Assembly: GCA_963666315.2 (NCBI GenBank)
Contig: CAXXHG010000043.1
Span: forward strand, 416,001 to 480,000
From: Candidatus Binatia bacterium
GTDB taxonomy: Bacteria; Desulfobacterota; Binatia; Bin18
Reading direction: 5' to 3'
Length of the DNA: 64,000 nucleotides
Numbering within the stretch: the stretch's first letter is position 1; every line of letters starts with the position of its first letter. Under the pieces are notes generated by a model, which saw only the letters and a list, made by a program, of their open reading frames with translations, searched no databases and was not told the origin of the DNA. Below are positions 1 through 64,000 of the stretch, in pieces. The position numbers and the translations under genes are program-made.

Positions 1-1
1 C

Positions 2-838
2 CAGGCTTGGGAGGTCCTCCGAACAGGACCGATCTTTATCGGTCTGTGGCCAGAGCAGGCGAACGTCTCGTTTCTGTTAGGTGCGCAACGGCTGGCGATC
101 CGCCTGAAGGTATATAAACTTGTTCTCCTCGATCGGCAGGGTGGCTTGACCTCTGCTGGCGGCCCGACGTCTTTCCTAAACGGCCCGACTTTGAAGGTTC
201 TGCAATCCAAAATTGAGAACATTGATGGATCCGTGGAACGTCGCTTTCAGCTCGAAACTGCATGGCGGGCGCTTGAAGGAGGAGTCTCCTCTGTTTCGCT
301 CTGTGCTCCGTCTCACTTAGCGCGAGAGCTTTTCACCTACGAAGGCTGTGGCACCCTATTGACCTTGGCAGATTATTGCCGGGTGGAACGACTCGCCCTT
401 GATGATTTCTACGAGGTCGAAAGACTCATGCAGCGTGGCGAGCGAGAGGGGTATCTGAAGAGCCGAACCCCGTACGAAGTGAGTCTCCTGCTTTTGCATG
501 GTTACGGCGCCAGGCTGGGTAAGGAGAGAGATTTAGTCGGTTTTTGTGCCCTGCTGCCCTACCGAGCTGAAAATGCAGGAGAAATTGCAGGTTTATATAC
601 ATTGACTCGGTTTCATGGAGAAGGGATCGGAAGTCGCCTTGTCATGACCGCGATTACCGAAGGATGGGAGCGTCATTTTGCCTATCTCTTTGCGTGTACG
701 AATCAGGCGGGGGCGCAACGGCTATTTGAACGGTTCGACTTTGACCAAGTCGGTCCAGACGAAATTCCTGCAGAAAAATGGGAAGGATATGCTGAAGGGC
801 GCCGGCGGAATGTTACAGTGTATAAACGTGAACTGTAG
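2..838 (+). CDS. argA: N-acetylglutamate synthase-like protein (AAK domain end + GNAT domain), 5' truncated by window edge
   Basis: Frame is open from base 2. LAIRLKVYKLVLL and LARELFTYEGCGT resemble ArgA AAK-domain motifs; C-terminal GNAT with GEIAGLY..FHGEGIG acetyl-CoA loop. Confidence 0.65.
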   Translation, partial: QAWEVLRTGPIFIGLWPEQANVSFLLGAQRLAIRLKVYKLVLLDRQGGLTSAGGPTSFLNGPTLKVLQSKIENIDGSVERRFQLETAWRALEGGVSSVSLCAPSHLARELFTYEGCGTLLTLADYCRVERLALDDFYEVERLMQRGEREGYLKSRTPYEVSLLLLHGYGARLGKERDLVGFCALLPYRAENAGEIAGLYTLTRFHGEGIGSRLVMTAITEGWERHFAYLFACTNQAGAQRLFERFDFDQVGPDEIPAEKWEGYAEGRRRNVTVYKREL

Positions 839-893
839 TCCTTGAAGGAATAGTATTTCTGATGAGAAAAGAAGCACACGGAGGTCTTTGTCT

Positions 894-1435
894 CGAATTT
901 TCTCTTGACTTCCCTAAGACGTTGAAATGTGGTTCTGACTGTCCCTATTATACATGGGATTCTGTATTTCGTCAGAAGTTCTAGCCAATTGATCTATCTT
1001 CCTATTTCTTTTGGACCACGTATACGAAAGTGGCGCTGTCAGGAAAGCCAAGCCTTTTCTTCTTTCTCTGAATACATAAGGGTGAAGGAGAGTCTGCACC
1101 CCTTCGTGCTTTGATGCCGCTCATAATGAAGGGGGCAGAGGCAGTCTATGGAAAAAAAATAAAAACAAAAAGATGTTGGTTGTTCCGCGCACCCCCAAGA
1201 AGGCGTCTGCGAAGACTACTGTCACGCCTGTCCAAGCGGCCTCCTCCGCTTCTCAAGGGGTCGCTCCGACAGGAGAGATCGACGGTGTCATGACCATTCT
1301 CGAGGAAATGGACATTGAGACGGTCGACGTTCTTGAAGAAGAGAGCAGCGTCAACATTGAGGAAGAGGGCGCCGCTACCGTTGGGGCTTCAAAACGGGGA
1401 GAAGGAAACTGGGGAGAGGAAGTTGTCGCGACTGT
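894..1435 (+). repeat. Copy 1 of ~520-540 bp direct duplication of rpoD promoter/5' region
   Basis: Near-identical to 1488-2000, differing by small indels including a 17-nt extra segment at 916-932. Confidence 0.95.
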
Positions 1436-1487
1436 GTAGATTATCAGGGGCGAGGGAAAGAATTTACATTTCAAACTGAGACACTAC

Positions 1488-2000
1488 CGAATTTTCTCTT
1501 GACTTCCCTTTCTGACTGTCCCTATTATACATGGGATTCTGTATTTCGTCAGAAGTTCTAGCCAATTGATCTATCTTCCTATTTCTTTTGGACCACGTAT
1601 ACGAAAGTGGCGCTGTCAGGAAAGCCAAGCCTTTTCTTCTTTCTCTGAATACATAAGGGTGAAGGAGAGTCTGCACCCCTTCGTGCTTTGATGCCGCTCA
1701 TAATGAAGGGGGCAGAGGCCTATGGAAAAAAAAATAAAAACAAAAAGATGTTGGTTGTTCCGCGAGAAGGCGTCTGCGAAGACTACTGTCACGCCTGTCC
1801 AAGCGGCCTCCTCCGCTTCTCAAGGGGTCGCTCCGACAGGAGAGATCGACGGTGTCATGACCATTCTCGAGGAAATGGACATTGAGACGGTCGACGTTCT
1901 TGAAGAAGAAGAGCGTCAACATTGAGGAAGAGGGCGCCGCTACCGTTGGGGCTTCAAAACGGGGAGAAGGAAACTGGGGAGAGGAAGTTGTCGCGACTGT
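1488..2000 (+). repeat. Copy 2 of rpoD promoter/5' duplication (continues into rpoD body)
   Basis: Direct comparison with 894-1435. Confidence 0.95.
1499..1528 (+). promoter_or_regulatory. Putative sigma70 promoter of rpoD (TTGACT-N18-TATTAT)
   Basis: Consensus-like -35/-10 about 200 bp upstream of ATG 1722; copy 1 has TTGAAA-N18-TATTAT at 922-951. Confidence 0.35.
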
Positions 2001-3517
2001 AGAACCGGTAATTGGAGTGACCCTGTCCGTATGTATCTCCAAGAGATGGGAAATATCCCTCTCCTGAGTCGCGAAGAAGAGGTGACGGTTGCCAAAGAGA
2101 TCGAGGCAGGAGAAAAGCACATTCGCCAAGAGATATTCTCAGCACCTTTAGCGCTCCAATATATCTTGTCGCTCGGCGAGCGCCTTAAGCGGGACGAAAA
2201 CGAAGCACGGTTTATTTTCGGTGATGAAGGGGAAGGTGATGAAGAGGAGGGTGCTGAGGCAACGAGAAAAGAAGATCCACGCATTGAGCTTTTCTTGAGC
2301 CGCATGGGTCCCCTGAAACGGCTTGCTGGAGAACGGGAGAAGGCCGAGAAACTCTCCCTCAAGCGCAGCCCGGTGAAAGAACGAGAGAAGGTGCTCAAGC
2401 GACTTATCGATCTACAGGGGAAAGTCAGAACATCGCTCGACGCTCTGCCTCTAGGCCGACGCCATATTACGATTGTTGTCGATAAATTGAAGGAAGTGGG
2501 CCTTCTCCTGGAAAAGCAGACCAGGACGATCAGACGCCAGGAGAGTCTGCACAATTGTCAGGCGTCCGAAATCCTCGCTCTTTCCCGTATCTACAAGAAT
2601 GGCGCCCCACGAGACGCGAAAGAAGGCAAGGAATCCAGTAAGGCGGCCCACGCACAAAAAATCCGAGAGGCAAGCCAAATCATCAAGAATACCCGAAAAG
2701 AGATCCAGCGCATTGAGGACCGACTTGGGACAAATATGGAAAAGATGCGTCGATCTCTCGCCGTCATTGCCCAAGGGGAGGCTCAAGCCCAGGAGGGGGA
2801 AACGCCGTGTTAATCGAGGCCAACCTGCGCCTTGTAGTGAGTATTGCCAAGCGCTATGTCAACCGTGGCCTTGGCTTCCTCGACTTGATCCAGGAGGGGA
2901 ATATCGGACTCATGCGCGCGGTTGAGAAGTTTGAGTATCAACGCGGATATAAGTTCTCAACGTATGCAACGTGGTGGATTCGCCAGTCTGTGAGTCGGGC
3001 GATCGCTGACCAAGCCCGGACGATCCGTATTCCGGTGCATATGATTGAGACGATCAATAAGGTGCTCCGGACCTCTCGCTATCTTGTCCAGCAGCTCGGC
3101 CGCGAACCCTCTCCAGAAGAAATTGCGGCGCAAATGGAAGTGCCGCCAGATAAGGTCCGAAAAGTCCTGAAGATAGTGAAAGAACCCGTCTCGCTGGAAA
3201 CACCCATTGGGGATGACGAAGAAAGTTCGCTCGGTGATTTTGTTGAAGACCGCCAAACGCTCTCTCCAGCCGACGCCGCCATGGCCCTCAGTTTAGAGGA
3301 GCAAACCCGCAAGGTGTTAGCCACGCTGACGCCGCGTGAGGAACAGATTCTGCGGATGCGGTTTGGGATTGATGAAAAGACGGACTACACGCTTGAAGAA
3401 GTTGGACAGCGGTTTGCGGTGACACGAGAACGTATTCGTCAGATTGAAGCAAAGGCGCTCCGGAAGCTGCGTAACCCAACACGAGCCAAGAGTTTAGAGG
3501 CTTTCATTGATGGCTAG
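1722..3517 (+). CDS. rpoD: RNA polymerase primary sigma factor RpoD, split by frameshifts (~1760, ~1910, ~2020, ~2800) that are probably sequence errors
   Basis: Region 1.1 remnant [15 protein letters not shown], region 1.2 [11 protein letters not shown], region 2 [48 protein letters not shown], region 4 [20 protein letters not shown]. Confidence 0.97.
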
Positions 3518-3551
3518 ATCATAGGAATGTCGTATGAGTATGGAGGACCGA

Positions 3552-3707
3552 GTGGATTCGAAAGATCTTGAAAGACAACTCAAAATATGGCGGGAAGGTC
3601 GCGGACAGAAGCCTGTTCAGCTACCCGTAGCAGACAAAAGGACCGTCCGGGTGAATGGTCAAAATATCGTCGTCGTGAAGCGGTCTCGTCACAGAACTCA
3701 GGGATAA
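3552..3707 (+). CDS. Small hypothetical protein (51 aa), below ORF-track cutoff
   Basis: GGAGGA RBS 4 nt before GTG 3552 (in-frame ATGs at 3534/3540); MDSKDLERQLKIWREGRGQKPVQLPVADKRTVRVNGQNIVVVKRSRHRTQG; fills the gap between rpoD and the convergent gene. Confidence 0.55.
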   Translation: MDSKDLERQLKIWREGRGQKPVQLPVADKRTVRVNGQNIVVVKRSRHRTQG

Positions 3708-3730
3708 TGCCCGCCTCGAAAGTCTTTTTC

Positions 3731-4804
3731 TTAACGAAAAAGCAGCTTTTGAACTTCCGCGCAAAACGCAGTCGTTGATGCTGTGCCCCCCTGATCAGGG
3801 GGAAGGACGCCGCCGTCCGCGTATACCCGAGTAACCGTTTCCTCAAGGCGCTGTGCCTCTTCGGGCCAGCCCAGATATTCGAGCATCATGGCCGCTGAGA
3901 GCAGTGTTGCCGTCGGGTTGATAATGTTCTGTCCGGCAATGTCCGGAGCAGAGCCGTGCACGGACTCAAAATAGGCATAGGCGTCCCCGTAGCATCCGCT
4001 CGGCCCCAGCCCCAATCCTCCGATAGTTCCGGCGGCAACGTCTGAGAGAATGTCTCCGTACAGATTCGGCATCACCACGACGTCGAATTGAGAGGGACTG
4101 GCGACCAAACGTCGTGCAAAATCATCAACAATATACCGGTCATACTGCACATCTGGATACTCATTTGCCGCAGCCTCAACAACGTCTCGGAACAAACCAT
4201 CACTCTTACGCAGCATATTATATTTACTCGTACACGTGACTAAGCCCTTCCCGCCCTGGGCTTTGCGTTTGCGGGCAAGGGCAAACGCAAAATGCGCAAT
4301 ACGCTGTGTCCCCGCCTCGGTAATCACTTTAATGGCAAACTGGCCCTTAGATCGTGTATCCAAGGGTTTTCGAGTGATGGCACTCGTTAAAGACAGCGGC
4401 GCCAGCGTATCCAGGTCTCCCTCCAGCCCCATATACAGATCTTCAAGGTTTTCTCGGACAATGACAAAGTTGATTTTCTCAGGATCTTTGAGCGGACTAC
4501 GAAACCCAGGTCGCCAATGGGCCGGGCGGACATTTGCATAGGTCTGCTTGCCCCAGCGCAGATAGCCGATGCCACCCGTTGTCCCGTTCGTAGAGCCAAA
4601 CAGCGTTGAGTCAGATTGATCAATCGCTTTACGCAGCGCCATTTCGAATTCCCTGCGGGAACCGTATTGTTTGACCCCCTCTTCGCCGGAGGGGAACTCA
4701 GTAAAGCTGATATCCAACTCCAAACTTTTCAGAATGTTGACTGTTGGGGTCATCGCCTCTGGTGCGGCATCGTCACCCGGAATAATCACAACACGCTTTG
4801 GCAT
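3731..4804 (-). CDS. Isocitrate/isopropylmalate/tartrate dehydrogenase family decarboxylating dehydrogenase
   Basis: IPGD, YANVRP, IVRENLEDLY, NLYGDILSD, FESVHGSAPDIAGQNIINP motifs. Confidence 0.92.
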   Translation of the reverse strand: MPKRVVIIPGDDAAPEAMTPTVNILKSLELDISFTEFPSGEEGVKQYGSRREFEMALRKAIDQSDSTLFGSTNGTTGGIGYLRWGKQTYANVRPAHWRPGFRSPLKDPEKINFVIVRENLEDLYMGLEGDLDTLAPLSLTSAITRKPLDTRSKGQFAIKVITEAGTQRIAHFAFALARKRKAQGGKGLVTCTSKYNMLRKSDGLFRDVVEAAANEYPDVQYDRYIVDDFARRLVASPSQFDVVVMPNLYGDILSDVAAGTIGGLGLGPSGCYGDAYAYFESVHGSAPDIAGQNIINPTATLLSAAMMLEYLGWPEEAQRLEETVTRVYADGGVLPPDQGGTASTTAFCAEVQKLLFR

Positions 4805-4892
4805 ACTTCTTTCCCCTTTTTTATATGGTGGATAAAGGCGGATCTCAGCAAGATGTATAATAACGAAGAGCCGCCCATATGGGACATAGTCC

Positions 4893-6074
4893 CTAACCCA
4901 GCCGTACGCTGTGATAGTTTTTGCCAGGAGTTATTTTCCCGAGTACAACCGGCGCGCGGGCACCTGTAGCGCTGGGAACGTTGGACGGCAGTCCATGCAA
5001 GGTCGCATAGGCCAAGACGGCGAACGCCACGGCTTCGAGAGATTGGCTATCATAGCCGGTCTCTTCGAGGAGGCGGACGCGGACCTCGGGCAGTGCTGCA
5101 GCGAATTGAGCCCGGAGAGCGGGATTCAAGGCCCCCCCGCCTGTTAAGAACACCTCGGCAAGCGGACCTCTCGGCAGGATAAAATTACGATACGCCTGCG
5201 CCATACTGATCGCGGTCAAGGCTGTGGCGGTAGCGACTTGGTCGGCTGGACTGAGTTTGAGACGTGTTGCGCGTTGACAAAAACGTCGCAGAAAAGGTTC
5301 GCCGAATTCTTCTCGGCCTGTGGATTTCGGGGGCCGTCGGGTAAAATAGGGATGACGTAACAGCTCGCCCAGGAGGCGTGTATGTATTGTTCCGGCTCGT
5401 GCCAGGCGGCCATTGCGGTCGTATAATTTTTTGCCGTCACTCACCGTGTGGACGACTCCGTCCATGAGTACATTACCCGGGCCGGTATCAAAAGCCACCA
5501 TATCTTTCGTGGCTGAGCGTGGGGGGAGGGCAGTGACATTTGCAATCCCGCCAATATTGTGGATGGCGACTGACCGGGTCGGATGTTGAAAAAGAAACGC
5601 ATGCACATAAGGAACCAGCGGTGCTCCCTCGCCACCCAGCGCGACATCTGCAGGCCGAAAGTCGGCCACTGTAGTAATGCCGGTTCGATTGGCAATAACC
5701 GCAGGCTCTCCGATTTGAAGAGTCGAACCTGGTCCGGGCCGCTGGTGTGGCCGATGATAGACCGTGTGGCCATGTGAGCCGATTGCGTCAATCTGCTCCG
5801 GCGTGACATCAGCCGCGCGACACAGTTTGAGAACGGCACGAGCAAAAAGTTCGCCTAGGAGCACGTTTACTTGTGAGACCTCGCCCGCGTTTGCGCTGGC
5901 TCCCTGGCTGAGGCGTAGGAGTCGGTCCCGGACGGCCCGCGAGTAGCGAAACGAGCGAAAAGCGTGTTGGTGGACGTGGAAGCGAGCCTTTGTACGCGCA
6001 ATATCAACAAGCACGGCATCGATGCCGTCGTGCGAAGTGCCGGACATGAGGCCGATGAGGGCGCGTTTCAGCAT
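4893..6074 (-). CDS. anmK: Anhydro-N-acetylmuramic acid kinase
   Basis: IGLMSGTSHDGID, GSHGHT, DFRPADVALGGEGAPLVP, NIGGIAN, FDTGPGN, PPKSTGRE. Confidence 0.96.
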   Translation of the reverse strand: MLKRALIGLMSGTSHDGIDAVLVDIARTKARFHVHQHAFRSFRYSRAVRDRLLRLSQGASANAGEVSQVNVLLGELFARAVLKLCRAADVTPEQIDAIGSHGHTVYHRPHQRPGPGSTLQIGEPAVIANRTGITTVADFRPADVALGGEGAPLVPYVHAFLFQHPTRSVAIHNIGGIANVTALPPRSATKDMVAFDTGPGNVLMDGVVHTVSDGKKLYDRNGRLARAGTIHTRLLGELLRHPYFTRRPPKSTGREEFGEPFLRRFCQRATRLKLSPADQVATATALTAISMAQAYRNFILPRGPLAEVFLTGGGALNPALRAQFAAALPEVRVRLLEETGYDSQSLEAVAFAVLAYATLHGLPSNVPSATGARAPVVLGKITPGKNYHSVRLG

Positions 6075-6139
6075 GAGCGAGGAATGATGCGGGAAAAGCT
6101 GGAACGAGTCAGAGAGAACGGGACAAAAACCTCAGAAAG

Positions 6140-6168
6140 ACCGGAGAGGGCTGGTACTCTTCCCCGGT
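6140..6168 (-). terminator. Hairpin downstream of SCP2 gene, possible intrinsic terminator
   Basis: ACCGGAGAGGG...CTCTTCCCCGGT imperfect stem followed on the minus strand by a T-rich tract. Confidence 0.35.
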
Positions 6169-6195
6169 GAGAGCGGGACGAGGGCCGCAGGTAGC

Positions 6196-6534
6196 TCAGT
6201 CAGTCAGATTAAACTGAAAGACGGCATCGATGCCTTTTGAGGCTTCGGGCTTAAACGCATCCGCCATGCCGTCAATGACTTCTTGTATCGTTTCTGCCGG
6301 AGTACTGCCCTCATCAGCCGGCTTAAACAGATTTTGCATCTTCAGGGCTAGTCCCATATCTCCGGCAATTTTCAGCTTACCGCTCATAAAGGCCATCTGC
6401 CCGTTGAGCTTGCCGTTGACCATGTCAAGGTAATCACTTTCCTTCATGGTCATCGTGATTTTCGGGGTGTCGTGCGTACCTGTGTGCACGTCAATGCTTT
6501 CGTTCGCAATACGGAAGTGGTATTGGGTGGCCAT
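6196..6534 (-). CDS. SCP2 sterol/lipid-binding domain protein, circularly permuted
   Basis: [27 protein letters not shown] is the SCP2 C-terminal signature; the usual N-terminal segment ([29 protein letters not shown]) lies after it. AGGAGG RBS before ATG. Confidence 0.85.
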
Positions 6535-6686
6535 CTTGGTCTCCTCCTCTAACTCCGGGATAAAGCTACGCTATCATAGATATTTGAGATGAGGAACTAG
6601 AGTAGAGTATTTTCTCATTGGAGTGGGCGTCAGACGTGTTGGACAATGCGATGCAGCAGCGCACAGAGAAAAGAGAGGGAGTAGGT

Positions 6687-7172
6687 ATGCAGCAGTCTAG
6701 GCGAAGAGACTGGTCGTTTGGGACTGGACTGGGGCTGTGTTTCCTCTGCTGGAGCCTGTTCAGTGGAGTGAACGCCCGAGCGCAGGAGACCCCGATTCAT
6801 GACAAACTTGCCCAAGTGGCTGAGGAGTCGACGCTTGAAATTACGACTCTCGGTCGTACGAGTGGGAAGCCGCGTACCAAACCGATTTGGTTTGTGTACG
6901 AGCAGGGATATTTATACATACAGTCGGGACAAGAAGGCAAAACCCACTGGTATCGTAATCTGCAAAAGAATGCCCAGTTGCGGCTCAAAATTGCCCATCT
7001 CGTCCTCACTGGGAAAGCAAAGTTTATTGAGGATAGGGTTGAAACGGAGAGAGTTCACATTCTGTTCAGCTCCAAATATACATTCGCCCGGTTTGCCGGG
7101 TTGGTCGGGTCGTCAATTGGCCAGGGGAAAGTGGTCGAGGTTGAGCTGTTGACCGAAGCCGAACAGGAGTAG
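6687..7172 (+). CDS. Deazaflavin(F420)-dependent nitroreductase (DDN/FDOR-A)-like protein with N-terminal signal peptide
   Basis: LEITTLGRTSGKPR and WYRNL motifs; N-terminus MQQSRRRDW-hydrophobic-ARA|QE. Confidence 0.7.
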   Translation: MQQSRRRDWSFGTGLGLCFLCWSLFSGVNARAQETPIHDKLAQVAEESTLEITTLGRTSGKPRTKPIWFVYEQGYLYIQSGQEGKTHWYRNLQKNAQLRLKIAHLVLTGKAKFIEDRVETERVHILFSSKYTFARFAGLVGSSIGQGKVVEVELLTEAEQE

Positions 7173-7183
7173 CGAGTTTTCTC

Positions 7184-7876
7184 ATGAAGGTGAACGCGAT
7201 CATTGTTGCGGCAGGAAAAGGCGAGCGCATGCAGAGTGAGCTGCCCAAGCCCTTCCTGTCTGTCGCCGGCAAACCGATTCTCGTGCATACCCTACGGCGT
7301 ATTGAGCAGGTGGCCGCAATCAGCCGTATCGTTGTTGTGGTTGCCCCTGAACGTGAAGCATTATGCCGTGAGCTGTTGCGCTCTCACGGGTCGTTTCGGA
7401 GGCCGATTGTCGTCGTGCATGGAGGCGCAGAACGGCAGGATTCGGTGCGCAAGGGCTTAGCTGGGCTTGAAACAGGCTGCGATATCGTCGTTATTCATGA
7501 CGCAGCTCGGCCGTTTATTGCGGTCAGGACCATTGAGCAGAGCATTACGGCGGCGGCTGAGTCGAGTGGTGCAATAGTTGCGATCCCGGCCCGGGATACC
7601 ATTAAACGCGTCAGCGCTCAGCATTTTATCTGTGAGACTGTTTCACGCTACGACCTCTGGCTGGCCCAAACCCCACAGACGTTTCGGGTTGCGGCCATTC
7701 GAGAAGCGCACGAAAGGGCTCTGCAATACGGCATATCGGCAACGGATGATGCCGCTCTTGTTGAGCAAATGGGGCAACGTGTTCGCATCGTTTTGGGTGA
7801 GGCTGGCAACTTTAAAATCACTACCCCGGACGATCTCGTTGTGGCTGAGGCACTCCTGCAAAGCAAGCCGGGCTAG
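7184..7876 (+). CDS. ispD: 2-C-methyl-D-erythritol 4-phosphate cytidylyltransferase
   Basis: AAGKGERM, PKPFL, GGAERQDSV, IHDAARP, QTPQTF, TDDA, NFKITTPDDL. Confidence 0.97.
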   Translation: MKVNAIIVAAGKGERMQSELPKPFLSVAGKPILVHTLRRIEQVAAISRIVVVVAPEREALCRELLRSHGSFRRPIVVVHGGAERQDSVRKGLAGLETGCDIVVIHDAARPFIAVRTIEQSITAAAESSGAIVAIPARDTIKRVSAQHFICETVSRYDLWLAQTPQTFRVAAIREAHERALQYGISATDDAALVEQMGQRVRIVLGEAGNFKITTPDDLVVAEALLQSKPG

Positions 7877-9018
7877 AGGCGCTCAAAATGTCGCGGAACC
7901 TGAGCCCCTTCGAGTCGGAGCCAGGCCGGTGGCTTCAAACCTTCAGCGCCTACCTCCTGTGTCTCATTGACCTTGATCTTGAGGCGGAGATTATTGACAC
8001 TGTCTGCATTACTCAGTGCTTGGTCAAGACCAATTAAGCCGTTGCTGTAGAGGTCGAAAAGGGCCATATCAAACGTCTGACAGCCCTCTAGTTCGGCTTG
8101 CGCCATCGCCTCTTTCAGCGTATCGACTTCACGCCGTTTGATCAGCGCTTTGATACGCGGTGTATCAAGCAGAATCTCTAACGCAGGGACACGCCGGTTG
8201 TCGGTTCCCAGGACTAAGCGCTGTGAGATGATGGCCCGAAGGTTGAGGGAAAGCTGGAGAAAGATCTGGGCATGTTGGGATTCCGGAAAAAAATTGATGA
8301 TGCGATCAAAGGATTGGTTCGCGTTCGTCGAGTGCAGCGTCGCAAGGCATAAGTGACCGGTGTCCGCAAAGGTGACGGCGGCTTCCATCGTGTCCCGATC
8401 CCGGATTTCGCCGATCAGAATGACGTCTGGAGCCTGACGCATCGCGCTCTTGAGCGCGGCCTGAAACGAGTGGGTATCTGACGTGACCTCTCTTTGGTTC
8501 ACAATCGACTTCTTATGGCGGTGAACAAACTCAACCGGGTCTTCAATCGTAATGATATGGCCCGAGGTAGTGCTGTTCCGATGGTCTATCATAGCTGCCA
8601 ATGAGGTTGACTTTCCTGAACCTGTTGCACCAACGACTAAGATGAGACCACGCTTGGCCAGCATGATATCTTTGAGAATGGAGGACAGTCCTAGATCGTC
8701 CAATGTTGCGATGTCAAAGTTGATTTTACGCACCACCATGCCGACCAAGCCGCGCTGTCGAAACACATTCACCCGGAAACGACTGAACTCGCTGTAAGAG
8801 AGCGCAAGATTCATTTCCCATTGTTCAGTAAATTCCTGCCACTGCTGGTCATTCATAGTTGAGCGGGCAAGGACCTCCATATCGGACGGAGTGAGCATCT
8901 CTCCTCCGAGGGATTGGGTGCTACCCTCGATCCGGTACATGGGCGAAGTCCCGACAGTCAGATAAATGTCTGACGCGTTGTGACTCACCATAGTCTCAAG
9001 GAGGGGTTTTATATCCAT
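7873..9018 (-). CDS. pilU: Type IV pilus retraction ATPase PilU
   Basis: GATGSGKSTS, TIEDPVE, AMRQAPDVILIGEIRD, TLHSTNANQ, RIINFFP; directly downstream of pilT. Confidence 0.93.
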   Translation of the reverse strand: MDIKPLLETMVSHNASDIYLTVGTSPMYRIEGSTQSLGGEMLTPSDMEVLARSTMNDQQWQEFTEQWEMNLALSYSEFSRFRVNVFRQRGLVGMVVRKINFDIATLDDLGLSSILKDIMLAKRGLILVVGATGSGKSTSLAAMIDHRNSTTSGHIITIEDPVEFVHRHKKSIVNQREVTSDTHSFQAALKSAMRQAPDVILIGEIRDRDTMEAAVTFADTGHLCLATLHSTNANQSFDRIINFFPESQHAQIFLQLSLNLRAIISQRLVLGTDNRRVPALEILLDTPRIKALIKRREVDTLKEAMAQAELEGCQTFDMALFDLYSNGLIGLDQALSNADSVNNLRLKIKVNETQEVGAEGLKPPAWLRLEGAQVPRHFERL

Positions 9019-9034
9019 GTGCTGCTCCGTTTCT

Positions 9035-10114
9035 CTATCCACGCAGGGCCATGCGACCGGTTGTCTCGGCCCGTCCAAAAAGGTTGGGGGTCATACTCTT
9101 GGTCTGTGCTTCTTCTGCGGTAATGAGGCCGCGGGCGGCGAGGTCCATGAGCGCCATGTCCATTGTTTGCATGCCGTCTTTTTGGCCGACCTGCATAGCA
9201 GAAGGGATCTGATGCACTTTCCCTTCTCGGATCAAATTACGGACTGCAGGGGTTGGAACGAGGCTCTCTAAAGCCGCGGCGCGTCCGCCCGCTTTCTTTT
9301 TGCACAGGATTTGAGTGATGATGGCTTCAATGGAGTCGGCGAACTGGGTGCGGATCTGGGCTTGCTGGGCCGCCGGGAATACGTCGACAATACGGTCAAC
9401 GGTTTGGGCAGCGCCAGGTGAGTGTAAGGTGGCAAAGACAAGATGGCCCGTTTCGGCTGCGGTGATCGCGAGCTGAATGGTTTCCAGGTCACGCATTTCA
9501 CCGACGAGGATGATATCCGGATCTTCACGTAAGACTGCTCGGAGCGCATTGGCAAAGGAATGGGTATGTACGCCGAGTTCGCGTTGGGTGACGAGACATT
9601 TCTTCGACTAGTGGGTAAATTCAATCGGATCTTCAATCGTGATGATATGGCCTTCAAAGTCGTCATTGATGTGATAGACCATGGCGGCTAGGGTGGTCGA
9701 TTTTCCCGATCCTGTTGGTCCGGTGACGAGGATGAGTCCTTTTTCGCGTTTACACAGTTGCTTCAAGAGCGGCGGCAGACCAAGTTTTTCAAACGAAGGG
9801 ATTTCCGTCGGAATCGTCCGGAAGACTGCGCCTTCCCCACGCTGTTGCATAAAGACGTTGACCCGGAAACGTCCCACGTCACCCATATCAAACGAGAAGT
9901 CCAGCTCGAGCGTCTCCTCAAAGTCGTTGCGTTGGCCGTCATCCATAATGTCATAGATGAGAGCGTGCACTTCATCGCGAGAAAGCGCTGGGTGATCCAG
10001 ACGCTTCATACGACCGTCGAGCCTGATCATGGGTGGTTGCCCGCTGCTCAGGTGAACGTCTGAGGCTCCTGACTGAATCGCGAAGGTCAGCAATGCGGTG
10101 ACATCAATAGACAT
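9035..10114 (-). CDS. pilT: Type IV pilus retraction ATPase PilT with one in-frame TAG at 9608-9610
   Basis: GPTGSGKSTT, TIEDPIEFTH*SKKCLVTQRELG, LREDPDIILVGEMRD, AETGHLV, AVRNLIRE; both halves are in the same frame. Confidence 0.93.
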
Positions 10115-10289
10115 GAAAATCCCTTCCACCGTACAGTACAAAAGATCGCGGTTTCCTGTGGGAACTTTACTAAGAAAAGTCATACAGGACAAGCATTTTT
10201 CTACCCAATATCTGCCGCAATCTGTCTCTATGCACTCTCCCTCGCATGTGGTAAGCCAGACGTTCTATTTTTTTACGAGGAGGCACGGC

Positions 10290-11105
10290 ATGGGATACGA
10301 GGCTATCGTGTATGAGAAGGTCGAAGACAAGATCTCCCGTGTGACGCTTAACCGTCCGGAGAAACTGAATGCCATGAGCCGCCAGCTCCTGTCCGAGCTG
10401 GACGATGCGTTGGATGAGTTCGAGCAGGACAATGACGCGAGCGTATTGATTATCCGTGGGGCGGGCCGCGCTTTCTGTGCCGGGTATGATTTGCAGCCGG
10501 TTTCCGGGCCGGGCGGGAGATTTACTGTCACCAGTGATCGCTGGGGATTGCGAAAGATCGTTGCACGTTGGCAGCGCTTATGGAATCTACCCAAGCCGAC
10601 GATTGCTCAGGTGCACGGGTATTGTCTGGCTGGAGCGACCGAGCTTGTTGGGCATTGCGACATCGTCTTTGCCGCAGACGATGCCCAGTTCGGTCACCCG
10701 GCTGGGCGTTCGCTTGGCGTGTTACCCTCGCTTGCGATGTGGCCGTATCTTATGGGAATGCGCAAAACAAAAGAGTTTCTTTTCACCGGAGACTCCATGA
10801 CGGCAGCACAGGCGCTGGAAAACGGCTTGATTAACCGCGTCTACCCCAAGGACCGGCTTGAGGAGGAAGTGCTGGCGTATGCCCGCCGTGTAGCGACGGT
10901 CCCGGTAGATTTACTGACCCTGCATAAAGCAGCCACAAATCGTTTTTTCGAAGCCATGGGCCTGTATACCGCAGAGCAATCGGCAACGGAATTTGATGTT
11001 ATTGCTCACCAGACGGTCACGGTCAAAAACGAGGTCAAGAAGATGATGGAGCGAGGGCTTAAAGAAGCACTGCGGGACCGAGATCGACCGTTTGCCAAGA
11101 AATAA
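10290..11105 (+). CDS. Enoyl-CoA hydratase/isomerase (crotonase) family protein
   Basis: TLNRPEKLNA, GRAFCAGYDL, KPTIAQVHGYCLAG; GGAGG RBS before ATG 10290. Confidence 0.92.
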   Translation: MGYEAIVYEKVEDKISRVTLNRPEKLNAMSRQLLSELDDALDEFEQDNDASVLIIRGAGRAFCAGYDLQPVSGPGGRFTVTSDRWGLRKIVARWQRLWNLPKPTIAQVHGYCLAGATELVGHCDIVFAADDAQFGHPAGRSLGVLPSLAMWPYLMGMRKTKEFLFTGDSMTAAQALENGLINRVYPKDRLEEEVLAYARRVATVPVDLLTLHKAATNRFFEAMGLYTAEQSATEFDVIAHQTVTVKNEVKKMMERGLKEALRDRDRPFAKK

Positions 11106-11136
11106 GGTGAGACCTCGACGAGATGAGATCTCAACT

Positions 11137-11829
11137 ATGAATGGTCGTCGCATCTACCTCATGCGCCATGGCGAAACCCTCTACCAACGTGTGGCAAACG
11201 AGGGGGCACTTGGCAATGGCGCACTCACCGAACGTGGGCAAGAGCAGATCGCAACAGCGGCTCTTTTATTTCGTGCCGTTGCTCTTGATGCAATATACAC
11301 CAGCCCGCTTGAGCGTGCATATGAAACCACCCAGATTATTGCCAAGGAAAAAGAGCTGGACATTCAGGTTGCGCCAGAGCTCAGCGAGATTATTCCCAGC
11401 GATGCAGTGCTCGAGCAAAAGAGTCTTACGGAGATATTCAAGGATATTCAGGAATTCTTTAAGAACGCAGACTCAGACTGGGGCGAATCGTACTTGGGGG
11501 GTGAGAGTTTTCAGCAGGTGTATGAGCGCGCTGGTCGATTTCTCAAGACTCTCCTGAGCAAGGATGACTGGCAAACGCTGCTCCTCGTCGCGCATGGGGG
11601 AGTGAACAATGCTTTTTTAGCCCACGCTACAGGGACAACGAGTGGACGGGTGTTCAATATTGAGCAGGACTTTGGGTGCATAAACATCATAGACTTTGCC
11701 AGGAATCGACCTTTTCTTCGCTTAGCCAATTTTACCCTGTACGATCAGCTCAAAATCAACCTTCGAGAGCACAGCTTGGATATCATTCTTAATCTGCTTA
11801 GAGGTCGAGGGGTTATTGATCCTGATTGA
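11137..11829 (+). CDS. Histidine phosphatase (phosphoglycerate mutase) family protein
   Basis: RHGET, SPLERA, GGES, VAHGG. Confidence 0.9.
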   Translation: MNGRRIYLMRHGETLYQRVANEGALGNGALTERGQEQIATAALLFRAVALDAIYTSPLERAYETTQIIAKEKELDIQVAPELSEIIPSDAVLEQKSLTEIFKDIQEFFKNADSDWGESYLGGESFQQVYERAGRFLKTLLSKDDWQTLLLVAHGGVNNAFLAHATGTTSGRVFNIEQDFGCINIIDFARNRPFLRLANFTLYDQLKINLREHSLDIILNLLRGRGVIDPD

Positions 11830-11978
11830 GCGGGAATAAGAAGAAAAATTTCCCGACTTTCTGGGCGGCTCATCCTCTAGCAGGCCTCTGGATTTCCCTA
11901 TGTCATTGATTCTCATAAAAGAATTAGAATGAGGTAAGGAGAAAAAGGAGAAATTGTCGAAAAAGAAGGTACGGTGGC

Positions 11979-12021
11979 TTGATTTCTTTTCTAATCTATC
12001 TTATCTAGTTTAATTAGACTA
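11979..12021 (+). promoter_or_regulatory. Putative promoter with overlapping palindrome TAGTTTAATTAGACTA (candidate PadR operator)
   Basis: TTGATT at 11979; 14/16 palindrome at 12006-12021 just upstream of padR ATG in an AT-rich intergenic region. Confidence 0.45.
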
Positions 12022-12039
12022 ATTCATAAGAAACCAACA

Positions 12040-12696
12040 ATGAGCGTCCAACTTGTCGTCCTAGGGCTATTATCTGAGAAGCCGAGTCACGGTTATGAAC
12101 TGCGACAAGAGGTCGAGCGTCGGTTGTATGCGTCATATATCAACCTCAGCGGAGGGTCACTCTACTACAACCTGGGGCAACTGGAGCGCGCCGGCTACGT
12201 AGAGAAGACTCGAGTAGAGCAGAAGGGACGCTATCCTGCCCGTCAAGTCTACCAAATTACGCCGGGGGGCAAAGAATATCTCCAGGCTGAGTTGCGACGC
12301 CTCTTATTCAATACTGAAGAACGAGACAAGGTTTTTGATCCGCTCAATACCGCCCTGGCCTTTGGCCACTTCCTGAAAAGGGACGAGTTATATACCGCGC
12401 TCCAAAGCCATCTGGAGTGGGCGCAGAAAAGGCTGGCCTGGGTGACTGAGCAGCAAGCGTATTGGGGTGCCCAGAGTGCAACATTGCCGCAAGTCCAGAT
12501 TATTGAGCATGGGCGTGCTCACTTCAAAGCGGAAATCACTTGGCTCGAACAATTTCTGGGTATACTTGAAACACAAGACGGTCAGGAGTTAGAGGCGAAC
12601 ATGTCCCTTGGCGTCTCTTCTCCCGAAGCGGAGGAGGCGGTTGAACAAACGCGTAAAAATCCCATACAAGAGGAGGGTCCAGTATGGAAGGTCTAA
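12040..12696 (+). CDS. PadR family transcriptional regulator with C-terminal helical domain
   Basis: VLGLLSEKPSHGYEL, GSLYYNLGQLERAGYV, RQVYQITPGG. Confidence 0.92.
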   Translation: MSVQLVVLGLLSEKPSHGYELRQEVERRLYASYINLSGGSLYYNLGQLERAGYVEKTRVEQKGRYPARQVYQITPGGKEYLQAELRRLLFNTEERDKVFDPLNTALAFGHFLKRDELYTALQSHLEWAQKRLAWVTEQQAYWGAQSATLPQVQIIEHGRAHFKAEITWLEQFLGILETQDGQELEANMSLGVSSPEAEEAVEQTRKNPIQEEGPVWKV

Positions 12697-13328
12697 GTGT
12701 CCTCGATATGATTCAGCAGGGGTGGTACATCACCTATCCCCTGATTGTGATGTCTATGGTTATTATCACGATTATATTTGAACGAATATTCGCTCTGCGT
12801 GGACTGATCGCCGGCACTCTCCAGACTGCCGGCGGGCTGGTTGGGCAATTACAGAAAGGTGATTTCCAAACGGCCCTTGCCACCGCCGAGGAGAATCAGA
12901 AAAAGCCGGCCGGCCGCATATTTCGCGACGTCATTTCCCAACAAGAGGGGGAATCTCTTGAATATCTGTCTGAAGTCATTGAGAACCGACGCTTCGAGGA
13001 AATCGAAGCACTCAAAGGCAGCATCTGGGTCCTGGGAACAGTCGGTGTGAGTGCGCCCTTCATCGGGCTACTCGGTACCGTCATCGGGATTATCAAATCC
13101 TTCACAAGTATGGCGGTTGAGGGCAGCGGTGGTTTTGCGGTTGTTGCCGGTGGTATTTCTGAGGCCCTGATTGCAACGGCTCTTGGCCTCGCAGTCGGGA
13201 TCATTGCGGTGATCTTCTACAATTATTTTCATACCAAACTTGAGCGGATCGAGGCGGCAATGACGATCAGCTCGGACCGTGTCCTCGAAGCAGTCCGTCT
13301 CGGGAGGAAAGCTCATGGGAATGGCTAG
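12684..13328 (+). CDS. MotA/TolQ/ExbB proton channel protein
   Basis: APFIGLLGTVIGIIKSF, GGISEALIATALGL; three TM segments. Confidence 0.93.
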   Translation: MEGLSVLDMIQQGWYITYPLIVMSMVIITIIFERIFALRGLIAGTLQTAGGLVGQLQKGDFQTALATAEENQKKPAGRIFRDVISQQEGESLEYLSEVIENRRFEEIEALKGSIWVLGTVGVSAPFIGLLGTVIGIIKSFTSMAVEGSGGFAVVAGGISEALIATALGLAVGIIAVIFYNYFHTKLERIEAAMTISSDRVLEAVRLGRKAHGNG

Positions 13329-13734
13329 TCCACGCAAGAAGAAGGCGAGTGGGTCTGCCATTATGGCCGAGATCAATATCGTTCCCTTGTGCGACATCTT
13401 TCTGGTGCTACTAATCATCTTTATGGTGACCAGCGTGGCGATGGTCCAATCCGGAGCGCATATTACTCTGCCCGAGGTTCAAGAGACCGATTCCGAGCCG
13501 CGACAGATTGTCATTACAGTCACGCCACAAAAAGAGATCTTTGTGAATGCCAGACCTGTGAAAATGATCGAACTCGAAGTGGCGCTTCGTCAGCTTATAA
13601 TGGCAAAGCCAGACGTACCGGTCGTACTCGAAGGTGATCAGGATGTCATCCTGGGGGAGGCTGTAAAAATCCTCTCCATTGCGCAGCGAGCTGGGGCAAC
13701 CCAGGTCGCAATTGCTGCCCGGCAAGCGGGCTGA
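13315..13734 (+). CDS. ExbD/TolR biopolymer transport protein
   Basis: AEINIVPLCDIFLVLLIIFMV with conserved TM Asp; VVLEGDQ. Confidence 0.93.
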   Translation: MGMASPRKKKASGSAIMAEINIVPLCDIFLVLLIIFMVTSVAMVQSGAHITLPEVQETDSEPRQIVITVTPQKEIFVNARPVKMIELEVALRQLIMAKPDVPVVLEGDQDVILGEAVKILSIAQRAGATQVAIAARQAG

Positions 13735-13768
13735 AAAGTGTAAGCGACCTCGTATCCCAAGGAAGGGC

Positions 13769-15010
13769 ATGGTTATGGCTGCATCCGAGGAAAATACGAA
13801 AACACCCGAGGAATCTTCGGTCGAGCGCAAAATCCAAGAGGACCTGTGGCTGTCTCGGGGCGGGGGATTTGGCAAAAACGCGCGGTGGTTTGCCTTCTCG
13901 ACCGCGGCCCATATCCTGGTCTTGTCCATATTTGCAACGACGGCTGTGACCATCATGCGAGAGCCGGAAATGATTAAGGTCAAAGCCTTACCGCTGACGG
14001 CAGAAGAGCTGGCGGCCATGGAGGAGGCGGGGGATGATGATTGGGAGGGCGAGCCGTCCTTGGAGGATATTCCGGGCATCCTGACCATGGAGGATCTGGC
14101 TCTGAGCAAAGCCCGGCCCACTGGGCCGGCGTCAACCGGCCCCCTTCAGGCACCCATTCAACGGGCAGCTATTCCGGTCTTCCAGGGGCATGGTCTTGTC
14201 ACGATAGACGTGAAGCGCCCGGACGATAGCTTCTCCGGCTTCGCAACCCAGCTGAGCGGTCTGGTCGGAACTGAAAATTTTGGTGGTGGCGGGTTTGGCG
14301 ATTATGGCCGAGGGCTGCGTAAGGTTGGTCTTGATGTCGCCTTGGTGATTGATGCCACGGACAGTATGCAGTTTGTCATCGACTCGGTACGCAGTCGATT
14401 GACTAAATTGGTGACTCTCTTGCGCAAGCTCGTACCGACCTCGCGCATCGGCATTGTGACTTACCGCGATAGAGGCGAAGAGTATGTGACGAGGTGGGTG
14501 GACTTGAGTTTTTCGACTTTGAAGCTGAAGAATTTTCTGGCTAATCTGCATGCGGATGGAGGAGGGGACTGGCCCGAGGCTGTCTATGAGGGCCTGGACG
14601 CGGCGGTGAATGATCTGAGTTGGCGTAAACGCTCACGTCGTGTTGTCGTCCTCGTTTCCGGCTCTCCGCCGCACCCGGAAAGTATGGGTGGCGTCCTGAG
14701 TTTGGCCCAGGGATTCCAGTCTCGTGGCGGAGTCGTGAGTGTGATGGACCTGGCCGAAAAGATGCACGAAGACTTTGAATACGCCCTGTGGGAACAGACC
14801 GGCAAGGTTATGAACGTCCCCTTTGAGCCCACTCCTTTGCCTGGATTTTATCGAGACTTCCGGAATACGATGGCATCGGTAGCGCAAGCGGGTGGTGGAG
14901 ACTTCATCCCGCTGACCGAGGAGAAGGTGCTGACCAGGAATATTATTATCATGACCTTCGGTTCGCGTTGGGAAGTGGAAATGGCGAAATATCTGCGAGA
15001 CTTGGAATAG
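13769..15010 (+). CDS. Membrane-anchored VWA-domain protein with TonB/TolA-like SxxxH transmembrane helix
   Basis: TM WFAFSTAAHILVLSIF; acidic/Pro/Gly-rich linker; VWA LDVALVIDATDSM..GGGDWPEAV..LSWR..PPH. Confidence 0.85.
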   Translation: MVMAASEENTKTPEESSVERKIQEDLWLSRGGGFGKNARWFAFSTAAHILVLSIFATTAVTIMREPEMIKVKALPLTAEELAAMEEAGDDDWEGEPSLEDIPGILTMEDLALSKARPTGPASTGPLQAPIQRAAIPVFQGHGLVTIDVKRPDDSFSGFATQLSGLVGTENFGGGGFGDYGRGLRKVGLDVALVIDATDSMQFVIDSVRSRLTKLVTLLRKLVPTSRIGIVTYRDRGEEYVTRWVDLSFSTLKLKNFLANLHADGGGDWPEAVYEGLDAAVNDLSWRKRSRRVVVLVSGSPPHPESMGGVLSLAQGFQSRGGVVSVMDLAEKMHEDFEYALWEQTGKVMNVPFEPTPLPGFYRDFRNTMASVAQAGGGDFIPLTEEKVLTRNIIIMTFGSRWEVEMAKYLRDLE

Positions 15011-15155
15011 CGGGATAGTGCGCTGTGGAATGGTAATATGCAAAAGGACGCTCGTGCACCTCGGTGCAAGGGGCTCTCTTCATGTCATGCCGGGGATGGA
15101 AAGTCGGAGCTTTGGGCGCAAAATGAACACTAGAATATAAAAAAGGAGTACGAGC

Positions 15156-17558
15156 GTGCGGCGTCTGGTTTCCATTATCGGCATGGTGTCTCTTGTGATG
15201 AACATGGGGGCTCTGACCTCTGAGGTCCAGGCCGCCTCACTCTCTGAGCTGTCTTCGCGCGCAAAGCAGGCCCGCAGTAAGGTCAATGGGCTGAAAAAAG
15301 GTGGCTGGAGCGCCCAAGAAAAGATCGAAGCCATTCAAATACTTGGCCCTGTTGCGCTTGATTTTGTGGCGGTTCCCAATCTGGCCGCATCGGTCAAAAC
15401 GACGTCTGGTAGAAAAGCGGTCCGCGCCGTCTACGAGACGCTTTATGGTCCACTCAACCATATCTACACAGGCAGTTTCCTGCGCATTGACCAAATGACG
15501 AAGCAGGTCATTGCGCAGGATGGTGACCTAGAGGCCGTGCAAGACTCACAGGCATACCAAGCCGAACAGGGTGTTGCTGCGCGCTCCTTGTATTTCTTGA
15601 ACCACCTCAACTACATCGGCTCGTTCGCGTTTGACGACGAGAAAAAGAAGGAACTGCTCCAGAAGGCGATGAATGGATATTCCGAGTTCGCTGTGGGGGA
15701 TCAGGCCTCGCGACTCAAAAACGAAAGTTTGTTTTTTCGGGCGCTGTGCGAACGCGAACTCCAGAAATTCGACTGGGCAGTCCGCGATTTCGAGCTGCTC
15801 TTAAAACAGGGCAGATTGTCCGCAGACATGCGGCGTAAAGCCCAGCGAGCGTTGGCCCAGACGCGTAAATTCGCTAAGAGTGGTGGCAAGATTCAGTCCT
15901 CTCCTACGGACTTGGCTCTGGCTAATCATCAAAAAGCGAAGAGCTTCCTAAAGCAGAGTCGTAAGGCGAGCGGTAAGAAGCGGCGCACCCTACGGGGTCA
16001 GGCGCTCACATTGATTCTTGAGGTCCGCAAGGCGGGTGGCAAGTGGACGGTGCGGGCGGATGAGCTGGCCAGGGCAGAGCTGACGGCTGAAGAGCAACTC
16101 GCACTCGCGGAACATATATATCCCTTTCCGCCGTGGCTGAAAGCTAAAGAGCTTATGAAAAAACGCCGCTTTGCCAAGGCGGTGCCTTTTCTGGAGGAAG
16201 TCCTGGCATCAAACGAACCAAATGCCGCTGTGTACAAAACCGACGCGCAGTATTACCTCGGAGTCGGGCTGTATGAACAACGTCGGTATCGAGAGGCCAT
16301 TGCGAAATTGGACGCCTTTCTCCTCAATGGGGGGGCAGAGACCAAGCGCGCGTCTGACGCGGAATATTTCCAGTTCAAGTCAGCCGAGTCGCTGTACGCT
16401 GGGGACCAAAGCGACCGAACGGCAAAGATCTACTTGAAAGCAATTAACGACTACACCCGGAAATATCCGAAACACCGCTCCATATACGAGGCGCATTTTC
16501 GACTTGGTGAGTACTATCAGGATAAGAAAAACTATCTGAAGGCGGCGGGTGCGTATAAAAAGGTAAGAGGACAGCAAGCGTATCGCGTCCGCGCCGACTA
16601 CGCGACCCTTCAGTCATACTTTGAAGTTTTGCACGCCATCGAAGACGGAGACACAGGGAGCGGGCTGAGTGAGGATGACCTTCGGCAGCGGATAGGGGAG
16701 AGCCTCGATGCGTTCTGGAAAAATAACGCCAAGCTGGCCGAGAGTAGTCCGAAGCTCGCCAAACGCGATCCATACCGTGAATATCCGGGTAAAGTCGGGG
16801 TGATGAATGCGGTGTATTTGAGCAAGGATACTGATGCAAATGCGGCCCAAATCGTCTCCTTGCTTGACGGCTTTGAAGAGAAATACCCCAAGCAGCCCGA
16901 CGCCTTTGAAACCGTGGCGCGGACGCGGCTGATTGCTCTGCAGAAGACGGGGCAATACATCGAGTTGGAAAAGGATGTGGATAAGATTTTTGCTCGTTTT
17001 CAACCCGAACAGCAAAAAGAACTCCTCGTCGGCCTGGCCGGCGTCTTAGAGAGAGATGTCCGCAAACTCCGCCGTAAGAATGATCGTGACGGCGAACTCG
17101 CTGCGAAGCGGACGCTCACCCGGCTGCACGTAGACCGACTCGAGAATGGTGGGGACTTTGCCGACGACGAATCCCCGGATCGATTCCGGTACGATCTTGC
17201 CCAGCTCTATCTCGATACCAAACAATACGACGAGGCCGAGGTCCTGTATAAAGACCTGGAACAAAAACAGGGTCCGTACTCGCTGGTGTCACTCGTCGGC
17301 TTGGCCCAAATTGCCGAGGTCAGGGGTAATAAAAAGCTGTCTTTATCGCTCTGGGAGGGCGCGCTCAAGGGGACTCACGTGGGCGATCCGCTCTGGTTTC
17401 GGGGCACGTTTGAGGTGGCGCGGCTTAACGGCGATATTGGCAATGCTGACCAAGCGTGCAAGACCGTTAGCAGCGCCCAGCGTATGCTTCATCGTCTCGG
17501 TGATCAAAAACTCAAGGCCAAGATTCAGGACTTTGCTAGCCAAACGTGCGGGGTGTAA
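15156..17558 (+). CDS. Large exported tetratricopeptide-repeat protein (800 aa)
   Basis: Signal peptide ending VQA; TPR-like units AQYYLGVGLYEQRRYREA, AHFRLGEYYQDKKNYLKA, YDLAQLYLDTKQYDEA. Confidence 0.8.
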   Translation: MRRLVSIIGMVSLVMNMGALTSEVQAASLSELSSRAKQARSKVNGLKKGGWSAQEKIEAIQILGPVALDFVAVPNLAASVKTTSGRKAVRAVYETLYGPLNHIYTGSFLRIDQMTKQVIAQDGDLEAVQDSQAYQAEQGVAARSLYFLNHLNYIGSFAFDDEKKKELLQKAMNGYSEFAVGDQASRLKNESLFFRALCERELQKFDWAVRDFELLLKQGRLSADMRRKAQRALAQTRKFAKSGGKIQSSPTDLALANHQKAKSFLKQSRKASGKKRRTLRGQALTLILEVRKAGGKWTVRADELARAELTAEEQLALAEHIYPFPPWLKAKELMKKRRFAKAVPFLEEVLASNEPNAAVYKTDAQYYLGVGLYEQRRYREAIAKLDAFLLNGGAETKRASDAEYFQFKSAESLYAGDQSDRTAKIYLKAINDYTRKYPKHRSIYEAHFRLGEYYQDKKNYLKAAGAYKKVRGQQAYRVRADYATLQSYFEVLHAIEDGDTGSGLSEDDLRQRIGESLDAFWKNNAKLAESSPKLAKRDPYREYPGKVGVMNAVYLSKDTDANAAQIVSLLDGFEEKYPKQPDAFETVARTRLIALQKTGQYIELEKDVDKIFARFQPEQQKELLVGLAGVLERDVRKLRRKNDRDGELAAKRTLTRLHVDRLENGGDFADDESPDRFRYDLAQLYLDTKQYDEAEVLYKDLEQKQGPYSLVSLVGLAQIAEVRGNKKLSLSLWEGALKGTHVGDPLWFRGTFEVARLNGDIGNADQACKTVSSAQRMLHRLGDQKLKAKIQDFASQTCGV

Positions 17559-17582
17559 ATCGGGCCGAGGGGGCCTGGCAAT

Positions 17583-17616
17583 ATCGCAATATCAAGCGAC
17601 CAAGCGATATTGCGAT
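17583..17616. repeat. Perfect 11-bp inverted repeat ATCGCAATATC-N12-GATATTGCGAT
   Basis: Seen directly between the TPR gene and the symporter gene. Confidence 0.8.
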
Positions 17617-17672
17617 CAGCGATTCCCCCCACAGAATATTGCGCTTCCCTTGCATCGCCCTAGAATAAGGCG

Positions 17673-19592
17673 ATGGTCGATCTCCTGATCGTTCTCGCAT
17701 TTGTCCTGTACGCCGTTTCCACAGGACTGCGGGCGCGCAAGCGTGCTTCACAAAACCTGTCTGAATACTTCCTGGCGGGTAAAACCCTGACTGGGTGGCG
17801 GGCAGGGGTCAGCATGGCAGCGACCCAATTTGCTGCCGATACGCCGTTGCTGGTCACGGGTCTGATTGCTACAGGCGGTATCTTCCTCGTCTGGCGATTG
17901 TGGATTTATGGTCTGGCCTTCTTACTCATGGGCTTTGTCTTTGCGGCGGGTTGGCGGCGTACGGGGGTAGTGACGGATGCGGAACTCGCGGAACTGCGCT
18001 ACAGCGGGCCAGGGGTCCTGGCCCTGCGTGGGCTGAAAGCGTTGTACTATGGCACAGTCATTAACTGTGTCGTTATCGCCATGGTGTTGGTTGCCGCCCT
18101 GCGTATCGCCGAAGTGTTTCTTGTGTGGCACGCTTGGCTCCCGACCGGACTGTACACGAGTTTTTCTCAGGCGATTCAAGGCTTGGGGATTTCTCTTGCT
18201 TCAGGGGCAACTGGTCTCGATGCGTCTATTGCGACGACAAATAATTTCATCAGTATTATTGCTCTGGTGAGTTTTACTGCCTTCTATTCTACCGCTGGTG
18301 GGCTGCGCAGTGTTGTCGCGACAGACATTGTCCAATTTTTTCTGGCAATGGCAGGCACGCTTATCTATGCGTGTGTGGTGATCGCCCACATCGGCGGATT
18401 GGAAGAACTCCCGAAGCAGCTTGCCGCACACTACGGGGCCGAGGCTGCTGAGGCGATGCTCTCTTTTACGCCCTCTCAAGGCGAGGTGCTGATGCCCTTC
18501 CTCATCCTGATCAGTTTGCAATGGTTCTTCCAAGTCAGTAGCGACGGGAGCGGTTATCTGGCGCAGCGCGCCATGGCGTGTAGAACAGACCGTGAGGCGC
18601 GGATCGCAGGGCTGGTGTTTGCCTGGCTGCAGATCGTCGTGCGCAGCCTGCTCTGGCTGGTGATTGGGGTCGGCCTCTTGGTCATTTATCCTTTTAACCC
18701 TGTTGACCTTGCTGATATTGCGAATGGTGGAGGTGAACAGTTCACTGCGAGCCGTGAGCTTGTCTTTGTCACTGGGATTAACGACCTGCTGCCTACCGGC
18801 GTGCGCGGTGTCATGCTGGTTGGTCTTTTAGCCGCCCTGGCCTCAACTATTGATACACATATGAACTGGGGAGCTAGCTATTGGAGTAACGATCTGTATA
18901 AACGCCTGCTGTGTCAGGCCTGGCTGCAACGGGAAGCCCAGAATAAGGAACTCGTTTTTGTGGCGCGTGTGTCGAATATCCTCGTGCTCGGCATTGCGCT
19001 TATCATCATGACCCAGCTCGGTTCGATCCAAGCCGCCTGGTCTGTCTCGCTGCTCTTTGGGGCAGGGACAGGCGCCGTCCTGGTGCTGCGTTGGCTGTGG
19101 GAGCGCATTAATGTATTTTCTGAAATTGCAGCCATGCTGGTCTCCTTGATCGCTGCACCTATCCTGCTCATGACTGTTGATGCCGAATGGCTACGTATAG
19201 CGGTCATGGGTGGCCTTTCGACCCTGGCCGCCATCGGGATAACATTTTTTTCTCCTGCAACCGAACATGCTGTGCTGGACCGCTTCTATCAACGTGTACA
19301 GCCCCTCGGCTTTTGGCACGACACTGCCCTACGCATGGGGGATGATCCCGACATGCCGCTGCGACGATTTTTCCGTGAGCTGAAAAATACGATACTGTGT
19401 GCGTTGTCCCTTTTCTTGACGCTCATCGGATTTGGAAAATTGCTCGTCCACTCGGCTGACGAGTCGAGCCTATGGGCGTGGATTGCTCTTGGCGTGGCGG
19501 CTATGCTGGTTCCGTTTTGGTGGCGTGCTGCGGGAGCATCGCCCCGCCAGGGTAGCGATGCGGGACCGGATGAGAAAATGATGTGTGGGTAA
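17673..19592 (+). CDS. Sodium:solute symporter (SSS) family transporter
   Basis: EYFLAGK, SMAATQFAADT, GGLRSVVATDIVQ, YLAQR, ASTIDT; ~14 TMs. Confidence 0.92.
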   Translation: MVDLLIVLAFVLYAVSTGLRARKRASQNLSEYFLAGKTLTGWRAGVSMAATQFAADTPLLVTGLIATGGIFLVWRLWIYGLAFLLMGFVFAAGWRRTGVVTDAELAELRYSGPGVLALRGLKALYYGTVINCVVIAMVLVAALRIAEVFLVWHAWLPTGLYTSFSQAIQGLGISLASGATGLDASIATTNNFISIIALVSFTAFYSTAGGLRSVVATDIVQFFLAMAGTLIYACVVIAHIGGLEELPKQLAAHYGAEAAEAMLSFTPSQGEVLMPFLILISLQWFFQVSSDGSGYLAQRAMACRTDREARIAGLVFAWLQIVVRSLLWLVIGVGLLVIYPFNPVDLADIANGGGEQFTASRELVFVTGINDLLPTGVRGVMLVGLLAALASTIDTHMNWGASYWSNDLYKRLLCQAWLQREAQNKELVFVARVSNILVLGIALIIMTQLGSIQAAWSVSLLFGAGTGAVLVLRWLWERINVFSEIAAMLVSLIAAPILLMTVDAEWLRIAVMGGLSTLAAIGITFFSPATEHAVLDRFYQRVQPLGFWHDTALRMGDDPDMPLRRFFRELKNTILCALSLFLTLIGFGKLLVHSADESSLWAWIALGVAAMLVPFWWRAAGASPRQGSDAGPDEKMMCG

Positions 19593-19595
19593 CCT

Positions 19596-21920
19596 ATGAA
19601 GCGAGTCGAGAACACGGCAAATCTCCGCACTGTCTTCCACTGGGGCGCCTACGCGTCTCACGTGCAAGACGGTCGCTTGGTCGGACTAGAGCCCGTACCT
19701 GAAGATCCGGATCCTTCGTCGCTGGGGCGTTCGTATGTTGAGGCAGTCGACGACGCACTCCGTATCCGTCAACCCATGATCCGGCAGAGCTGGCTCACAA
19801 ACGGACCCGGGAGTGGAACCCGAGGGGCAGAGCCTTTTATTGCCGTAGAGTGGGGGCGGGCCCTCGATCTCGTGGCTGCAGAGCTAGGGCGGGTCAAAAA
19901 CGCGTGTGGCAACCGGGCAATCTATGCCGGCTCATATGGCTGGGGCAGTGCCGGCGCGTTCCATTTCCCCCAGGCTCAGCTCCAGCGGTTTCTGAATCTC
20001 TTCGGCGGCTTTACCCGTTCGGTGAATACCTATAGCCACGCGGCGGCAGATGTCATGATGCCGTATATTGCTGGCAATTTCTTTCGTCTGCTGGTTGAAC
20101 AAGCCTCGTGGCAGACGATTGCTCAGCATTCAGAACTTGTTGTGATGTTTGGTGGAATGCCGCCTAAAAACGCCCAGGTCGCTTACGGCGGGGTCACCCG
20201 CCATAGGACGCGCGATGGTCTCCAGGCCTGCCGAGACGCTGGAGTCCACTTCCTCAATATTGGCCCGCTGAAAAACGATGCGGTTGATTTTGTCCGAGCC
20301 GAGTGGTTGACGCCACGGCCAAACACAGATGTCGCCTTGATGCTCGGCCTGGCCCACACGCTGGTGACACACGGGCTGGCCGACGAGCATTTTCTTGGCC
20401 GGTATTGTGTTGGTTTTGATATATTTCAGTCCTATCTCATGGGCGCCGGGGATGGGCAGCCCAAAGACGCGGCCTGGGCAGCCGACATTACCGGCCTCGA
20501 TGCCGAGACGATCCGGACTCTTGCCCGGCGCATGGCTGCCAAGCGGACGCTCATCACGCTATCGTGGTCTCTGCAGCGAGCCGATCACGGGGAGCAAACA
20601 TATTGGATGGCAGTGACGCTGGCCGCCGTCCTGGGACAGATTGGCCTGCCTGGGGGTGGTTTCGGCTATGGCTATTCCTCGGTCGCTAGCGTAGGAAGCC
20701 GTGCCGCTCGGATTCCCTGGGCAACGTTAGACCGCTGCGCCTATCCTGTTGAAGATATGATCCCGGTTGCCCGAATTGCCGACCTCTTGCTCAACCCGAA
20801 TGCCGAGTTTGACTACAATGGACGCCAGGCGACCTACCCCGATATCCGGCTCATCTACTGGGTTGGAGGAAATGTCTTCCACCACCACCAAGATTTGAAC
20901 CGTTTGTTACAGGCCTGGCAAAAACCCGAGACCATTATCGTCCATGAGCCCTGGTGGACGCCGATGGCGCGCCACGCTGATATTGTCCTGCCCGCGACGA
21001 CGCCGCTTGAACGCAACGATATCGTGTGCACCCCACGCGACGGATTTGTTGTCGCCAATAAACAGGCGATTAAACCCGTTGGCCAGGCCCGCAACGATCA
21101 TGATATTTTTGCAGACCTAGCCGAGAGGCTAGGATTTCGGGAGGGGTTTACCGAAGGACGAGATGAAACAGGCTGGCTGCGGCATCTGTACGACATCTCA
21201 CGCGCACGAGCGGTCAAACGCGGGTTTTCCTTGCCCGACTTTGAACGCTTTTGGGAAGACGGATTGTGTGAACTCCCCCCTCCACGCGAAAGGCAGCTTT
21301 TTCTGTCTGCCTTTCGTGCCGACCCAGAGGCCCATCCGCTGGATACGCCATCGGGCAAGATTGAAATCTGGTCAGCGCGTATTGCATCCTACAAGTATGA
21401 TGACTGCCCATCACATCCGACCTGGATGGAACCCACCGAATGGCTAGGCAGTGAAAAGGCCAAACAGTATCCACTCCATCTGATCTCAAACCAACCCGCC
21501 GTCCGTCTCCACAGTCAACTTGACCAAGGTCCGGTCAGCCGTGCGGCAAAAGTCGCCGGTCGCGAGCCTATCCGGATCCATGCTGACGATGCCGAAGAAC
21601 GTGGCTTGACTGAGGGCGACGTGGTCCGGGTGTTTAACGACCGAGGCCAGTGCTTGGCGGGTGTTGTGATCACACCGGATATTCAAAAGAACGTGGTGCA
21701 GCTTGCAACCGGCGCTTGGTATGATCCTCTGGAGCTGGGCGTGCCTGGAACGCTGGAAAAACATGGCAACCCCAACGTCCTTACTCTAGACAAAGGCACC
21801 TCAAAATTGAGTCAGGGCCCGAGCGCGCAGACGACCTTGGTTGAAGTCGAACGCTATCAGGGCGAACCTCCACCTGTGACGGCGTTTCTGCCCCCAGAGA
21901 TTCGCCGGGAAGACGCGTGA
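19596..21920 (+). CDS. Molybdopterin S/N-oxide reductase (BisC/DorA/TorA family), no Tat signal
   Basis: HWGA, RIRQPMIR, GSYGWGSAG, NTYS, SLQRADHGEQ, GQIGLPGGG, LHSQL, GAWYDP, HGNPNVLT. Confidence 0.93.
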   Translation: MKRVENTANLRTVFHWGAYASHVQDGRLVGLEPVPEDPDPSSLGRSYVEAVDDALRIRQPMIRQSWLTNGPGSGTRGAEPFIAVEWGRALDLVAAELGRVKNACGNRAIYAGSYGWGSAGAFHFPQAQLQRFLNLFGGFTRSVNTYSHAAADVMMPYIAGNFFRLLVEQASWQTIAQHSELVVMFGGMPPKNAQVAYGGVTRHRTRDGLQACRDAGVHFLNIGPLKNDAVDFVRAEWLTPRPNTDVALMLGLAHTLVTHGLADEHFLGRYCVGFDIFQSYLMGAGDGQPKDAAWAADITGLDAETIRTLARRMAAKRTLITLSWSLQRADHGEQTYWMAVTLAAVLGQIGLPGGGFGYGYSSVASVGSRAARIPWATLDRCAYPVEDMIPVARIADLLLNPNAEFDYNGRQATYPDIRLIYWVGGNVFHHHQDLNRLLQAWQKPETIIVHEPWWTPMARHADIVLPATTPLERNDIVCTPRDGFVVANKQAIKPVGQARNDHDIFADLAERLGFREGFTEGRDETGWLRHLYDISRARAVKRGFSLPDFERFWEDGLCELPPPRERQLFLSAFRADPEAHPLDTPSGKIEIWSARIASYKYDDCPSHPTWMEPTEWLGSEKAKQYPLHLISNQPAVRLHSQLDQGPVSRAAKVAGREPIRIHADDAEERGLTEGDVVRVFNDRGQCLAGVVITPDIQKNVVQLATGAWYDPLELGVPGTLEKHGNPNVLTLDKGTSKLSQGPSAQTTLVEVERYQGEPPPVTAFLPPEIRREDA

Positions 21921-21955
21921 ATCAGGCACGCGAAAATTGCGCTCAGCCCGTGTGC

Positions 21956-22516
21956 CTAGAAATTGACGCTAAAACCCTCGTTGGCCTGGGTCTGCTCTTG
22001 TATGAGAAATCCTCGTGCGCCAGTATACGAACCGGGTGGATAGGACAGGTAGCCTCTGACACTTGTGCCTGGGGCAATGGTTCGGCTGGTCAACACGGGG
22101 GTCGGAGTGTCGTCGCTTGCCACCAAGGGTTTGACCCGTTCGCCTGACGCCGCCCGTAACGTGACTTTGTCGGCTTTCAGAGTATAGGCGTGCGCAGTGG
22201 CATTGCTGATCTCGACCTCTACAATAAATACCCCGTTATCCCGGACGCGCTCCCATATAGTCTCCATATTCTCCGATGACCTGCGCAGCGGCGGTTCCCT
22301 GCCTCGCAGCGGCGGTTCCCTGCCTTGTGGTACCGCTATGACAGATGCAGTTAATGGCCGTACTTTGACCTCCAACCGACCTTGCTCAGCCTGAATGGGA
22401 GAAGTGAGAAGGAAAAACACGCTCGAGACGAAAAGGCAGACAGCGCAGTAATGCGCAGTCCGAAGTGCTCTCGGCAGAGTGTTGAAACGTACAAATGGGG
22501 ACTTCCCGTTGGCCAT
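21956..22516 (-). CDS. Hypothetical exported beta-sandwich protein (DUF4352-like)
   Basis: Hydrophobic N-terminal segment ending IQA; VEVEISN..IAPGTSVRG pattern. Confidence 0.55.
   Translation of the reverse strand: MANGKSPFVRFNTLPRALRTAHYCAVCLFVSSVFFLLTSPIQAEQGRLEVKVRPLTASVIAVPQGREPPLRGREPPLRRSSENMETIWERVRDNGVFIVEVEISNATAHAYTLKADKVTLRAASGERVKPLVASDDTPTPVLTSRTIAPGTSVRGYLSYPPGSYTGARGFLIQEQTQANEGFSVNF
22284..22325. repeat. 21-bp tandem duplication encoding (R)GREPPL twice
   Basis: CGCAGCGGCGGTTCCCTGCCT x2. Confidence 0.9.
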
Positions 22517-22770
22517 GGCATTTTCCTTCTTCCTGGAGTGTTAGAGACTCGTTTTGTCAGGGTATAGAGCATTCAGTTCGGCTCTTTCTACTCTTCTTGT
22601 TTTCTTTTGGCAAGGAAATTATGAGGCTTGGGACTGAATTTCCTGCTCAGTTCAGGGCAGACAAAAATTTCAGAATTCCCAAGAAATACGACGTAGACTT
22701 TTCCTCCTCCGCAGAGTCTCCGGAAAGAACTCAGGGTCAAGAATTTCCTCCAAATTCAAACCCTTTGGCG

Positions 22771-23157
22771 TCAGTTTGCATCCATGTATTTTACCGGAAT
22801 TAACCTATGGCCAAGTATATCCACTGCTGCTCCGCATTGCTCAAGAGCAATGTAACCGAGTAATGGCTCATATTCGCCATTATCTGGTTTCATGTCTAAA
22901 AACAGGACTTCGTTATAAATAGGTCGAAACCCCTCGATAGTGATTTTTACAGGACCACAGACTGTTCCTTTTACTCTCTCTTGGGTTGCGGTTTGAAGTT
23001 CGATGGTCTCCTCCGAGGCAAATGCCCCGAACCGACTCCTCCACACTGATGGCAACGTCAGATAGCCTGCTCCTGTACCAGCGAGTGCCTCCAGTTTTAT
23101 GGACGAGCCCGGTTCAGAAAATTTTTCGATATCAACTGTTGCTACTATTCTTCCCAT
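22771..23157 (-). CDS. Clan AA (retropepsin-like) aspartic protease family protein lacking the catalytic Asp
   Basis: ALAGTGA where the family has ALVDTGA; EPLLGYIALE C-terminal motif; AT-richer than flanks. Confidence 0.65.
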   Translation of the reverse strand: MGRIVATVDIEKFSEPGSSIKLEALAGTGAGYLTLPSVWRSRFGAFASEETIELQTATQERVKGTVCGPVKITIEGFRPIYNEVLFLDMKPDNGEYEPLLGYIALEQCGAAVDILGHRLIPVKYMDAN

Positions 23158-23332
23158 TTGATGACGGCTCCGATTGGTAGCTCGCGTAGCAGATCCTCAT
23201 AGACTGACACTTCCTACGAATACAACAAAATCCGTAGAATTGTGATTCGATGATAGGAGCGGTTTCAGCGGAGTTTTTGCTTCACCCAGCACCCTTCCCC
23301 TGTGAGATTAACTCCGCTACATATACCGCGCT

Positions 23333-24079
23333 ATGCCAACACAAGTGGATTCACCGGGTATTCTGTATTTCATTGAACAAGGCGGGGTGTTGATGTACCT
23401 CATCATCCTGTTGTCTATTTTTGCTCTGGCCATTGTGCTGGTCAAGTTCTGGGGATTGTGGCGTTTTCGGTCCCAGTTGGAGCAGCTCAGCCAGCGGCTT
23501 AGCCTGCACGCTCAGGGAGCTGGACACGACTCCAGCAAAGAGGCGCACCTGGCTGCCGCACTACAAATCTGTAGCGAGGATAACTCTCCGCTGGGTAGGT
23601 TATTCGAGACTGCTTTTCTGTATCGTGCAGAAGGGCGGACTGAACTGACCCACCGCCTCGAACGGTTTGGTGGGGACGTAGTGGCGGGGCTGGAGTCATA
23701 TATGACCGCCCTGGCCAGCGTCGTTGGGGTTGCGCCCATGCTGGGATTCCTCGGCACGATTATCGGTCTGGTTGAAGCCTTTATGAGCTGGGAGACGCTC
23801 GGGGGGCAGATTACGGTAGGCGTGTTAGCCGGTGGTATTTATAAAGCCATGCTGACCACAGGAGCAGGCCTGTGTGTCGCGATTCCATACTTCTTGTTGT
23901 ACAACCACCTCACTATGCGGGTGCAGGCCTTGACCCGTTTGACTGAAGCGCGGACCGAAGAACTCCTGGATACGCTGACCGAGACGAAGGCGCACGCAGC
24001 GGTCCAAGAAGCGGCATCCGAAGCGATGCCGGGAGCGGGGCAAGTGCCAACGCGGGAGCTGACACGTCATGCGGTTTAA
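23333..24079 (+). CDS. Second MotA/TolQ/ExbB protein
   Basis: QGGVLM, APMLGFLGTIIGL, GGIYKAMLTTGAGLCVAIP. Confidence 0.92.
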   Translation: MPTQVDSPGILYFIEQGGVLMYLIILLSIFALAIVLVKFWGLWRFRSQLEQLSQRLSLHAQGAGHDSSKEAHLAAALQICSEDNSPLGRLFETAFLYRAEGRTELTHRLERFGGDVVAGLESYMTALASVVGVAPMLGFLGTIIGLVEAFMSWETLGGQITVGVLAGGIYKAMLTTGAGLCVAIPYFLLYNHLTMRVQALTRLTEARTEELLDTLTETKAHAAVQEAASEAMPGAGQVPTRELTRHAV

Positions 24080-24488
24080 ACCAGGGTCCAAAGTTTTGGC
24101 GAGTATGGAGCCGCTTGCGCTCACAGACATCATCATCAATATGTTCATCTTCTTCTTTATTACTTTCAGTTTCCTGGCCACGTTTGAAAAAACGCGCGAA
24201 GGCCAGGTGAATGTCAATTTGCCCAAAGCTACGTCGGCCACGCCTCCGGTAGAAAAGAAACGTCTGAATGTCAGCCTGAAGAAAGACGGCGGGCTGTTCC
24301 TCGGTGACACGCCGGCAACTATTGAAGACCTCGAAGCGCGCTTCAAGGCTGAAAAGGCCCAAGGAGCAGACGTAATCCTGGTCATTCGGGCGGACGGCGA
24401 TGTTACTCATAGCCGGGTGGTCCAAGTGATGGACCTTGCCCGAATCGAAGGGCTGAATCGCTTGGCCATAGCAACGCAGAATAGATAA
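24069..24488 (+). CDS. Second ExbD/TolR protein
   Basis: LTDIIINMFIFF, VNLPKA, VIRADGDV..VVQVMD. Confidence 0.92.
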   Translation: MRFKPGSKVLASMEPLALTDIIINMFIFFFITFSFLATFEKTREGQVNVNLPKATSATPPVEKKRLNVSLKKDGGLFLGDTPATIEDLEARFKAEKAQGADVILVIRADGDVTHSRVVQVMDLARIEGLNRLAIATQNR

Positions 24489-24494
24489 GGAATT

Positions 24495-24566
24495 GGGGGT
24501 AGGGGAGAGGGGATAGGGATGAGCGCCTTACAAAAGAAAATTCTCCGACCCCTCTCCCCTACCCCC
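24495..24566. repeat. G-rich/C-rich heptamer-based hairpin with 18-bp perfect arms
   Basis: GGGGGTAGGGGAGAGGGG (24495-24512) and its reverse complement (24549-24566). Confidence 0.85.
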
Positions 24567-24582
24567 TATCTCCCACTTCGCC

Positions 24583-25461
24583 ATGTCCCCGTGGCAAGAA
24601 CATAACCTGGGCGAAATTACACAACGCCTCGCCCCACTCTGTCGTTCTCCGCAGGGTGTTCTGTTTGAGCAGTCATCTCTCAACAATCACATTGTCGTCC
24701 GACATGGACGGGGACAGATTCTGCTGTGCTATCGACACACGGGGCACCGTATCGAAGAGGTCCAATCTCGGCTTGATCCCACTCATCCGCTCAGGCTGCT
24801 CTCCCCTTACACCCAGGCCATGATGCTGGCGCTGCTCTGGTGTCGGCAGCCACAACGCATTTTGCTTATTGGTCTTGGTGGCGGCCGGCTGCAGCTGGTA
24901 CTACACCACCTGCTTAAAGACGCACGGCTCGCAACCGTTGAACTCGATCCTCTTGTTCTTGAAGTTGCCCGGCGCTTCTTTGGTTTCCTGCCTGATGAAC
25001 GTCAGTGCGTTTCGCTTGCAGACGGGAGAGCCTTTTTGCGTGAGGAGTCGGCTCATGCCCAGTATGATTTGATCTTTCTGGATGCATACCAGGCCGAAGG
25101 TGTCCCGTCTCATATGATAACGCTTGAATTCTACGCTGAATGTCGTGCACGCCTTTGTCCCAACGGGTTGGTTGTTGCCAATCTGCATTCTTCCACGCCG
25201 GTGTATGATGCCTCACGCACGACGTTTGCCGCAGCGTTCAGATATATGACGGCTTTCTCTGTTTCGAGTGGTAACGTCGTTGTTTTGGGGAGCGAAGAGA
25301 CGCCGCTTGATCCCCGGGCACTCCGGAAGCAGGCCCGTATGGCGGAGGAATTCTACGGCGGGGTTCTTCCGTTTTCAACGTGGGCGAGGGATGTCTCTTT
25401 ACGCGCGCCATATCGCAATAACGCGCGGATACTCCAGGATAGCGTTTCGGTATCGGTATGA
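24583..25461 (+). CDS. Spermidine synthase-like SAM-dependent methyltransferase
   Basis: ILLIGLGGG, VELDP, DGRAFL, YDLIFLDAY. Confidence 0.85.
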   Translation: MSPWQEHNLGEITQRLAPLCRSPQGVLFEQSSLNNHIVVRHGRGQILLCYRHTGHRIEEVQSRLDPTHPLRLLSPYTQAMMLALLWCRQPQRILLIGLGGGRLQLVLHHLLKDARLATVELDPLVLEVARRFFGFLPDERQCVSLADGRAFLREESAHAQYDLIFLDAYQAEGVPSHMITLEFYAECRARLCPNGLVVANLHSSTPVYDASRTTFAAAFRYMTAFSVSSGNVVVLGSEETPLDPRALRKQARMAEEFYGGVLPFSTWARDVSLRAPYRNNARILQDSVSVSV

Positions 25462-25537
25462 TTTTTTGCTTGCTCTAGAGGGGTGTTTTCAGTTACAACC
25501 TTCAAAAAGAGACTTAGCTGTCCAATAAGGCTAGCGC

Positions 25538-25864
25538 ATGTCTGTCAAACACCGCCTGTATCTCCGGGTCGGAGATTACGTCAAACATCGCCACTATGGA
25601 GAATGGGGGGCGGGTGAAGTCGTTGAGGAAATGACCTCAATTCTAGACGGCGGAACATGCCTGGTGCGCGTGAACTTTGCGGATGGCCAGCAGCGTACGT
25701 TTGACAACAACCTCGACAGTCAGTCGTGTTGCTACTTCTTTGGAGTGCGTCGCTATCAGCATCCACTGTTTGACCCTGATGGCGATCCGGATTTAGGTGT
25801 TTCGCCCCAGCGCCAGCCGCCTGCTAGGTTGCGTACTAAACCCGAGGCCCAGCGTCTCCCTTAA
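25538..25864 (+). CDS. DUF3553-like small SH3/Tudor-type protein
   Basis: VGDYVKH..WGAGEVVE..VRVNFADG..CCY pattern. Confidence 0.6.
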   Translation: MSVKHRLYLRVGDYVKHRHYGEWGAGEVVEEMTSILDGGTCLVRVNFADGQQRTFDNNLDSQSCCYFFGVRRYQHPLFDPDGDPDLGVSPQRQPPARLRTKPEAQRLP

Positions 25865-25866
25865 GG

Positions 25867-26091
25867 CTAGGCGGTTTCTCCGTTCGATGCAGACGCTTCT
25901 TCGTCCCGCGATTCGAGAGTTTCGCCTTTGGGACCGGTCCGACTAATCTGCCTGAGCTCGAGCGTTTTGACTGTGTCCTGATTCACCCACGGTAAACCCA
26001 TGGCGCAGGGTTTTGCCATGCCTTCTTCTTCAACTTCTTCGTACTGGGGAAATCCGACCTTACTGAAGTTGACCATCATCCGTTTGCCCAT
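25867..26091 (-). CDS. Small hypothetical protein
   Basis: AGGAG RBS upstream on minus strand; 74 aa; convergent with neighbour. Confidence 0.6.
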   Translation of the reverse strand: MGKRMMVNFSKVGFPQYEEVEEEGMAKPCAMGLPWVNQDTVKTLELRQISRTGPKGETLESRDEEASASNGETA

Positions 26092-26264
26092 ATCAACGCT
26101 CTCCTATCAGCCTGATTTCAGTGTTTTTTTCTTGCCTGCGGCTATTCTTGGCTGTTCTCTGACGGGGGGTCAAGCCCGCTCTAGTGCATGGAGTGCCCTC
26201 TAGTAAAAGTATACCTCAATCGGTAGCCTAGAGCACAAATAGCGTGTCTATGTGAGGAATACTG

Positions 26265-29200
26265 ATGAAAGCGGTTGCGGAAAACGTGAAGCTAGCCGAG
26301 GTTGAACTCGAAGTCCTGAAGTCTTGGGATGACAACGATATTTTCAAAAAGACGTTGACCAAAACCCAAGGGCAGCAGCCCTTTATTTTCTATGACGGCC
26401 CACCGTTTGCCACGGGCTTGCCGCATTACGGGCATTTATTGGCTGGAACCATCAAAGATATCATTCCCCGTTTTTGGACTATGCGTGGCCGCTATGTTGA
26501 GCGACGGTTCGGCTGGGACTGTCACGGCCTGCCGGTAGAGATGGAAATCGAACAGGCTCTGGGCATAAGCGGAAAAGCGGAAATCGAAAAATTCGGGGTT
26601 GCCAACTTTAACGACGAATGCCGCAAAATTGTGCTGCGTTATACTCAGGAGTGGGAAAAGACCGTCCGCCGAATGGGCCGTTGGGTCGATTTTCGGAACG
26701 ACTACCGCACCATGGATGCCTCCTTTATGGAGACGGTGTGGTGGGTGTTCCAGCAGATGTGGGACAAAGACTTAGTCTATGAAGGATACAAAGTCCTGCC
26801 CTTTTCGACCCGGCTGGGGACGGTATTGTCCAATTTTGAAGCCAATCTGAATTATAAAGACGTTCAAGATCCAGCCCTCACGATCCGGTTTGCCGCTGAG
26901 GGCGAGGAGAACACCTTTTTCATTGCCTGGACGACAACCCCGTGGACGCTGCCGAGTAATCTGGCTTTAGCCGTTGGTTCGGACATCGACTATGTGAAAG
27001 TTCGCGATCATGTGGATAAGAGCTGCTACATCCTGGCTGAGGCCCGACTGAAGGTCTATTTCCCCAAAGATGGCACCTATACCGTTGAAGCCCGCTATCA
27101 AGGCAAAGACCTAGCCGGGCGGTCCTTTGTCCCTCTTTTCCCCTATTTTGCCGAACACAAGCAGGCCGGCGCCTTTCGGGTGATCGAGTCCGAGCACGTC
27201 ACTACAGAAGACGGCACCGGTATCGTACATATTGCCCCTGCCTTTGGCGAAGACGACTTTTATGCCTGCCAAAAGGTGGGTATTCCTCTCGTTAATCCGG
27301 TTGACGATGAAGGACGTTTCACCCAAGCGGTGAGTGATTTTGCGGGCATGCATGTCAAAGAGGCAGACCCCAAAATTATTCAGTATCTGAAACGAGAAAA
27401 GCAACTCGTGCATCAGAGCACGATTAATCATAGCTACCCGTTTTGCTGGCGAAGTGACACGCCACTTATCTATAAGGCGGTGGACACGTGGTTTGTGCGG
27501 GTTGAAGCGTTTCGTGACCGGTTGGTGAGCAATAACCAGCTGATCGCCTGGGTGCCGGATCATCTGCGTGATGGGCGCTTTGGCAATTGGCTCGAAAATG
27601 CGCGTGATTGGGCAATTAGCCGCAATCGGTACTGGGGGACGCCGTTGCCTATTTGGAAAAATGAAGACGGATCTGAAGTCGTCTGTCTGGGCAGTGTGGA
27701 TGAAGTAGCTGAGCGCACGGGAACACGGGTCAACGACTTACACCGCGAATTTGTTGACGATCTCACCTTTCCGGACTCGAGCGGCAATGGTCTCATGCGC
27801 CGCGTCCCCTTCGTGTTTGATTGCTGGTTTGAGAGCGGGTCGATGCCGTACGCTCAGATTCATTACCCGTTTGAGAACAAAGAGGATTTTTCGCGCGTAT
27901 TTCCCGCAGACTTTATCGCCGAAGGGCTGGATATGACACGCGGCTGGTTTTACACTCTGATGGTGGTGGCCTCTGCGCTGTTTGACAAGCCGGCTTTCCA
28001 CAACGTCATCGTCAATGGGCTCGTTCTGGCCGAAGATGGTAAAAAGATGAGCAAGCGGCTTAAGAACTATCCCGAGCCTGAGGAGACAATAGCTGAGCAT
28101 GGGGCTGACGCCCTGCGTCTCTACCTCATTAACTCGCCGCTAGTGCGGGCAGAGGAGCTGCGCTTTAGCGAGCGAGGAGTGCGTGATACTGTCAGACGCT
28201 TACTTCTGCCGTGGTGGAACGCCTATAAATTCTTTGTCACGTATGCCGTAGTTGATGACTGGCGTCCGTCCCAAACGCCGAGCGGCGATTCCCCCAATAT
28301 TTTAGATCGCTGGATACTCTCGCGGAAGCAAACGCTTATCCGCCGAGTGAGTACTGAGATGGAAGAGTATCGGTTATACAATGTCGTTCCCGCGCTGCTC
28401 GACTTTCTGAACGAGTTAACGAATTGGTATGTGCGGCTCAACCGGCGCCGTTTCTGGAGTGAAGACAACGCTGCAGAAAAACAGTTTGCCTATCAGGCCC
28501 TGTATGATGTACTGCTGGCCTTTGCCAAACTGATGGCTCCGTTTACGCCATTTTTTGGCTGATGCCATTTACTGCAACCTTGTCACGCTGCAAGAAACGG
28601 GGGCCGAAGACAGCGTCCATCTAGAGCCTTTCCCCGACTATGATGAACGTCAGGTTGACGTTCAGCTCGAAGATGCGGTGACGCGGATGCAACGCGTGAT
28701 TCTGCTCGGTCGGAGTCTGCGCAACGAGCGCAAAGTCAAAGTGCGTATCCCCCCTCCAAACCCTGACTATTCTTCATCGCCAGCAGCCGATCCTGGATGA
28801 ATTACGTCCTTTGGCGGGCTATATCCGGGAAGAGTTAAATGTCAAAGAAATTATCTACAGCACGGCTGAAGATGAAAAAATCACTCTGAGTGCAAAGCCC
28901 AACGCCCAGCTGCTAGGCCCGCGCTTTGGGAAGACGTTCGGGCAGGTGCGCAAGCGGATTGCCGATCTTGCCGCGGACCAGATGCTCGCGCTTGAGGCTG
29001 GTGATTCGATTCAATTGGACGGCGAGACGTTCCAGCCCAATGAGATTCAGATCCTACGCGCAGCACGGGAAGGGGCGCAAAAATGGACAAGACATACAGG
29101 ATGTCCGGTCGGATCGATTTATCTCGATCGATTTTCCATGTGAGTTGAACAATGCCCTGATTGCTGAAGGACTCGCCCGCGAAGTCGTGCACCATATCCA

Positions 29201-29423
29201 ACAGCTGCGCAAGGAAGCTGGTTACCATGTTGAGGATCGCATTGCCGTGACCTATGAAGCCGACGGCCGCCTGCTCGATGCGATCACACAACACAAGACG
29301 TATATCCAGCAAGAGACCCTGGCGCGCGTGCTTGATCAAACGCAGCCCAGCGGAGACAAAGTGGACAGTGTGAAGATTGATGGGGCAGCGCTCACCGTTG
29401 GAGTGCAGCGCGAGAGCGTGTGA
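26265..29423 (+). CDS. ileS: Isoleucine-tRNA ligase type 2, split by three homopolymer +1 frameshifts (~28555, ~28752, ~29082)
   Basis: DGPPFATGLPHYGH, GWDCHGLP, WTTTPWTLPSN, DWAISRNRYWGTP, KMSKR, C-terminal EGLAREVV..IQQLRK. Confidence 0.97.
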
Positions 29424-29429
29424 GTGCTG

Positions 29430-29931
29430 ATGCGCAAGAAGACTCGCCTTGCCCTCTTGATTGTGGGCGTTATTTTTGCTCCTTGATCAAGCAAGCAAAG
29501 CGCTCGTCGTACGCCATATGGCGCTGTATCAATCAGAGCCCATTGTCGCGTCCTTTTTTCATCTTACCTATGTCCGCAATACCGGTGCGGCGTTCGGATT
29601 CTTGGCCCAAACACCAGCCTGGTTTCGACAGCCATTCTTTTTGGGTACGACGGTGGTTGCCGTTTTTGCCCTTGGGATATTTTTACGTAATGCGGACGAA
29701 ACCGACCGTATGACCAATATCGCGGGCGCGACAATCTTGGGGGGAGCGCTGGGAAATATGGTAGACCGTATCCAAGATGGTTCTGTGATAGACTTCCTTG
29801 ATTTTCACTGGCATGGTTATCATTGGGCGGCGTTTAATGTGGCTGACACGTGTATTACGTTAGGCGTTATTGGGCTGCTTGTGTCGTTTCGCAATCAGCG
29901 TGTCGTTTCGAATGACGAAACCGTTCCTTGA
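29430..29931 (+). CDS. lspA: Lipoprotein signal peptidase, frameshift in poly-T near 29475
   Basis: DQASK, NTGAAFG, GGALGNMVDR, VIDF, FNVAD; conserved ileS-lspA order. Confidence 0.95.
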
Positions 29932-30029
29932 TATTGACCCGGTAGAAGGTGCCGATAACAGTAGGAAAGGTAATTCCTGCCCAGACCACACGAGCGGGAA
30001 TTACACGGATTTTTTTTAGGAGGTGTTGG

Positions 30030-30369
30030 ATGACAGTGAAGATAAGAACGGGCAGTCTCTTGGTCATTGCGGTGTTTGCCCTGAGTGCCTGCTCACAGCC
30101 ACTCTCAACGCGTGAGAAGGGGACATTAGCTGGGGCAGGCCTAGGTGCGGCAACCGGCGCGATTATTGGGGCGATGGTCGGCAGCCCCTGGGGCGGGAGC
30201 GGCCATAGGCGGCGCCCTTGGCAGTGTGACCGGTGCGGTGGTGAGTGATAAAATACAAAGCCAAGAAACGCAACAGACTGAGCAGCAGCGGCAGCTTGAA
30301 CAGCAACGACACGAGATCGAGCAACAACGTCGAGAGCTCGAAGATCTCAAACGACAACAAGAATACTAG
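30030..30369 (+). CDS. Glycine-zipper lipoprotein (frameshift near 30190)
   Basis: Lipobox LSAC; GAGLGAATGAIIG..GAAIGGALG; Gln/Glu coiled-coil tail; AGGAGG RBS. Confidence 0.8.
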
Positions 30370-30388
30370 ACACGAGAAAGCATTGGCT

Positions 30389-31099
30389 ATGAAAAAGGCA
30401 GTTCTGCATGGGTGTGTTTTAATGCTCGTCCTCGTGGTTGGTTGTTCACAGCCTTTATCGACGCGTGAGAAGGGGACATTAGCTGGAGTAGGCCTGGGTG
30501 CCGCAGCTGGCGCGATCATTGGGGCGGCGCTCGGCAGCCCCGGAGCGGGAGCGGCTATTGGCGGCACCCTTGGCGGCGTGACTGGTGCGGTGGTGGGTGA
30601 CCGGTTTCAAAAACGGGATAATGAAATCGCAGGCAATGAGCAACAGATTGAGCAGCGACGACAAGAAATCACCCGCAACCGTCGCCTCCTCGAAGAGCTG
30701 AAGAAACGGAATCTTGAGGCGCGCGAGACCGAGCGTGGAGTGGTGGTGAATCTGCCCGATGTCTTGTTCGAATTCGGCCAGTCCGATTTGACGAAGGATG
30801 CGCGTATCCACGTTCAGAGCATTGCCGAGGTACTGAATAATCAGGCCAATGGACGCCGCGTATCGGTTGAGGGTCATACCGACTCCGTTGGGAGCGACGA
30901 GGCGAACCAACGGCTGTCGCAACGACGTGCCGACGGCGTCGCGGGTACGTTAGCCGCAGCCGGTGTGGACCAGGGACGCATTGCCACAACCGGCTATGGC
31001 GAGCGCTATCCGGTCGCACCGAACACAAATCCGGACGGGTCGGATAACTCATCTGGGCGGGCCAAGAATCGCCGCGTTGAAGTCGTAATCGAGAACTAG
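30389..31099 (+). CDS. OmpA-family lipoprotein with glycine zipper
   Basis: Lipobox VVGC; VLFEFG, VEGHTDSVG, NQRLSQRRA, GYGE, NRRVE. Confidence 0.93.
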   Translation: MKKAVLHGCVLMLVLVVGCSQPLSTREKGTLAGVGLGAAAGAIIGAALGSPGAGAAIGGTLGGVTGAVVGDRFQKRDNEIAGNEQQIEQRRQEITRNRRLLEELKKRNLEARETERGVVVNLPDVLFEFGQSDLTKDARIHVQSIAEVLNNQANGRRVSVEGHTDSVGSDEANQRLSQRRADGVAGTLAAAGVDQGRIATTGYGERYPVAPNTNPDGSDNSSGRAKNRRVEVVIEN

Positions 31100-31204
31100 C
31101 GAGGAGTTTTTCGATTTCAGCAGGTCTTGCAGGTCTTGGATGAGGGGTGTATCACCCGGCGGGCGAGAGATGACGGAGATTCTTCACGGCGCTGAGAATG
31201 GAAT

Positions 31205-32647
31205 CTACAACACTTCCTCTTCGATGTTTGAAGCGGACTTACCACCAGAGTCTGCAGACTCCGCTGCCGTGGCCTCTTCCTCTTCCGGTTGTTCCCAAAA
31301 ATCCGCCGGCTTTTTGTTAAGCTGAGAGAAGACGTAATCACGCAGGGTGAAGACGGTCTTTCCACCTTCTTGCATGGCAAACCGTTTTTCGGTCCCATCT
31401 ACCATCGTTTGTCCTAATAGCACTGTCGAAAGGCGTTCTCCGTCTTCATCGGACGCAATCAAGGTGAGAGCCGGAGTATCGAGTCCATAGGTGCTTAAGT
31501 CATCTGGATTATCTGCCGCAATTTCAAACCCACGCAGCTCTCGCAGGTCTGCAATGAACTGGCTGAGTGTCGCGGTTTTGAGTGTTCCTTCCTGTGTTGT
31601 ATCGATTTCCCATTTATTCTCAGCCCCGTGCGTAATGGTGAAGTCTCCTCCGTCCTGTCGTCTGACTTCGACTTTCTCGATTTTCTCTTCGGGAATACTG
31701 GCGACGGTCTTATCTCGAAAATCATTGACCGCTTTGCTGAGGTCTTTGAGAATCCCTGCGCGGATGAGATACAGAGTCTCTCCGTCATCCCGTTTGACGT
31801 AGCGTTGGATCGCCCTAGCACCTGCTGCTTTTTCATTACCAATAGAGATGGTTTGCGTTGTGTCTGCCCCGATTTGCAATGAAACAGTAAGTTGAGCAGG
31901 ATCAAGACCAAAGTCTGACATTTCAAGCAGCGGCTGCTCTATGAAGTCTTCTGCCCGCATGCCCTGCAGGGTAGAAAGATAGTTGAGGACTGCTGCCGCC
32001 TCTGCTGTGTACGCAGCGGGCTGTTCGAGGGTCCAGCCAGTGTCAGCGTATGCGAGGACAATATTTTCTTCTGGACCGCTGATTGCGATTTTTTTGACAT
32101 CGGTGCTCACGAACGGGAGAATAGTTTTGTCTCGTAGCTCTTTGACTTGCTTGATCATTCCCAGGCGGAACGCCTGGCGGGTCAAGTGGAGTTGAGGGTC
32201 CCCTTCTTTTTGGACATAGGCCGAGTAGCCAACCGGGGTGTCTTTGCCGATCGAGAGCTGCGGGAGTTTCGTCCCGTCGTTCAGAGCGAGCTGTATTCTG
32301 ACCAGGGGTTCATCCAGCCCGTACAGGGCGGGATCTGCTGCTGCATCAGGATCAAGATGGCGCGTCACCTCTTCATCCGCCAGCGTATTGAGCATATTAT
32401 CGACGGTGATTTTGTCTGCTTTGGCTTGTATCGGCTCAATAATATCCCACCCGGCTGGCGCGACCTGTTTCAAGCGAATCGTCCGATCCGGATATATCAG
32501 TGTGAAGGTATCGACGGCGTCTTTCTCAAAGGTGAGAATGGTTTCCTTTTTTGCATCCCGTTCGGCTTGGGGTAAGTCAATAAAATAGACATACGCGCCC
32601 AAAGCCGCCAGCATGACAACCATCACTATGGCTTTTGGTAGACTCAT
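31205..32647 (-). CDS. DUF4340 domain protein (three repeats)
   Basis: N-terminal TM; repeated YGL/FGLD-P motif with L.IG; RDKT linkers; follows GldG-like gene. Confidence 0.85.
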   Translation of the reverse strand: MSLPKAIVMVVMLAALGAYVYFIDLPQAERDAKKETILTFEKDAVDTFTLIYPDRTIRLKQVAPAGWDIIEPIQAKADKITVDNMLNTLADEEVTRHLDPDAAADPALYGLDEPLVRIQLALNDGTKLPQLSIGKDTPVGYSAYVQKEGDPQLHLTRQAFRLGMIKQVKELRDKTILPFVSTDVKKIAISGPEENIVLAYADTGWTLEQPAAYTAEAAAVLNYLSTLQGMRAEDFIEQPLLEMSDFGLDPAQLTVSLQIGADTTQTISIGNEKAAGARAIQRYVKRDDGETLYLIRAGILKDLSKAVNDFRDKTVASIPEEKIEKVEVRRQDGGDFTITHGAENKWEIDTTQEGTLKTATLSQFIADLRELRGFEIAADNPDDLSTYGLDTPALTLIASDEDGERLSTVLLGQTMVDGTEKRFAMQEGGKTVFTLRDYVFSQLNKKPADFWEQPEEEEATAAESADSGGKSASNIEEEVL

Positions 32648-32669
32648 GGTTTCAAAGAGAACAAACGTA

Positions 32670-34220
32670 CTAACGGCGTCGCCACCAACTGGCGAGTCCA
32701 GCAATGAGCAAAATCTCCGGCAGGATCAGTACCGACAGGTAAAAGACCTTCGTCTCTTGCTCGGGTGTAAGCTGGATCTTTGAAGCACGCAGGGTCCGGG
32801 GGCGAATCGAGATGAGTTCTTCTTCGCCAACCAACCAGCTGATCGTGTTGAGCAGTAAGTCACGATTGAAATACTGGCTAATGCGCTGATTATTGGCAAA
32901 GCTGGCATTGCCGAACACGACCATACGAGCAGTCTCTTCGAGTTCTTCTCCCATTTCTTTGAGGTCGGCCGTTACTGCAGCTGCCAGGGAAATCGGGCCT
33001 TTGCGGTCCTGGTCGTCAAGGCTCACGGTTTGTTTTTGAAATACTTCTTCCAGGTTTGTTTCCGCCCAAGAACTTGGTTTGGTCTGGACTAAGCTGGTCA
33101 GTGTCACGCCAGCAATGCCATCCGCGTCCGCTTCAACCGAGCGTGAAAGTCCGTAGGCGGTGAGAGCCGCGGAACCACGACGACTGAGGTCTGCGGTAAT
33201 TGGATGTGCCCCATATGTATGCGCAAATGGGGTGAGTGTGAATGTCCGGCCGCGTAAGAGTTGCAGTCGCTGGTCAACAATGACGTCATTGCCAATCTTG
33301 ACGCCCCACTGAGCAAGATACGGGACCAATTCCGGGGTCGTTCGCGGGCTCAACAAAAAGAGAGCAGCTCCCGCTTGTTTGAGATAGGCATCGATGAGCT
33401 GCATTTCATGTTCGAGCAAGGACCGCTGGGCACCCGCAACGATAAGCAGGTTGGTTTCGCTTGGAACGGTTTGGTCGGGTGAAAGGACTAGGGTGTTGAC
33501 CACATAGCCCTCGTTTTCCAGAGCTGTTTTGAGCTGCCCGTAGCCCCCGGCGTCTTGGAGGTCGCTGATATCCGGTTCCCCGTGGCCCTCGATAAAGTAC
33601 ACGGTTTTCTTGTCCGGCCGGGTCACTTTGATGATGCCATTAGTGAGCTCTTCTTCTGAGACCTGATTGACAACGTTGGTACTCTCCCCATAGCGTAAAA
33701 CAATAGCCGGCATGGTGCTGATCTGGAATCGTTCGGCTAAATCCGGGCGTTGGTCAGGGTCGATGATGCGAAAAGAGATTTTCTCAGAAACATACTCATA
33801 GTTGCTCAGCAGTTCCCGCAGTTGCGGGTCGGATCCAGCTTGGACAAAGGCATCAATTTCCAAGGTCTTGTCCAATCGACGCAGTACGTTTTCAGACTGT
33901 TGAGACAGGCTATAGACGCCGGCTTCAGTGAGATCAAAACGGTGGTGATGGCGGGTAGAGAGATAATTGACGAGTACCAGAATGGCCAGAAAGAGCAGCG
34001 AATAAAACGCGGCGCCGGCTCCGTATTTGGTCGAGCGCTCACCCAAAAACGTCTTGATTGATCTTTTGGACGAGACCAGCGTGGCCCCTACCGTAATCAG
34101 GCCGGTCAGGGTATGAACAATGACATAGACAGACAGCTGGCGAGTCAGGTAATAGGCTATTCCCGCAAATAAGAGGAGAATGACTCCAACCACCCCGTAA
34201 AACGAACTCAGACGTGCCAT
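32670..34220 (-). CDS. GldG-family ABC transporter auxiliary protein
   Basis: RFDLTE..YSLS, IDPD, YFIEGHGE, NRDLLLN.ISWL, C-terminal TM + WWRRR. Confidence 0.88.
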   Translation of the reverse strand: MARLSSFYGVVGVILLLFAGIAYYLTRQLSVYVIVHTLTGLITVGATLVSSKRSIKTFLGERSTKYGAGAAFYSLLFLAILVLVNYLSTRHHHRFDLTEAGVYSLSQQSENVLRRLDKTLEIDAFVQAGSDPQLRELLSNYEYVSEKISFRIIDPDQRPDLAERFQISTMPAIVLRYGESTNVVNQVSEEELTNGIIKVTRPDKKTVYFIEGHGEPDISDLQDAGGYGQLKTALENEGYVVNTLVLSPDQTVPSETNLLIVAGAQRSLLEHEMQLIDAYLKQAGAALFLLSPRTTPELVPYLAQWGVKIGNDVIVDQRLQLLRGRTFTLTPFAHTYGAHPITADLSRRGSAALTAYGLSRSVEADADGIAGVTLTSLVQTKPSSWAETNLEEVFQKQTVSLDDQDRKGPISLAAAVTADLKEMGEELEETARMVVFGNASFANNQRISQYFNRDLLLNTISWLVGEEELISIRPRTLRASKIQLTPEQETKVFYLSVLILPEILLIAGLASWWRRR

Positions 34221-34224
34221 GCGA

Positions 34225-34995
34225 TTACCTCCAGCGCAGCGATTCAACCGAACGCTGGGTTAAGAACAAGGACAGCAGGATGAGACTCATAAAGTAGACC
34301 AAATCTCGCGTGTCAACGACTCCTTTGACCATCTCGGCAAAGTGTTCTGTGGCCGACAGATAGCGCAACACCGGCCCGAGAATATCTCCGGCCGTGTCAG
34401 CTGGCCAGCCGATGATGTATAGCAGCAGGGTGGCCACCAACGCGCTGACGGCGGCAATGATCTGGTTTTCCGTGAATGATGAGGTCAACAGCCCGACGGC
34501 TGCAAAGGCTGTGGCCAGGAGGAGCAGCCCGAGATAGCTTGCCAGCATGACGCCGATTTCCGGATTTCCGAATACCATCAGGACGAGCGGATAGACCCCG
34601 GTCATACCGATCATGATGCAGATGAACAGGAAACAAGCGAAAAATTTCCCTAAAACAATTTCTCCGGCGCGTAAGGGAGAGGTCAGCAATAATTCATACG
34701 TCCCGTCTTTTTTCTCCTCGGCGTACGCCCGCATGGTGATCATGGGCACGAGGATGACGAGAATGATGGACAGGTTATGCATTAACGGAGAGATGACAAA
34801 GTCGTTGAGATTTAACTGGTCCGCCGCTCCTTGCTGCAATTGAGTGTAGATGCGGAGGAGCAGATTAAACCGCGACAGGAGGTTAAAGAAAAACCAGCCA
34901 CCCAAGAGTAAAAATCCGGTCAGTACGACATAGGCAACGGGTGAGACAAAATAGGAGTGCAGCTCTTTGCGAACAATCGTGAGCACATTTCTCAT
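34225..34995 (-). CDS. ABC-2 permease (GldF-like)
   Basis: KELHSYFVSPVAY, TMRAYAEEKKDGTYELLLTSP, ENQIIAA. Confidence 0.9.
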   Translation of the reverse strand: MRNVLTIVRKELHSYFVSPVAYVVLTGFLLLGGWFFFNLLSRFNLLLRIYTQLQQGAADQLNLNDFVISPLMHNLSIILVILVPMITMRAYAEEKKDGTYELLLTSPLRAGEIVLGKFFACFLFICIMIGMTGVYPLVLMVFGNPEIGVMLASYLGLLLLATAFAAVGLLTSSFTENQIIAAVSALVATLLLYIIGWPADTAGDILGPVLRYLSATEHFAEMVKGVVDTRDLVYFMSLILLSLFLTQRSVESLRWR

Positions 34996-35750
34996 TCCGA
35001 CGCCTCCTCAATCGCCGTAGCGCTCTCCACAATCTCACCAGAGTCTTCTTGCGCAATGGCGTGGAGAAAAACGTCTTCGAGGGTCTGACCCTGGGTCAGA
35101 TTTTCGATCATGTCTTCAACCACAACTCTGCCGGCGCTGATGATAACGACTTTTTCACACACTTGGACGACTTCCGGCAGGATGTGGGTGGAGAGTATAA
35201 CTGTATGTTCGCCGGCAAGCTCCTTAATCAGATTGCGTATGCCGATGATCTGCTGTGGGTCAAGGCCGACTGTGGGCTCGTCGAGAACCAGCACGTCCGG
35301 GTTATGGATAATGGCCTGGGCCAGACCGACCCGCTGACGATAGCCTTTGGAAAGATAGCCGGTGACTCGGTCAGCAACGTCAGTCAAGCCGCAGCGGTTG
35401 AGGACCCGATCCAGCGCATCTGGGATAGCTGCGCGCGCCATGCCTTTGATCCGCGCCACAAATCGCAGATAGGCGGTGACCACCATATCATTATACAGCG
35501 GCGGGGCTTCCGGTAGGTAGCCGATGCGTTTGCGTGCCTCAAACGAGTCATCAAAGATGTCAAACCCAGCGACTTTGACCGTTCCTGTCGTTGCCGGCAT
35601 GAAACCGGTAATGACCCGCATGGTGGTGGTTTTTCCGGAGCCGTTCGGTCCCAAAAATCCGAGAATCTGACCTGACTCGACCCGGAAAGAGACCTCTGAT
35701 ACGGCAGTCAAGTCGCCATAACGTTTAGTGAGATTTTGGACTTCTATCAT
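34992..35750 (-). CDS. ABC transporter ATP-binding protein (GldA-like)
   Basis: GPNGSGKTT, LSKGYRQRVGLA, LDEPT.GLDP, STHIL. Confidence 0.93.
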   Translation of the reverse strand: MIEVQNLTKRYGDLTAVSEVSFRVESGQILGFLGPNGSGKTTTMRVITGFMPATTGTVKVAGFDIFDDSFEARKRIGYLPEAPPLYNDMVVTAYLRFVARIKGMARAAIPDALDRVLNRCGLTDVADRVTGYLSKGYRQRVGLAQAIIHNPDVLVLDEPTVGLDPQQIIGIRNLIKELAGEHTVILSTHILPEVVQVCEKVVIISAGRVVVEDMIENLTQGQTLEDVFLHAIAQEDSGEIVESATAIEEASE

Positions 35751-36071
35751 GATCTTTAGTGTGTGTTGGAATGAGCGAGGGTTGGTGGCAATAATAAATT
35801 TTTTGCTGTTGGCAGCAATATTTAAGGCCCGTTTCCTCTCTTGTCAAGCGGGCGAAGAAAAAAGCGCTTTGCCTGACGGTATTGGACGTAGAAAATCCAC
35901 AGACATTCAGATTACTTATCTTACCCCCTGTCCTTGACTAGCGGCCTATGCCTGGGGAGTTCCACGGGGCGAAAGCTCTCGATATCATCGGGGGATGCTT
36001 CTCAGCTCCGTATCGTTTGTGCTGAATAGAATATCCTGATTAACGTCTCACTCTAAGGATGCTGGAAAACG

Positions 36072-36644
36072 GTGGAAATAAGCGACTGGGAACTGGTTCG
36101 GCGCTGCAAGCACGATGATCGGCAGGCATTCCGTGAACTGGTGGAACGCTATCAGCGGAAAGTCGGGGCCATTGCGCTCGGAATGCTGCATGATCGTGAA
36201 GACGCCCTTGATGTTGCCCAAGAAGCGTTTACCAAGGTTTTTACTAACATCCACAAGTTTAAGGAAGAATCAAGTTTTTACACCTGGCTCTACCGGATTG
36301 TGGTGAATTTGGCGATTGATCGGCAGCGCCAACGAAGCCGTAGAGCCGTGTTCGAGCGACGTCAGTCAGGGGGAGAAGACGATGGAGATTGGATTGAGAG
36401 TATCCCCGACCGGGACGGACTTGACCCATCGGACCAAGTTGCCGATAGAGAACGTGGACAACGAATTCGGGCGGCGATCGACGAGTTGACGCCTGTGCAT
36501 AGAGCGGTCATATTACTAAGAGCCGTCGAAGGACTATCCTACGAAGAGATCGGCCAAGTGTTACAGTGTTCCAGGGGGACCGTAATGAGCCGCCTGCACT
36601 ATGCCAGGAAGAGCCTGGAAGCACGCTTGCCGCGTGATATCTAA
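36072..36644 (+). CDS. ECF RNA polymerase sigma factor
   Basis: AFRELVERY, DVAQEAF, FYTWLYRI, GLSYEEI..GTVMSRLHYAR. Confidence 0.93.
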   Translation: MEISDWELVRRCKHDDRQAFRELVERYQRKVGAIALGMLHDREDALDVAQEAFTKVFTNIHKFKEESSFYTWLYRIVVNLAIDRQRQRSRRAVFERRQSGGEDDGDWIESIPDRDGLDPSDQVADRERGQRIRAAIDELTPVHRAVILLRAVEGLSYEEIGQVLQCSRGTVMSRLHYARKSLEARLPRDI

Positions 36645-36750
36645 CCAACCACAATTTCCCCACGTATGATCTACATCCACTTAGACCTGTTGTTTTCCTC
36701 TCGTCCCCCTTGTGGAAGGCCGACAACACCATAAGACCGGAAGATGGCGT

Positions 36751-37305
36751 ATGGCGCGTTGCTCTCATTCCGAACGTCTTATCCCTCTGCTATACGATGG
36801 CGCGCTTGATAACGCTCTGCGTTATGAGGTTGCTTTCCAGGTCGCCGATTGCCCTGTTTGTACCCGCCGGATGAATGTCATCGAACGAATACAGGAAGTC
36901 CTGTGTCAAACACTTGAGGAGGAAGTGGCGCGCTTGGACTTCTCGGATTTTTGGACCAGCGTCGAGCGGCGACTCGCCGCTCCGCCGCATTCTGTCTGGA
37001 GCCGTGTGTCGAGCCGGTTACGACTGTGGCGGCTGCAGTGGCAACCCATTTTCTCGTGGAACGGTCCTGTATGGGCAACGGCAACGGCGCTCCTCATTTT
37101 TGTGGCTGTGATATTGACCCGTCCTCCTGTTCCGAGGCGAGCTGGCTCAGTACCTCCCGAAAATCCGCCGGTTATGCTCGCTTTAAACAATCAGGCTCAG
37201 ATCGCATCACTGTCTGCGACATCGGCTGTGTTCGTTTGGAATGAGCCGACGAGCAATGCCACTGTCATTTGGGTTGATGGCGGACCGGGAGGAGAGCTGC
37301 CGTGA
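36751..37305 (+). CDS. Membrane-anchored anti-sigma factor (zf-HC2/ZAS-like)
   Basis: C..LLYDG.L..QVADCPVC, single TM, downstream of ECF sigma. Confidence 0.75.
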   Translation: MARCSHSERLIPLLYDGALDNALRYEVAFQVADCPVCTRRMNVIERIQEVLCQTLEEEVARLDFSDFWTSVERRLAAPPHSVWSRVSSRLRLWRLQWQPIFSWNGPVWATATALLIFVAVILTRPPVPRRAGSVPPENPPVMLALNNQAQIASLSATSAVFVWNEPTSNATVIWVDGGPGGELP

Positions 37306-37790
37306 AGCGGTGTTACTGGATCTTTCCCCCTCCCGTCATCATAGGGCTGCTCCTGTTGGCCTCGTCAGCCGGTGCGGACGACATGATCAATCTGCGCGTC
37401 GAGACCGTCTTGGCAACAGATACATCACACGAATTTGATAGTCGTCTTACCGGGATGCGCTCCCAGCTTCTCGCGTTTCGCTATTCTGCGTATCGCCTGG
37501 TTCAAGAAGAGCGCCGGAAAGTCGGCTTTGGCAAGCAGGCAAATTTCTCCTTGCCTGGGGGACGGTTTCTCCAAGTCGTGCCAAAAGAATACGCTAATGG
37601 GAAGATTGCACTGCATGTGATGCTCATGGAAGGAACATCGCCGTCTCCCCTCATGAGTACACTACTTTCCATTCCTAATCGTGGGATGCTTTTCGTAGGT
37701 GGGCAGAAACACCAGGGCGGAACGCTCATCATTCGCATCGGTGCTTCTACCGATGCCTTCCCTGCTGCAATCATACCGACCGAGGAATAG
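37302..37790 (+). CDS. Hypothetical exported protein in ECF operon
   Basis: Signal peptide ending AGA; overlaps anti-sigma stop. Confidence 0.65.
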   Translation: MKRCYWIFPPPVIIGLLLLASSAGADDMINLRVETVLATDTSHEFDSRLTGMRSQLLAFRYSAYRLVQEERRKVGFGKQANFSLPGGRFLQVVPKEYANGKIALHVMLMEGTSPSPLMSTLLSIPNRGMLFVGGQKHQGGTLIIRIGASTDAFPAAIIPTEE

Positions 37791-37991
37791 CCGTTTGCCC
37801 TCCGCTTAAAGAGCAGAGGTCTACGAAAACACGTAGGACCCTACGCTCAGCAGGCTGCCGAGCGGCCACAGATACCACGTGAAGAGATAAAACCGATCTT
37901 GTTGGACAAGACGCAGGATGAGGGCGATGGCTGCGTATCTCCCAGGCTGGCATCATCCTCGCGACATAGGGTCTCGTGGCGGGTTAGGCGG

Positions 37992-38561
37992 CTACAGGGG
38001 AGCGAATTCTGTCCGGAAGAGAGGCAAGGAGGCCTCGATATCACGCAGGAGCGGTGCGATAGCGTCCTTTTCTGAGAGCAGGGGCGTATCAATTGGCCAC
38101 TCAATCCCGATGTCCGGATCATTCCAGGCCAGGCTGATCTCATCTGCCGCATTATAAAAATCAGTGCATTTATATATGATCTGGGCGTGTTCACTGAGGA
38201 CAGCGAATCCATGCGCAAATCCAGGTGGGATATACAGCTGGCGGAAATTCTGTGCAGACAGGACAAGGCCAACCCATTGCTTAAACGTTGGTGACCCTCG
38301 TCGAATATCGACCGCAACATCAAAAATTTCACCTTCGAAGACTCGCATCAGCTTCCCCTGGGGATACTGACGCTGGGCATGGAGGCCACGAATAGCACCT
38401 CGCGCCGATTGTGAGTGGTTGTCCTGGACAAAGGTTGCAGGAATACCGCCTGCCTCGAATTTTCGGGCATGGTAGGTTTCGAGGAAGAAACCGCGTTGGT
38501 CGTGGTGGACCTCTGGTTCAACCACAATGACATCCGGTAATTCGGTTGGGAGAAAGCGCAT
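37992..38561 (-). CDS. rfbC: dTDP-4-dehydrorhamnose 3,5-epimerase
   Basis: DQRGFF, FVQDNHS, RGLH, DVAVDIR, GFAHGF, YKC. Confidence 0.96.
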
Positions 38562-38569
38562 CTGGGTAT

Positions 38570-39448
38570 CTATTTGTTATGGCCGTTATGCAGCATGCGT
38601 ACCAGATACTGGCCGTAGGCATTCCCTTTCATACTAGCGGCCTGTTGGATGATCTCGGTTGCTGAAATATAGCCCATTTTATACGCAATTTCTTCGACAC
38701 AGGCGACCATTAATCCCTGTCGTTCTTGGAGGGCCTGAATAAAATTGGAGGCTTGGAGTAGCGATTCATGCGTGCCGGTATCCAACCAGGCAATTCCTCT
38801 GCCGAGTTTCTCTACATGCAGGTCTCCCCTGTCGAGATAGGCTCGATTCACATCAGTGATTTCTAATTCTCCGCGGGCAGAAGGCTTGAGGTTCGAGGCA
38901 ATCTGGACTACCTGATTATCATAGAAATACAAGCCGGTGACGGCATAAGTTGAGCGAGGCTCAACTGGCTTCTCTGCCAGGCTGATGGCTTGTCCTTGCG
39001 CATCGAATTCCACCACTCCGTAGCGCTCAGGGTCACGGACTTGGTACGCAAAAACTGTTGCCCCAGCAGTGCGTTGTGTTGCGGTACGGAGAGAGTCAGG
39101 GAAACCGTGTCCGTAGAAAATATTATCGCCAAGCACGAGAACCACCGCATCGCTTCCGATGAAATCGCGACCAATCAAAAAGGCTTGGGCGATACCTTCC
39201 GGATGCGGTTGCGTTGCATATTCTATGTCCATGCCGAGCCACCGTCCGTCTTCCAGGAGGCGCCGAAATCCATCTTGCTCGTGTGGGGTGGTAATCACCA
39301 ACACCTGACGGATACCTGCCAACATGAGGGTCGAGAGCGGATAATAGATCATGGGTTTATCATAGATCGGTGTGAGCTGTTTGCTGACGGCACGAGTAAT
39401 CGGATACAGCCGTGTTCCTGAACCACCGGCGAGAATAATGCCTTTCAT
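38570..39448 (-). CDS. rfbA: Glucose-1-phosphate thymidylyltransferase
   Basis: [37 protein letters not shown]. Confidence 0.97.
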
Positions 39449-39485
39449 GATCGATCCTCTCTCGATTCCTCGTATCGCGGACGCC

Positions 39486-40610
39486 TTACGAGGGCGTTTG
39501 TGAGTTGGGTTTTTCTGTGGACGAGGAGCCGAGCCCGAGCCGTTCTCGGTCATACGTATCCGTCTGAATGGTTGCACACCATGCTCGATTGTCCAGATAC
39601 CAGCGGATCGTCTGGGCTATGCCACGGTCAAAATCGTATTGTGGTCTCCAGCCCAGCTCGGTCCGGATCTTGGTGGCATCGATCGCATAGCGTCGATCAT
39701 GGCCAGGACGATCTTTCACATAGGTGATGAGGGCTGCGTAATCCTGAATCCCCTGCTGTTTCAGCGCAGGATTGTCTGCCGCCGGGAGGAGGTCTTCCAA
39801 GGTTGTGCAGATACGGTTTACAATCTCTCTATTCGTTTGCTCATTACCACCGCCGATATTATATTTTTCACCAACCGCGCCTTGACGTAAGGCGAGCAAT
39901 ATCCCTGTGCAATGATCCTCGACATGCAGCCAGTCGCGAATATTTTTCCCATCGCCATAGATGGGGAGCGGTTTCCCCTCAACCGCATTGAGAATCATTA
40001 ACGGAATGAGTTTTTCCGGAAACTGATACGAGCCATAATTGTTCGAGCAATTTGTGATGAGAGTCTGTAGGCCGTAGGTTTCGTGGTAGGCTCGCACGAA
40101 ATGGTCGGCACTCGCCTTTGAAGCCGAGTAGGGTGAATTCGGGGCATAGGGAGTAGTTTCGGAAAAGGCGCCTATTGCCCCGAGCGTTCCATACACTTCA
40201 TCAGTCGAGACGTGCAAAAATCGGAATTGCTGCCGGTCGTTTGCGCTGAGCGTAGCCACGTATATTCGAGCGGCGTCAAGTAAATAAAAAGTCCCAACAA
40301 GATTTGTCTCAACAAACGGCCATGGGCTGTCTATGGATCGATCAACATGGGTCTCAGCGGCAAAGTTCACAAGAGCGGTCGGCTGATAAGTCTGGAACAT
40401 CGCCGCCGCCGCCTCTTTATCGGCAATATCGGCTTGGAGGAAGGTGAAGCGAGAGTCGTGCTGTACGTCTTCCAGGTTGGCCAGGCGCCCTGCGTAGGTC
40501 AATTTATCGACGACAACAACGCGTGCATCTGTTTCCTTCATCACGAGTTGGACAAAATTGCATCCAATAAACCCGGCTCCACCTGTAATGAGTATTGTCT
40601 CCATGCGCAT
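39486..40610 (-). CDS. rfbB: dTDP-glucose 4,6-dehydratase
   Basis: [47 protein letters not shown]. Confidence 0.97.
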
Positions 40611-40825
40611 ATCCCGTGTGTCCCTTTGGTCCCTCTGGCCCTGGCAACATAAGTGAGAACAAGGGCTGCTGACAGTCCATGCTTTCTCGCTGCCGCAAAG
40701 CCACTCTGTAAGAGAGACACGCCTGTCTAGCTGAACTCTATGAGATCAGTCAATTCCCACGGAGTCCAGCTGTATGATCTGAAAGGGACAAAAAAACAAG
40801 AGCGCGTCCCATCCGCCCGGCCAGA

Positions 40826-42255
40826 TTAGGCCGTGGTATTTGTGAGGGGTACGACCGTTGCGGTTGCTGTCGGATGAGAGCCAACACCATTGGTCGTAAC
40901 CGGCGGACTGGATGGAGTGGGAAGAAAGCCCGACAATACCTCCCGGTAGGATGTACCATTCAAGCGAAATGCAGGTCTGGTCTGATCCACGCCGGTATAA
41001 TAACGCAGCAGGGTGAGATAGCGCCGGACTAATTCTGGCAGTAAGAAGTTTTGTCGTACATGTGCTTGGGCCTGTTTCCCCAGCTGGGCAGTTTGCTCCG
41101 GATCATCTAGAATCTGAGCCATTTTTGTGGCAATAGCTTCGACATCAAGCGGCTCGACGAGATAACCGGTTTTTCCGTCTACAACCTGTTGCACGATTCC
41201 ACCAACGCGGGAACCAATGACCGGTCCCTTGCCACAAGGCCTCGGATACCACCAGGCCAAAACCTTCGCGTGTTGAGACATGGACGAAGCCGCGCGCAAG
41301 ACGCATGGGGGAGCCGACCACCTGATCGTTGTTTTCGACATTGACCCAAAAGTGGATATCCGGATCGTCGTCGGCTTGTGCTTTGAGTTGCGCAAGCGTG
41401 GCTTCCCCTTCTGGATCGTCTGTTGCCGTGTTGCCCAAGAAGATGAGAGAGGGTGCAGGGTCGTAGACCTTCTCTTCACGTAGCCGCTTGAATGCTCCAA
41501 TTATGGAGGCCTGATTTTTATGCATATCGTAGCGCGAAATTGCGGCCAGAATCAGTCGATCCGGATCGATAGTATGCTGCTGGAAAAGCGGCGCGAGAAT
41601 ATCCTTTGCCTGATTCTCCGTATATTGCCGGTTCTTCTCTGCGCGCGGGTCAATGCACGGGGTAATTTGATACTGCGGGATGTGCAGACTAGGTCCAACA
41701 AACTCCGGCATGGTGAAAATTGCCCCAGCGTACTGGTTGATATACGGGGCCAGAAAGCGCCACACCGTAGGGTTCGGGGTTGAGGTTTCAATATGGCATC
41801 GCCACAGGACATTGCCTATGAACACCCCATGCATAATGAGCGCTGCGGGTTGGGGGTCGTGGACGATAATTGGATCAGATTCGATCTGGACGTTTTGCGC
41901 ATTCGCTGCGAGAGTAACCAGATAGGTTTCGAAGAGTTCTTGGAGGGAAATCGGCTGGTCTACACCTTGGAGCGTATTGTGAAATTTCTTGGTGATCTGG
42001 AAGAAGGCGTCGTGGCCTTGAAATGGTGGACCAGCTGGCCTGGACCCCGAGTGAACAACCTAGGGGAATGACGCTACGCAGCATTTCCGCCACCCCTCCG
42101 CCAACAAAGGTGGAATTGATATTGGCCCAGCCTCGACCTTCGACTGCACCGGCCAAGTGTTTGAGCGCATCGACCCGTTCCTGTCCGATATACGGCTCGT
42201 ATTCGTCTACGGTGAGAGTCGCTTCGGGTTGATATTCTTCCAACAATGCGCTCAT
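40826..42255 (-). CDS. treT: Trehalose synthase TreT-like GT4 glycosyltransferase, split by frameshifts (~42020, ~41820, ~41225)
   Basis: INSTFVGGGVAEML, HDPQP, WRCHI, ISRYDMHKN, STREGFGLVVSEALW, GKPVIGS.VGGI-like motif across frames. Confidence 0.8.
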
Positions 42256-42539
42256 ATTACTCACACTGCCCCTCCCTTGCACCACCCGTATCTCCATCCC
42301 TATATGAGAACATTCGGCTGTCAGAGAAGAACTCTTAAGCGAGATTGGTTCTCATGGCGTATGTCAAACACGAGATAACGAAAGAATATGGCGCCATAAA
42401 AAGTCCGAATCGAGGCGGCTTGTCAATAGGGGGGGCAGGGACAGAAGACTGCTAAGGGCAAGCGGGCGCTCGCTCTTCCTTGATCTGGGCTTTGGGTAAG
42501 GCCGACGGGTGTCTGAGAAATTTGGCAAATTCACGCGGC

Positions 42540-44105
42540 TCAGGCGTTCCGGTGCTCAGGGCGAAGCAGGTCCATTACCGTCTTAACCGGATGAAATGTA
42601 CTGCTTGGTACTTCTACAAAGGCGGTATTCCAATATGCCATCGCACCGTTCCAGAGGCCCGGTAATTCGAGCGCGTGTAGCGGACGCCCGTCTTTTGATT
42701 TCTCAGAAATAAAGCCGGTATCGGGGTCAGTAAAACGTATCAAATCAAACGGCTGACCCTGATAGTCTCGGACGCCGCACACAAGATCGACAGGATTGAA
42801 ATGGGTCGCGGATTCCCAAATCGCTCGCTGGTTACGCCTCGTCATAGCAACCTGTGAGGACTCGACAATTTGGAGCGAAGTAGTTCCGCCGGCCTGTGTG
42901 ACCCAGAATGGTCCTCCGCCTGGCTCGCCCGTATTTCTGACCACGCCACACACGCGGAGTGGGCGATTGAGTCGATCAACCAGAAAGGCCCGTTTCTCTT
43001 GCGTTGAGAGGCGGGTGAAGTCTGAGGGAAATGTCAGCGCCAGCTTTTCTTGAGCAAATGAGTCGGCTGTCTCAGTAACCCGCTCTAGGGCTGGATCGGA
43101 CTCCAACCTTTCGAGATAGGAGAAAATTCCTTGCTGTAATTGGAGCAGGTAGCCGCACAGGAGCTTTTTATACCGATACGTATCGGCTTTGAGTTGGTCG
43201 GGCAGCACATTATCGATATTCTTAATAAAAATAATATCGCCCTGAAGATCATTGAGATTTTCTAATAATGCGCCATGCCCACCTGGACGAAAGACGAGCC
43301 TGGCATCATTTCCTCGAAACGGAATGTTGTGAGGATCCACGGCAATCGTGTCGGTAGAGGGCTTTTGAACGGAATACGAAAGGTCGAATTGACAGCCCTT
43401 TTGTCCATAGCGTTCCTGAACCAGAGCGAGGTAGGCTTGAATGGCTTGTTGATGCTGTGCAGGAACAGTGAAATGGACGCGTGCCACGGATGATGCATCC
43501 TGCGCATACTCAGCCGCTTCAACAAGATGTTCCTCAAAAGGGGTCCTGGTGTGATCGGTGTACGCATGGAATTTGATGAGCCCCTTGGGTTGATTGGCAT
43601 AATCTAACCCTGCTGGCGTGAGCAGATAGGTTAGGAGAACGTCATATCTACCCTGGCTCAGGACGCTGTCCAGATTGTATCCGTCCTTTTGCAGGGCGAT
43701 CTGGAGATCTGTCGAAAAGGCGAAGTGTTGGCATTCTGTGATAAATTTCTGGAATGCTAGGCAGGCGAGATCCCCACCCTCAGCTTCGTTCGTCAGCGTT
43801 TGTTTTGTCAGCAAACCCGGGGACTCGGAAAAAGAGAGGAGCAATGTGAACATCCGACTTGCTGCACCCGAGGCCGGGACAAATTTTGTGATCCGCCCTG
43901 CGTCGGCGGCAGCAGCATGTAGAGAGGCCAAACGGTCTTGTCCATCGAGCAACGTTGTTATCCCGTCGCCTAGCGTACACGGTCGATCTAATTGAATGGT
44001 AGGAAATCCCTGCTGAAACTGTTCGATATCTGAGGCTATTTTCTCAGGAGTGCTACCGCGCGCCCGGATTTCTTTGAGATCCTGATCATTCCATTCATAC
44101 GGCAT
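42540..44105 (-). CDS. DUF4301 family protein (NDP-sugar pyrophosphorylase-like fold)
   Basis: KFVPASGAASRMF, FRPGGHGAL, IKNIDN, GEPGGGPFW, THFNPVDLVC, LELPGLWNGAM. Confidence 0.88.
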   Translation of the reverse strand: MPYEWNDQDLKEIRARGSTPEKIASDIEQFQQGFPTIQLDRPCTLGDGITTLLDGQDRLASLHAAAADAGRITKFVPASGAASRMFTLLLSFSESPGLLTKQTLTNEAEGGDLACLAFQKFITECQHFAFSTDLQIALQKDGYNLDSVLSQGRYDVLLTYLLTPAGLDYANQPKGLIKFHAYTDHTRTPFEEHLVEAAEYAQDASSVARVHFTVPAQHQQAIQAYLALVQERYGQKGCQFDLSYSVQKPSTDTIAVDPHNIPFRGNDARLVFRPGGHGALLENLNDLQGDIIFIKNIDNVLPDQLKADTYRYKKLLCGYLLQLQQGIFSYLERLESDPALERVTETADSFAQEKLALTFPSDFTRLSTQEKRAFLVDRLNRPLRVCGVVRNTGEPGGGPFWVTQAGGTTSLQIVESSQVAMTRRNQRAIWESATHFNPVDLVCGVRDYQGQPFDLIRFTDPDTGFISEKSKDGRPLHALELPGLWNGAMAYWNTAFVEVPSSTFHPVKTVMDLLRPEHRNA

Positions 44106-44257
44106 GCTAACCGATCTCCACCGTTCCCTGACTGAGAAGTCTCTTCCTGGGCAGGAAGTTCTCAGCCCACCCTCTTATTCTCCCTCAGAGTTGCGCGAAA
44201 GGCAAAAGTGTAGCGGAGAGGAGGGCGGGAGATCTCGCTCGTAGGCTGCTGGAGCGA

Positions 44258-45253
44258 CTATGAATTGTGTCGTGGACATCGCAGCTCAATCAGCCCGATC
44301 TCGGGAGGACACAAGAATCGTACGGGCAGCCCTGAGGAGCCAACCCCAGTACTCGTATAGCCCTGCATGGCGCGGTACTGCCAGCGGCCTTGCGTGTAGT
44401 GCCGTTTGCAGCTGGCATTAAGCAGCGGTGGGCCAATAAAAGGGAGAGCAATCTGTCCGCCGTGGGTATGACCACATAGGTAGAGGTCTATCCCATGAGC
44501 TGCGGCTTCTTGGATGATTTCGGGAGTGTGGACGAGGAGGAGGGTAAAGCCGTCCTGGGGCAAGCTGTGCAGCGCGCCGACCAAGTCGTCACAGCCGTAG
44601 TAATGTGGATCGTCGAGGCCGATCAACCACAGGCTCTCGGCTCCCTCTTGTATCTCGACTGCATCATTGACCAACATTTTGATGCCGAGTTGCTCCAGTT
44701 CAGCAACCTCCTCCGACACATCATGATTTCCAAGAATCCCGAAAGTCCCCAGACGGGGATGGATGCCTTTCAACATTTTTTCCATGGCTGGGTAAATGCC
44801 GTCACGCGGACCGGAGACATCAAAGCGGTAATCCCCAGTGAGGACGCATAGGTCGATATCCAGGGGGCGGATACACTCGACAATCTGCTCGGCGAGACCG
44901 GGCATCCCGTCTATATGCAAGTCTGAGAGATGCAAAATTTTGAGGCCGCAGAACGACTCCGGCAAGGGATCCATAACGAAGCGTTGGCGAGAGATCTGTG
45001 GTGCCAAGGCATTACTCTTGCCTTGATCCAGGAGGCCGAGGGCATTCAGGCCGCAGCGCAAGACGGGGATTAAAAAATATTGCGCGGCAAGATGGAAGGC
45101 TCTGCGTCCACGACCAGACCAGGAAGGAGCCCGTCCGTGTTCAATTGCGAGCCGTTTTTGCCATAGGTCCTCTTTGTTTTGTCTCTCATGTGGAAATGTC
45201 TCCGGCCGGGCGGTCGGGAGCGGTGGAAAATCTAAGATACGCGGAAGAGTCAT
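44258..45253 (-). CDS. Calcineurin-like metallophosphoesterase (YkuE-like)
   Basis: SDLH, TGDY, GNHD, GHTHGGQ motifs. Confidence 0.92.
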   Translation of the reverse strand: MTLPRILDFPPLPTARPETFPHERQNKEDLWQKRLAIEHGRAPSWSGRGRRAFHLAAQYFLIPVLRCGLNALGLLDQGKSNALAPQISRQRFVMDPLPESFCGLKILHLSDLHIDGMPGLAEQIVECIRPLDIDLCVLTGDYRFDVSGPRDGIYPAMEKMLKGIHPRLGTFGILGNHDVSEEVAELEQLGIKMLVNDAVEIQEGAESLWLIGLDDPHYYGCDDLVGALHSLPQDGFTLLLVHTPEIIQEAAAHGIDLYLCGHTHGGQIALPFIGPPLLNASCKRHYTQGRWQYRAMQGYTSTGVGSSGLPVRFLCPPEIGLIELRCPRHNS

Positions 45254-45519
45254 ACAGGTCGTCTCGCGGATTGTCTTGGTTCGGAACACACGGAGAAGAA
45301 TGCCGTCGCGATCGTGCTACTAGGCGAACCATCTGGAATATGGTTGCATGCGTACGCGTACACGTACGGCTGCTTCTCCGCCTTCTCAGTCGGCAGCCGC
45401 AAGAGGAGATTTAGGGCTAGGGTAGGGTAGCGTTGCACGTTAATGTTTTGAATGGATGTTTTGAATGGCGAAGGGAATTTCGAGAGGCGATAGTAGTGGG
45501 TTCTGAGGAGGATAGCTAG

Positions 45520-46551
45520 ATGGCCGTTGAGATACCCGTACTCACTCAACAATTACAAGAATTCTGTCTGACCCATTACGGGCAAGAGGCGGTTGTGAGC
45601 CAGGTTGAAGCCATGCCCGGTCATGCCGGACTCAGCTTTGGTTTCACTGTTGCGTACCAGCAGGACGGACAGCCGGACCAAGAATCGCTCGTCATGCGTA
45701 TTCCGCCTAAAGGCGTTCGCCAGAGCGGAAATACGGATGTCCTGCGCCAAGCGCCTCTCCTGCGCACCCTTAAAAAGAACGGCATAGCCGTGCCGACCGT
45801 ACGCTGGGCCGGGGACGATTTGCGCTGGTTTGAAGTACCGTATGTGATGGTCGAACGCCTTCCTGGTCGAACGTTTCATGTCTGGGAACCGGATCAGTCG
45901 TTTGAGTGTAGCGCGCAAGCGATTGCCCCGCTCTATGAGCAAGGGGTGCAGGCATTGGTGCAAGTCCACCAGCTTGACTGGAAAACCGAACTCGCCGGCT
46001 GGGAAGATCTTCGCTCGCTCGAACAAGAAATTCATTTTTGGGGTCCCATTTTGGCCAAGGCGGCTGAACCGGAGTGGATTACCTGGGGTGAGGAGGTCCG
46101 TGAGCTTTTACTGGCTCACCAACCGACAGATCCACCCATGGGGCTTTTTCACGGAGACTATCAGGGCACGAATTTGCTTTTCGATAAGCGCTCGGACGGC
46201 GAGAAACTGGTGGCGCTCTTAGATTGGGAGATTTCCGGCATTAGTGGACACCTCTTGGATTTAGGCTGGTTGCTGGTGTTCATTGACCCGGAAAGCTGGG
46301 ATTCCGAGCGGCGACCCATTACCGTTACTCCGCCGATTGAGGACCTCGTGGCTCTGTATGAAGATGGGATGCAGCGTACCGTGCCGGATATCAAGTGGTA
46401 CCGTGCGCTGGCCGGCTACCGCTTTGGAGCGATCAGTTGCTTTAACGTCATGCTCCACCGTCGAGGCAAGCGCCATGACCCGGAGTGGGAGCTGATCGCG
46501 CCATCGGTCAAAACGCTCTTTGGCCGGGCCAAGGAGTTGCTACTCAGTTAG
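45520..46551 (+). CDS. APH-like phosphotransferase family protein (ACAD10 N-terminal-like)
   Basis: VMRIPP, HGDY..N, LLDWEIS, DLGW. Confidence 0.88.
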   Translation: MAVEIPVLTQQLQEFCLTHYGQEAVVSQVEAMPGHAGLSFGFTVAYQQDGQPDQESLVMRIPPKGVRQSGNTDVLRQAPLLRTLKKNGIAVPTVRWAGDDLRWFEVPYVMVERLPGRTFHVWEPDQSFECSAQAIAPLYEQGVQALVQVHQLDWKTELAGWEDLRSLEQEIHFWGPILAKAAEPEWITWGEEVRELLLAHQPTDPPMGLFHGDYQGTNLLFDKRSDGEKLVALLDWEISGISGHLLDLGWLLVFIDPESWDSERRPITVTPPIEDLVALYEDGMQRTVPDIKWYRALAGYRFGAISCFNVMLHRRGKRHDPEWELIAPSVKTLFGRAKELLLS

Positions 46552-46629
46552 TCCTGTTATTCAGAAATTAGGCCGGTTATCATCAGTCCAGTCTCAGAAC
46601 CCAATCTCAGAACGCGGAGGAGGCGCCCT

Positions 46630-47046
46630 ATATCCACCGAAGCAAATAAACAGATTGTCAAAGATTCTTTTGCGGCACTCTCAAGAGGCGATAACGAAGC
46701 AGGCTTTCAGCTGCTAGCCGGTGATATGACCTGGACCGTGATTGGTGACACGCCGGTCTCAGGGACGTATCGGGGTCTGAAAGCGATCCAAGAGGACTTC
46801 CTCGGCAAGGTATTTCAGCAGATCGATCAGGAGGCCGGGATTGCGCTGGAAATGGTCGAGTTGATCGCTGAAGGTGATGAAGTCGTTGCTCGAATCAAAG
46901 GGACGGTCACCGGAAAATACGGGCCGTATAATAATCGCTATTATCACGTGTTTACTGTTCGTGACGGAAAAATCGTTGAGAATATCGAACATCTGGATAC
47001 GGCCTTAATTGAGACCGCACTCTACGGTAAGAAACTGGTCGCATGA
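46630..47046 (+). CDS. SnoaL/NTF2-like (ketosteroid isomerase-like) protein; expected start codon reads ATA
   Basis: GGAGGAGG RBS then in-frame ATA-STEANKQIVKDSF; IAEGDEV, YNNRY..VFTVRDGKI. Confidence 0.8.
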   Translation: MSTEANKQIVKDSFAALSRGDNEAGFQLLAGDMTWTVIGDTPVSGTYRGLKAIQEDFLGKVFQQIDQEAGIALEMVELIAEGDEVVARIKGTVTGKYGPYNNRYYHVFTVRDGKIVENIEHLDTALIETALYGKKLVA

Positions 47047-48098
47047 CCGAGCGTCCCTCACGCATCGTTACCTCCGATGCTTTGCGAGATTTCATCGTGC
47101 AGCTGCTGCGAGCAGCCGGCTGTCTGGATGAGGCAGCCAAAACCACAGCCGACGTTTTACTCGAGGCCGATCTGCGCGGGTATGGCACGCACGGCCTCTT
47201 GCGTTTGCCGACGATGATCCGTCGTATTCAGCGCGGGATGATCAATCCGCAGGCGCAACCGCACGTCATCAAAGAGTCTGAGGCAAGCGCGCTGATTGAT
47301 GCAGATCGAGCCTTAGGACCAGTCGGCGTTACTTCTGCCGCTCGCTTGGCTATCCGCAAGGCCAAACAAGCGGGTAGTGCGGTAGTTGGCGTAATCAACT
47401 GCGACCATATCTGCATGGCCGGCTACTACGTTGAACAGATCGCTAAAGCGGGCTGTGTCGGCATCCTTGCCGGAGTCACCCAACCCCTGGTGCATCCTTT
47501 AGGCGGGGTAGAACGGCTCCTTGGAACCAACCCTTTCGCCGTCGCAATTCCAACCGCTAGAGATGTCCCTGTGCTACTAGACTTTGCCACCAGCGCGATT
47601 GCTTTTGGTACGGTCCTTCAGTCCAAAGCCCATCGTGAGCCTTTACCCCGAGGAGTAGCGGTCGGTCCGGACGGGCGACCCACGACGGATGCCGAGCAAG
47701 CCGCGGAAGGCGCGTTGGCCCCGTTCGGCGGACACAAAGGGTATGGTTTGGGGCTCATCTTGGGCCTGTTGGCAGGCCCGTTGCTAGGCGCGAAAGTCGG
47801 CAAAACCCTAGGGCAGGCCGTTAAAGAAGGCCACTACGACAAAGGGGAACTGCTTATCGCGATAGATCCCGCTATGTTTGGTGATCCGGCTCTCTTCCGT
47901 ACCACCGTTGAGGCGCATATCGCGGAGATTAAAGCGGTCAAGAAAGCGCCTGGGGTCGAAGAAATCCGCGTCCCTGGCGAACGTAGTTTCGCCGAACGTG
48001 AGCGTCGAATTCGTGCGGGAGTCCCAGTAGAAGACGGGCTATGGGAGCAGGTCGGCGAATTGGCGCAGGAGTTCGAGATCAGCCTGCCTGCGCCATAA
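47043..48098 (+). CDS. Ldh_2 family (malate/L-lactate/sulfolactate-type) NAD(P)-dependent dehydrogenase
   Basis: ADLRG..THG, GTNP, LDFATS, GGHKGYGL, IDP, RVPGE. Confidence 0.9.
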   Translation: MTERPSRIVTSDALRDFIVQLLRAAGCLDEAAKTTADVLLEADLRGYGTHGLLRLPTMIRRIQRGMINPQAQPHVIKESEASALIDADRALGPVGVTSAARLAIRKAKQAGSAVVGVINCDHICMAGYYVEQIAKAGCVGILAGVTQPLVHPLGGVERLLGTNPFAVAIPTARDVPVLLDFATSAIAFGTVLQSKAHREPLPRGVAVGPDGRPTTDAEQAAEGALAPFGGHKGYGLGLILGLLAGPLLGAKVGKTLGQAVKEGHYDKGELLIAIDPAMFGDPALFRTTVEAHIAEIKAVKKAPGVEEIRVPGERSFAERERRIRAGVPVEDGLWEQVGELAQEFEISLPAP

Positions 48099-49137
48099 TG
48101 CGCTGGGCGCGTTCGATGAGTTGCGGCACCTTCCACTCAAATTCGGCGGTCTTTGGGTTGGCAGCGGATCCTTCGAGATACAAACGATACAGCCCTTCTA
48201 GGATGACCGCGTACTTCCAGACCGCAAGGCAGTGGTAGAACGGAAAATGTTCCATGCTGCGTCCCGTTTGCCGCTCGTACCGAGCCGCCATCTCTTCGCG
48301 AGACAAAAAACCTGGTTGCTGGGTAATATAATTGCTGCCTATCGGATCGGCTTCGTTTTGCTCGTCTCCGGTTGGCCCCCAAAAGCTGAGCAGCCAACCC
48401 AAGTCGGTCAGCGGATCGCCCAGGGTGGCCATCTCCCAGTCGAATATCGCGACGAGCCGAGCGGGTGTCTGAGCCGAGAACATCACGTTATCGACTTTAT
48501 AATCGCCGTGGACGACGGTGGCTGCAGAGGCTGAGGGTAGGCGTTGCTGGAGCCAGTCGCCAACCTCTTTGAGTCCGGGCAATGAACGGGTATGGGGTAG
48601 GGTGAGTTCGCACTGCTTGGTCCAGCGTTTGAGCTGGCGTTCAAGATACCCCTGTGGTCTGCCAATACCCTCAAGATCCGTGCCTTGCCACTGGACCGCA
48701 TGCAATTCGGCCAGCGCATCAATCAGTTCCTCACCCAGTCGTTTTCGTTCTGCCGGCGGGTCGAAAATCTCGGGTAGGCTTTCACGGACCACTAAGCCCT
48801 CCGCGCGTTGCATGAGATAAAAGGGCACGCCGAGTACGTCTTGATCCTCACACGCAATAACCGGCTGTGGAGTGCGCACGTCCATAGACGCCAAGGCTGA
48901 CAGCACGCGGTATTCGCGTAACATATCGTGAGCCGTGGGCAGCAAATCGCCGCTGGGCGGACGCCGCAGGACCCAGCGTTGCTCTCCCCAGGAGACAAAA
49001 AATGTTTCATTTGAATAGCCGGCTTCGTGTCGTTCAATACTGATGTCGCCGATATCGCCTTTTTCGGGGGACAGCGTGTCGCGCAGAAAGCGAATGAGCT
49101 GTGGGAGGTGAATAAGCGAGCTTTTTTCTCGGGTCAT
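48079..49137 (-). CDS. APH-like phosphotransferase family protein
   Basis: GYSNETF, VLRRPP, AHDMLRE, HGDYKVDN, FDWEMATLGDP. Confidence 0.92.
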   Translation of the reverse strand: MTREKSSLIHLPQLIRFLRDTLSPEKGDIGDISIERHEAGYSNETFFVSWGEQRWVLRRPPSGDLLPTAHDMLREYRVLSALASMDVRTPQPVIACEDQDVLGVPFYLMQRAEGLVVRESLPEIFDPPAERKRLGEELIDALAELHAVQWQGTDLEGIGRPQGYLERQLKRWTKQCELTLPHTRSLPGLKEVGDWLQQRLPSASAATVVHGDYKVDNVMFSAQTPARLVAIFDWEMATLGDPLTDLGWLLSFWGPTGDEQNEADPIGSNYITQQPGFLSREEMAARYERQTGRSMEHFPFYHCLAVWKYAVILEGLYRLYLEGSAANPKTAEFEWKVPQLIERAQRIMAQAG

Positions 49138-49148
49138 AGGCTGTCTTT

Positions 49149-50500
49149 CTACTCCTCTTGGACTTGATACGCATCGTGCTGGCGTCTGCGGTCACTGATG
49201 CCCTCTTCAACAGTTCCAGCCGTAATGACTTCGTACAAAACGGCCTGTTTGCCTGCGCGTTTACGCAGAATGCGGCCCATGCGCTGGACGTGCTCGCGGA
49301 TTGATCCGGAGCCGGAAAGAACGATAGCCACGCTCGCATCCGGGACATTTATCCCTCATAGAGCACTTTAGAGGTGGCGAGTGCCAAATAATCACCTTGG
49401 TTAAAGGCTTCGAGGATGGCTTTTCTTTCCTTGGTGGCTGTTTGATGTGTGATCGCTGGGATCAAAAACGCTGCCGAAATTTCATACACGGTATCATTGT
49501 CGCTGGTGAAAATAATGGTCCGTTCCCTGGCATGTTTCTTTAACAAGAAATCCGGCGTTCGCAGCTTGGCCTGTGTTCCCAAGGCGAGTTTCTTGGCCCG
49601 TTGATGTGCGAGGAGCGCGCCGCGGCCCTTCCGACTCTTGACACTCTCACGAATAAACCAGTGCCAACCGGATAAGCCGTCCGATACAATGCCGTGGTCA
49701 ACAATGAAGTTATAAAAAGTTCCGCGTGCCGGCGGTATTCCTCTTCTTCTTCTGGAGTCAGCGTTACCTTGATCCGCTCGATCACGTAGTCGGCCAGATA
49801 TTCACCCGCAAGATCGGTGATGCCCTTGGTATAGACCTGCGGGCCGATGAGTTCGTCGAACAGCGCGTTCCGGGGTCGCAGTCAAACCCAGCCGATACGG
49901 CGCTAAACACCTCTCTGCCGCATGGCTATACACTTCGCCTGGCACGTGGTGGCATTCGTCAAAAATAATCAATCCCCAACGATTGCCCAGCCGATCCATA
50001 TGTCTATAGGCGCTATCATAGGTTGTGACGGTCAGGTCTTCGATTTTGTAATAGCCACCACCGATGAGTCCGATGGTCTTGTCAAACGCCGCACACATTA
50101 GGTTGTACCACTGATTCATCAAATCAATCGTTGGGGCAACCACGAGTGTACTGCGTTGGACTGTCTCTATCGCCTTTTGGCCGACGCAACTCTTACCGGC
50201 TCCGGTCGGCAGGATCACGACCCCGCGCCGGCCGGCTGTGTCCCAGGCCTCAAGAGCTTCGCTCTGAAACGGGCGTGGCGTCTGGGTTAAGCGGCTGGAC
50301 AATGTGAGCCTGCGATAGGCAGGCGCGGCGTTGGTATGGGGCTGTGCGGACTGTTTGAAGGCTGCAACGACCTGACGATAGTGGTGAGCTTGGGTACGCC
50401 AGCGATCAACGCGCGCATCCCACTGAAAGCAGGCCGGAGGAGTAAACCCTGCAGACGAATTGTACAGAACTAAAGTGCCAAGGTCGAACGACAGGCGCAT
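49149..50500 (-). pseudogene. XPB/SSL2-like SF2 helicase, fragmented
   Basis: [52 protein letters not shown] spread over four or more frames. Confidence 0.75.
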
Positions 50501-50507
50501 TGGAAGA

Positions 50508-50578
50508 GGGGTTGCGGGATAGGGGATAGGGGGGAACAGGGCTCCTACGCAACCCTCAGCTCCTAACCCGCAGCCCCC
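50508..50578. repeat. G-rich/C-rich heptamer hairpin, same family as 24495-24566
   Basis: GGGGTTG CGGGATA GGGGATA ... CTCCTAA CCCGCAG CCCC. Confidence 0.7.
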
Positions 50579-50582
50579 ATTT

Positions 50583-51794
50583 TTACACTATGTGCTTCTC
50601 ACGCAGCGCGGCAATTCTCTCCGTGCTGAAGCCGACGCTGCCCAGCACTTCCTCAGTGTGTTGCCCGAGCGACGGGGCAAAGGTGCGTATCGAGCCCGGC
50701 GTGTTCGATAGTTTGATGGCGATGCCGGCGTGGGTCACTTTTCCCGCTTGCGGGTGGTCTAGCTCAACCGCCATTTCTCGATGCTTCACCTGTGGGTCTT
50801 CAAAGACTTCGGGTACATCGTATACTTTGCCTACGCACACATCCGCTTTGGTGAAAAAGTCAAACCATTCGTCTCGCGTTTTGGTCAGTAAAATCTCCTG
50901 AAATTCCTGTTTCACCTGTTGATGTCGTTGGGTCGAGTGCCCGGAGAAATCGCCCATCTTCATGCCGCAGTCTTTCCAATCCGGCCGGTCGAGCACGTCG
51001 CACACATTATTCCACAGCCAAGGTTCGGTGCAGCCTATGGACAGCTGTTTGCCGTCCTTGGTGTTATAGACACTGTAATACGCATACCCACCGCCAAAGA
51101 CGCCTTTTGCCCGGCCCGGCATGGTGCCGTCTGCAAAATAATCACGCACGTTCGGCGTCGCGGCCAGCAGTGAGATGGTCGTGTCCAAATACGAGATATC
51201 GACCCATTGGCCTTTGCCCGTTTGCTGACGGGAAAACAGCGCATACATAATCCCGAGCGCGCCGTGCATCGAGGCCCCCGCGTAGTCGGCAATAATATTG
51301 AGCGGAATAGAGGGCGGGCCTTCGGACGGCCCAATCAAGTCCAGAACCCCACTCAAGGCGAGAAAGTTCAGGTCGTGGGCCGGAAAATCCCGGTACGGCC
51401 CGTCTTGGCCATAGCCGCTCAGCGAGCAATACACGAGACCGGGATTAATCTTGCTCAGTCTCTCGTAGTCACCGCCCAGCCGTTGCATCACTCCGGGCCG
51501 GAAGCCCTCGACCAAGACATCATATTCCTTGGCTAACGCATGCAGGACTTCTTGTCCGGCCGGATCTTTGAGATTCAGAGTCAGGCTTTTTTTATTGCGA
51601 TTGGTAAAGCTGGTGGCAATTTTATGCGCCTCCTCCGGCTGTGGAGAGGCACCGGAGCCCGCTAGTTTGCCCGTAGGCGGAGGCTCGATTTTCAGCACCT
51701 CAGCGCCCATATCCGCCAGCATCATGGTACAGAACGCGCCTGGTCCAACCCGTGTCAGCTCAAGAACTTTAATTCCGTCGAGTGCGAGTGCCAT
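50583..51794 (-). CDS. CaiB/BaiF family III CoA-transferase
   Basis: LDGIKVLEL, LADMGAEVLKIE, NRNKKS, EGFRPG, GYGQDGP, catalytic-Asp region IADYAG. Confidence 0.93.
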   Translation of the reverse strand: MALALDGIKVLELTRVGPGAFCTMMLADMGAEVLKIEPPPTGKLAGSGASPQPEEAHKIATSFTNRNKKSLTLNLKDPAGQEVLHALAKEYDVLVEGFRPGVMQRLGGDYERLSKINPGLVYCSLSGYGQDGPYRDFPAHDLNFLALSGVLDLIGPSEGPPSIPLNIIADYAGASMHGALGIMYALFSRQQTGKGQWVDISYLDTTISLLAATPNVRDYFADGTMPGRAKGVFGGGYAYYSVYNTKDGKQLSIGCTEPWLWNNVCDVLDRPDWKDCGMKMGDFSGHSTQRHQQVKQEFQEILLTKTRDEWFDFFTKADVCVGKVYDVPEVFEDPQVKHREMAVELDHPQAGKVTHAGIAIKLSNTPGSIRTFAPSLGQHTEEVLGSVGFSTERIAALREKHIV

Positions 51795-51984
51795 GCTTCC
51801 CTCCTTACGAGAACGAAGAGTGTCGTCGGGAATTGTTATAAACGATCCGCCCGTGACAGCGCTAGAGGTGTTTATGCATTCATGGCTTTTCCCCTGTATC
51901 GTTCAGTAGCCGAATTGTCGCACTCCTACCTATCTGCTAGCGTGTGGCTTCCTGATTACACCAACGACGTGAGGGATAAGGCTT

Positions 51985-53103
51985 GTGTCTCCGCAAGAGA
52001 AACTCCAAAAGATTCGGGAAGAACTGCAACGCAGTTTTCTCGAACGAACGGCACCCATTGACGGTGCGCTCGCCGCTCTGCTGGCGTCTCAGCACGTCCT
52101 CATTATCGGTCCACCTGGGACGGCCAAGTCGATGTTGGCCGACGAGCTGTGTCGACGCATCACCGGAGCGAGCTATTTCCAGTGGCTGCTGACCAAATTC
52201 ACCACGCCGGAAGAACTGTTTGGGGCGGTAAGCCTCAAAGCGCTCGAAGCCGACGACTATCGACGCGTGACGGACAACAAGCTGCCGGAGGCGCATGTTG
52301 CCTTCCTGGATGAGGTCTTTAAGTCGAGTTCGGCTATCTTGAATTCCATCCTCACGATTATTAATGAACGGCTGTTTCACAACGGACGTGAGGTTGTGCA
52401 CGTGCCTCTCCTGACGTTATTCGGTGCCAGTAATGAATTGCCCGAAGACGACGAACTTGTTGCGCTGTACGATCGTTTTTTACTGCGCTTTACCGTGGAT
52501 TACATTCAAGAGGATTTCCGCTTCCTGCATATGCTTCAGGCGCAAGAGCCGGCTGAACGTACGACCCTCAGCCTCGACGAGTTGCGCCAGCTTCAGACGG
52601 ATGTCCGAGCTGTCACCGTCTCTGGGACTATTCTTGGCGTGGTGGCCGATATTCGTCGCGAACTCAGGTCAAAGGATATCCTGGCGTCCGACCGTCGCTA
52701 TCGTCAGAGTATCGGCCTGATGCAAGCTCTGGCGTGTCTTGACGGACGTAGCGCTGTGGTTGAAGCCGATCTGTTTTTTCTTGAACATATCTTATGGAAG
52801 GATCCTTCCGAGCAGGCGGCGGTGCATACGGTCATCCATTGTATTATCCGCGGCTATGAGGATGAGGTACAGGAACTCTTATTCCAGACTCGAGAGTTGC
52901 GTGAGTATGCCGAGCGGTCTTGGGACGACGCCGAGCAGCACGCCCGAGCCGTGATCGAAGCACATACCAAGATCCGTAATATTCTGACGAAGGTGGAAGA
53001 GATTCACCACCACGCTCAGGAGGTCGGGCGGGTAACCGATAAGGTCGAGACCGTAAAACGAGAGATCCAAGAGATCCAAGGCCAGTTGCTGCAAAAGCTC
53101 TAA
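51985..53103 (+). CDS. RavA-like MoxR AAA+ ATPase
   Basis: GPPGTAKS, LLTKFTTPEELFG, FLDEVFK, ILNS.LT, ASNELP, ALYDRF, SDRR. Confidence 0.9.
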   Translation: MSPQEKLQKIREELQRSFLERTAPIDGALAALLASQHVLIIGPPGTAKSMLADELCRRITGASYFQWLLTKFTTPEELFGAVSLKALEADDYRRVTDNKLPEAHVAFLDEVFKSSSAILNSILTIINERLFHNGREVVHVPLLTLFGASNELPEDDELVALYDRFLLRFTVDYIQEDFRFLHMLQAQEPAERTTLSLDELRQLQTDVRAVTVSGTILGVVADIRRELRSKDILASDRRYRQSIGLMQALACLDGRSAVVEADLFFLEHILWKDPSEQAAVHTVIHCIIRGYEDEVQELLFQTRELREYAERSWDDAEQHARAVIEAHTKIRNILTKVEEIHHHAQEVGRVTDKVETVKREIQEIQGQLLQKL

Positions 53104-53125
53104 CCAAGCTCTCATATGGACGGCT

Positions 53126-54721
53126 ATGCCACGGCGCAGCTCCAAGAAGAAATCCCAGTTTGCTTTCCCCCCGCCAGAGCCTATTCCGGATAATGCGTGC
53201 TGGATTGAGAGCGATTCGTATGACCGCGCCGCCTATAAAAAGCTGCGCAGCGAATCTCCCTCGTTGCGCACGCTGGAGGAGAGTGGCGGAACCCTCCTGC
53301 CCCATTTTGATGCGCTGCTGCGTAATCTCTTTTGTGCGCTGTTTAAGTACAACGTCATTTTCTTTCAAGACACGGAAGTCTTGCCTAGTGCGGCCTTTAG
53401 CCGGGTGTTATTAACCACACTCCATACGGGCGAGCTGGCGCAACTGCTGCGCGAAGCAACCGTCCTGGATGAGGCAAAAGCCGGACTGGCAACCGTGCTG
53501 CTTGGAGAGGGGGCGCTGCGCTTACTCAAGTCTGAAAAAGCGCTCACACGTCGGGATTTGCTTGATGTCTGGAACGTGCAGCAGCAAGAGGAGCTGGTGC
53601 AAGAGAAAATCGACGAAGCCCAAAACGCAAAGGAATTAGCCGAACAATCTAACGGATCAGTGGACGTCTCAAAACAAGTCAAAGCACTGCTCGAACAAAC
53701 CGCTGCCAAAATGGCCAGCCAGGCGCGGACCGAAGAGACACGCCTACGACGTCAAGCCAAACAACTCAACGCAGATCTGTCTCGCGCCCAAAAAGAGACC
53801 CACAATCGCTTTCTCAAGGAAGTAATCGCCGTTACCCAAAATCTTGACGATGCAACCCAGGAAGCCGAATCCTGGAGTCTGGCCGTCGGCAGTGGACAGA
53901 ATTCTTCGCCTGGCCGCCAGATTGAACTCGGCAAACATTTGGCTGGCAACGCCAAACTCAAAAAGCTGGCCAAGCTGGTCGGGCGAATGAAACACCACGC
54001 GCTCGCCCTGCGGCGTAAGATTTTTGAGCGCAGGAATGATGAGGTCTTCGAAGTCGGTGTAGGGGCTGAACTGAGTCGCTTACTGCCGCACGAGTTACTG
54101 AGCCTGCAGCATCCCCTCTTACGGAAAGACTTCATCCGGCGTTTTGTGGATAATAAGCTTTTACAGTACGACTTGCGCGGGGTGGAGGAGAAGGGCAAAG
54201 GCCCGGTTATCGTGTGCTTAGACGGCAGCTCTTCGATGATGGGCGATAAAGAAATCTGGGCCAAGGCATTGACGTTAACGCTGTTAGAAATTGCCCGCCG
54301 GGAACGCCGCCTGTTTCGGTCGATTTGCTTTTCAGCCGCAAACGTCCCACTCCAGGTTGTCGATCTCAACCCGCGCGTTCGCTACGAGGCGGAAATAGAC
54401 AAAGTCATGCAACTGGCGGAGTATTTCCCCGGCGGTGGAACGGACTTTGAAAAACCGCTCGATGCCGCCCTGGCGTGTATCCAAGAGTCTCGTTTTAAAC
54501 GCGGCGATATCGTGTTTATTACGGATGGCGAATGCCGGGTGCACGATGACTGGGCCGAACGCTTTTGGGCGGAAAAGGAAGCACTGGGCTTTTCGCTCTT
54601 CTCTATTTTGATTGACGTTGGCACGAGCTCGCTCAATTCGCTCAAAGCCTTTAGCGATAAAATTACCAGCGTATCCCAGCTCACAAGCGAAGGGGTCAAA
54701 GATTTGTTTGTAAAGTTGTAG
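53126..54721 (+). CDS. ViaA-like VWA-domain protein
   Basis: RLLPHEL, KGPVIVCLDGSSSM, GGTDF, VFITDG; coupled to RavA-like gene. Confidence 0.9.
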   Translation: MPRRSSKKKSQFAFPPPEPIPDNACWIESDSYDRAAYKKLRSESPSLRTLEESGGTLLPHFDALLRNLFCALFKYNVIFFQDTEVLPSAAFSRVLLTTLHTGELAQLLREATVLDEAKAGLATVLLGEGALRLLKSEKALTRRDLLDVWNVQQQEELVQEKIDEAQNAKELAEQSNGSVDVSKQVKALLEQTAAKMASQARTEETRLRRQAKQLNADLSRAQKETHNRFLKEVIAVTQNLDDATQEAESWSLAVGSGQNSSPGRQIELGKHLAGNAKLKKLAKLVGRMKHHALALRRKIFERRNDEVFEVGVGAELSRLLPHELLSLQHPLLRKDFIRRFVDNKLLQYDLRGVEEKGKGPVIVCLDGSSSMMGDKEIWAKALTLTLLEIARRERRLFRSICFSAANVPLQVVDLNPRVRYEAEIDKVMQLAEYFPGGGTDFEKPLDAALACIQESRFKRGDIVFITDGECRVHDDWAERFWAEKEALGFSLFSILIDVGTSSLNSLKAFSDKITSVSQLTSEGVKDLFVKL

Positions 54722-54771
54722 CTCATAGACCTGAAAGGTCTACCCGAAAAAGCGTAAAGACTGCGATACAG

Positions 54772-55977
54772 ATGACTGTGCCATCAGCCCTGTCCGACCT
54801 CCGTGTCCTTGATTTGACCGACATTAAAGGAGCCCTGTGTGCCAAGCTTTTTGGGGATATGGGAGCGGACGTTCTCAAGATCGAGCCACCGGGTGGGGAC
54901 GTTATGCGTCGCATCGGTCCGTTTCTCAATGGCAAACCGCATCGGGAGCGCAGCCTCCTGTTTTGGTTTTACAATACGAGTAAACGCGCTATTACGCTCG
55001 ATCTAAATCAGACGGCTGGCCAGGAACTCTTCAAAAATATGGTTGTAAAAGCGGACATTGTAGTGGAATCCGCAGCTCCTGGGACACTCGCTCAGCTCGG
55101 CTTGGGCTATGACGATCTGAAGCGGATCAACCCGAACATCGTGCTTACCTCAATTACGCCGTTTGGCCAAACCGGACCGTATAAGGACTATCGTGCTTCA
55201 GACATAGTGGCCGAAGCCGTGGGTGGGATGATGTGGACCAATGGTTTCCCGGATGAGGCGCCGCTGCACGGAATGGGACTGCAGGCCTACCACAGTGCGT
55301 CTTTTTTTGCGGCTATTGGAACCATGTCCGCTCTGTGGGCGCGCGATGCCCTAGGCGAGGGCCAATGGGTTGATGTGAGTATGCAAGAAGCAGCCGCCGG
55401 AGCGGTGGAACACATAGCGCCGTTCTATCATCAGGGACTTGGCATTGAGAAACGTCAGGGCAGTCTGCATTGGAGCCGGTATTTCCGCGTGGCCAAATGC
55501 CGTGACGGCTATGTCATGCACTGTTCACTCGGCGATTGGACCTCGCTTGTCGAATGGGTGAAGGGCGACGGCAAAGCCCGCGACCTCGATGACGCGCACT
55601 GGGAAGACCTCACCTATCGAAAAGAAAACGCCGAACACTTGTTCGATATTCTTGATGACTGGGCGGCAGACTATAGTGTGGCGGAACTGATGGAGGGCGC
55701 GCAGTTACGGCGTATTCCGTATGCCATGGTCAGACCGCCCGAAGCCTTGGTGGATGATCCGCAATTGAACGACCGAGGCTTTTTCTCGGACGTTGAACAT
55801 CCAGAACTGAGTCAGTCGTTCCGTTACCCTGGCGGCCCAAGCCGTTTTAGCGCTACGCCGTGGCGCATCGCGCGCCGCCCACCGCTGCTCGGGGAGCATA
55901 ATAACGAGGTGTACAGCGGAGAACTGGGTCTGGCTTCAGGCCGGTTGGCGGAACTGGCGGAGTCGGGCGTGATCTAG
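54772..55977 (+). CDS. Family III CoA-transferase, BbsE-like subunit lacking the catalytic Asp
   Basis: LRVLDL, DMGADVLKIEPPGGD, NTSKR, FGQTGPY; QAYHSA where active members have AD. Confidence 0.88.
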   Translation: MTVPSALSDLRVLDLTDIKGALCAKLFGDMGADVLKIEPPGGDVMRRIGPFLNGKPHRERSLLFWFYNTSKRAITLDLNQTAGQELFKNMVVKADIVVESAAPGTLAQLGLGYDDLKRINPNIVLTSITPFGQTGPYKDYRASDIVAEAVGGMMWTNGFPDEAPLHGMGLQAYHSASFFAAIGTMSALWARDALGEGQWVDVSMQEAAAGAVEHIAPFYHQGLGIEKRQGSLHWSRYFRVAKCRDGYVMHCSLGDWTSLVEWVKGDGKARDLDDAHWEDLTYRKENAEHLFDILDDWAADYSVAELMEGAQLRRIPYAMVRPPEALVDDPQLNDRGFFSDVEHPELSQSFRYPGGPSRFSATPWRIARRPPLLGEHNNEVYSGELGLASGRLAELAESGVI

Positions 55978-56141
55978 CAAAACAGAAAAGAAATAAGGGA
56001 CGGGTAGGTAGGAGAACGAAGAGTCCTCATCTCAGCGGTACCCACGTGGGGTCTGTAGAGAAGGTGGCCCAGTCTGCTAGAATCGCTGCTCTGTTCCAAC
56101 TGGTGTTATAGTATCGTAAAGAGCGAAGGGAAAAGGCGGCC

Positions 56142-57047
56142 ATGAGTGAGCCCATTGTATTGACGACTAACATTGAAGGACTACCTCCAACGCGACGTGG
56201 GAAAGTTCGAGACATTTACGAGACTGACGGACATCTGCTGATCGTTGCAACAGACCGTGTTTCCGCCTTTGACGTCGTGTTGCATGAAGGTATTCCCGGA
56301 AAAGGGCGCGTCTTGACCCAAGTGTCACGTTTTTGGTTTGACCGCTTGGCCGACATCGTGCCGCATCATCTTCTTTCTGTTGATGTGGATGATTTCCCGG
56401 CTGTGTTTCAGCCGGCCCGGGACAGTCTGGCCGGCCGTTCGATGCTGGTGAAAAAGGCACAGCCATTGCCGGTCGAATGCATCGTGCGTGGTTATCTGGC
56501 CGGGTCCGGCTGGCAAGAGTATCGGGCGACCGGAGCGGTATGCGGCATCACACTGCCTGAAGGACTGCGCGAGAGCGAACGTCTGCCTGAGCCCATTTTC
56601 ACCCCATCAACCAAAGCCCCGGAAGGCGAGCACGACGAGAATATCTCTTTTGCCGAAGTCGAACGTTTGATCGGTGCGGATCTGGCGGTTCAAGTCCGAG
56701 ACGTGAGCCTGGCTTTGTATAACAGCGCGCATGCTTTTGCAGAGACCAAAGGCTTTTTCTTGGCTGATACAAAATTTGAGTTTGGTCTATGGAATGGCCA
56801 GCTCATCCTGATTGATGAAGCCTTTACCCCGGACTCGTCACGTTTCTGGCGTGCTGCCGTGTATCAGCCGGGTAAGCCGCAAGACAGCTACGACAAACAA
56901 ATTATTCGTAATTACCTGATTTCGCTAGGTTGGGACCGGAGACCGCCTGCGCCGCATTTACCCCAGGACATTATTGATCAGGCTGCTGCACGCTATCAAG
57001 AAATCTATAAGCAACTTACCGGCGAAGACGGCTCAGTAACCGGGTAA
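56142..57047 (+). CDS. purC: SAICAR synthetase
   Basis: GKVRDIY, TDRVSAFD, ECIVRGY, FTPSTK, DTKFEFG, TPDSSRFW, DKQ. Confidence 0.97.
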   Translation: MSEPIVLTTNIEGLPPTRRGKVRDIYETDGHLLIVATDRVSAFDVVLHEGIPGKGRVLTQVSRFWFDRLADIVPHHLLSVDVDDFPAVFQPARDSLAGRSMLVKKAQPLPVECIVRGYLAGSGWQEYRATGAVCGITLPEGLRESERLPEPIFTPSTKAPEGEHDENISFAEVERLIGADLAVQVRDVSLALYNSAHAFAETKGFFLADTKFEFGLWNGQLILIDEAFTPDSSRFWRAAVYQPGKPQDSYDKQIIRNYLISLGWDRRPPAPHLPQDIIDQAAARYQEIYKQLTGEDGSVTG

Positions 57048-57063
57048 GCGAAAGGGATACCGC

Positions 57064-58029
57064 ATGTCTGCGAGTCTTAGCCTTTGGGTCGGCTTTACTG
57101 TTATCGTTCTCGTTATTCTGATTCTTGACCTTGGAGTCTTTCATCGTCACGCTCACGAGGTCTCACGAAAAGAAGCCGGGCTGTGGTGTCTCTTATGGGT
57201 GAGCCTGGCGCTGTCATTTGATGGCTGGATCTATTATACCCAGGGGCCGGAACCCGCGCTTGAGTTTCTCGCCGGCTATCTTATTGAAAAATCGCTCAGC
57301 TTCGACAATATTTTTATCTTTCTATTGATCTTCTCTTATTTTTCCGTTCCTCGGATATACCAACACCGCGTCCTTTTTTGGGGGATCATAGGCGTACTCC
57401 TCATGCGCGGTATCTTTATCGCCGTGGGAGCGACGCTGCTGCATCACTTCCATTGGGTGATGTATATTTTTGGTGCGTTCTTGATTTTTACCGGTATCAA
57501 AATGCTCCTGTCAAAAGACACCGAAACCGACCCCGGCAATAACCCCGCAGTCAAGCTTCTGCGCCGCTTTATGCCGGTGACCGATGCGTATGAGGGCCAG
57601 CATTTCTTTGTCCGCAAAAACGGCAAACTGTTTGCCACCCCACTCTTTGTGGTCCTCATCACGGTTGAAAGCATGGACCTCATTTTTGCGGTGGACTCCA
57701 TTCCCGCCGTCTTTGCGGTGACCAAGGACCCGTTCATTGTCTATACCTCGAACGTCTTTGCCGCGCTCGGCTTGCGCGCCTTGTACTTCCTGATTGCCGG
57801 CGTGCTCGATCTGTTTGTTTACCTGCGCTACGGGCTTGGTGTTGTGCTCAGTTTCGTCGGCGTCAAAATGGCCTTGGTCGATGTGTATCAAATCTCGATT
57901 GGCCTTTCGTTAGGGGTTATTGCCGTCGTACTGACCATTACGATTGTCGCTTCTCTGCTTTTTCCACCTAAAGAGCCGGAATCGAATGGCTCTGCTCAGC
58001 CTGAAGAGGACGTTTCTGAAGTGGGATAG
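57064..58029 (+). CDS. TerC/Alx family membrane protein
   Basis: GYLIEKSLSFDN, QHRVLFWG, DLIFAVDSIPA, IVYTSN, GLRALYF. Confidence 0.93.
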   Translation: MSASLSLWVGFTVIVLVILILDLGVFHRHAHEVSRKEAGLWCLLWVSLALSFDGWIYYTQGPEPALEFLAGYLIEKSLSFDNIFIFLLIFSYFSVPRIYQHRVLFWGIIGVLLMRGIFIAVGATLLHHFHWVMYIFGAFLIFTGIKMLLSKDTETDPGNNPAVKLLRRFMPVTDAYEGQHFFVRKNGKLFATPLFVVLITVESMDLIFAVDSIPAVFAVTKDPFIVYTSNVFAALGLRALYFLIAGVLDLFVYLRYGLGVVLSFVGVKMALVDVYQISIGLSLGVIAVVLTITIVASLLFPPKEPESNGSAQPEEDVSEVG

Positions 58030-58125
58030 GCTATCTCAAGCAAGCGAATAGCCGTCCGTATCGGCCTAGTCAGGATGAGCCAGGGCTGGGCGGCGACTGA
58101 TCTTCAGCAATCTTTGAGGAAGAGC

Positions 58126-59445
58126 ATGACAATACAGCGGAAAAGGCGCCGGGCGCTGGAAGGCGTGCGCATTCTCGACTTTACCTGGGTCGTAGCGGGT
58201 CCGGTCGCGACACGCATCCTGGCCGACCAAGGCGCGGAGGTCATTAAGGTCGAGCGGCGCGATACGCTCGATCTTGGGACGCGTCGGGGTGGTTTCAGCG
58301 GCAATTTGCATCGCGGTAAAGAGAGCATGGTCGTCAATATGGCCGATCCACGTGGCATCGAGATCGCCCAGCAACTCGCCGCAGTGTCGGACGTGGTGAT
58401 AGACAACTTCAGCGCCCGCGTCATGCGCAACTGGGGCCTTGATTATGAGAGCCTCAAAAAGATTAAGCCGAATATTATTGCCGTTTCTATGTCGGGCTTT
58501 GGACACACCGGGCCGCAAAAGGATTATGTCAGCTATGGTCCGACGCTGCAGGCATTGTCCGGCTATACGCTCCAGATGCGTCATCCGGGTGGAGAGCCTG
58601 CTGGCTGGGGCTATTCGTATGCAGACATGACCGGCGGCTATAGCGGCGCGCTGGCCGTGCTCATGGCCCTGTGGCATCGCAAGCGTACCGGCCAGGGACA
58701 GTTTGTCGACCTGTCGCAGTTTGAAGCCATCTCCAGTTTGATTGGTCCGGGCATGCTGGACATTTTACATAACGACACGCCAAGTGAACCTATCGGCAAC
58801 CGTTCGCAAGAAGCCCCGGCTGCCCCGCATGGGGTATACCGATGTGCGGGGGAAGACCGCTGGTGTGCGATTGCCGTGTTTACCGAAGAGGAGTGGCAGA
58901 ATCTGTGTCGCGTCATGGAGCAGCCTGCTTGGACCCAGGAGACACACTTCGCCACCCTAGCCGGTCGCCTGGAGCATAACGACGTACTCGACCGTCATCT
59001 TGAAGGCTGGACCCGGCAGCAGACTGCTAAAGATGTGATGTCGCGTTTGCAACAGGCTGGAATTGCGGCCGGGGTGGTGGCAAACGGAGAAGATCTGGAC
59101 CAAGATCCACAACTCCAAGCTCGTGGCTACTGGGCGCGCATGCAGGCATCCGAGGGACAAGATCGGATGGGTGTGATGGCTGGGATGGATATGATGGCTG
59201 GGATGGATATGATGGCTGGGATGGATATGATGGCTGGGATGGACGTTGTCCTTGACGGCCCACCCCTCAAACTCTCACAAACGCCAGGCTATGTCGCAGC
59301 ACCAGGACCGTTGCTGGGTGAGCACACCGACAGTGTCCTCAGCCGACTGCTCGGCTATTCTTCGGAACAGCTTGCCCAACTCAAGGAAGATCGCGTGATC
59401 GCGTCACATGCAGAGATTCACGCCGAGCGGGCGGAGCGGGAGTAA
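58126..59445 (+). CDS. Family III CoA-transferase, BbsF-like subunit with Met-rich insert
   Basis: LEGVRILDFTWVVAGP, DNFS, GFGHTGP, YADMTGG, GNRS..APHGVYRC. Confidence 0.92.
   Translation: MTIQRKRRRALEGVRILDFTWVVAGPVATRILADQGAEVIKVERRDTLDLGTRRGGFSGNLHRGKESMVVNMADPRGIEIAQQLAAVSDVVIDNFSARVMRNWGLDYESLKKIKPNIIAVSMSGFGHTGPQKDYVSYGPTLQALSGYTLQMRHPGGEPAGWGYSYADMTGGYSGALAVLMALWHRKRTGQGQFVDLSQFEAISSLIGPGMLDILHNDTPSEPIGNRSQEAPAAPHGVYRCAGEDRWCAIAVFTEEEWQNLCRVMEQPAWTQETHFATLAGRLEHNDVLDRHLEGWTRQQTAKDVMSRLQQAGIAAGVVANGEDLDQDPQLQARGYWARMQASEGQDRMGVMAGMDMMAGMDMMAGMDMMAGMDVVLDGPPLKLSQTPGYVAAPGPLLGEHTDSVLSRLLGYSSEQLAQLKEDRVIASHAEIHAERAERE
59173..59244 (+). repeat. 18-bp tandem repeat x4 encoding (M/V)MAGMD
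   Basis: ATGATGGCTGGGATGGAT units, first starting GTG, last ending GAC. Confidence 0.95.
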
Positions 59446-59454
59446 GGAGAAAAT

Positions 59455-60255
59455 ATGCCGTTTGCAAACGTCAATGGAATCGAGCTGTACTACGAAACGC
59501 ATGGCGAAGGCCCAGCGCTTGTTTTGGCCCATGGCGGCGGAGGCAGTCACCTGAGTTGGTGGCAACAAGTCCCTGTGCTCTCACAAACCTATCAAGTCAT
59601 TACCTTTGACCACCGGAGCTTCGGGTTGTCACGCGACCTGCCCGACGGGCCAGGACCGACTGCCTTTGTCGAAGACCTGACCGGATTGCTGGACCATCTG
59701 GGCGTTCACCAGGCTGCAGTCGCCGGACAATCGATGGGCGGGTGGACCGTATGCGGCTTTGCTGCCGCGCACCCGGAACGGACCAGCGCGCTCATTCTGT
59801 GTGATACAACGGCGGCCGTGGAAACCCCGGAAATCGACCGGACGCGTGCCCGCTTGCGCGAACGGTCCGAGGGGAATTTGGCTCAGATTCTCACCAGCGC
59901 ATATGCCTTGTCGTTTCCCGAGCGGCAGCCGGCCTTGTGTTTTCTGTACCAGCAAATCTCGGCACTCAACCACCAGGTGTCACCTCAGCTGATCCCTATT
60001 CTTATGGAGATGCAAAACAATACTGGACCGATTGTGGCATATGCAATCCCAACGTTGCTCCTGGTTGGGGAAGAGGATGTCTTAACCCCGCCCCCGGCGA
60101 TGCAAAGCATCACAACCAAAATTCCGCACGCTCGTTTTGTGACCGTAGCGCAGGCGGGGCATTCAGTGTATTTCGAACAGCCCGAAGATTTTAATCGTAT
60201 TGTGGCTGAATTTTTACGGGAGAACGGGCCATCTCGACCCCTAGGGGCGACGTAA
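59455..60255 (+). CDS. Alpha/beta hydrolase
   Basis: HGGGG, DHRSFG, GQSMGG nucleophile elbow, GEED, AGH. Confidence 0.92.
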   Translation: MPFANVNGIELYYETHGEGPALVLAHGGGGSHLSWWQQVPVLSQTYQVITFDHRSFGLSRDLPDGPGPTAFVEDLTGLLDHLGVHQAAVAGQSMGGWTVCGFAAAHPERTSALILCDTTAAVETPEIDRTRARLRERSEGNLAQILTSAYALSFPERQPALCFLYQQISALNHQVSPQLIPILMEMQNNTGPIVAYAIPTLLLVGEEDVLTPPPAMQSITTKIPHARFVTVAQAGHSVYFEQPEDFNRIVAEFLRENGPSRPLGAT

Positions 60256-60401
60256 CCTCGCCTACCTTACCCTACGATATTTTGCCACACAGACAGTGAC
60301 AATGGACCCAGTCGCATTGAGTCGGCAGCCTACATCCAACCGCGTACAATAACACAGGGTGGGAAGCGTCATGTGAGGGCGCGGTATGTGGTGTGTTGTG
60401 T

Positions 60402-62310
60402 ATGGCGAGTCGAAGTCATTATTCTGTCACCTCTCAAGACCGGCAGAGTGGTGGACATCCGGTCCGCTTGTTTGTGATCAATCTGGGCTGTCTGGTGCTG
60501 CTCGCCAGCTTCGGGTTTGCATGGATCTTTTATCACGACCTGACGCGGGCGCTTCCTGAGGTTGGGCATCTTGCCGCGATATGGCGGCAAGATGCCGCGC
60601 GTTACTTGCGAATTGGCGTGCTGGCCGGACGGTCCAAGGCGGCAGCACGATTACCCAACAGGTTGTGAAATCTTTCCTGCTCAGCTCGGAGCGGAGTTAC
60701 CGGCGCAAGATTCAAGAAATTATTTTGGCAATCCGACTCGAACGCCATGCGAGCAAGGCCGAAATTCTGGCCCTATATCTGAACCAGATTTATCTGGGCG
60801 GTGGCGCGTACGGAGTGGAGACTGCCGCGCGGGAATATTTTGGAAAATCAGTCACGGATCCTTCCTTGGCCGAGGCTACGCTCCTCGCTGGGCGTCCGCC
60901 CGCACCGAGTCGGTACTCGCCCCGGCGGCACCTTGAACGGGCCAAATTCCGTCAACGCTACGTGCTGGAACGCATGCTTGATGAGCATGTCGTATCCTAT
61001 ACCCAAGCCATGGCTGCCTGGAAGGAGAGTTTCTCTTTCCGCAATCCTCGCCCCGCCGTGTCCTTTGCCCGGGCGCCACACTTTATGATGCAAGTCCGTC
61101 AGTTTCTCGGCGGCCGGTACGGGCGGGAGGTGAGCCCGCAGCTTGGGCTGAACGTCTATACCACCCTGGACTCAGCGTGGCAGCGTATTGGAGAACGGGC
61201 TATCCGAAATGGTATTCACGCGCTGTGTGAACAGACTGGATGCGGCCAAGGGGATATCCCGTGGCCCTAAGGAGCCCTGATCTCAATTGATCTTACGTCC
61301 GTTCACATCAAGGCCATGGTGGGCAGCTACGACTTCCGCCGCAGCCAGTTTAACCATACCACCCAAGCCAGGCGCCAACCCGGCTCGGCCTTTAAGCCCC
61401 TGGTTTACGCCGCCGCCTTGGATCGGAACTATACGCCAGCAAGTATCATTGTCGACTCTCGGGTCTCCTACAAAGATGGGAGACGGACGTGGACGCCTCA
61501 GAATTACGAACGCCGCTATTTTGGGCCGACTCGACTGCGTAAGGCGCTCACACACTCTCGTAATATGGTAACGGTCAAAATGGCAGCGGCATTAGGGATG
61601 GATTATCTCACTATGTATATCTCTCAACTCGGGATTTAGAGTCCCCTGGCCAGAAATCTTTCGCTTGCCCGCGGGACCTCGGAGGTCACGCTCCTGGAGC
61701 TCGCCCGCGCCTACGGAGTGTTTGCGACCGGGGCTTTCTACTTGAACCGAGTGTAGTTTCTAGGATTACTGATAGTCAGAGAAATTTTTTAGAGGAGCTG
61801 ACCCCGCAGCGTAAGCGGGTCATCTCAGCCGAGATAGCCTATCTGATGACCAGCATGCTGCAGAGTGTTGTTGAGGCTGGGACCGGAGGGCGGGTGCAGT
61901 CGCTGGGCCGGTCGGTGGCCGGGAAAACGGGTACGAGTGACGACTTCCACGATGCGTGGTTTATAGGTTATACGCCTGACATTCTTACCGGAGTCTGGAT
62001 CGGTTTCGACAGACGTCGTTCGCTCGGTGAAAGACAGACCGGGGGGCGTGTGGCCGCCCCCATCTGGCTCGAATTCATGCATGCGGCCACTCAGGATCCG
62101 CCCCTGCGCAATTTTAAGATTCCGGAAGGCATTGCCATCATGCATATTGACCCTAGGACGGGTTTACGTGCCCGCCCTGGCGGGCCATCCCTATTGGAAT
62201 GCTTCCGCCGTCGTACCGAGCCGACTGTCTATGCGAAAGCGCCGGTTTATGCTGATCCGGTACTGTTTCCGGGCCTCCTTGCCGCCCGCTCGTCAGAAGA
62301 CGGATTTTAA
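60402..62310 (+). pseudogene. Class A penicillin-binding protein (PBP1A-like), disrupted
   Basis: QGGSTITQQ, RKIQE, YLNQIYLG, RQPGSAFKP, SRN, GKTGT, DAWFIG; in-frame TAA 61268 and TAG 61637, frameshifts, and transglycosylase motif 1 absent. Confidence 0.85.
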
Positions 62311-62316
62311 TGCTCA

Positions 62317-63351
62317 CTATGGGGTAGGCGGCAGCTCCCAATGACGTTGTTGCACGGCGCGTACATTGGGGAGCAGGCCCTGCCGTTCGTATTCCGGCAG
62401 TGACTGGTCAATGGATTCTCCGCCCATTTCGTCCAACACATGGATGACTGAGGTCTCAAGAGCCTCAAGGTCGTAGCCCCCTTCAAGAATGGCGGCAAAC
62501 CGGCCTTGGGCATGATCGCGGGCCACGCGCAGGAGAATGCGCGCGAGTGCGCTAAATCCCTCCTCGGTGACGGTCAGGCCGCCAAGCGGATCACGTACGT
62601 GGGCATCAAAGCCGGCAGATATCAAGACAAACTCAGGCTCAAACTGGCGGCAAATAGGGTCGAGCACATCTTCAAAAAGTGGCTGCAAGGCGGCATTTCC
62701 CCAGCCGGCAGTAAGAGGTAGATTGACCGTATAACCCTCTCCGCTGCCCTGTCCGGCTTCTTCAGCTGCGCCCGTGCCTGGATAGTATGGGTATTGGTGA
62801 GTCGAGACGTACAGCACGCCGGGATCGTCATAAAAGCTCTGCTGCGTGCCATTCCCATGATGCAGATCCCAGTCCATGATGAGAATGCGGCTCAGGCCAA
62901 ATCGTTCTCTGAGGTATTGGGCCCCAATTGCGATGCTATTGAATAAACAGAAGCCCATCGCCCGGCTGCGCTCGGCATGATGCCCGGGCGGCCGGACCAA
63001 GGCAAAGCCATTATCCACATCACGTTCCATGATAGCGTCCAGAAGGGTCAGCAGTCCTCCGGTTGCTAAGAGTGCGGTCTCATACGATTGGGCGGAAACA
63101 CGGGTATCCGCATCAAAGGCGGCAGACTCTCTTCCGGCAGATGCAGCGACCTGGTTAATCAGGCTGGTATCATGGACCAAGGCGACTTCTTCGTGGGTGG
63201 CCAGGCGTGGCTCAAAGAGTGTGAGTCCGTCGCGTTGATAGGACGTAAAGCGACTCAGCAGGGTGCCGATCCGCTCTGCCCGCTCCGGGTGACCTTGGCC
63301 TGGGTTATGGTGTTGATAGCGTGAGTCCAGCACAGTGCCTGTCCGCAACAT
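62317..63351 (-). CDS. Histone deacetylase family amidohydrolase
   Basis: HPER, RPPGHHA, GFCLFN, DWDLHHGNGTQ, SAGFDAH..DPL, LEGGY. Confidence 0.95.
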   Translation of the reverse strand: MLRTGTVLDSRYQHHNPGQGHPERAERIGTLLSRFTSYQRDGLTLFEPRLATHEEVALVHDTSLINQVAASAGRESAAFDADTRVSAQSYETALLATGGLLTLLDAIMERDVDNGFALVRPPGHHAERSRAMGFCLFNSIAIGAQYLRERFGLSRILIMDWDLHHGNGTQQSFYDDPGVLYVSTHQYPYYPGTGAAEEAGQGSGEGYTVNLPLTAGWGNAALQPLFEDVLDPICRQFEPEFVLISAGFDAHVRDPLGGLTVTEEGFSALARILLRVARDHAQGRFAAILEGGYDLEALETSVIHVLDEMGGESIDQSLPEYERQGLLPNVRAVQQRHWELPPTP

Positions 63352-63454
63352 ATCTCGCTCCTTTTTTCTCCCGTCCCCGAGCCCCTAACCCCTGATCCCT
63401 GTTTGTAACTTGCGTCAGTTTTCCGATTATACTACCGTAACCCAAGAGGCAAAT

Positions 63455-63742
63455 ATGTTTGGAATCGGGATGCCGGAATTGGTTGTGATTATGGTCGTGG
63501 CGTTGATCGTACTTGGCCCAAAACGCTTGCCCGAAGCGGCCAAGGGTTTGGGCAGAGCCCTGAGAGAATTTCGTCATGCGACCAGCAACCTGACCGAAGA
63601 ACTCAATGACGCGCAAATCATGCTTGATGAGGAGACGCGTAAAGCGCAGCGCGCCCTGCACGCGAAGCCGAAGCCGAAGCCAGCCGCCACTTCGGAGACG
63701 GCAGTAAAGAAAAAGAAAGAGGATGCTAGAGGGGACGCCTAG
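63455..63742 (+). CDS. tatB: Twin-arginine translocase TatB (TatA/B family)
   Basis: MFGIGMPEL..LIVLGPKRLPE; directly upstream of tatC. Confidence 0.8.
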   Translation: MFGIGMPELVVIMVVALIVLGPKRLPEAAKGLGRALREFRHATSNLTEELNDAQIMLDEETRKAQRALHAKPKPKPAATSETAVKKKKEDARGDA

Positions 63743-63745
63743 GGC

Positions 63746-64000
63746 ATGGCCCATGACGATCGGTCGATGCCGCTCACGGACCATCTGGATGAGTTGCGGA
63801 CCCGACTCGTTCGGTCCCTGCTGGCGATTTTTCTCGTTTTTCTTCCCGCCTATTTCTTTGCGAGTGTGCTGTTTGATTTCCTGGCTCAGCCGCTGCACCA
63901 GATAACGACCGATCCGCATTCACTGATTGGGACCAGTCCGACTGAGGCGTTTTTTACTAAACTCAAGGTCGCCTTTATTGCAGCCCTCTTTGGGGCCAGC
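63746..64000 (+). CDS. tatC: Twin-arginine translocase TatC, 3' truncated by window edge
   Basis: MPLTDHLDELRTRL..PTEAFFTKLKVA. Confidence 0.93.
   Translation, partial: MAHDDRSMPLTDHLDELRTRLVRSLLAIFLVFLPAYFFASVLFDFLAQPLHQITTDPHSLIGTSPTEAFFTKLKVAFIAALFGAS

Follow-up and report, generated by a model that had tools for sequence, protein, structure and literature searches.

The closest described relatives of the operon analysed here are the vWA force transducers that Williams-Jones et al. (Mol Biol Evol 2025, PMC12204202) predicted from genomes. As the main text of that paper presents them, these proteins combine an SHLS helix, a motor box, a disordered or proline-rich linker of about 100 residues and a vWA head, and their genes adjoin tolQ, tolR and TPR genes; the reference locus lies in Tichowtungia aerotolerans. 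Section 8 of the paper sets out, as a prediction only, the architecture and mechanism that we propose below, and Binatia go unnamed in its main text and one supplement, where the string 'binat' occurs 0 times. The Agl-Glt gliding machinery of Myxococcus also joins a TolQR-type motor to an envelope complex with VWA and TPR proteins, and its VWA adhesin, CglB, is described as an outer-membrane lipoprotein (PMC9946355; PMC11761067).

The window considered here is a 64,000-nucleotide stretch from a Candidatus Binatia bacterium (contig CAXXHG010000043.1). It carries on its + strand five genes, for PadR, ExbB, ExbD, a protein with a transmembrane (TM) helix and a VWA domain, and a TPR protein; these are the parts, and the positions, that a first-pass annotation had given, and Pfam matches agree with it throughout. 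The padR gene overlaps exbB by 13 nt. Across related loci the exbB, exbD, VWA and TPR genes travel together: their order is collinear in 72 of 80, the kind of synteny that the annotation expected, and a further five loci end at contig edges and are consistent with it.

By its architecture and synteny, the operon reads as a Binatia-type member of the predicted vWA force transducer class. It shares with the class, as published in that main text, an N-terminal TM helix with an SHLS-type Ser-x3-His, a vWA fold at the C-terminus, joined to the helix by a disordered linker of about 100 residues, and synteny with tolQ-like, tolR-like and TPR genes; a candidate motor box, a strand-like sequence pattern after the helix that the monomer model shows as coil, may be a further likeness. 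The published class has a heterologous tolR pair and two transducers, whereas the window has one transducer and, like other Binatia-type loci, one tolR-like/ExbD gene; in the window the TPR gene comes last, downstream of the others, in the order tolQ-tolR-vWA-TPR; the window's clade adds an upstream PadR, and the linker has a motif specific to the family. Unlike CglB as described, the VWA protein of the window would be an inner-membrane, SxxxH-anchored protein, and the operon contains none of the many Glt genes. The first-pass annotation had put the motor forward as a candidate undescribed one; that word has to be given up, because a motor-coupled vWA transducer class with a TPR gene is already in print (PMC12204202). 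The operon is a real system and a new member of this recently predicted kind, the published class being known by prediction only. The present analysis adds a complex prediction in favour of TPR binding, with an interface formed by the linker motif and the side of the VWA domain that is distal to the MIDAS.

The ExbB/TolQ-like proton-channel subunit (214 aa, 12684..13328; Pfam MotA_ExbB, E 1.8e-31) is expected to form a pentamer. It scores 108.3 bits against the NCBIfam TolQ model (cutoff 221) and 76.3 bits against the ExbB model (cutoff 206.2), both below cutoff. The ExbD/TolR-like subunit (139 aa from ATG 13315, 13315..13734; Pfam ExbD, E 1e-26) likewise falls below the equivalog cutoffs, with 81.5 bits for TolR (cutoff 127.3) and 54.9 bits for ExbD. 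Its reading frame opens earlier, at GTG 13279, but the conserved start is near ATG 13315, where tblastn alignments in related loci begin; the exbB/exbD overlap is 14 nt from the later start or 50 nt from the earlier one. T132, E160 and T165 of the ExbB-like protein align to E. coli ExbB positions 148, 176 and 181, and the TM aspartate D27 of the ExbD-like protein aligns to the Asp conserved in ExbD and TolR chains of solved structure. Judged by these alignments with key residues of solved ExbB, TolQ, ExbD and TolR chains, both subunits retain the residues of the proton path.

Downstream of exbD is a 413-aa, TonB/TolA-like transducer with a VWA domain as its head (13769..15010; AlphaFold2, Pfam and Foldseek); its reading frame opens at TTG 13679, and its likely start is ATG 13769. 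From a cytoplasmic N-terminus the chain runs through a TM helix and a disordered linker to the VWA domain. The helix (residues 37-63, FAFSTAAHILVLSIFATTAV, 13877..13957; AlphaFold2 and alignment) bears the SHLS-like motif: the codons of S44 and H48 start at 13898 and 13910, just where the annotation had placed its Ser and His. In the window protein and 78 proteins from related loci, at identities down to 37%, S44, H48 and L52 are each found in 79/79, so the conservation that the annotation made its touchstone is complete. Position 55 is F in 51 and L in 28 of these proteins, and T, A or S stands at position 59. Of the 80 loci, 79 have SxxxH, and the remaining one is 5'-truncated. Because Ser and His are invariant over this range and the gene order is kept, the features of the operon are more than chance.

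The likeness to the Ton system (TonB-ExbB-ExbD) lies in a motor of the ExbB/ExbD family that conserves its Thr, Glu and Asp residues and in a transducer with an N-in TM helix, Ser-x3-His and a flexible linker. The operon might accordingly be read as a Ton-like import energiser, with the VWA head acting on a receptor or channel of the outer membrane whose gene lies at another site, and the TPR protein serving as chaperone or adaptor; a TonB-dependent receptor gene does lie two genes upstream of padR in one related locus (L076). That was, however, the only one of nine loci scanned by Pfam with such a gene, and no conserved outer-membrane partner and no other conserved neighbour gene was found near the related loci. 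The head is a VWA domain. In the five proteins and the flanking genes Pfam found no domain of TonB_C, TolB, Pal or a TonB-dependent receptor, as the annotation had noted for the operon, and none of TolA. To our knowledge, VWA domains do not perform beta-strand augmentation of the TonB kind. We give the import reading very little credence, and envelope anchoring or remodelling appears more likely than nutrient import; the uptake, remodelling and adhesion roles floated in the annotation were guesses.

Charges flanking the TM helix are indecisive for the topology of the transducer as read from its sequence, and the better guide is its larger relatives. Nine of 15 scanned carry a cytoplasmic FHA (eight) or Ser/Thr kinase (one) domain N-terminal to the VWA domain, and all nine have a hydrophobic SxxxH segment. 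Because these cytoplasmic domains sit N-terminal to the SxxxH helix, an N-in helix and a VWA domain outside the cytoplasm, as the annotation supposed, are supported. Right after the helix comes a candidate motor box, IKVKAL (residues 69-74, 13973..13990), picked out by its sequence pattern following the concept in PMC12204202. It follows the alternating, beta-strand-like pattern I-[RK]-V-K-[AVI]-[LVI], with V71 in 77/79 proteins; the AlphaFold2 monomer has no beta-strand here, only coil with pLDDT <50, and we infer the motor box from the pattern. The linker, about 115 residues long and with many acidic residues, Pro and Gly, is disordered (pLDDT <50 over most of 64-181). Within it the 79-protein alignment picks out a conserved linear motif, W92-L105 (WEGEPSLEDIPGIL, 14042..14083), with G94 in 75, S97 in 77, D100 in 75, G103 in 76 and L105 in 77 of the 79 proteins. 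A strict form of this pattern matches only seven of the best 150 representative clusters of the wider family; the motif is family-specific.

The VWA domain (residues 179-413, 14303..15007; Pfam VWA_4, VWA_2 and VWA) is modelled by AlphaFold2 as a VWA fold from about 183 to 413, with 10-residue block means of pLDDT mostly 77-92, lower near 231-250 and at the C-terminus. A canonical MIDAS consists of D-x-S-x-S with Thr and Asp on two further loops. The site found here is D195-x-T197-x-S199, G264-G-G-D267 and S299-P-P-H302, with Thr where the first Ser would be, the Asp of GGGD267 where the Thr would be, S299-P-P-H302 at the usual Asp position and no Asp after beta4. It is strongly conserved, D195, S199, GGGD264-267, E270, P301 and H302 each being found in 79/79 proteins and T197 in 78/79. 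Metal binding by this MIDAS-like site is uncertain because of its non-canonical form.

A profile search of PDB sequences with the VWA domain gave nothing at E <= 0.01, and similarity to solved proteins was found at the level of fold. In Foldseek, BatB and integrin I domains match best (probability 1.00), with BatB (3ibs_A) at the top. Among solved structures, the nearest folds are VWA domains, those of BatB and of an aerotolerance-related membrane protein of the BatA/BatB type (Bacteroides aerotolerance operon; PDB 3ibs and 4jdu; E 2.7e-10 and 1.9e-09; target-normalised TM 0.64-0.68), although at a sequence identity of only 15-16%. In the Bat operon, too, VWA proteins of the membrane occur together with TPR proteins, and we know of no ExbB/ExbD motor for Bat. 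A possible objection to force transduction is thus that the VWA and TPR proteins form a static Bat-like or signalling membrane complex, with SxxxH only localising it near the motor or sensing the motor's state, and the fusion of FHA or kinase domains to the helix-VWA unit in relatives fits such a role. We hold this to be quite improbable: Pfam finds no MoxR-type ATPase in the operon, the motor genes keep strictly collinear with the VWA gene in those 72 loci, and the disordered linker and the strand-like pattern of the candidate motor box are traits of TonB and TolA.

Directly 3' of the VWA gene, in the window as in related loci, is the gene for an 800-aa TPR solenoid (15156..17558; Pfam and AlphaFold2). 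A signal peptide ending VQA|AS, with no lipobox, marks the protein as secreted on sequence grounds, and its orthologues also start with signal peptides. TPR families are its only Pfam matches, the model is all alpha-helical (mean pLDDT 90.2), and of its cysteines C768 never varies and C798 is conserved to at least 90%. Predicted as a complex with the transducer, it scored 0.68 (runs 0.71, 0.68 and 0.68), with 0.00 for the best control; in the calibration of this score 116 of 157 solved complexes reach the mark, as do 2 of 215 mismatched pairs, counts that hold only roughly here because the complex run used custom alignments and a Mg ion. The runs share at least 20% of contacts, with a partner pLDDT of at least 69.

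In these models the transducer contacts the TPR protein through linker residues 91-115 and VWA residues 223-224, 247-249, 252 and 286-288. Linker residues 91-105 lie entirely within the predicted interface, and the VWA contact residues are opposite the MIDAS loops, as judged from the fold topology. Positions at least 90% conserved in the TPR chain are enriched at the interface (22 observed against 10.3 expected, hypergeometric p = 1.3e-4); in the VWA chain there is no overall interface enrichment of conserved residues (18 against 15.3 expected, p = 0.23). The prediction makes the TPR protein a likely partner of the transducer, as the annotation had suggested it might be. The MIDAS, through which the annotation had the VWA domain grip its ligand, is not supported as the TPR-binding site, the modelled interface being the W92-L105 motif and the MIDAS-distal VWA face.

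Predicted binding to the middle region of the transducer recalls Tol-Pal (TolQ-TolR-TolA with CpoB/YbgF), which also co-encodes a TPR protein. CpoB binds TolA. In a divergent Tol-type system for envelope maintenance, the VWA protein would replace TolA, and the TPR protein would act like CpoB/YbgF on transducer domain II, coordinating envelope or peptidoglycan work. The motor subunits do score higher on the TolQ and TolR models than on those for ExbB and ExbD, and the TPR protein has a weak match to the YbgF/CpoB model TIGR02795 (38.3 bits against a cutoff of 90.1, over residues 330-433 only), but every one of these scores is under its equivalog cutoff, and the CpoB model spans about 119 positions, much less than the 800-aa solenoid. 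The TolA C-terminal domain (domain III), TolB and Pal are missing from the operon and from the neighbourhoods of related loci that were scanned. Nor do a repressor-type regulator confined to a single clade and the narrow spread of the operon type (209 stretches matched among 185,579 species genomes) suit a housekeeping division system. We regard the Tol-type reading as unlikely.

We think it probable that the four genes encode a proton-motive-force-driven vWA force transducer system, to which a PadR regulator has been added in this clade. The SxxxH helix would dock outside the ExbB pentamer, as in Ton and Tol, and the periplasmic ExbD dimer would catch the strand-like segment 69-74, so that proton flow would pull on the linker. 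With the TPR solenoid clamping the W92-L105 motif and the MIDAS-distal VWA face, the MIDAS-like face would stay free for a putative envelope ligand. Given such a pull and such a clamp, the motor may load or remodel a periplasmic VWA-TPR assembly.

The added regulator is a 218-aa PadR-family protein with a C-terminal extension (12040..12696; Pfam PadR, E 9.7e-18), whose winged-helix domain scores 64.4 bits against a Pfam cutoff of 27; Pfam also gives a weak match to Vir_act_alpha_C. A padR gene lies upstream of exbB in 35 of the 80 loci. All 35 belong to the clade nearer the window, and the 40 loci farther away have none, so that PadR is a clade-specific regulator; the control by PadR that the annotation proposed for the motor may apply within the closer clade. 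Upstream of padR, a promoter-like block (11979..12021) was recognised by reading the sequence, a palindrome search and an alignment of 13 PadR-bearing loci, in which it is the sole conserved portion of the upstream region. It consists of TTGATT (11979-11984), a 17-nt spacer and TATCTA (12002-12007), the last overlapped by a dyad, TAGT-N8-ACTA (12006-12021). The block was not among the promoters listed by a consensus promoter scan. We infer that the dyad is a candidate PadR operator, and that PadR probably autoregulates the operon in this clade through this overlap with the -10 element.

The remaining three of the 80 loci, all from Myxococcales, have the order VWA-ExbB-ExbD-ExbD-TPR instead, and the Myxococcales relatives L073 and L079 have two ExbD genes each. 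The profile matches also include proteins from Planctomycetota that combine an SxxxH helix with a VWA domain.

The stretch 12040-17558 carries five genes, all on the + strand and in one direction: a PadR regulator gene (12040-12696; Pfam PadR, E 9.7e-18), an ExbB/TolQ-like gene (12684-13328; MotA_ExbB, E 1.8e-31), an ExbD/TolR-like gene (ORF 13279-13734, with a conserved start near 13315; ExbD, E 1e-26), the gene for a VWA protein here termed the transducer (ORF from 13679, likely ATG 13769, end 15010; VWA_4, VWA_2 and VWA), and a gene for an 800-aa TPR protein (15156-17558; TPR families only). The padR and exbB genes overlap, as do exbB and exbD; gaps of 34 nt and 145 nt lie 5' of the VWA and TPR genes. 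Pfam and the coordinates bear out the five parts into which the first-pass annotation had dissected this operon, and its remark that TonB_C, TolB, Pal and TonB-dependent receptors are missing also stands: none of these domains, nor TolA, was found by Pfam in the five operon proteins or the flanking genes.

In a 90%-clustered protein collection, 295 relatives of the VWA protein score at E ≤ 1e-3; those that carry a name belong to MAGs of Binatia, Methylomirabilota and "Deltaproteobacteria". When a single genome was scanned for each species, 344 pattern matches were obtained, 209 of which encode a relative; our locus analyses cover the best 80 of these 209 genome stretches (numbered from L001). 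By label, 44 of the 80 are Binatia or Binatota, 11 Deltaproteobacteria, 5 Myxococcales and 2 Thermodesulfobacteriota, with one each from Methylomirabilota, Proteobacteria, Margulisiibacteriota and Desulfurellales; the other 14 are labelled just "bacterium" (8) or carry implausible placeholder labels (6). L001, an uncultured Candidatus Binatia contig, is ~99% identical to the window. Conservation of gene order, on which the original proposal had been staked, is found by tblastn: ExbB-ExbD-VWA-TPR are collinear in 72 of these best 80 of 209 loci. At five others (L025, L038, L043, L069, L077) contig ends interrupt the series and the remainder agrees with it; three Myxococcales loci (L072, L073, L079) have the order VWA-ExbB-ExbD(-ExbD)-TPR, with two ExbD paralogues in L073 and L079 by Pfam. 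PadR occurs at 35 of the 80 loci, every one with a VWA identity of at least 53%, and tblastn found it at none of 40 more distant loci. No other conserved neighbor was found at the distant PadR-less loci; among five flanking ORFs from three loci of this clade, three match no other locus and two match one each. Given this collinearity and the presence of PadR only in the closer clade, the conserved module comprises four genes, with PadR added in the closer clade only.

When 13 PadR-bearing loci are aligned, the sole conserved stretch upstream of padR is a promoter-like block (TTGATT at 11979-11984, a 17-nt spacer, TATCTA at 12002-12007). Overlapping this block, at 12006-12021, is the dyad TAGT-N8-ACTA, through which PadR may autoregulate the operon. 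A consensus promoter scan of 11700-17800 did not list this block; it gave 3 promoter-like sites against a shuffle mean of 3.9 and 6 terminator-like sites against 6.7, with neither kind in the + strand intergenic gaps, and is uninformative on the operon limits. A histidine-phosphatase-family gene (11092-11829, +) lies 5' of padR and is kept across the PadR-bearing clade (L002-L036, L076). It is preceded in the window and L029 by an enoyl-CoA hydratase gene (10098-11105, +), and at some loci an extra gene, a GST in L029, stands between it and padR.

Residues T132, E160 and T165 of the ExbB-like protein align gap-free with positions 148, 176 and 181 of a solved E. coli ExbB chain, all of them important residues, and the TM residue D27 of the ExbD-like protein (start 13315) aligns with the Asp of the EIN(I/V)xPxxD motif in solved ExbD and TolR chains. 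NCBIfam scores are higher for TolQ (108.3 bits) and TolR (81.5) than for ExbB (76.3) and ExbD (54.9), all of them far under the equivalog cutoff. The motor is an ExbB/TolQ-family stator, expected to be of the 5:2 type, and is the orthologue of neither ExbB nor TolQ.

The window holds a second motor pair, ExbB-like (23333-24079, +) and ExbD-like (24069-24488, +), followed by a spermine/spermidine-synthase-like gene without a TM helix (24583-25461, +); no transducer for it is evident. Between it and the TPR gene are found genes for a symporter and a molybdopterin oxidoreductase, along with one small gene. At 11 loci (L022-L024, L026, L029, L031, L032, L035, L036, L038, L076) the TPR gene is directly followed by a second ExbB-like gene; Pfam finds ExbB and the synthase-like gene downstream of the TPR gene at L029 and L076, with ExbD also in L076.

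We counted residue conservation in the transducer over 79 proteins, that of the window and 78 from the loci, numbering from the ATG at 13769. In the TM helix, placed at residues 37-63 by AlphaFold2 with the family alignment, S44, H48 and L52 are each present in 79/79; position 55 is F (51) or L (28) and position 59 is T, A or S. The S44 and H48 codons fall at 13898 and 13910, exactly where the first-pass annotation had put its S-x3-H, and the conservation of this pair extends to 79 of the 80 loci, the lone exception being 5'-truncated. A few residues C-terminal of the helix comes I-[RK]-V-K-[AVI]-[LVI] (69-74; V71 in 77/79), and then the linker motif [DE][DE]W-E-G94-x-P96-S97-L98-x-D100-x-x-G103-x-L105, its marked positions kept in 68-77 of 79. 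At the MIDAS-like site and nearby, D195, S199, G264-G-G-D267, E270, P301 and H302 are each found in 79/79 and T197 in 78/79. The wider profile family is large, with 11,560 representative clusters at E ≤ 1e-3 (372 at E ≤ 1e-30). A hydrophobic SxxxH segment is present in 77 of its best 150 clusters; the W92-L105 motif, by strict pattern, is present in only 7 of these 150 and is thus restricted to the closest family.

The AlphaFold2 model is mostly disordered over residues 64-181 (pLDDT < 50) and gives a VWA fold at ~183-413, with 10-residue block means mostly of 77-92, lower near 231-250 and the C-terminus. The best PDB fold matches are BatB (3ibs_A, E 2.7e-10, target TM 0.66), the aerotolerance-related membrane protein 4jdu of Bacteroides, and the I domains of integrin and ANTXR. 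The transducer-family profile matched no PDB sequence at E ≤ 0.01, so that sequence comparison reveals no relative of known structure. The charges beside the TM helix leave its orientation unsettled. A cytoplasmic VWA domain, which would speak against the original proposal, is argued against by three other features that place it outside the cytoplasm: cytoplasmic domains N-terminal to the VWA domain in larger relatives (FHA in 8 and Ser/Thr kinase in 1 of 15 scanned, with a hydrophobic SxxxH segment in 9/9 of these), AxA-type signal peptides at the N-terminus of the TPR orthologues, and two cysteines in the latter (C768 invariant, C798 at least 90% conserved).

Several distant relatives larger than the window transducer (P0255, P0264, P0174, P0186, P0188, P0203, P0235, P0243, P0256, P0224) combine the SxxxH helix and VWA domain with a cytoplasmic FHA domain, whose place is taken in P0224 by a Ser/Thr protein kinase domain; relatives of P0255 with source-given names are Planctomycetota. 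Such fusions suggest a phospho-signalling input to these transducers in other phyla. The short cytoplasmic N-terminus of the window transducer bears a conserved acidic-Trp patch (residues 20-30, ~13826-13858) in which D25 is invariant. The close clade has QEDLW here, the distant clade RFDPW, and the patch might bind to ExbB on its cytoplasmic side.

To our knowledge, Ton and Tol are the only systems whose use of ExbBD/TolQR 5:2 motors in the periplasm is well understood. It was not until 2025 that a third one, bearing a VWA head, was put forward (Williams-Jones et al., Mol Biol Evol 2025; PMC12204202), and no phenotype, partner or structure is known for it. This was the one directly relevant paper from our full-text literature searches. 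The portions drawn on here describe a TM helix with an SHLS motif, a disordered motor-box region, a domain II of ~100 residues and a C-terminal vWA domain, occurring in Proteobacteria, Planctomycetes, Verrucomicrobia, Bacteroidetes and Rhodothermaeota; AF3 models put the helix His onto the motor. The function is called unknown, no deletion phenotype is reported, and of TPR proteins it is said that co-occurrence "suggests interaction" and nothing more; the same portions do not name Binatia or model a TPR interaction. Since the features match, the vWA transducer class is already in print as a prediction, and the label "undescribed" of the first-pass annotation has to be dropped. The window operon is best read, from its sequence features, as a Binatia-type member of this recently predicted class. 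It differs from the class as portrayed there: tolR is single, the TPR gene lies downstream, and a PadR regulator is present. On this reading the class reaches into Binatia and uncultured lineages related to them, where it forms a compact unit of four strictly conserved genes. Assignment to Ton, Tol-Pal, Bat or Agl-Glt was weighed in each case by membership tests and rejected.

The TPR protein is modelled as a single long all-helical solenoid (mean pLDDT 90.2). Foldseek returned only generic TPR scaffolds for this model (TM 0.13-0.26) and no specific structural neighbor; the list includes TTC7B, Ski3 and Ctr9, a Campylobacter flagellar periplasmic scaffold chain at rank 15 and LbcA at rank 34, and we draw no functional lead from these model-based matches. 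Its ESM Atlas look-alikes are TPR proteins of 760-1060 aa, with Planctomycetota the commonest phylum and one Kiritimatiellota cluster, and may serve as a lead only.

The complex modelling of VWA and TPR proteins proposed at the outset was run with residues 27-689 of the TPR protein and 80-413 of the transducer, together with a Mg ion, using family alignments. Run scores were 0.71, 0.68 and 0.68, against 0.00 for the best control; of 157 solved complexes 116 attain the 0.68 mark, as do 2 of 215 mismatched pairs, counts that hold only roughly here because custom alignments and an accompanying ligand were used. At least 20% of contacts are shared between the runs, with partner pLDDT of at least 69. 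Confident contacts of the transducer fall in the linker at 91-105, 107-108 and 112-115 (the conserved motif), in residues 141-182, and in the VWA domain at 223-224, 247-249, 252 and 286-288. The TPR side contributes 65-80, 108-129 (with the invariant D122 and L125), 138-235, 404-415, 442-456, 479-493 and 539-630. On the TPR chain the interface is enriched in positions with conservation of 90% or more (22 observed vs 10.3 expected, p = 1.3e-4); the transducer chain has no such overall enrichment (18 vs 15.3, p = 0.23), but of the 9 contact residues in its VWA domain, 7 show conservation of 96% or more. The prediction supports binding of the TPR protein to the transducer.

It had been supposed that the VWA domain grips the TPR protein through its MIDAS site; this idea was set aside, as the predicted interface, with its contacts in the 91-115 linker stretch and in VWA patches between 223 and 288, does not support it. 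In the AlphaFold2 secondary structure the contact patches come after alpha1, beta3 and alpha4 and the MIDAS loops after beta1, alpha3 and beta4, an order that would put the predicted TPR contacts on the VWA face opposite the MIDAS loops. This predicted clamp of the TPR protein on the conserved linker motif and the MIDAS-distal VWA face is our most useful new result; if the prediction is confirmed, the TPR protein would be the first to be identified as partner of a transducer of this kind. Testable handles are the TPR-binding linker motif, residues on both sides of the predicted interface, the free MIDAS-like face and the candidate PadR operator.

One tentative reading, which we hold to be rather unlikely, is that the VWA-TPR pair is a clamp gated by proton-motive force, which switches the MIDAS-like face or the TPR scaffold on an envelope target. 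At rest the TPR solenoid would wrap the W92-L105 motif and the back of the VWA domain; a pull of the motor on the linker would strip or reshape the clamp; and the free MIDAS-like face or the TPR scaffold would then toggle between bound and released states on its target. If true, this would make a third functional class of TolQR/ExbBD machines besides import (Ton) and outer-membrane stabilisation (Tol), one that other phyla would wire to Ser/Thr phospho-signalling through FHA or kinase fusions.

Elsewhere in the window, a cluster at 31205-35750 (-) encodes an ABC ATPase, an ABC-2 permease, an ABC_transp_aux protein and a DUF4340 protein, resembles GldA/GldF/GldG-type gliding-associated transporters, and adjoins a gene for an OmpA-family protein with a glycine-zipper domain (30245-31099, +). 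At 51985-54721 (+), genes for a MoxR-type AAA+ ATPase (Pfam bpMoxR, E 3.9e-58) and, after it, a VWA protein of 531 aa form a separate MoxR-VWA pair that is unrelated to the motor operon. Beside an intact PilT-like ATPase gene (7873-9078) lies a second such gene that is split (9035-10192, -; ORFs 9608-10192 and 9035-9496 in different frames), and a sigma-70 gene (2031-3517, +) is likewise split, with region 1.2 in ORF 2031-2813 and regions 2-4 in ORF 2807-3517; both splits may be frameshifts or assembly indels.
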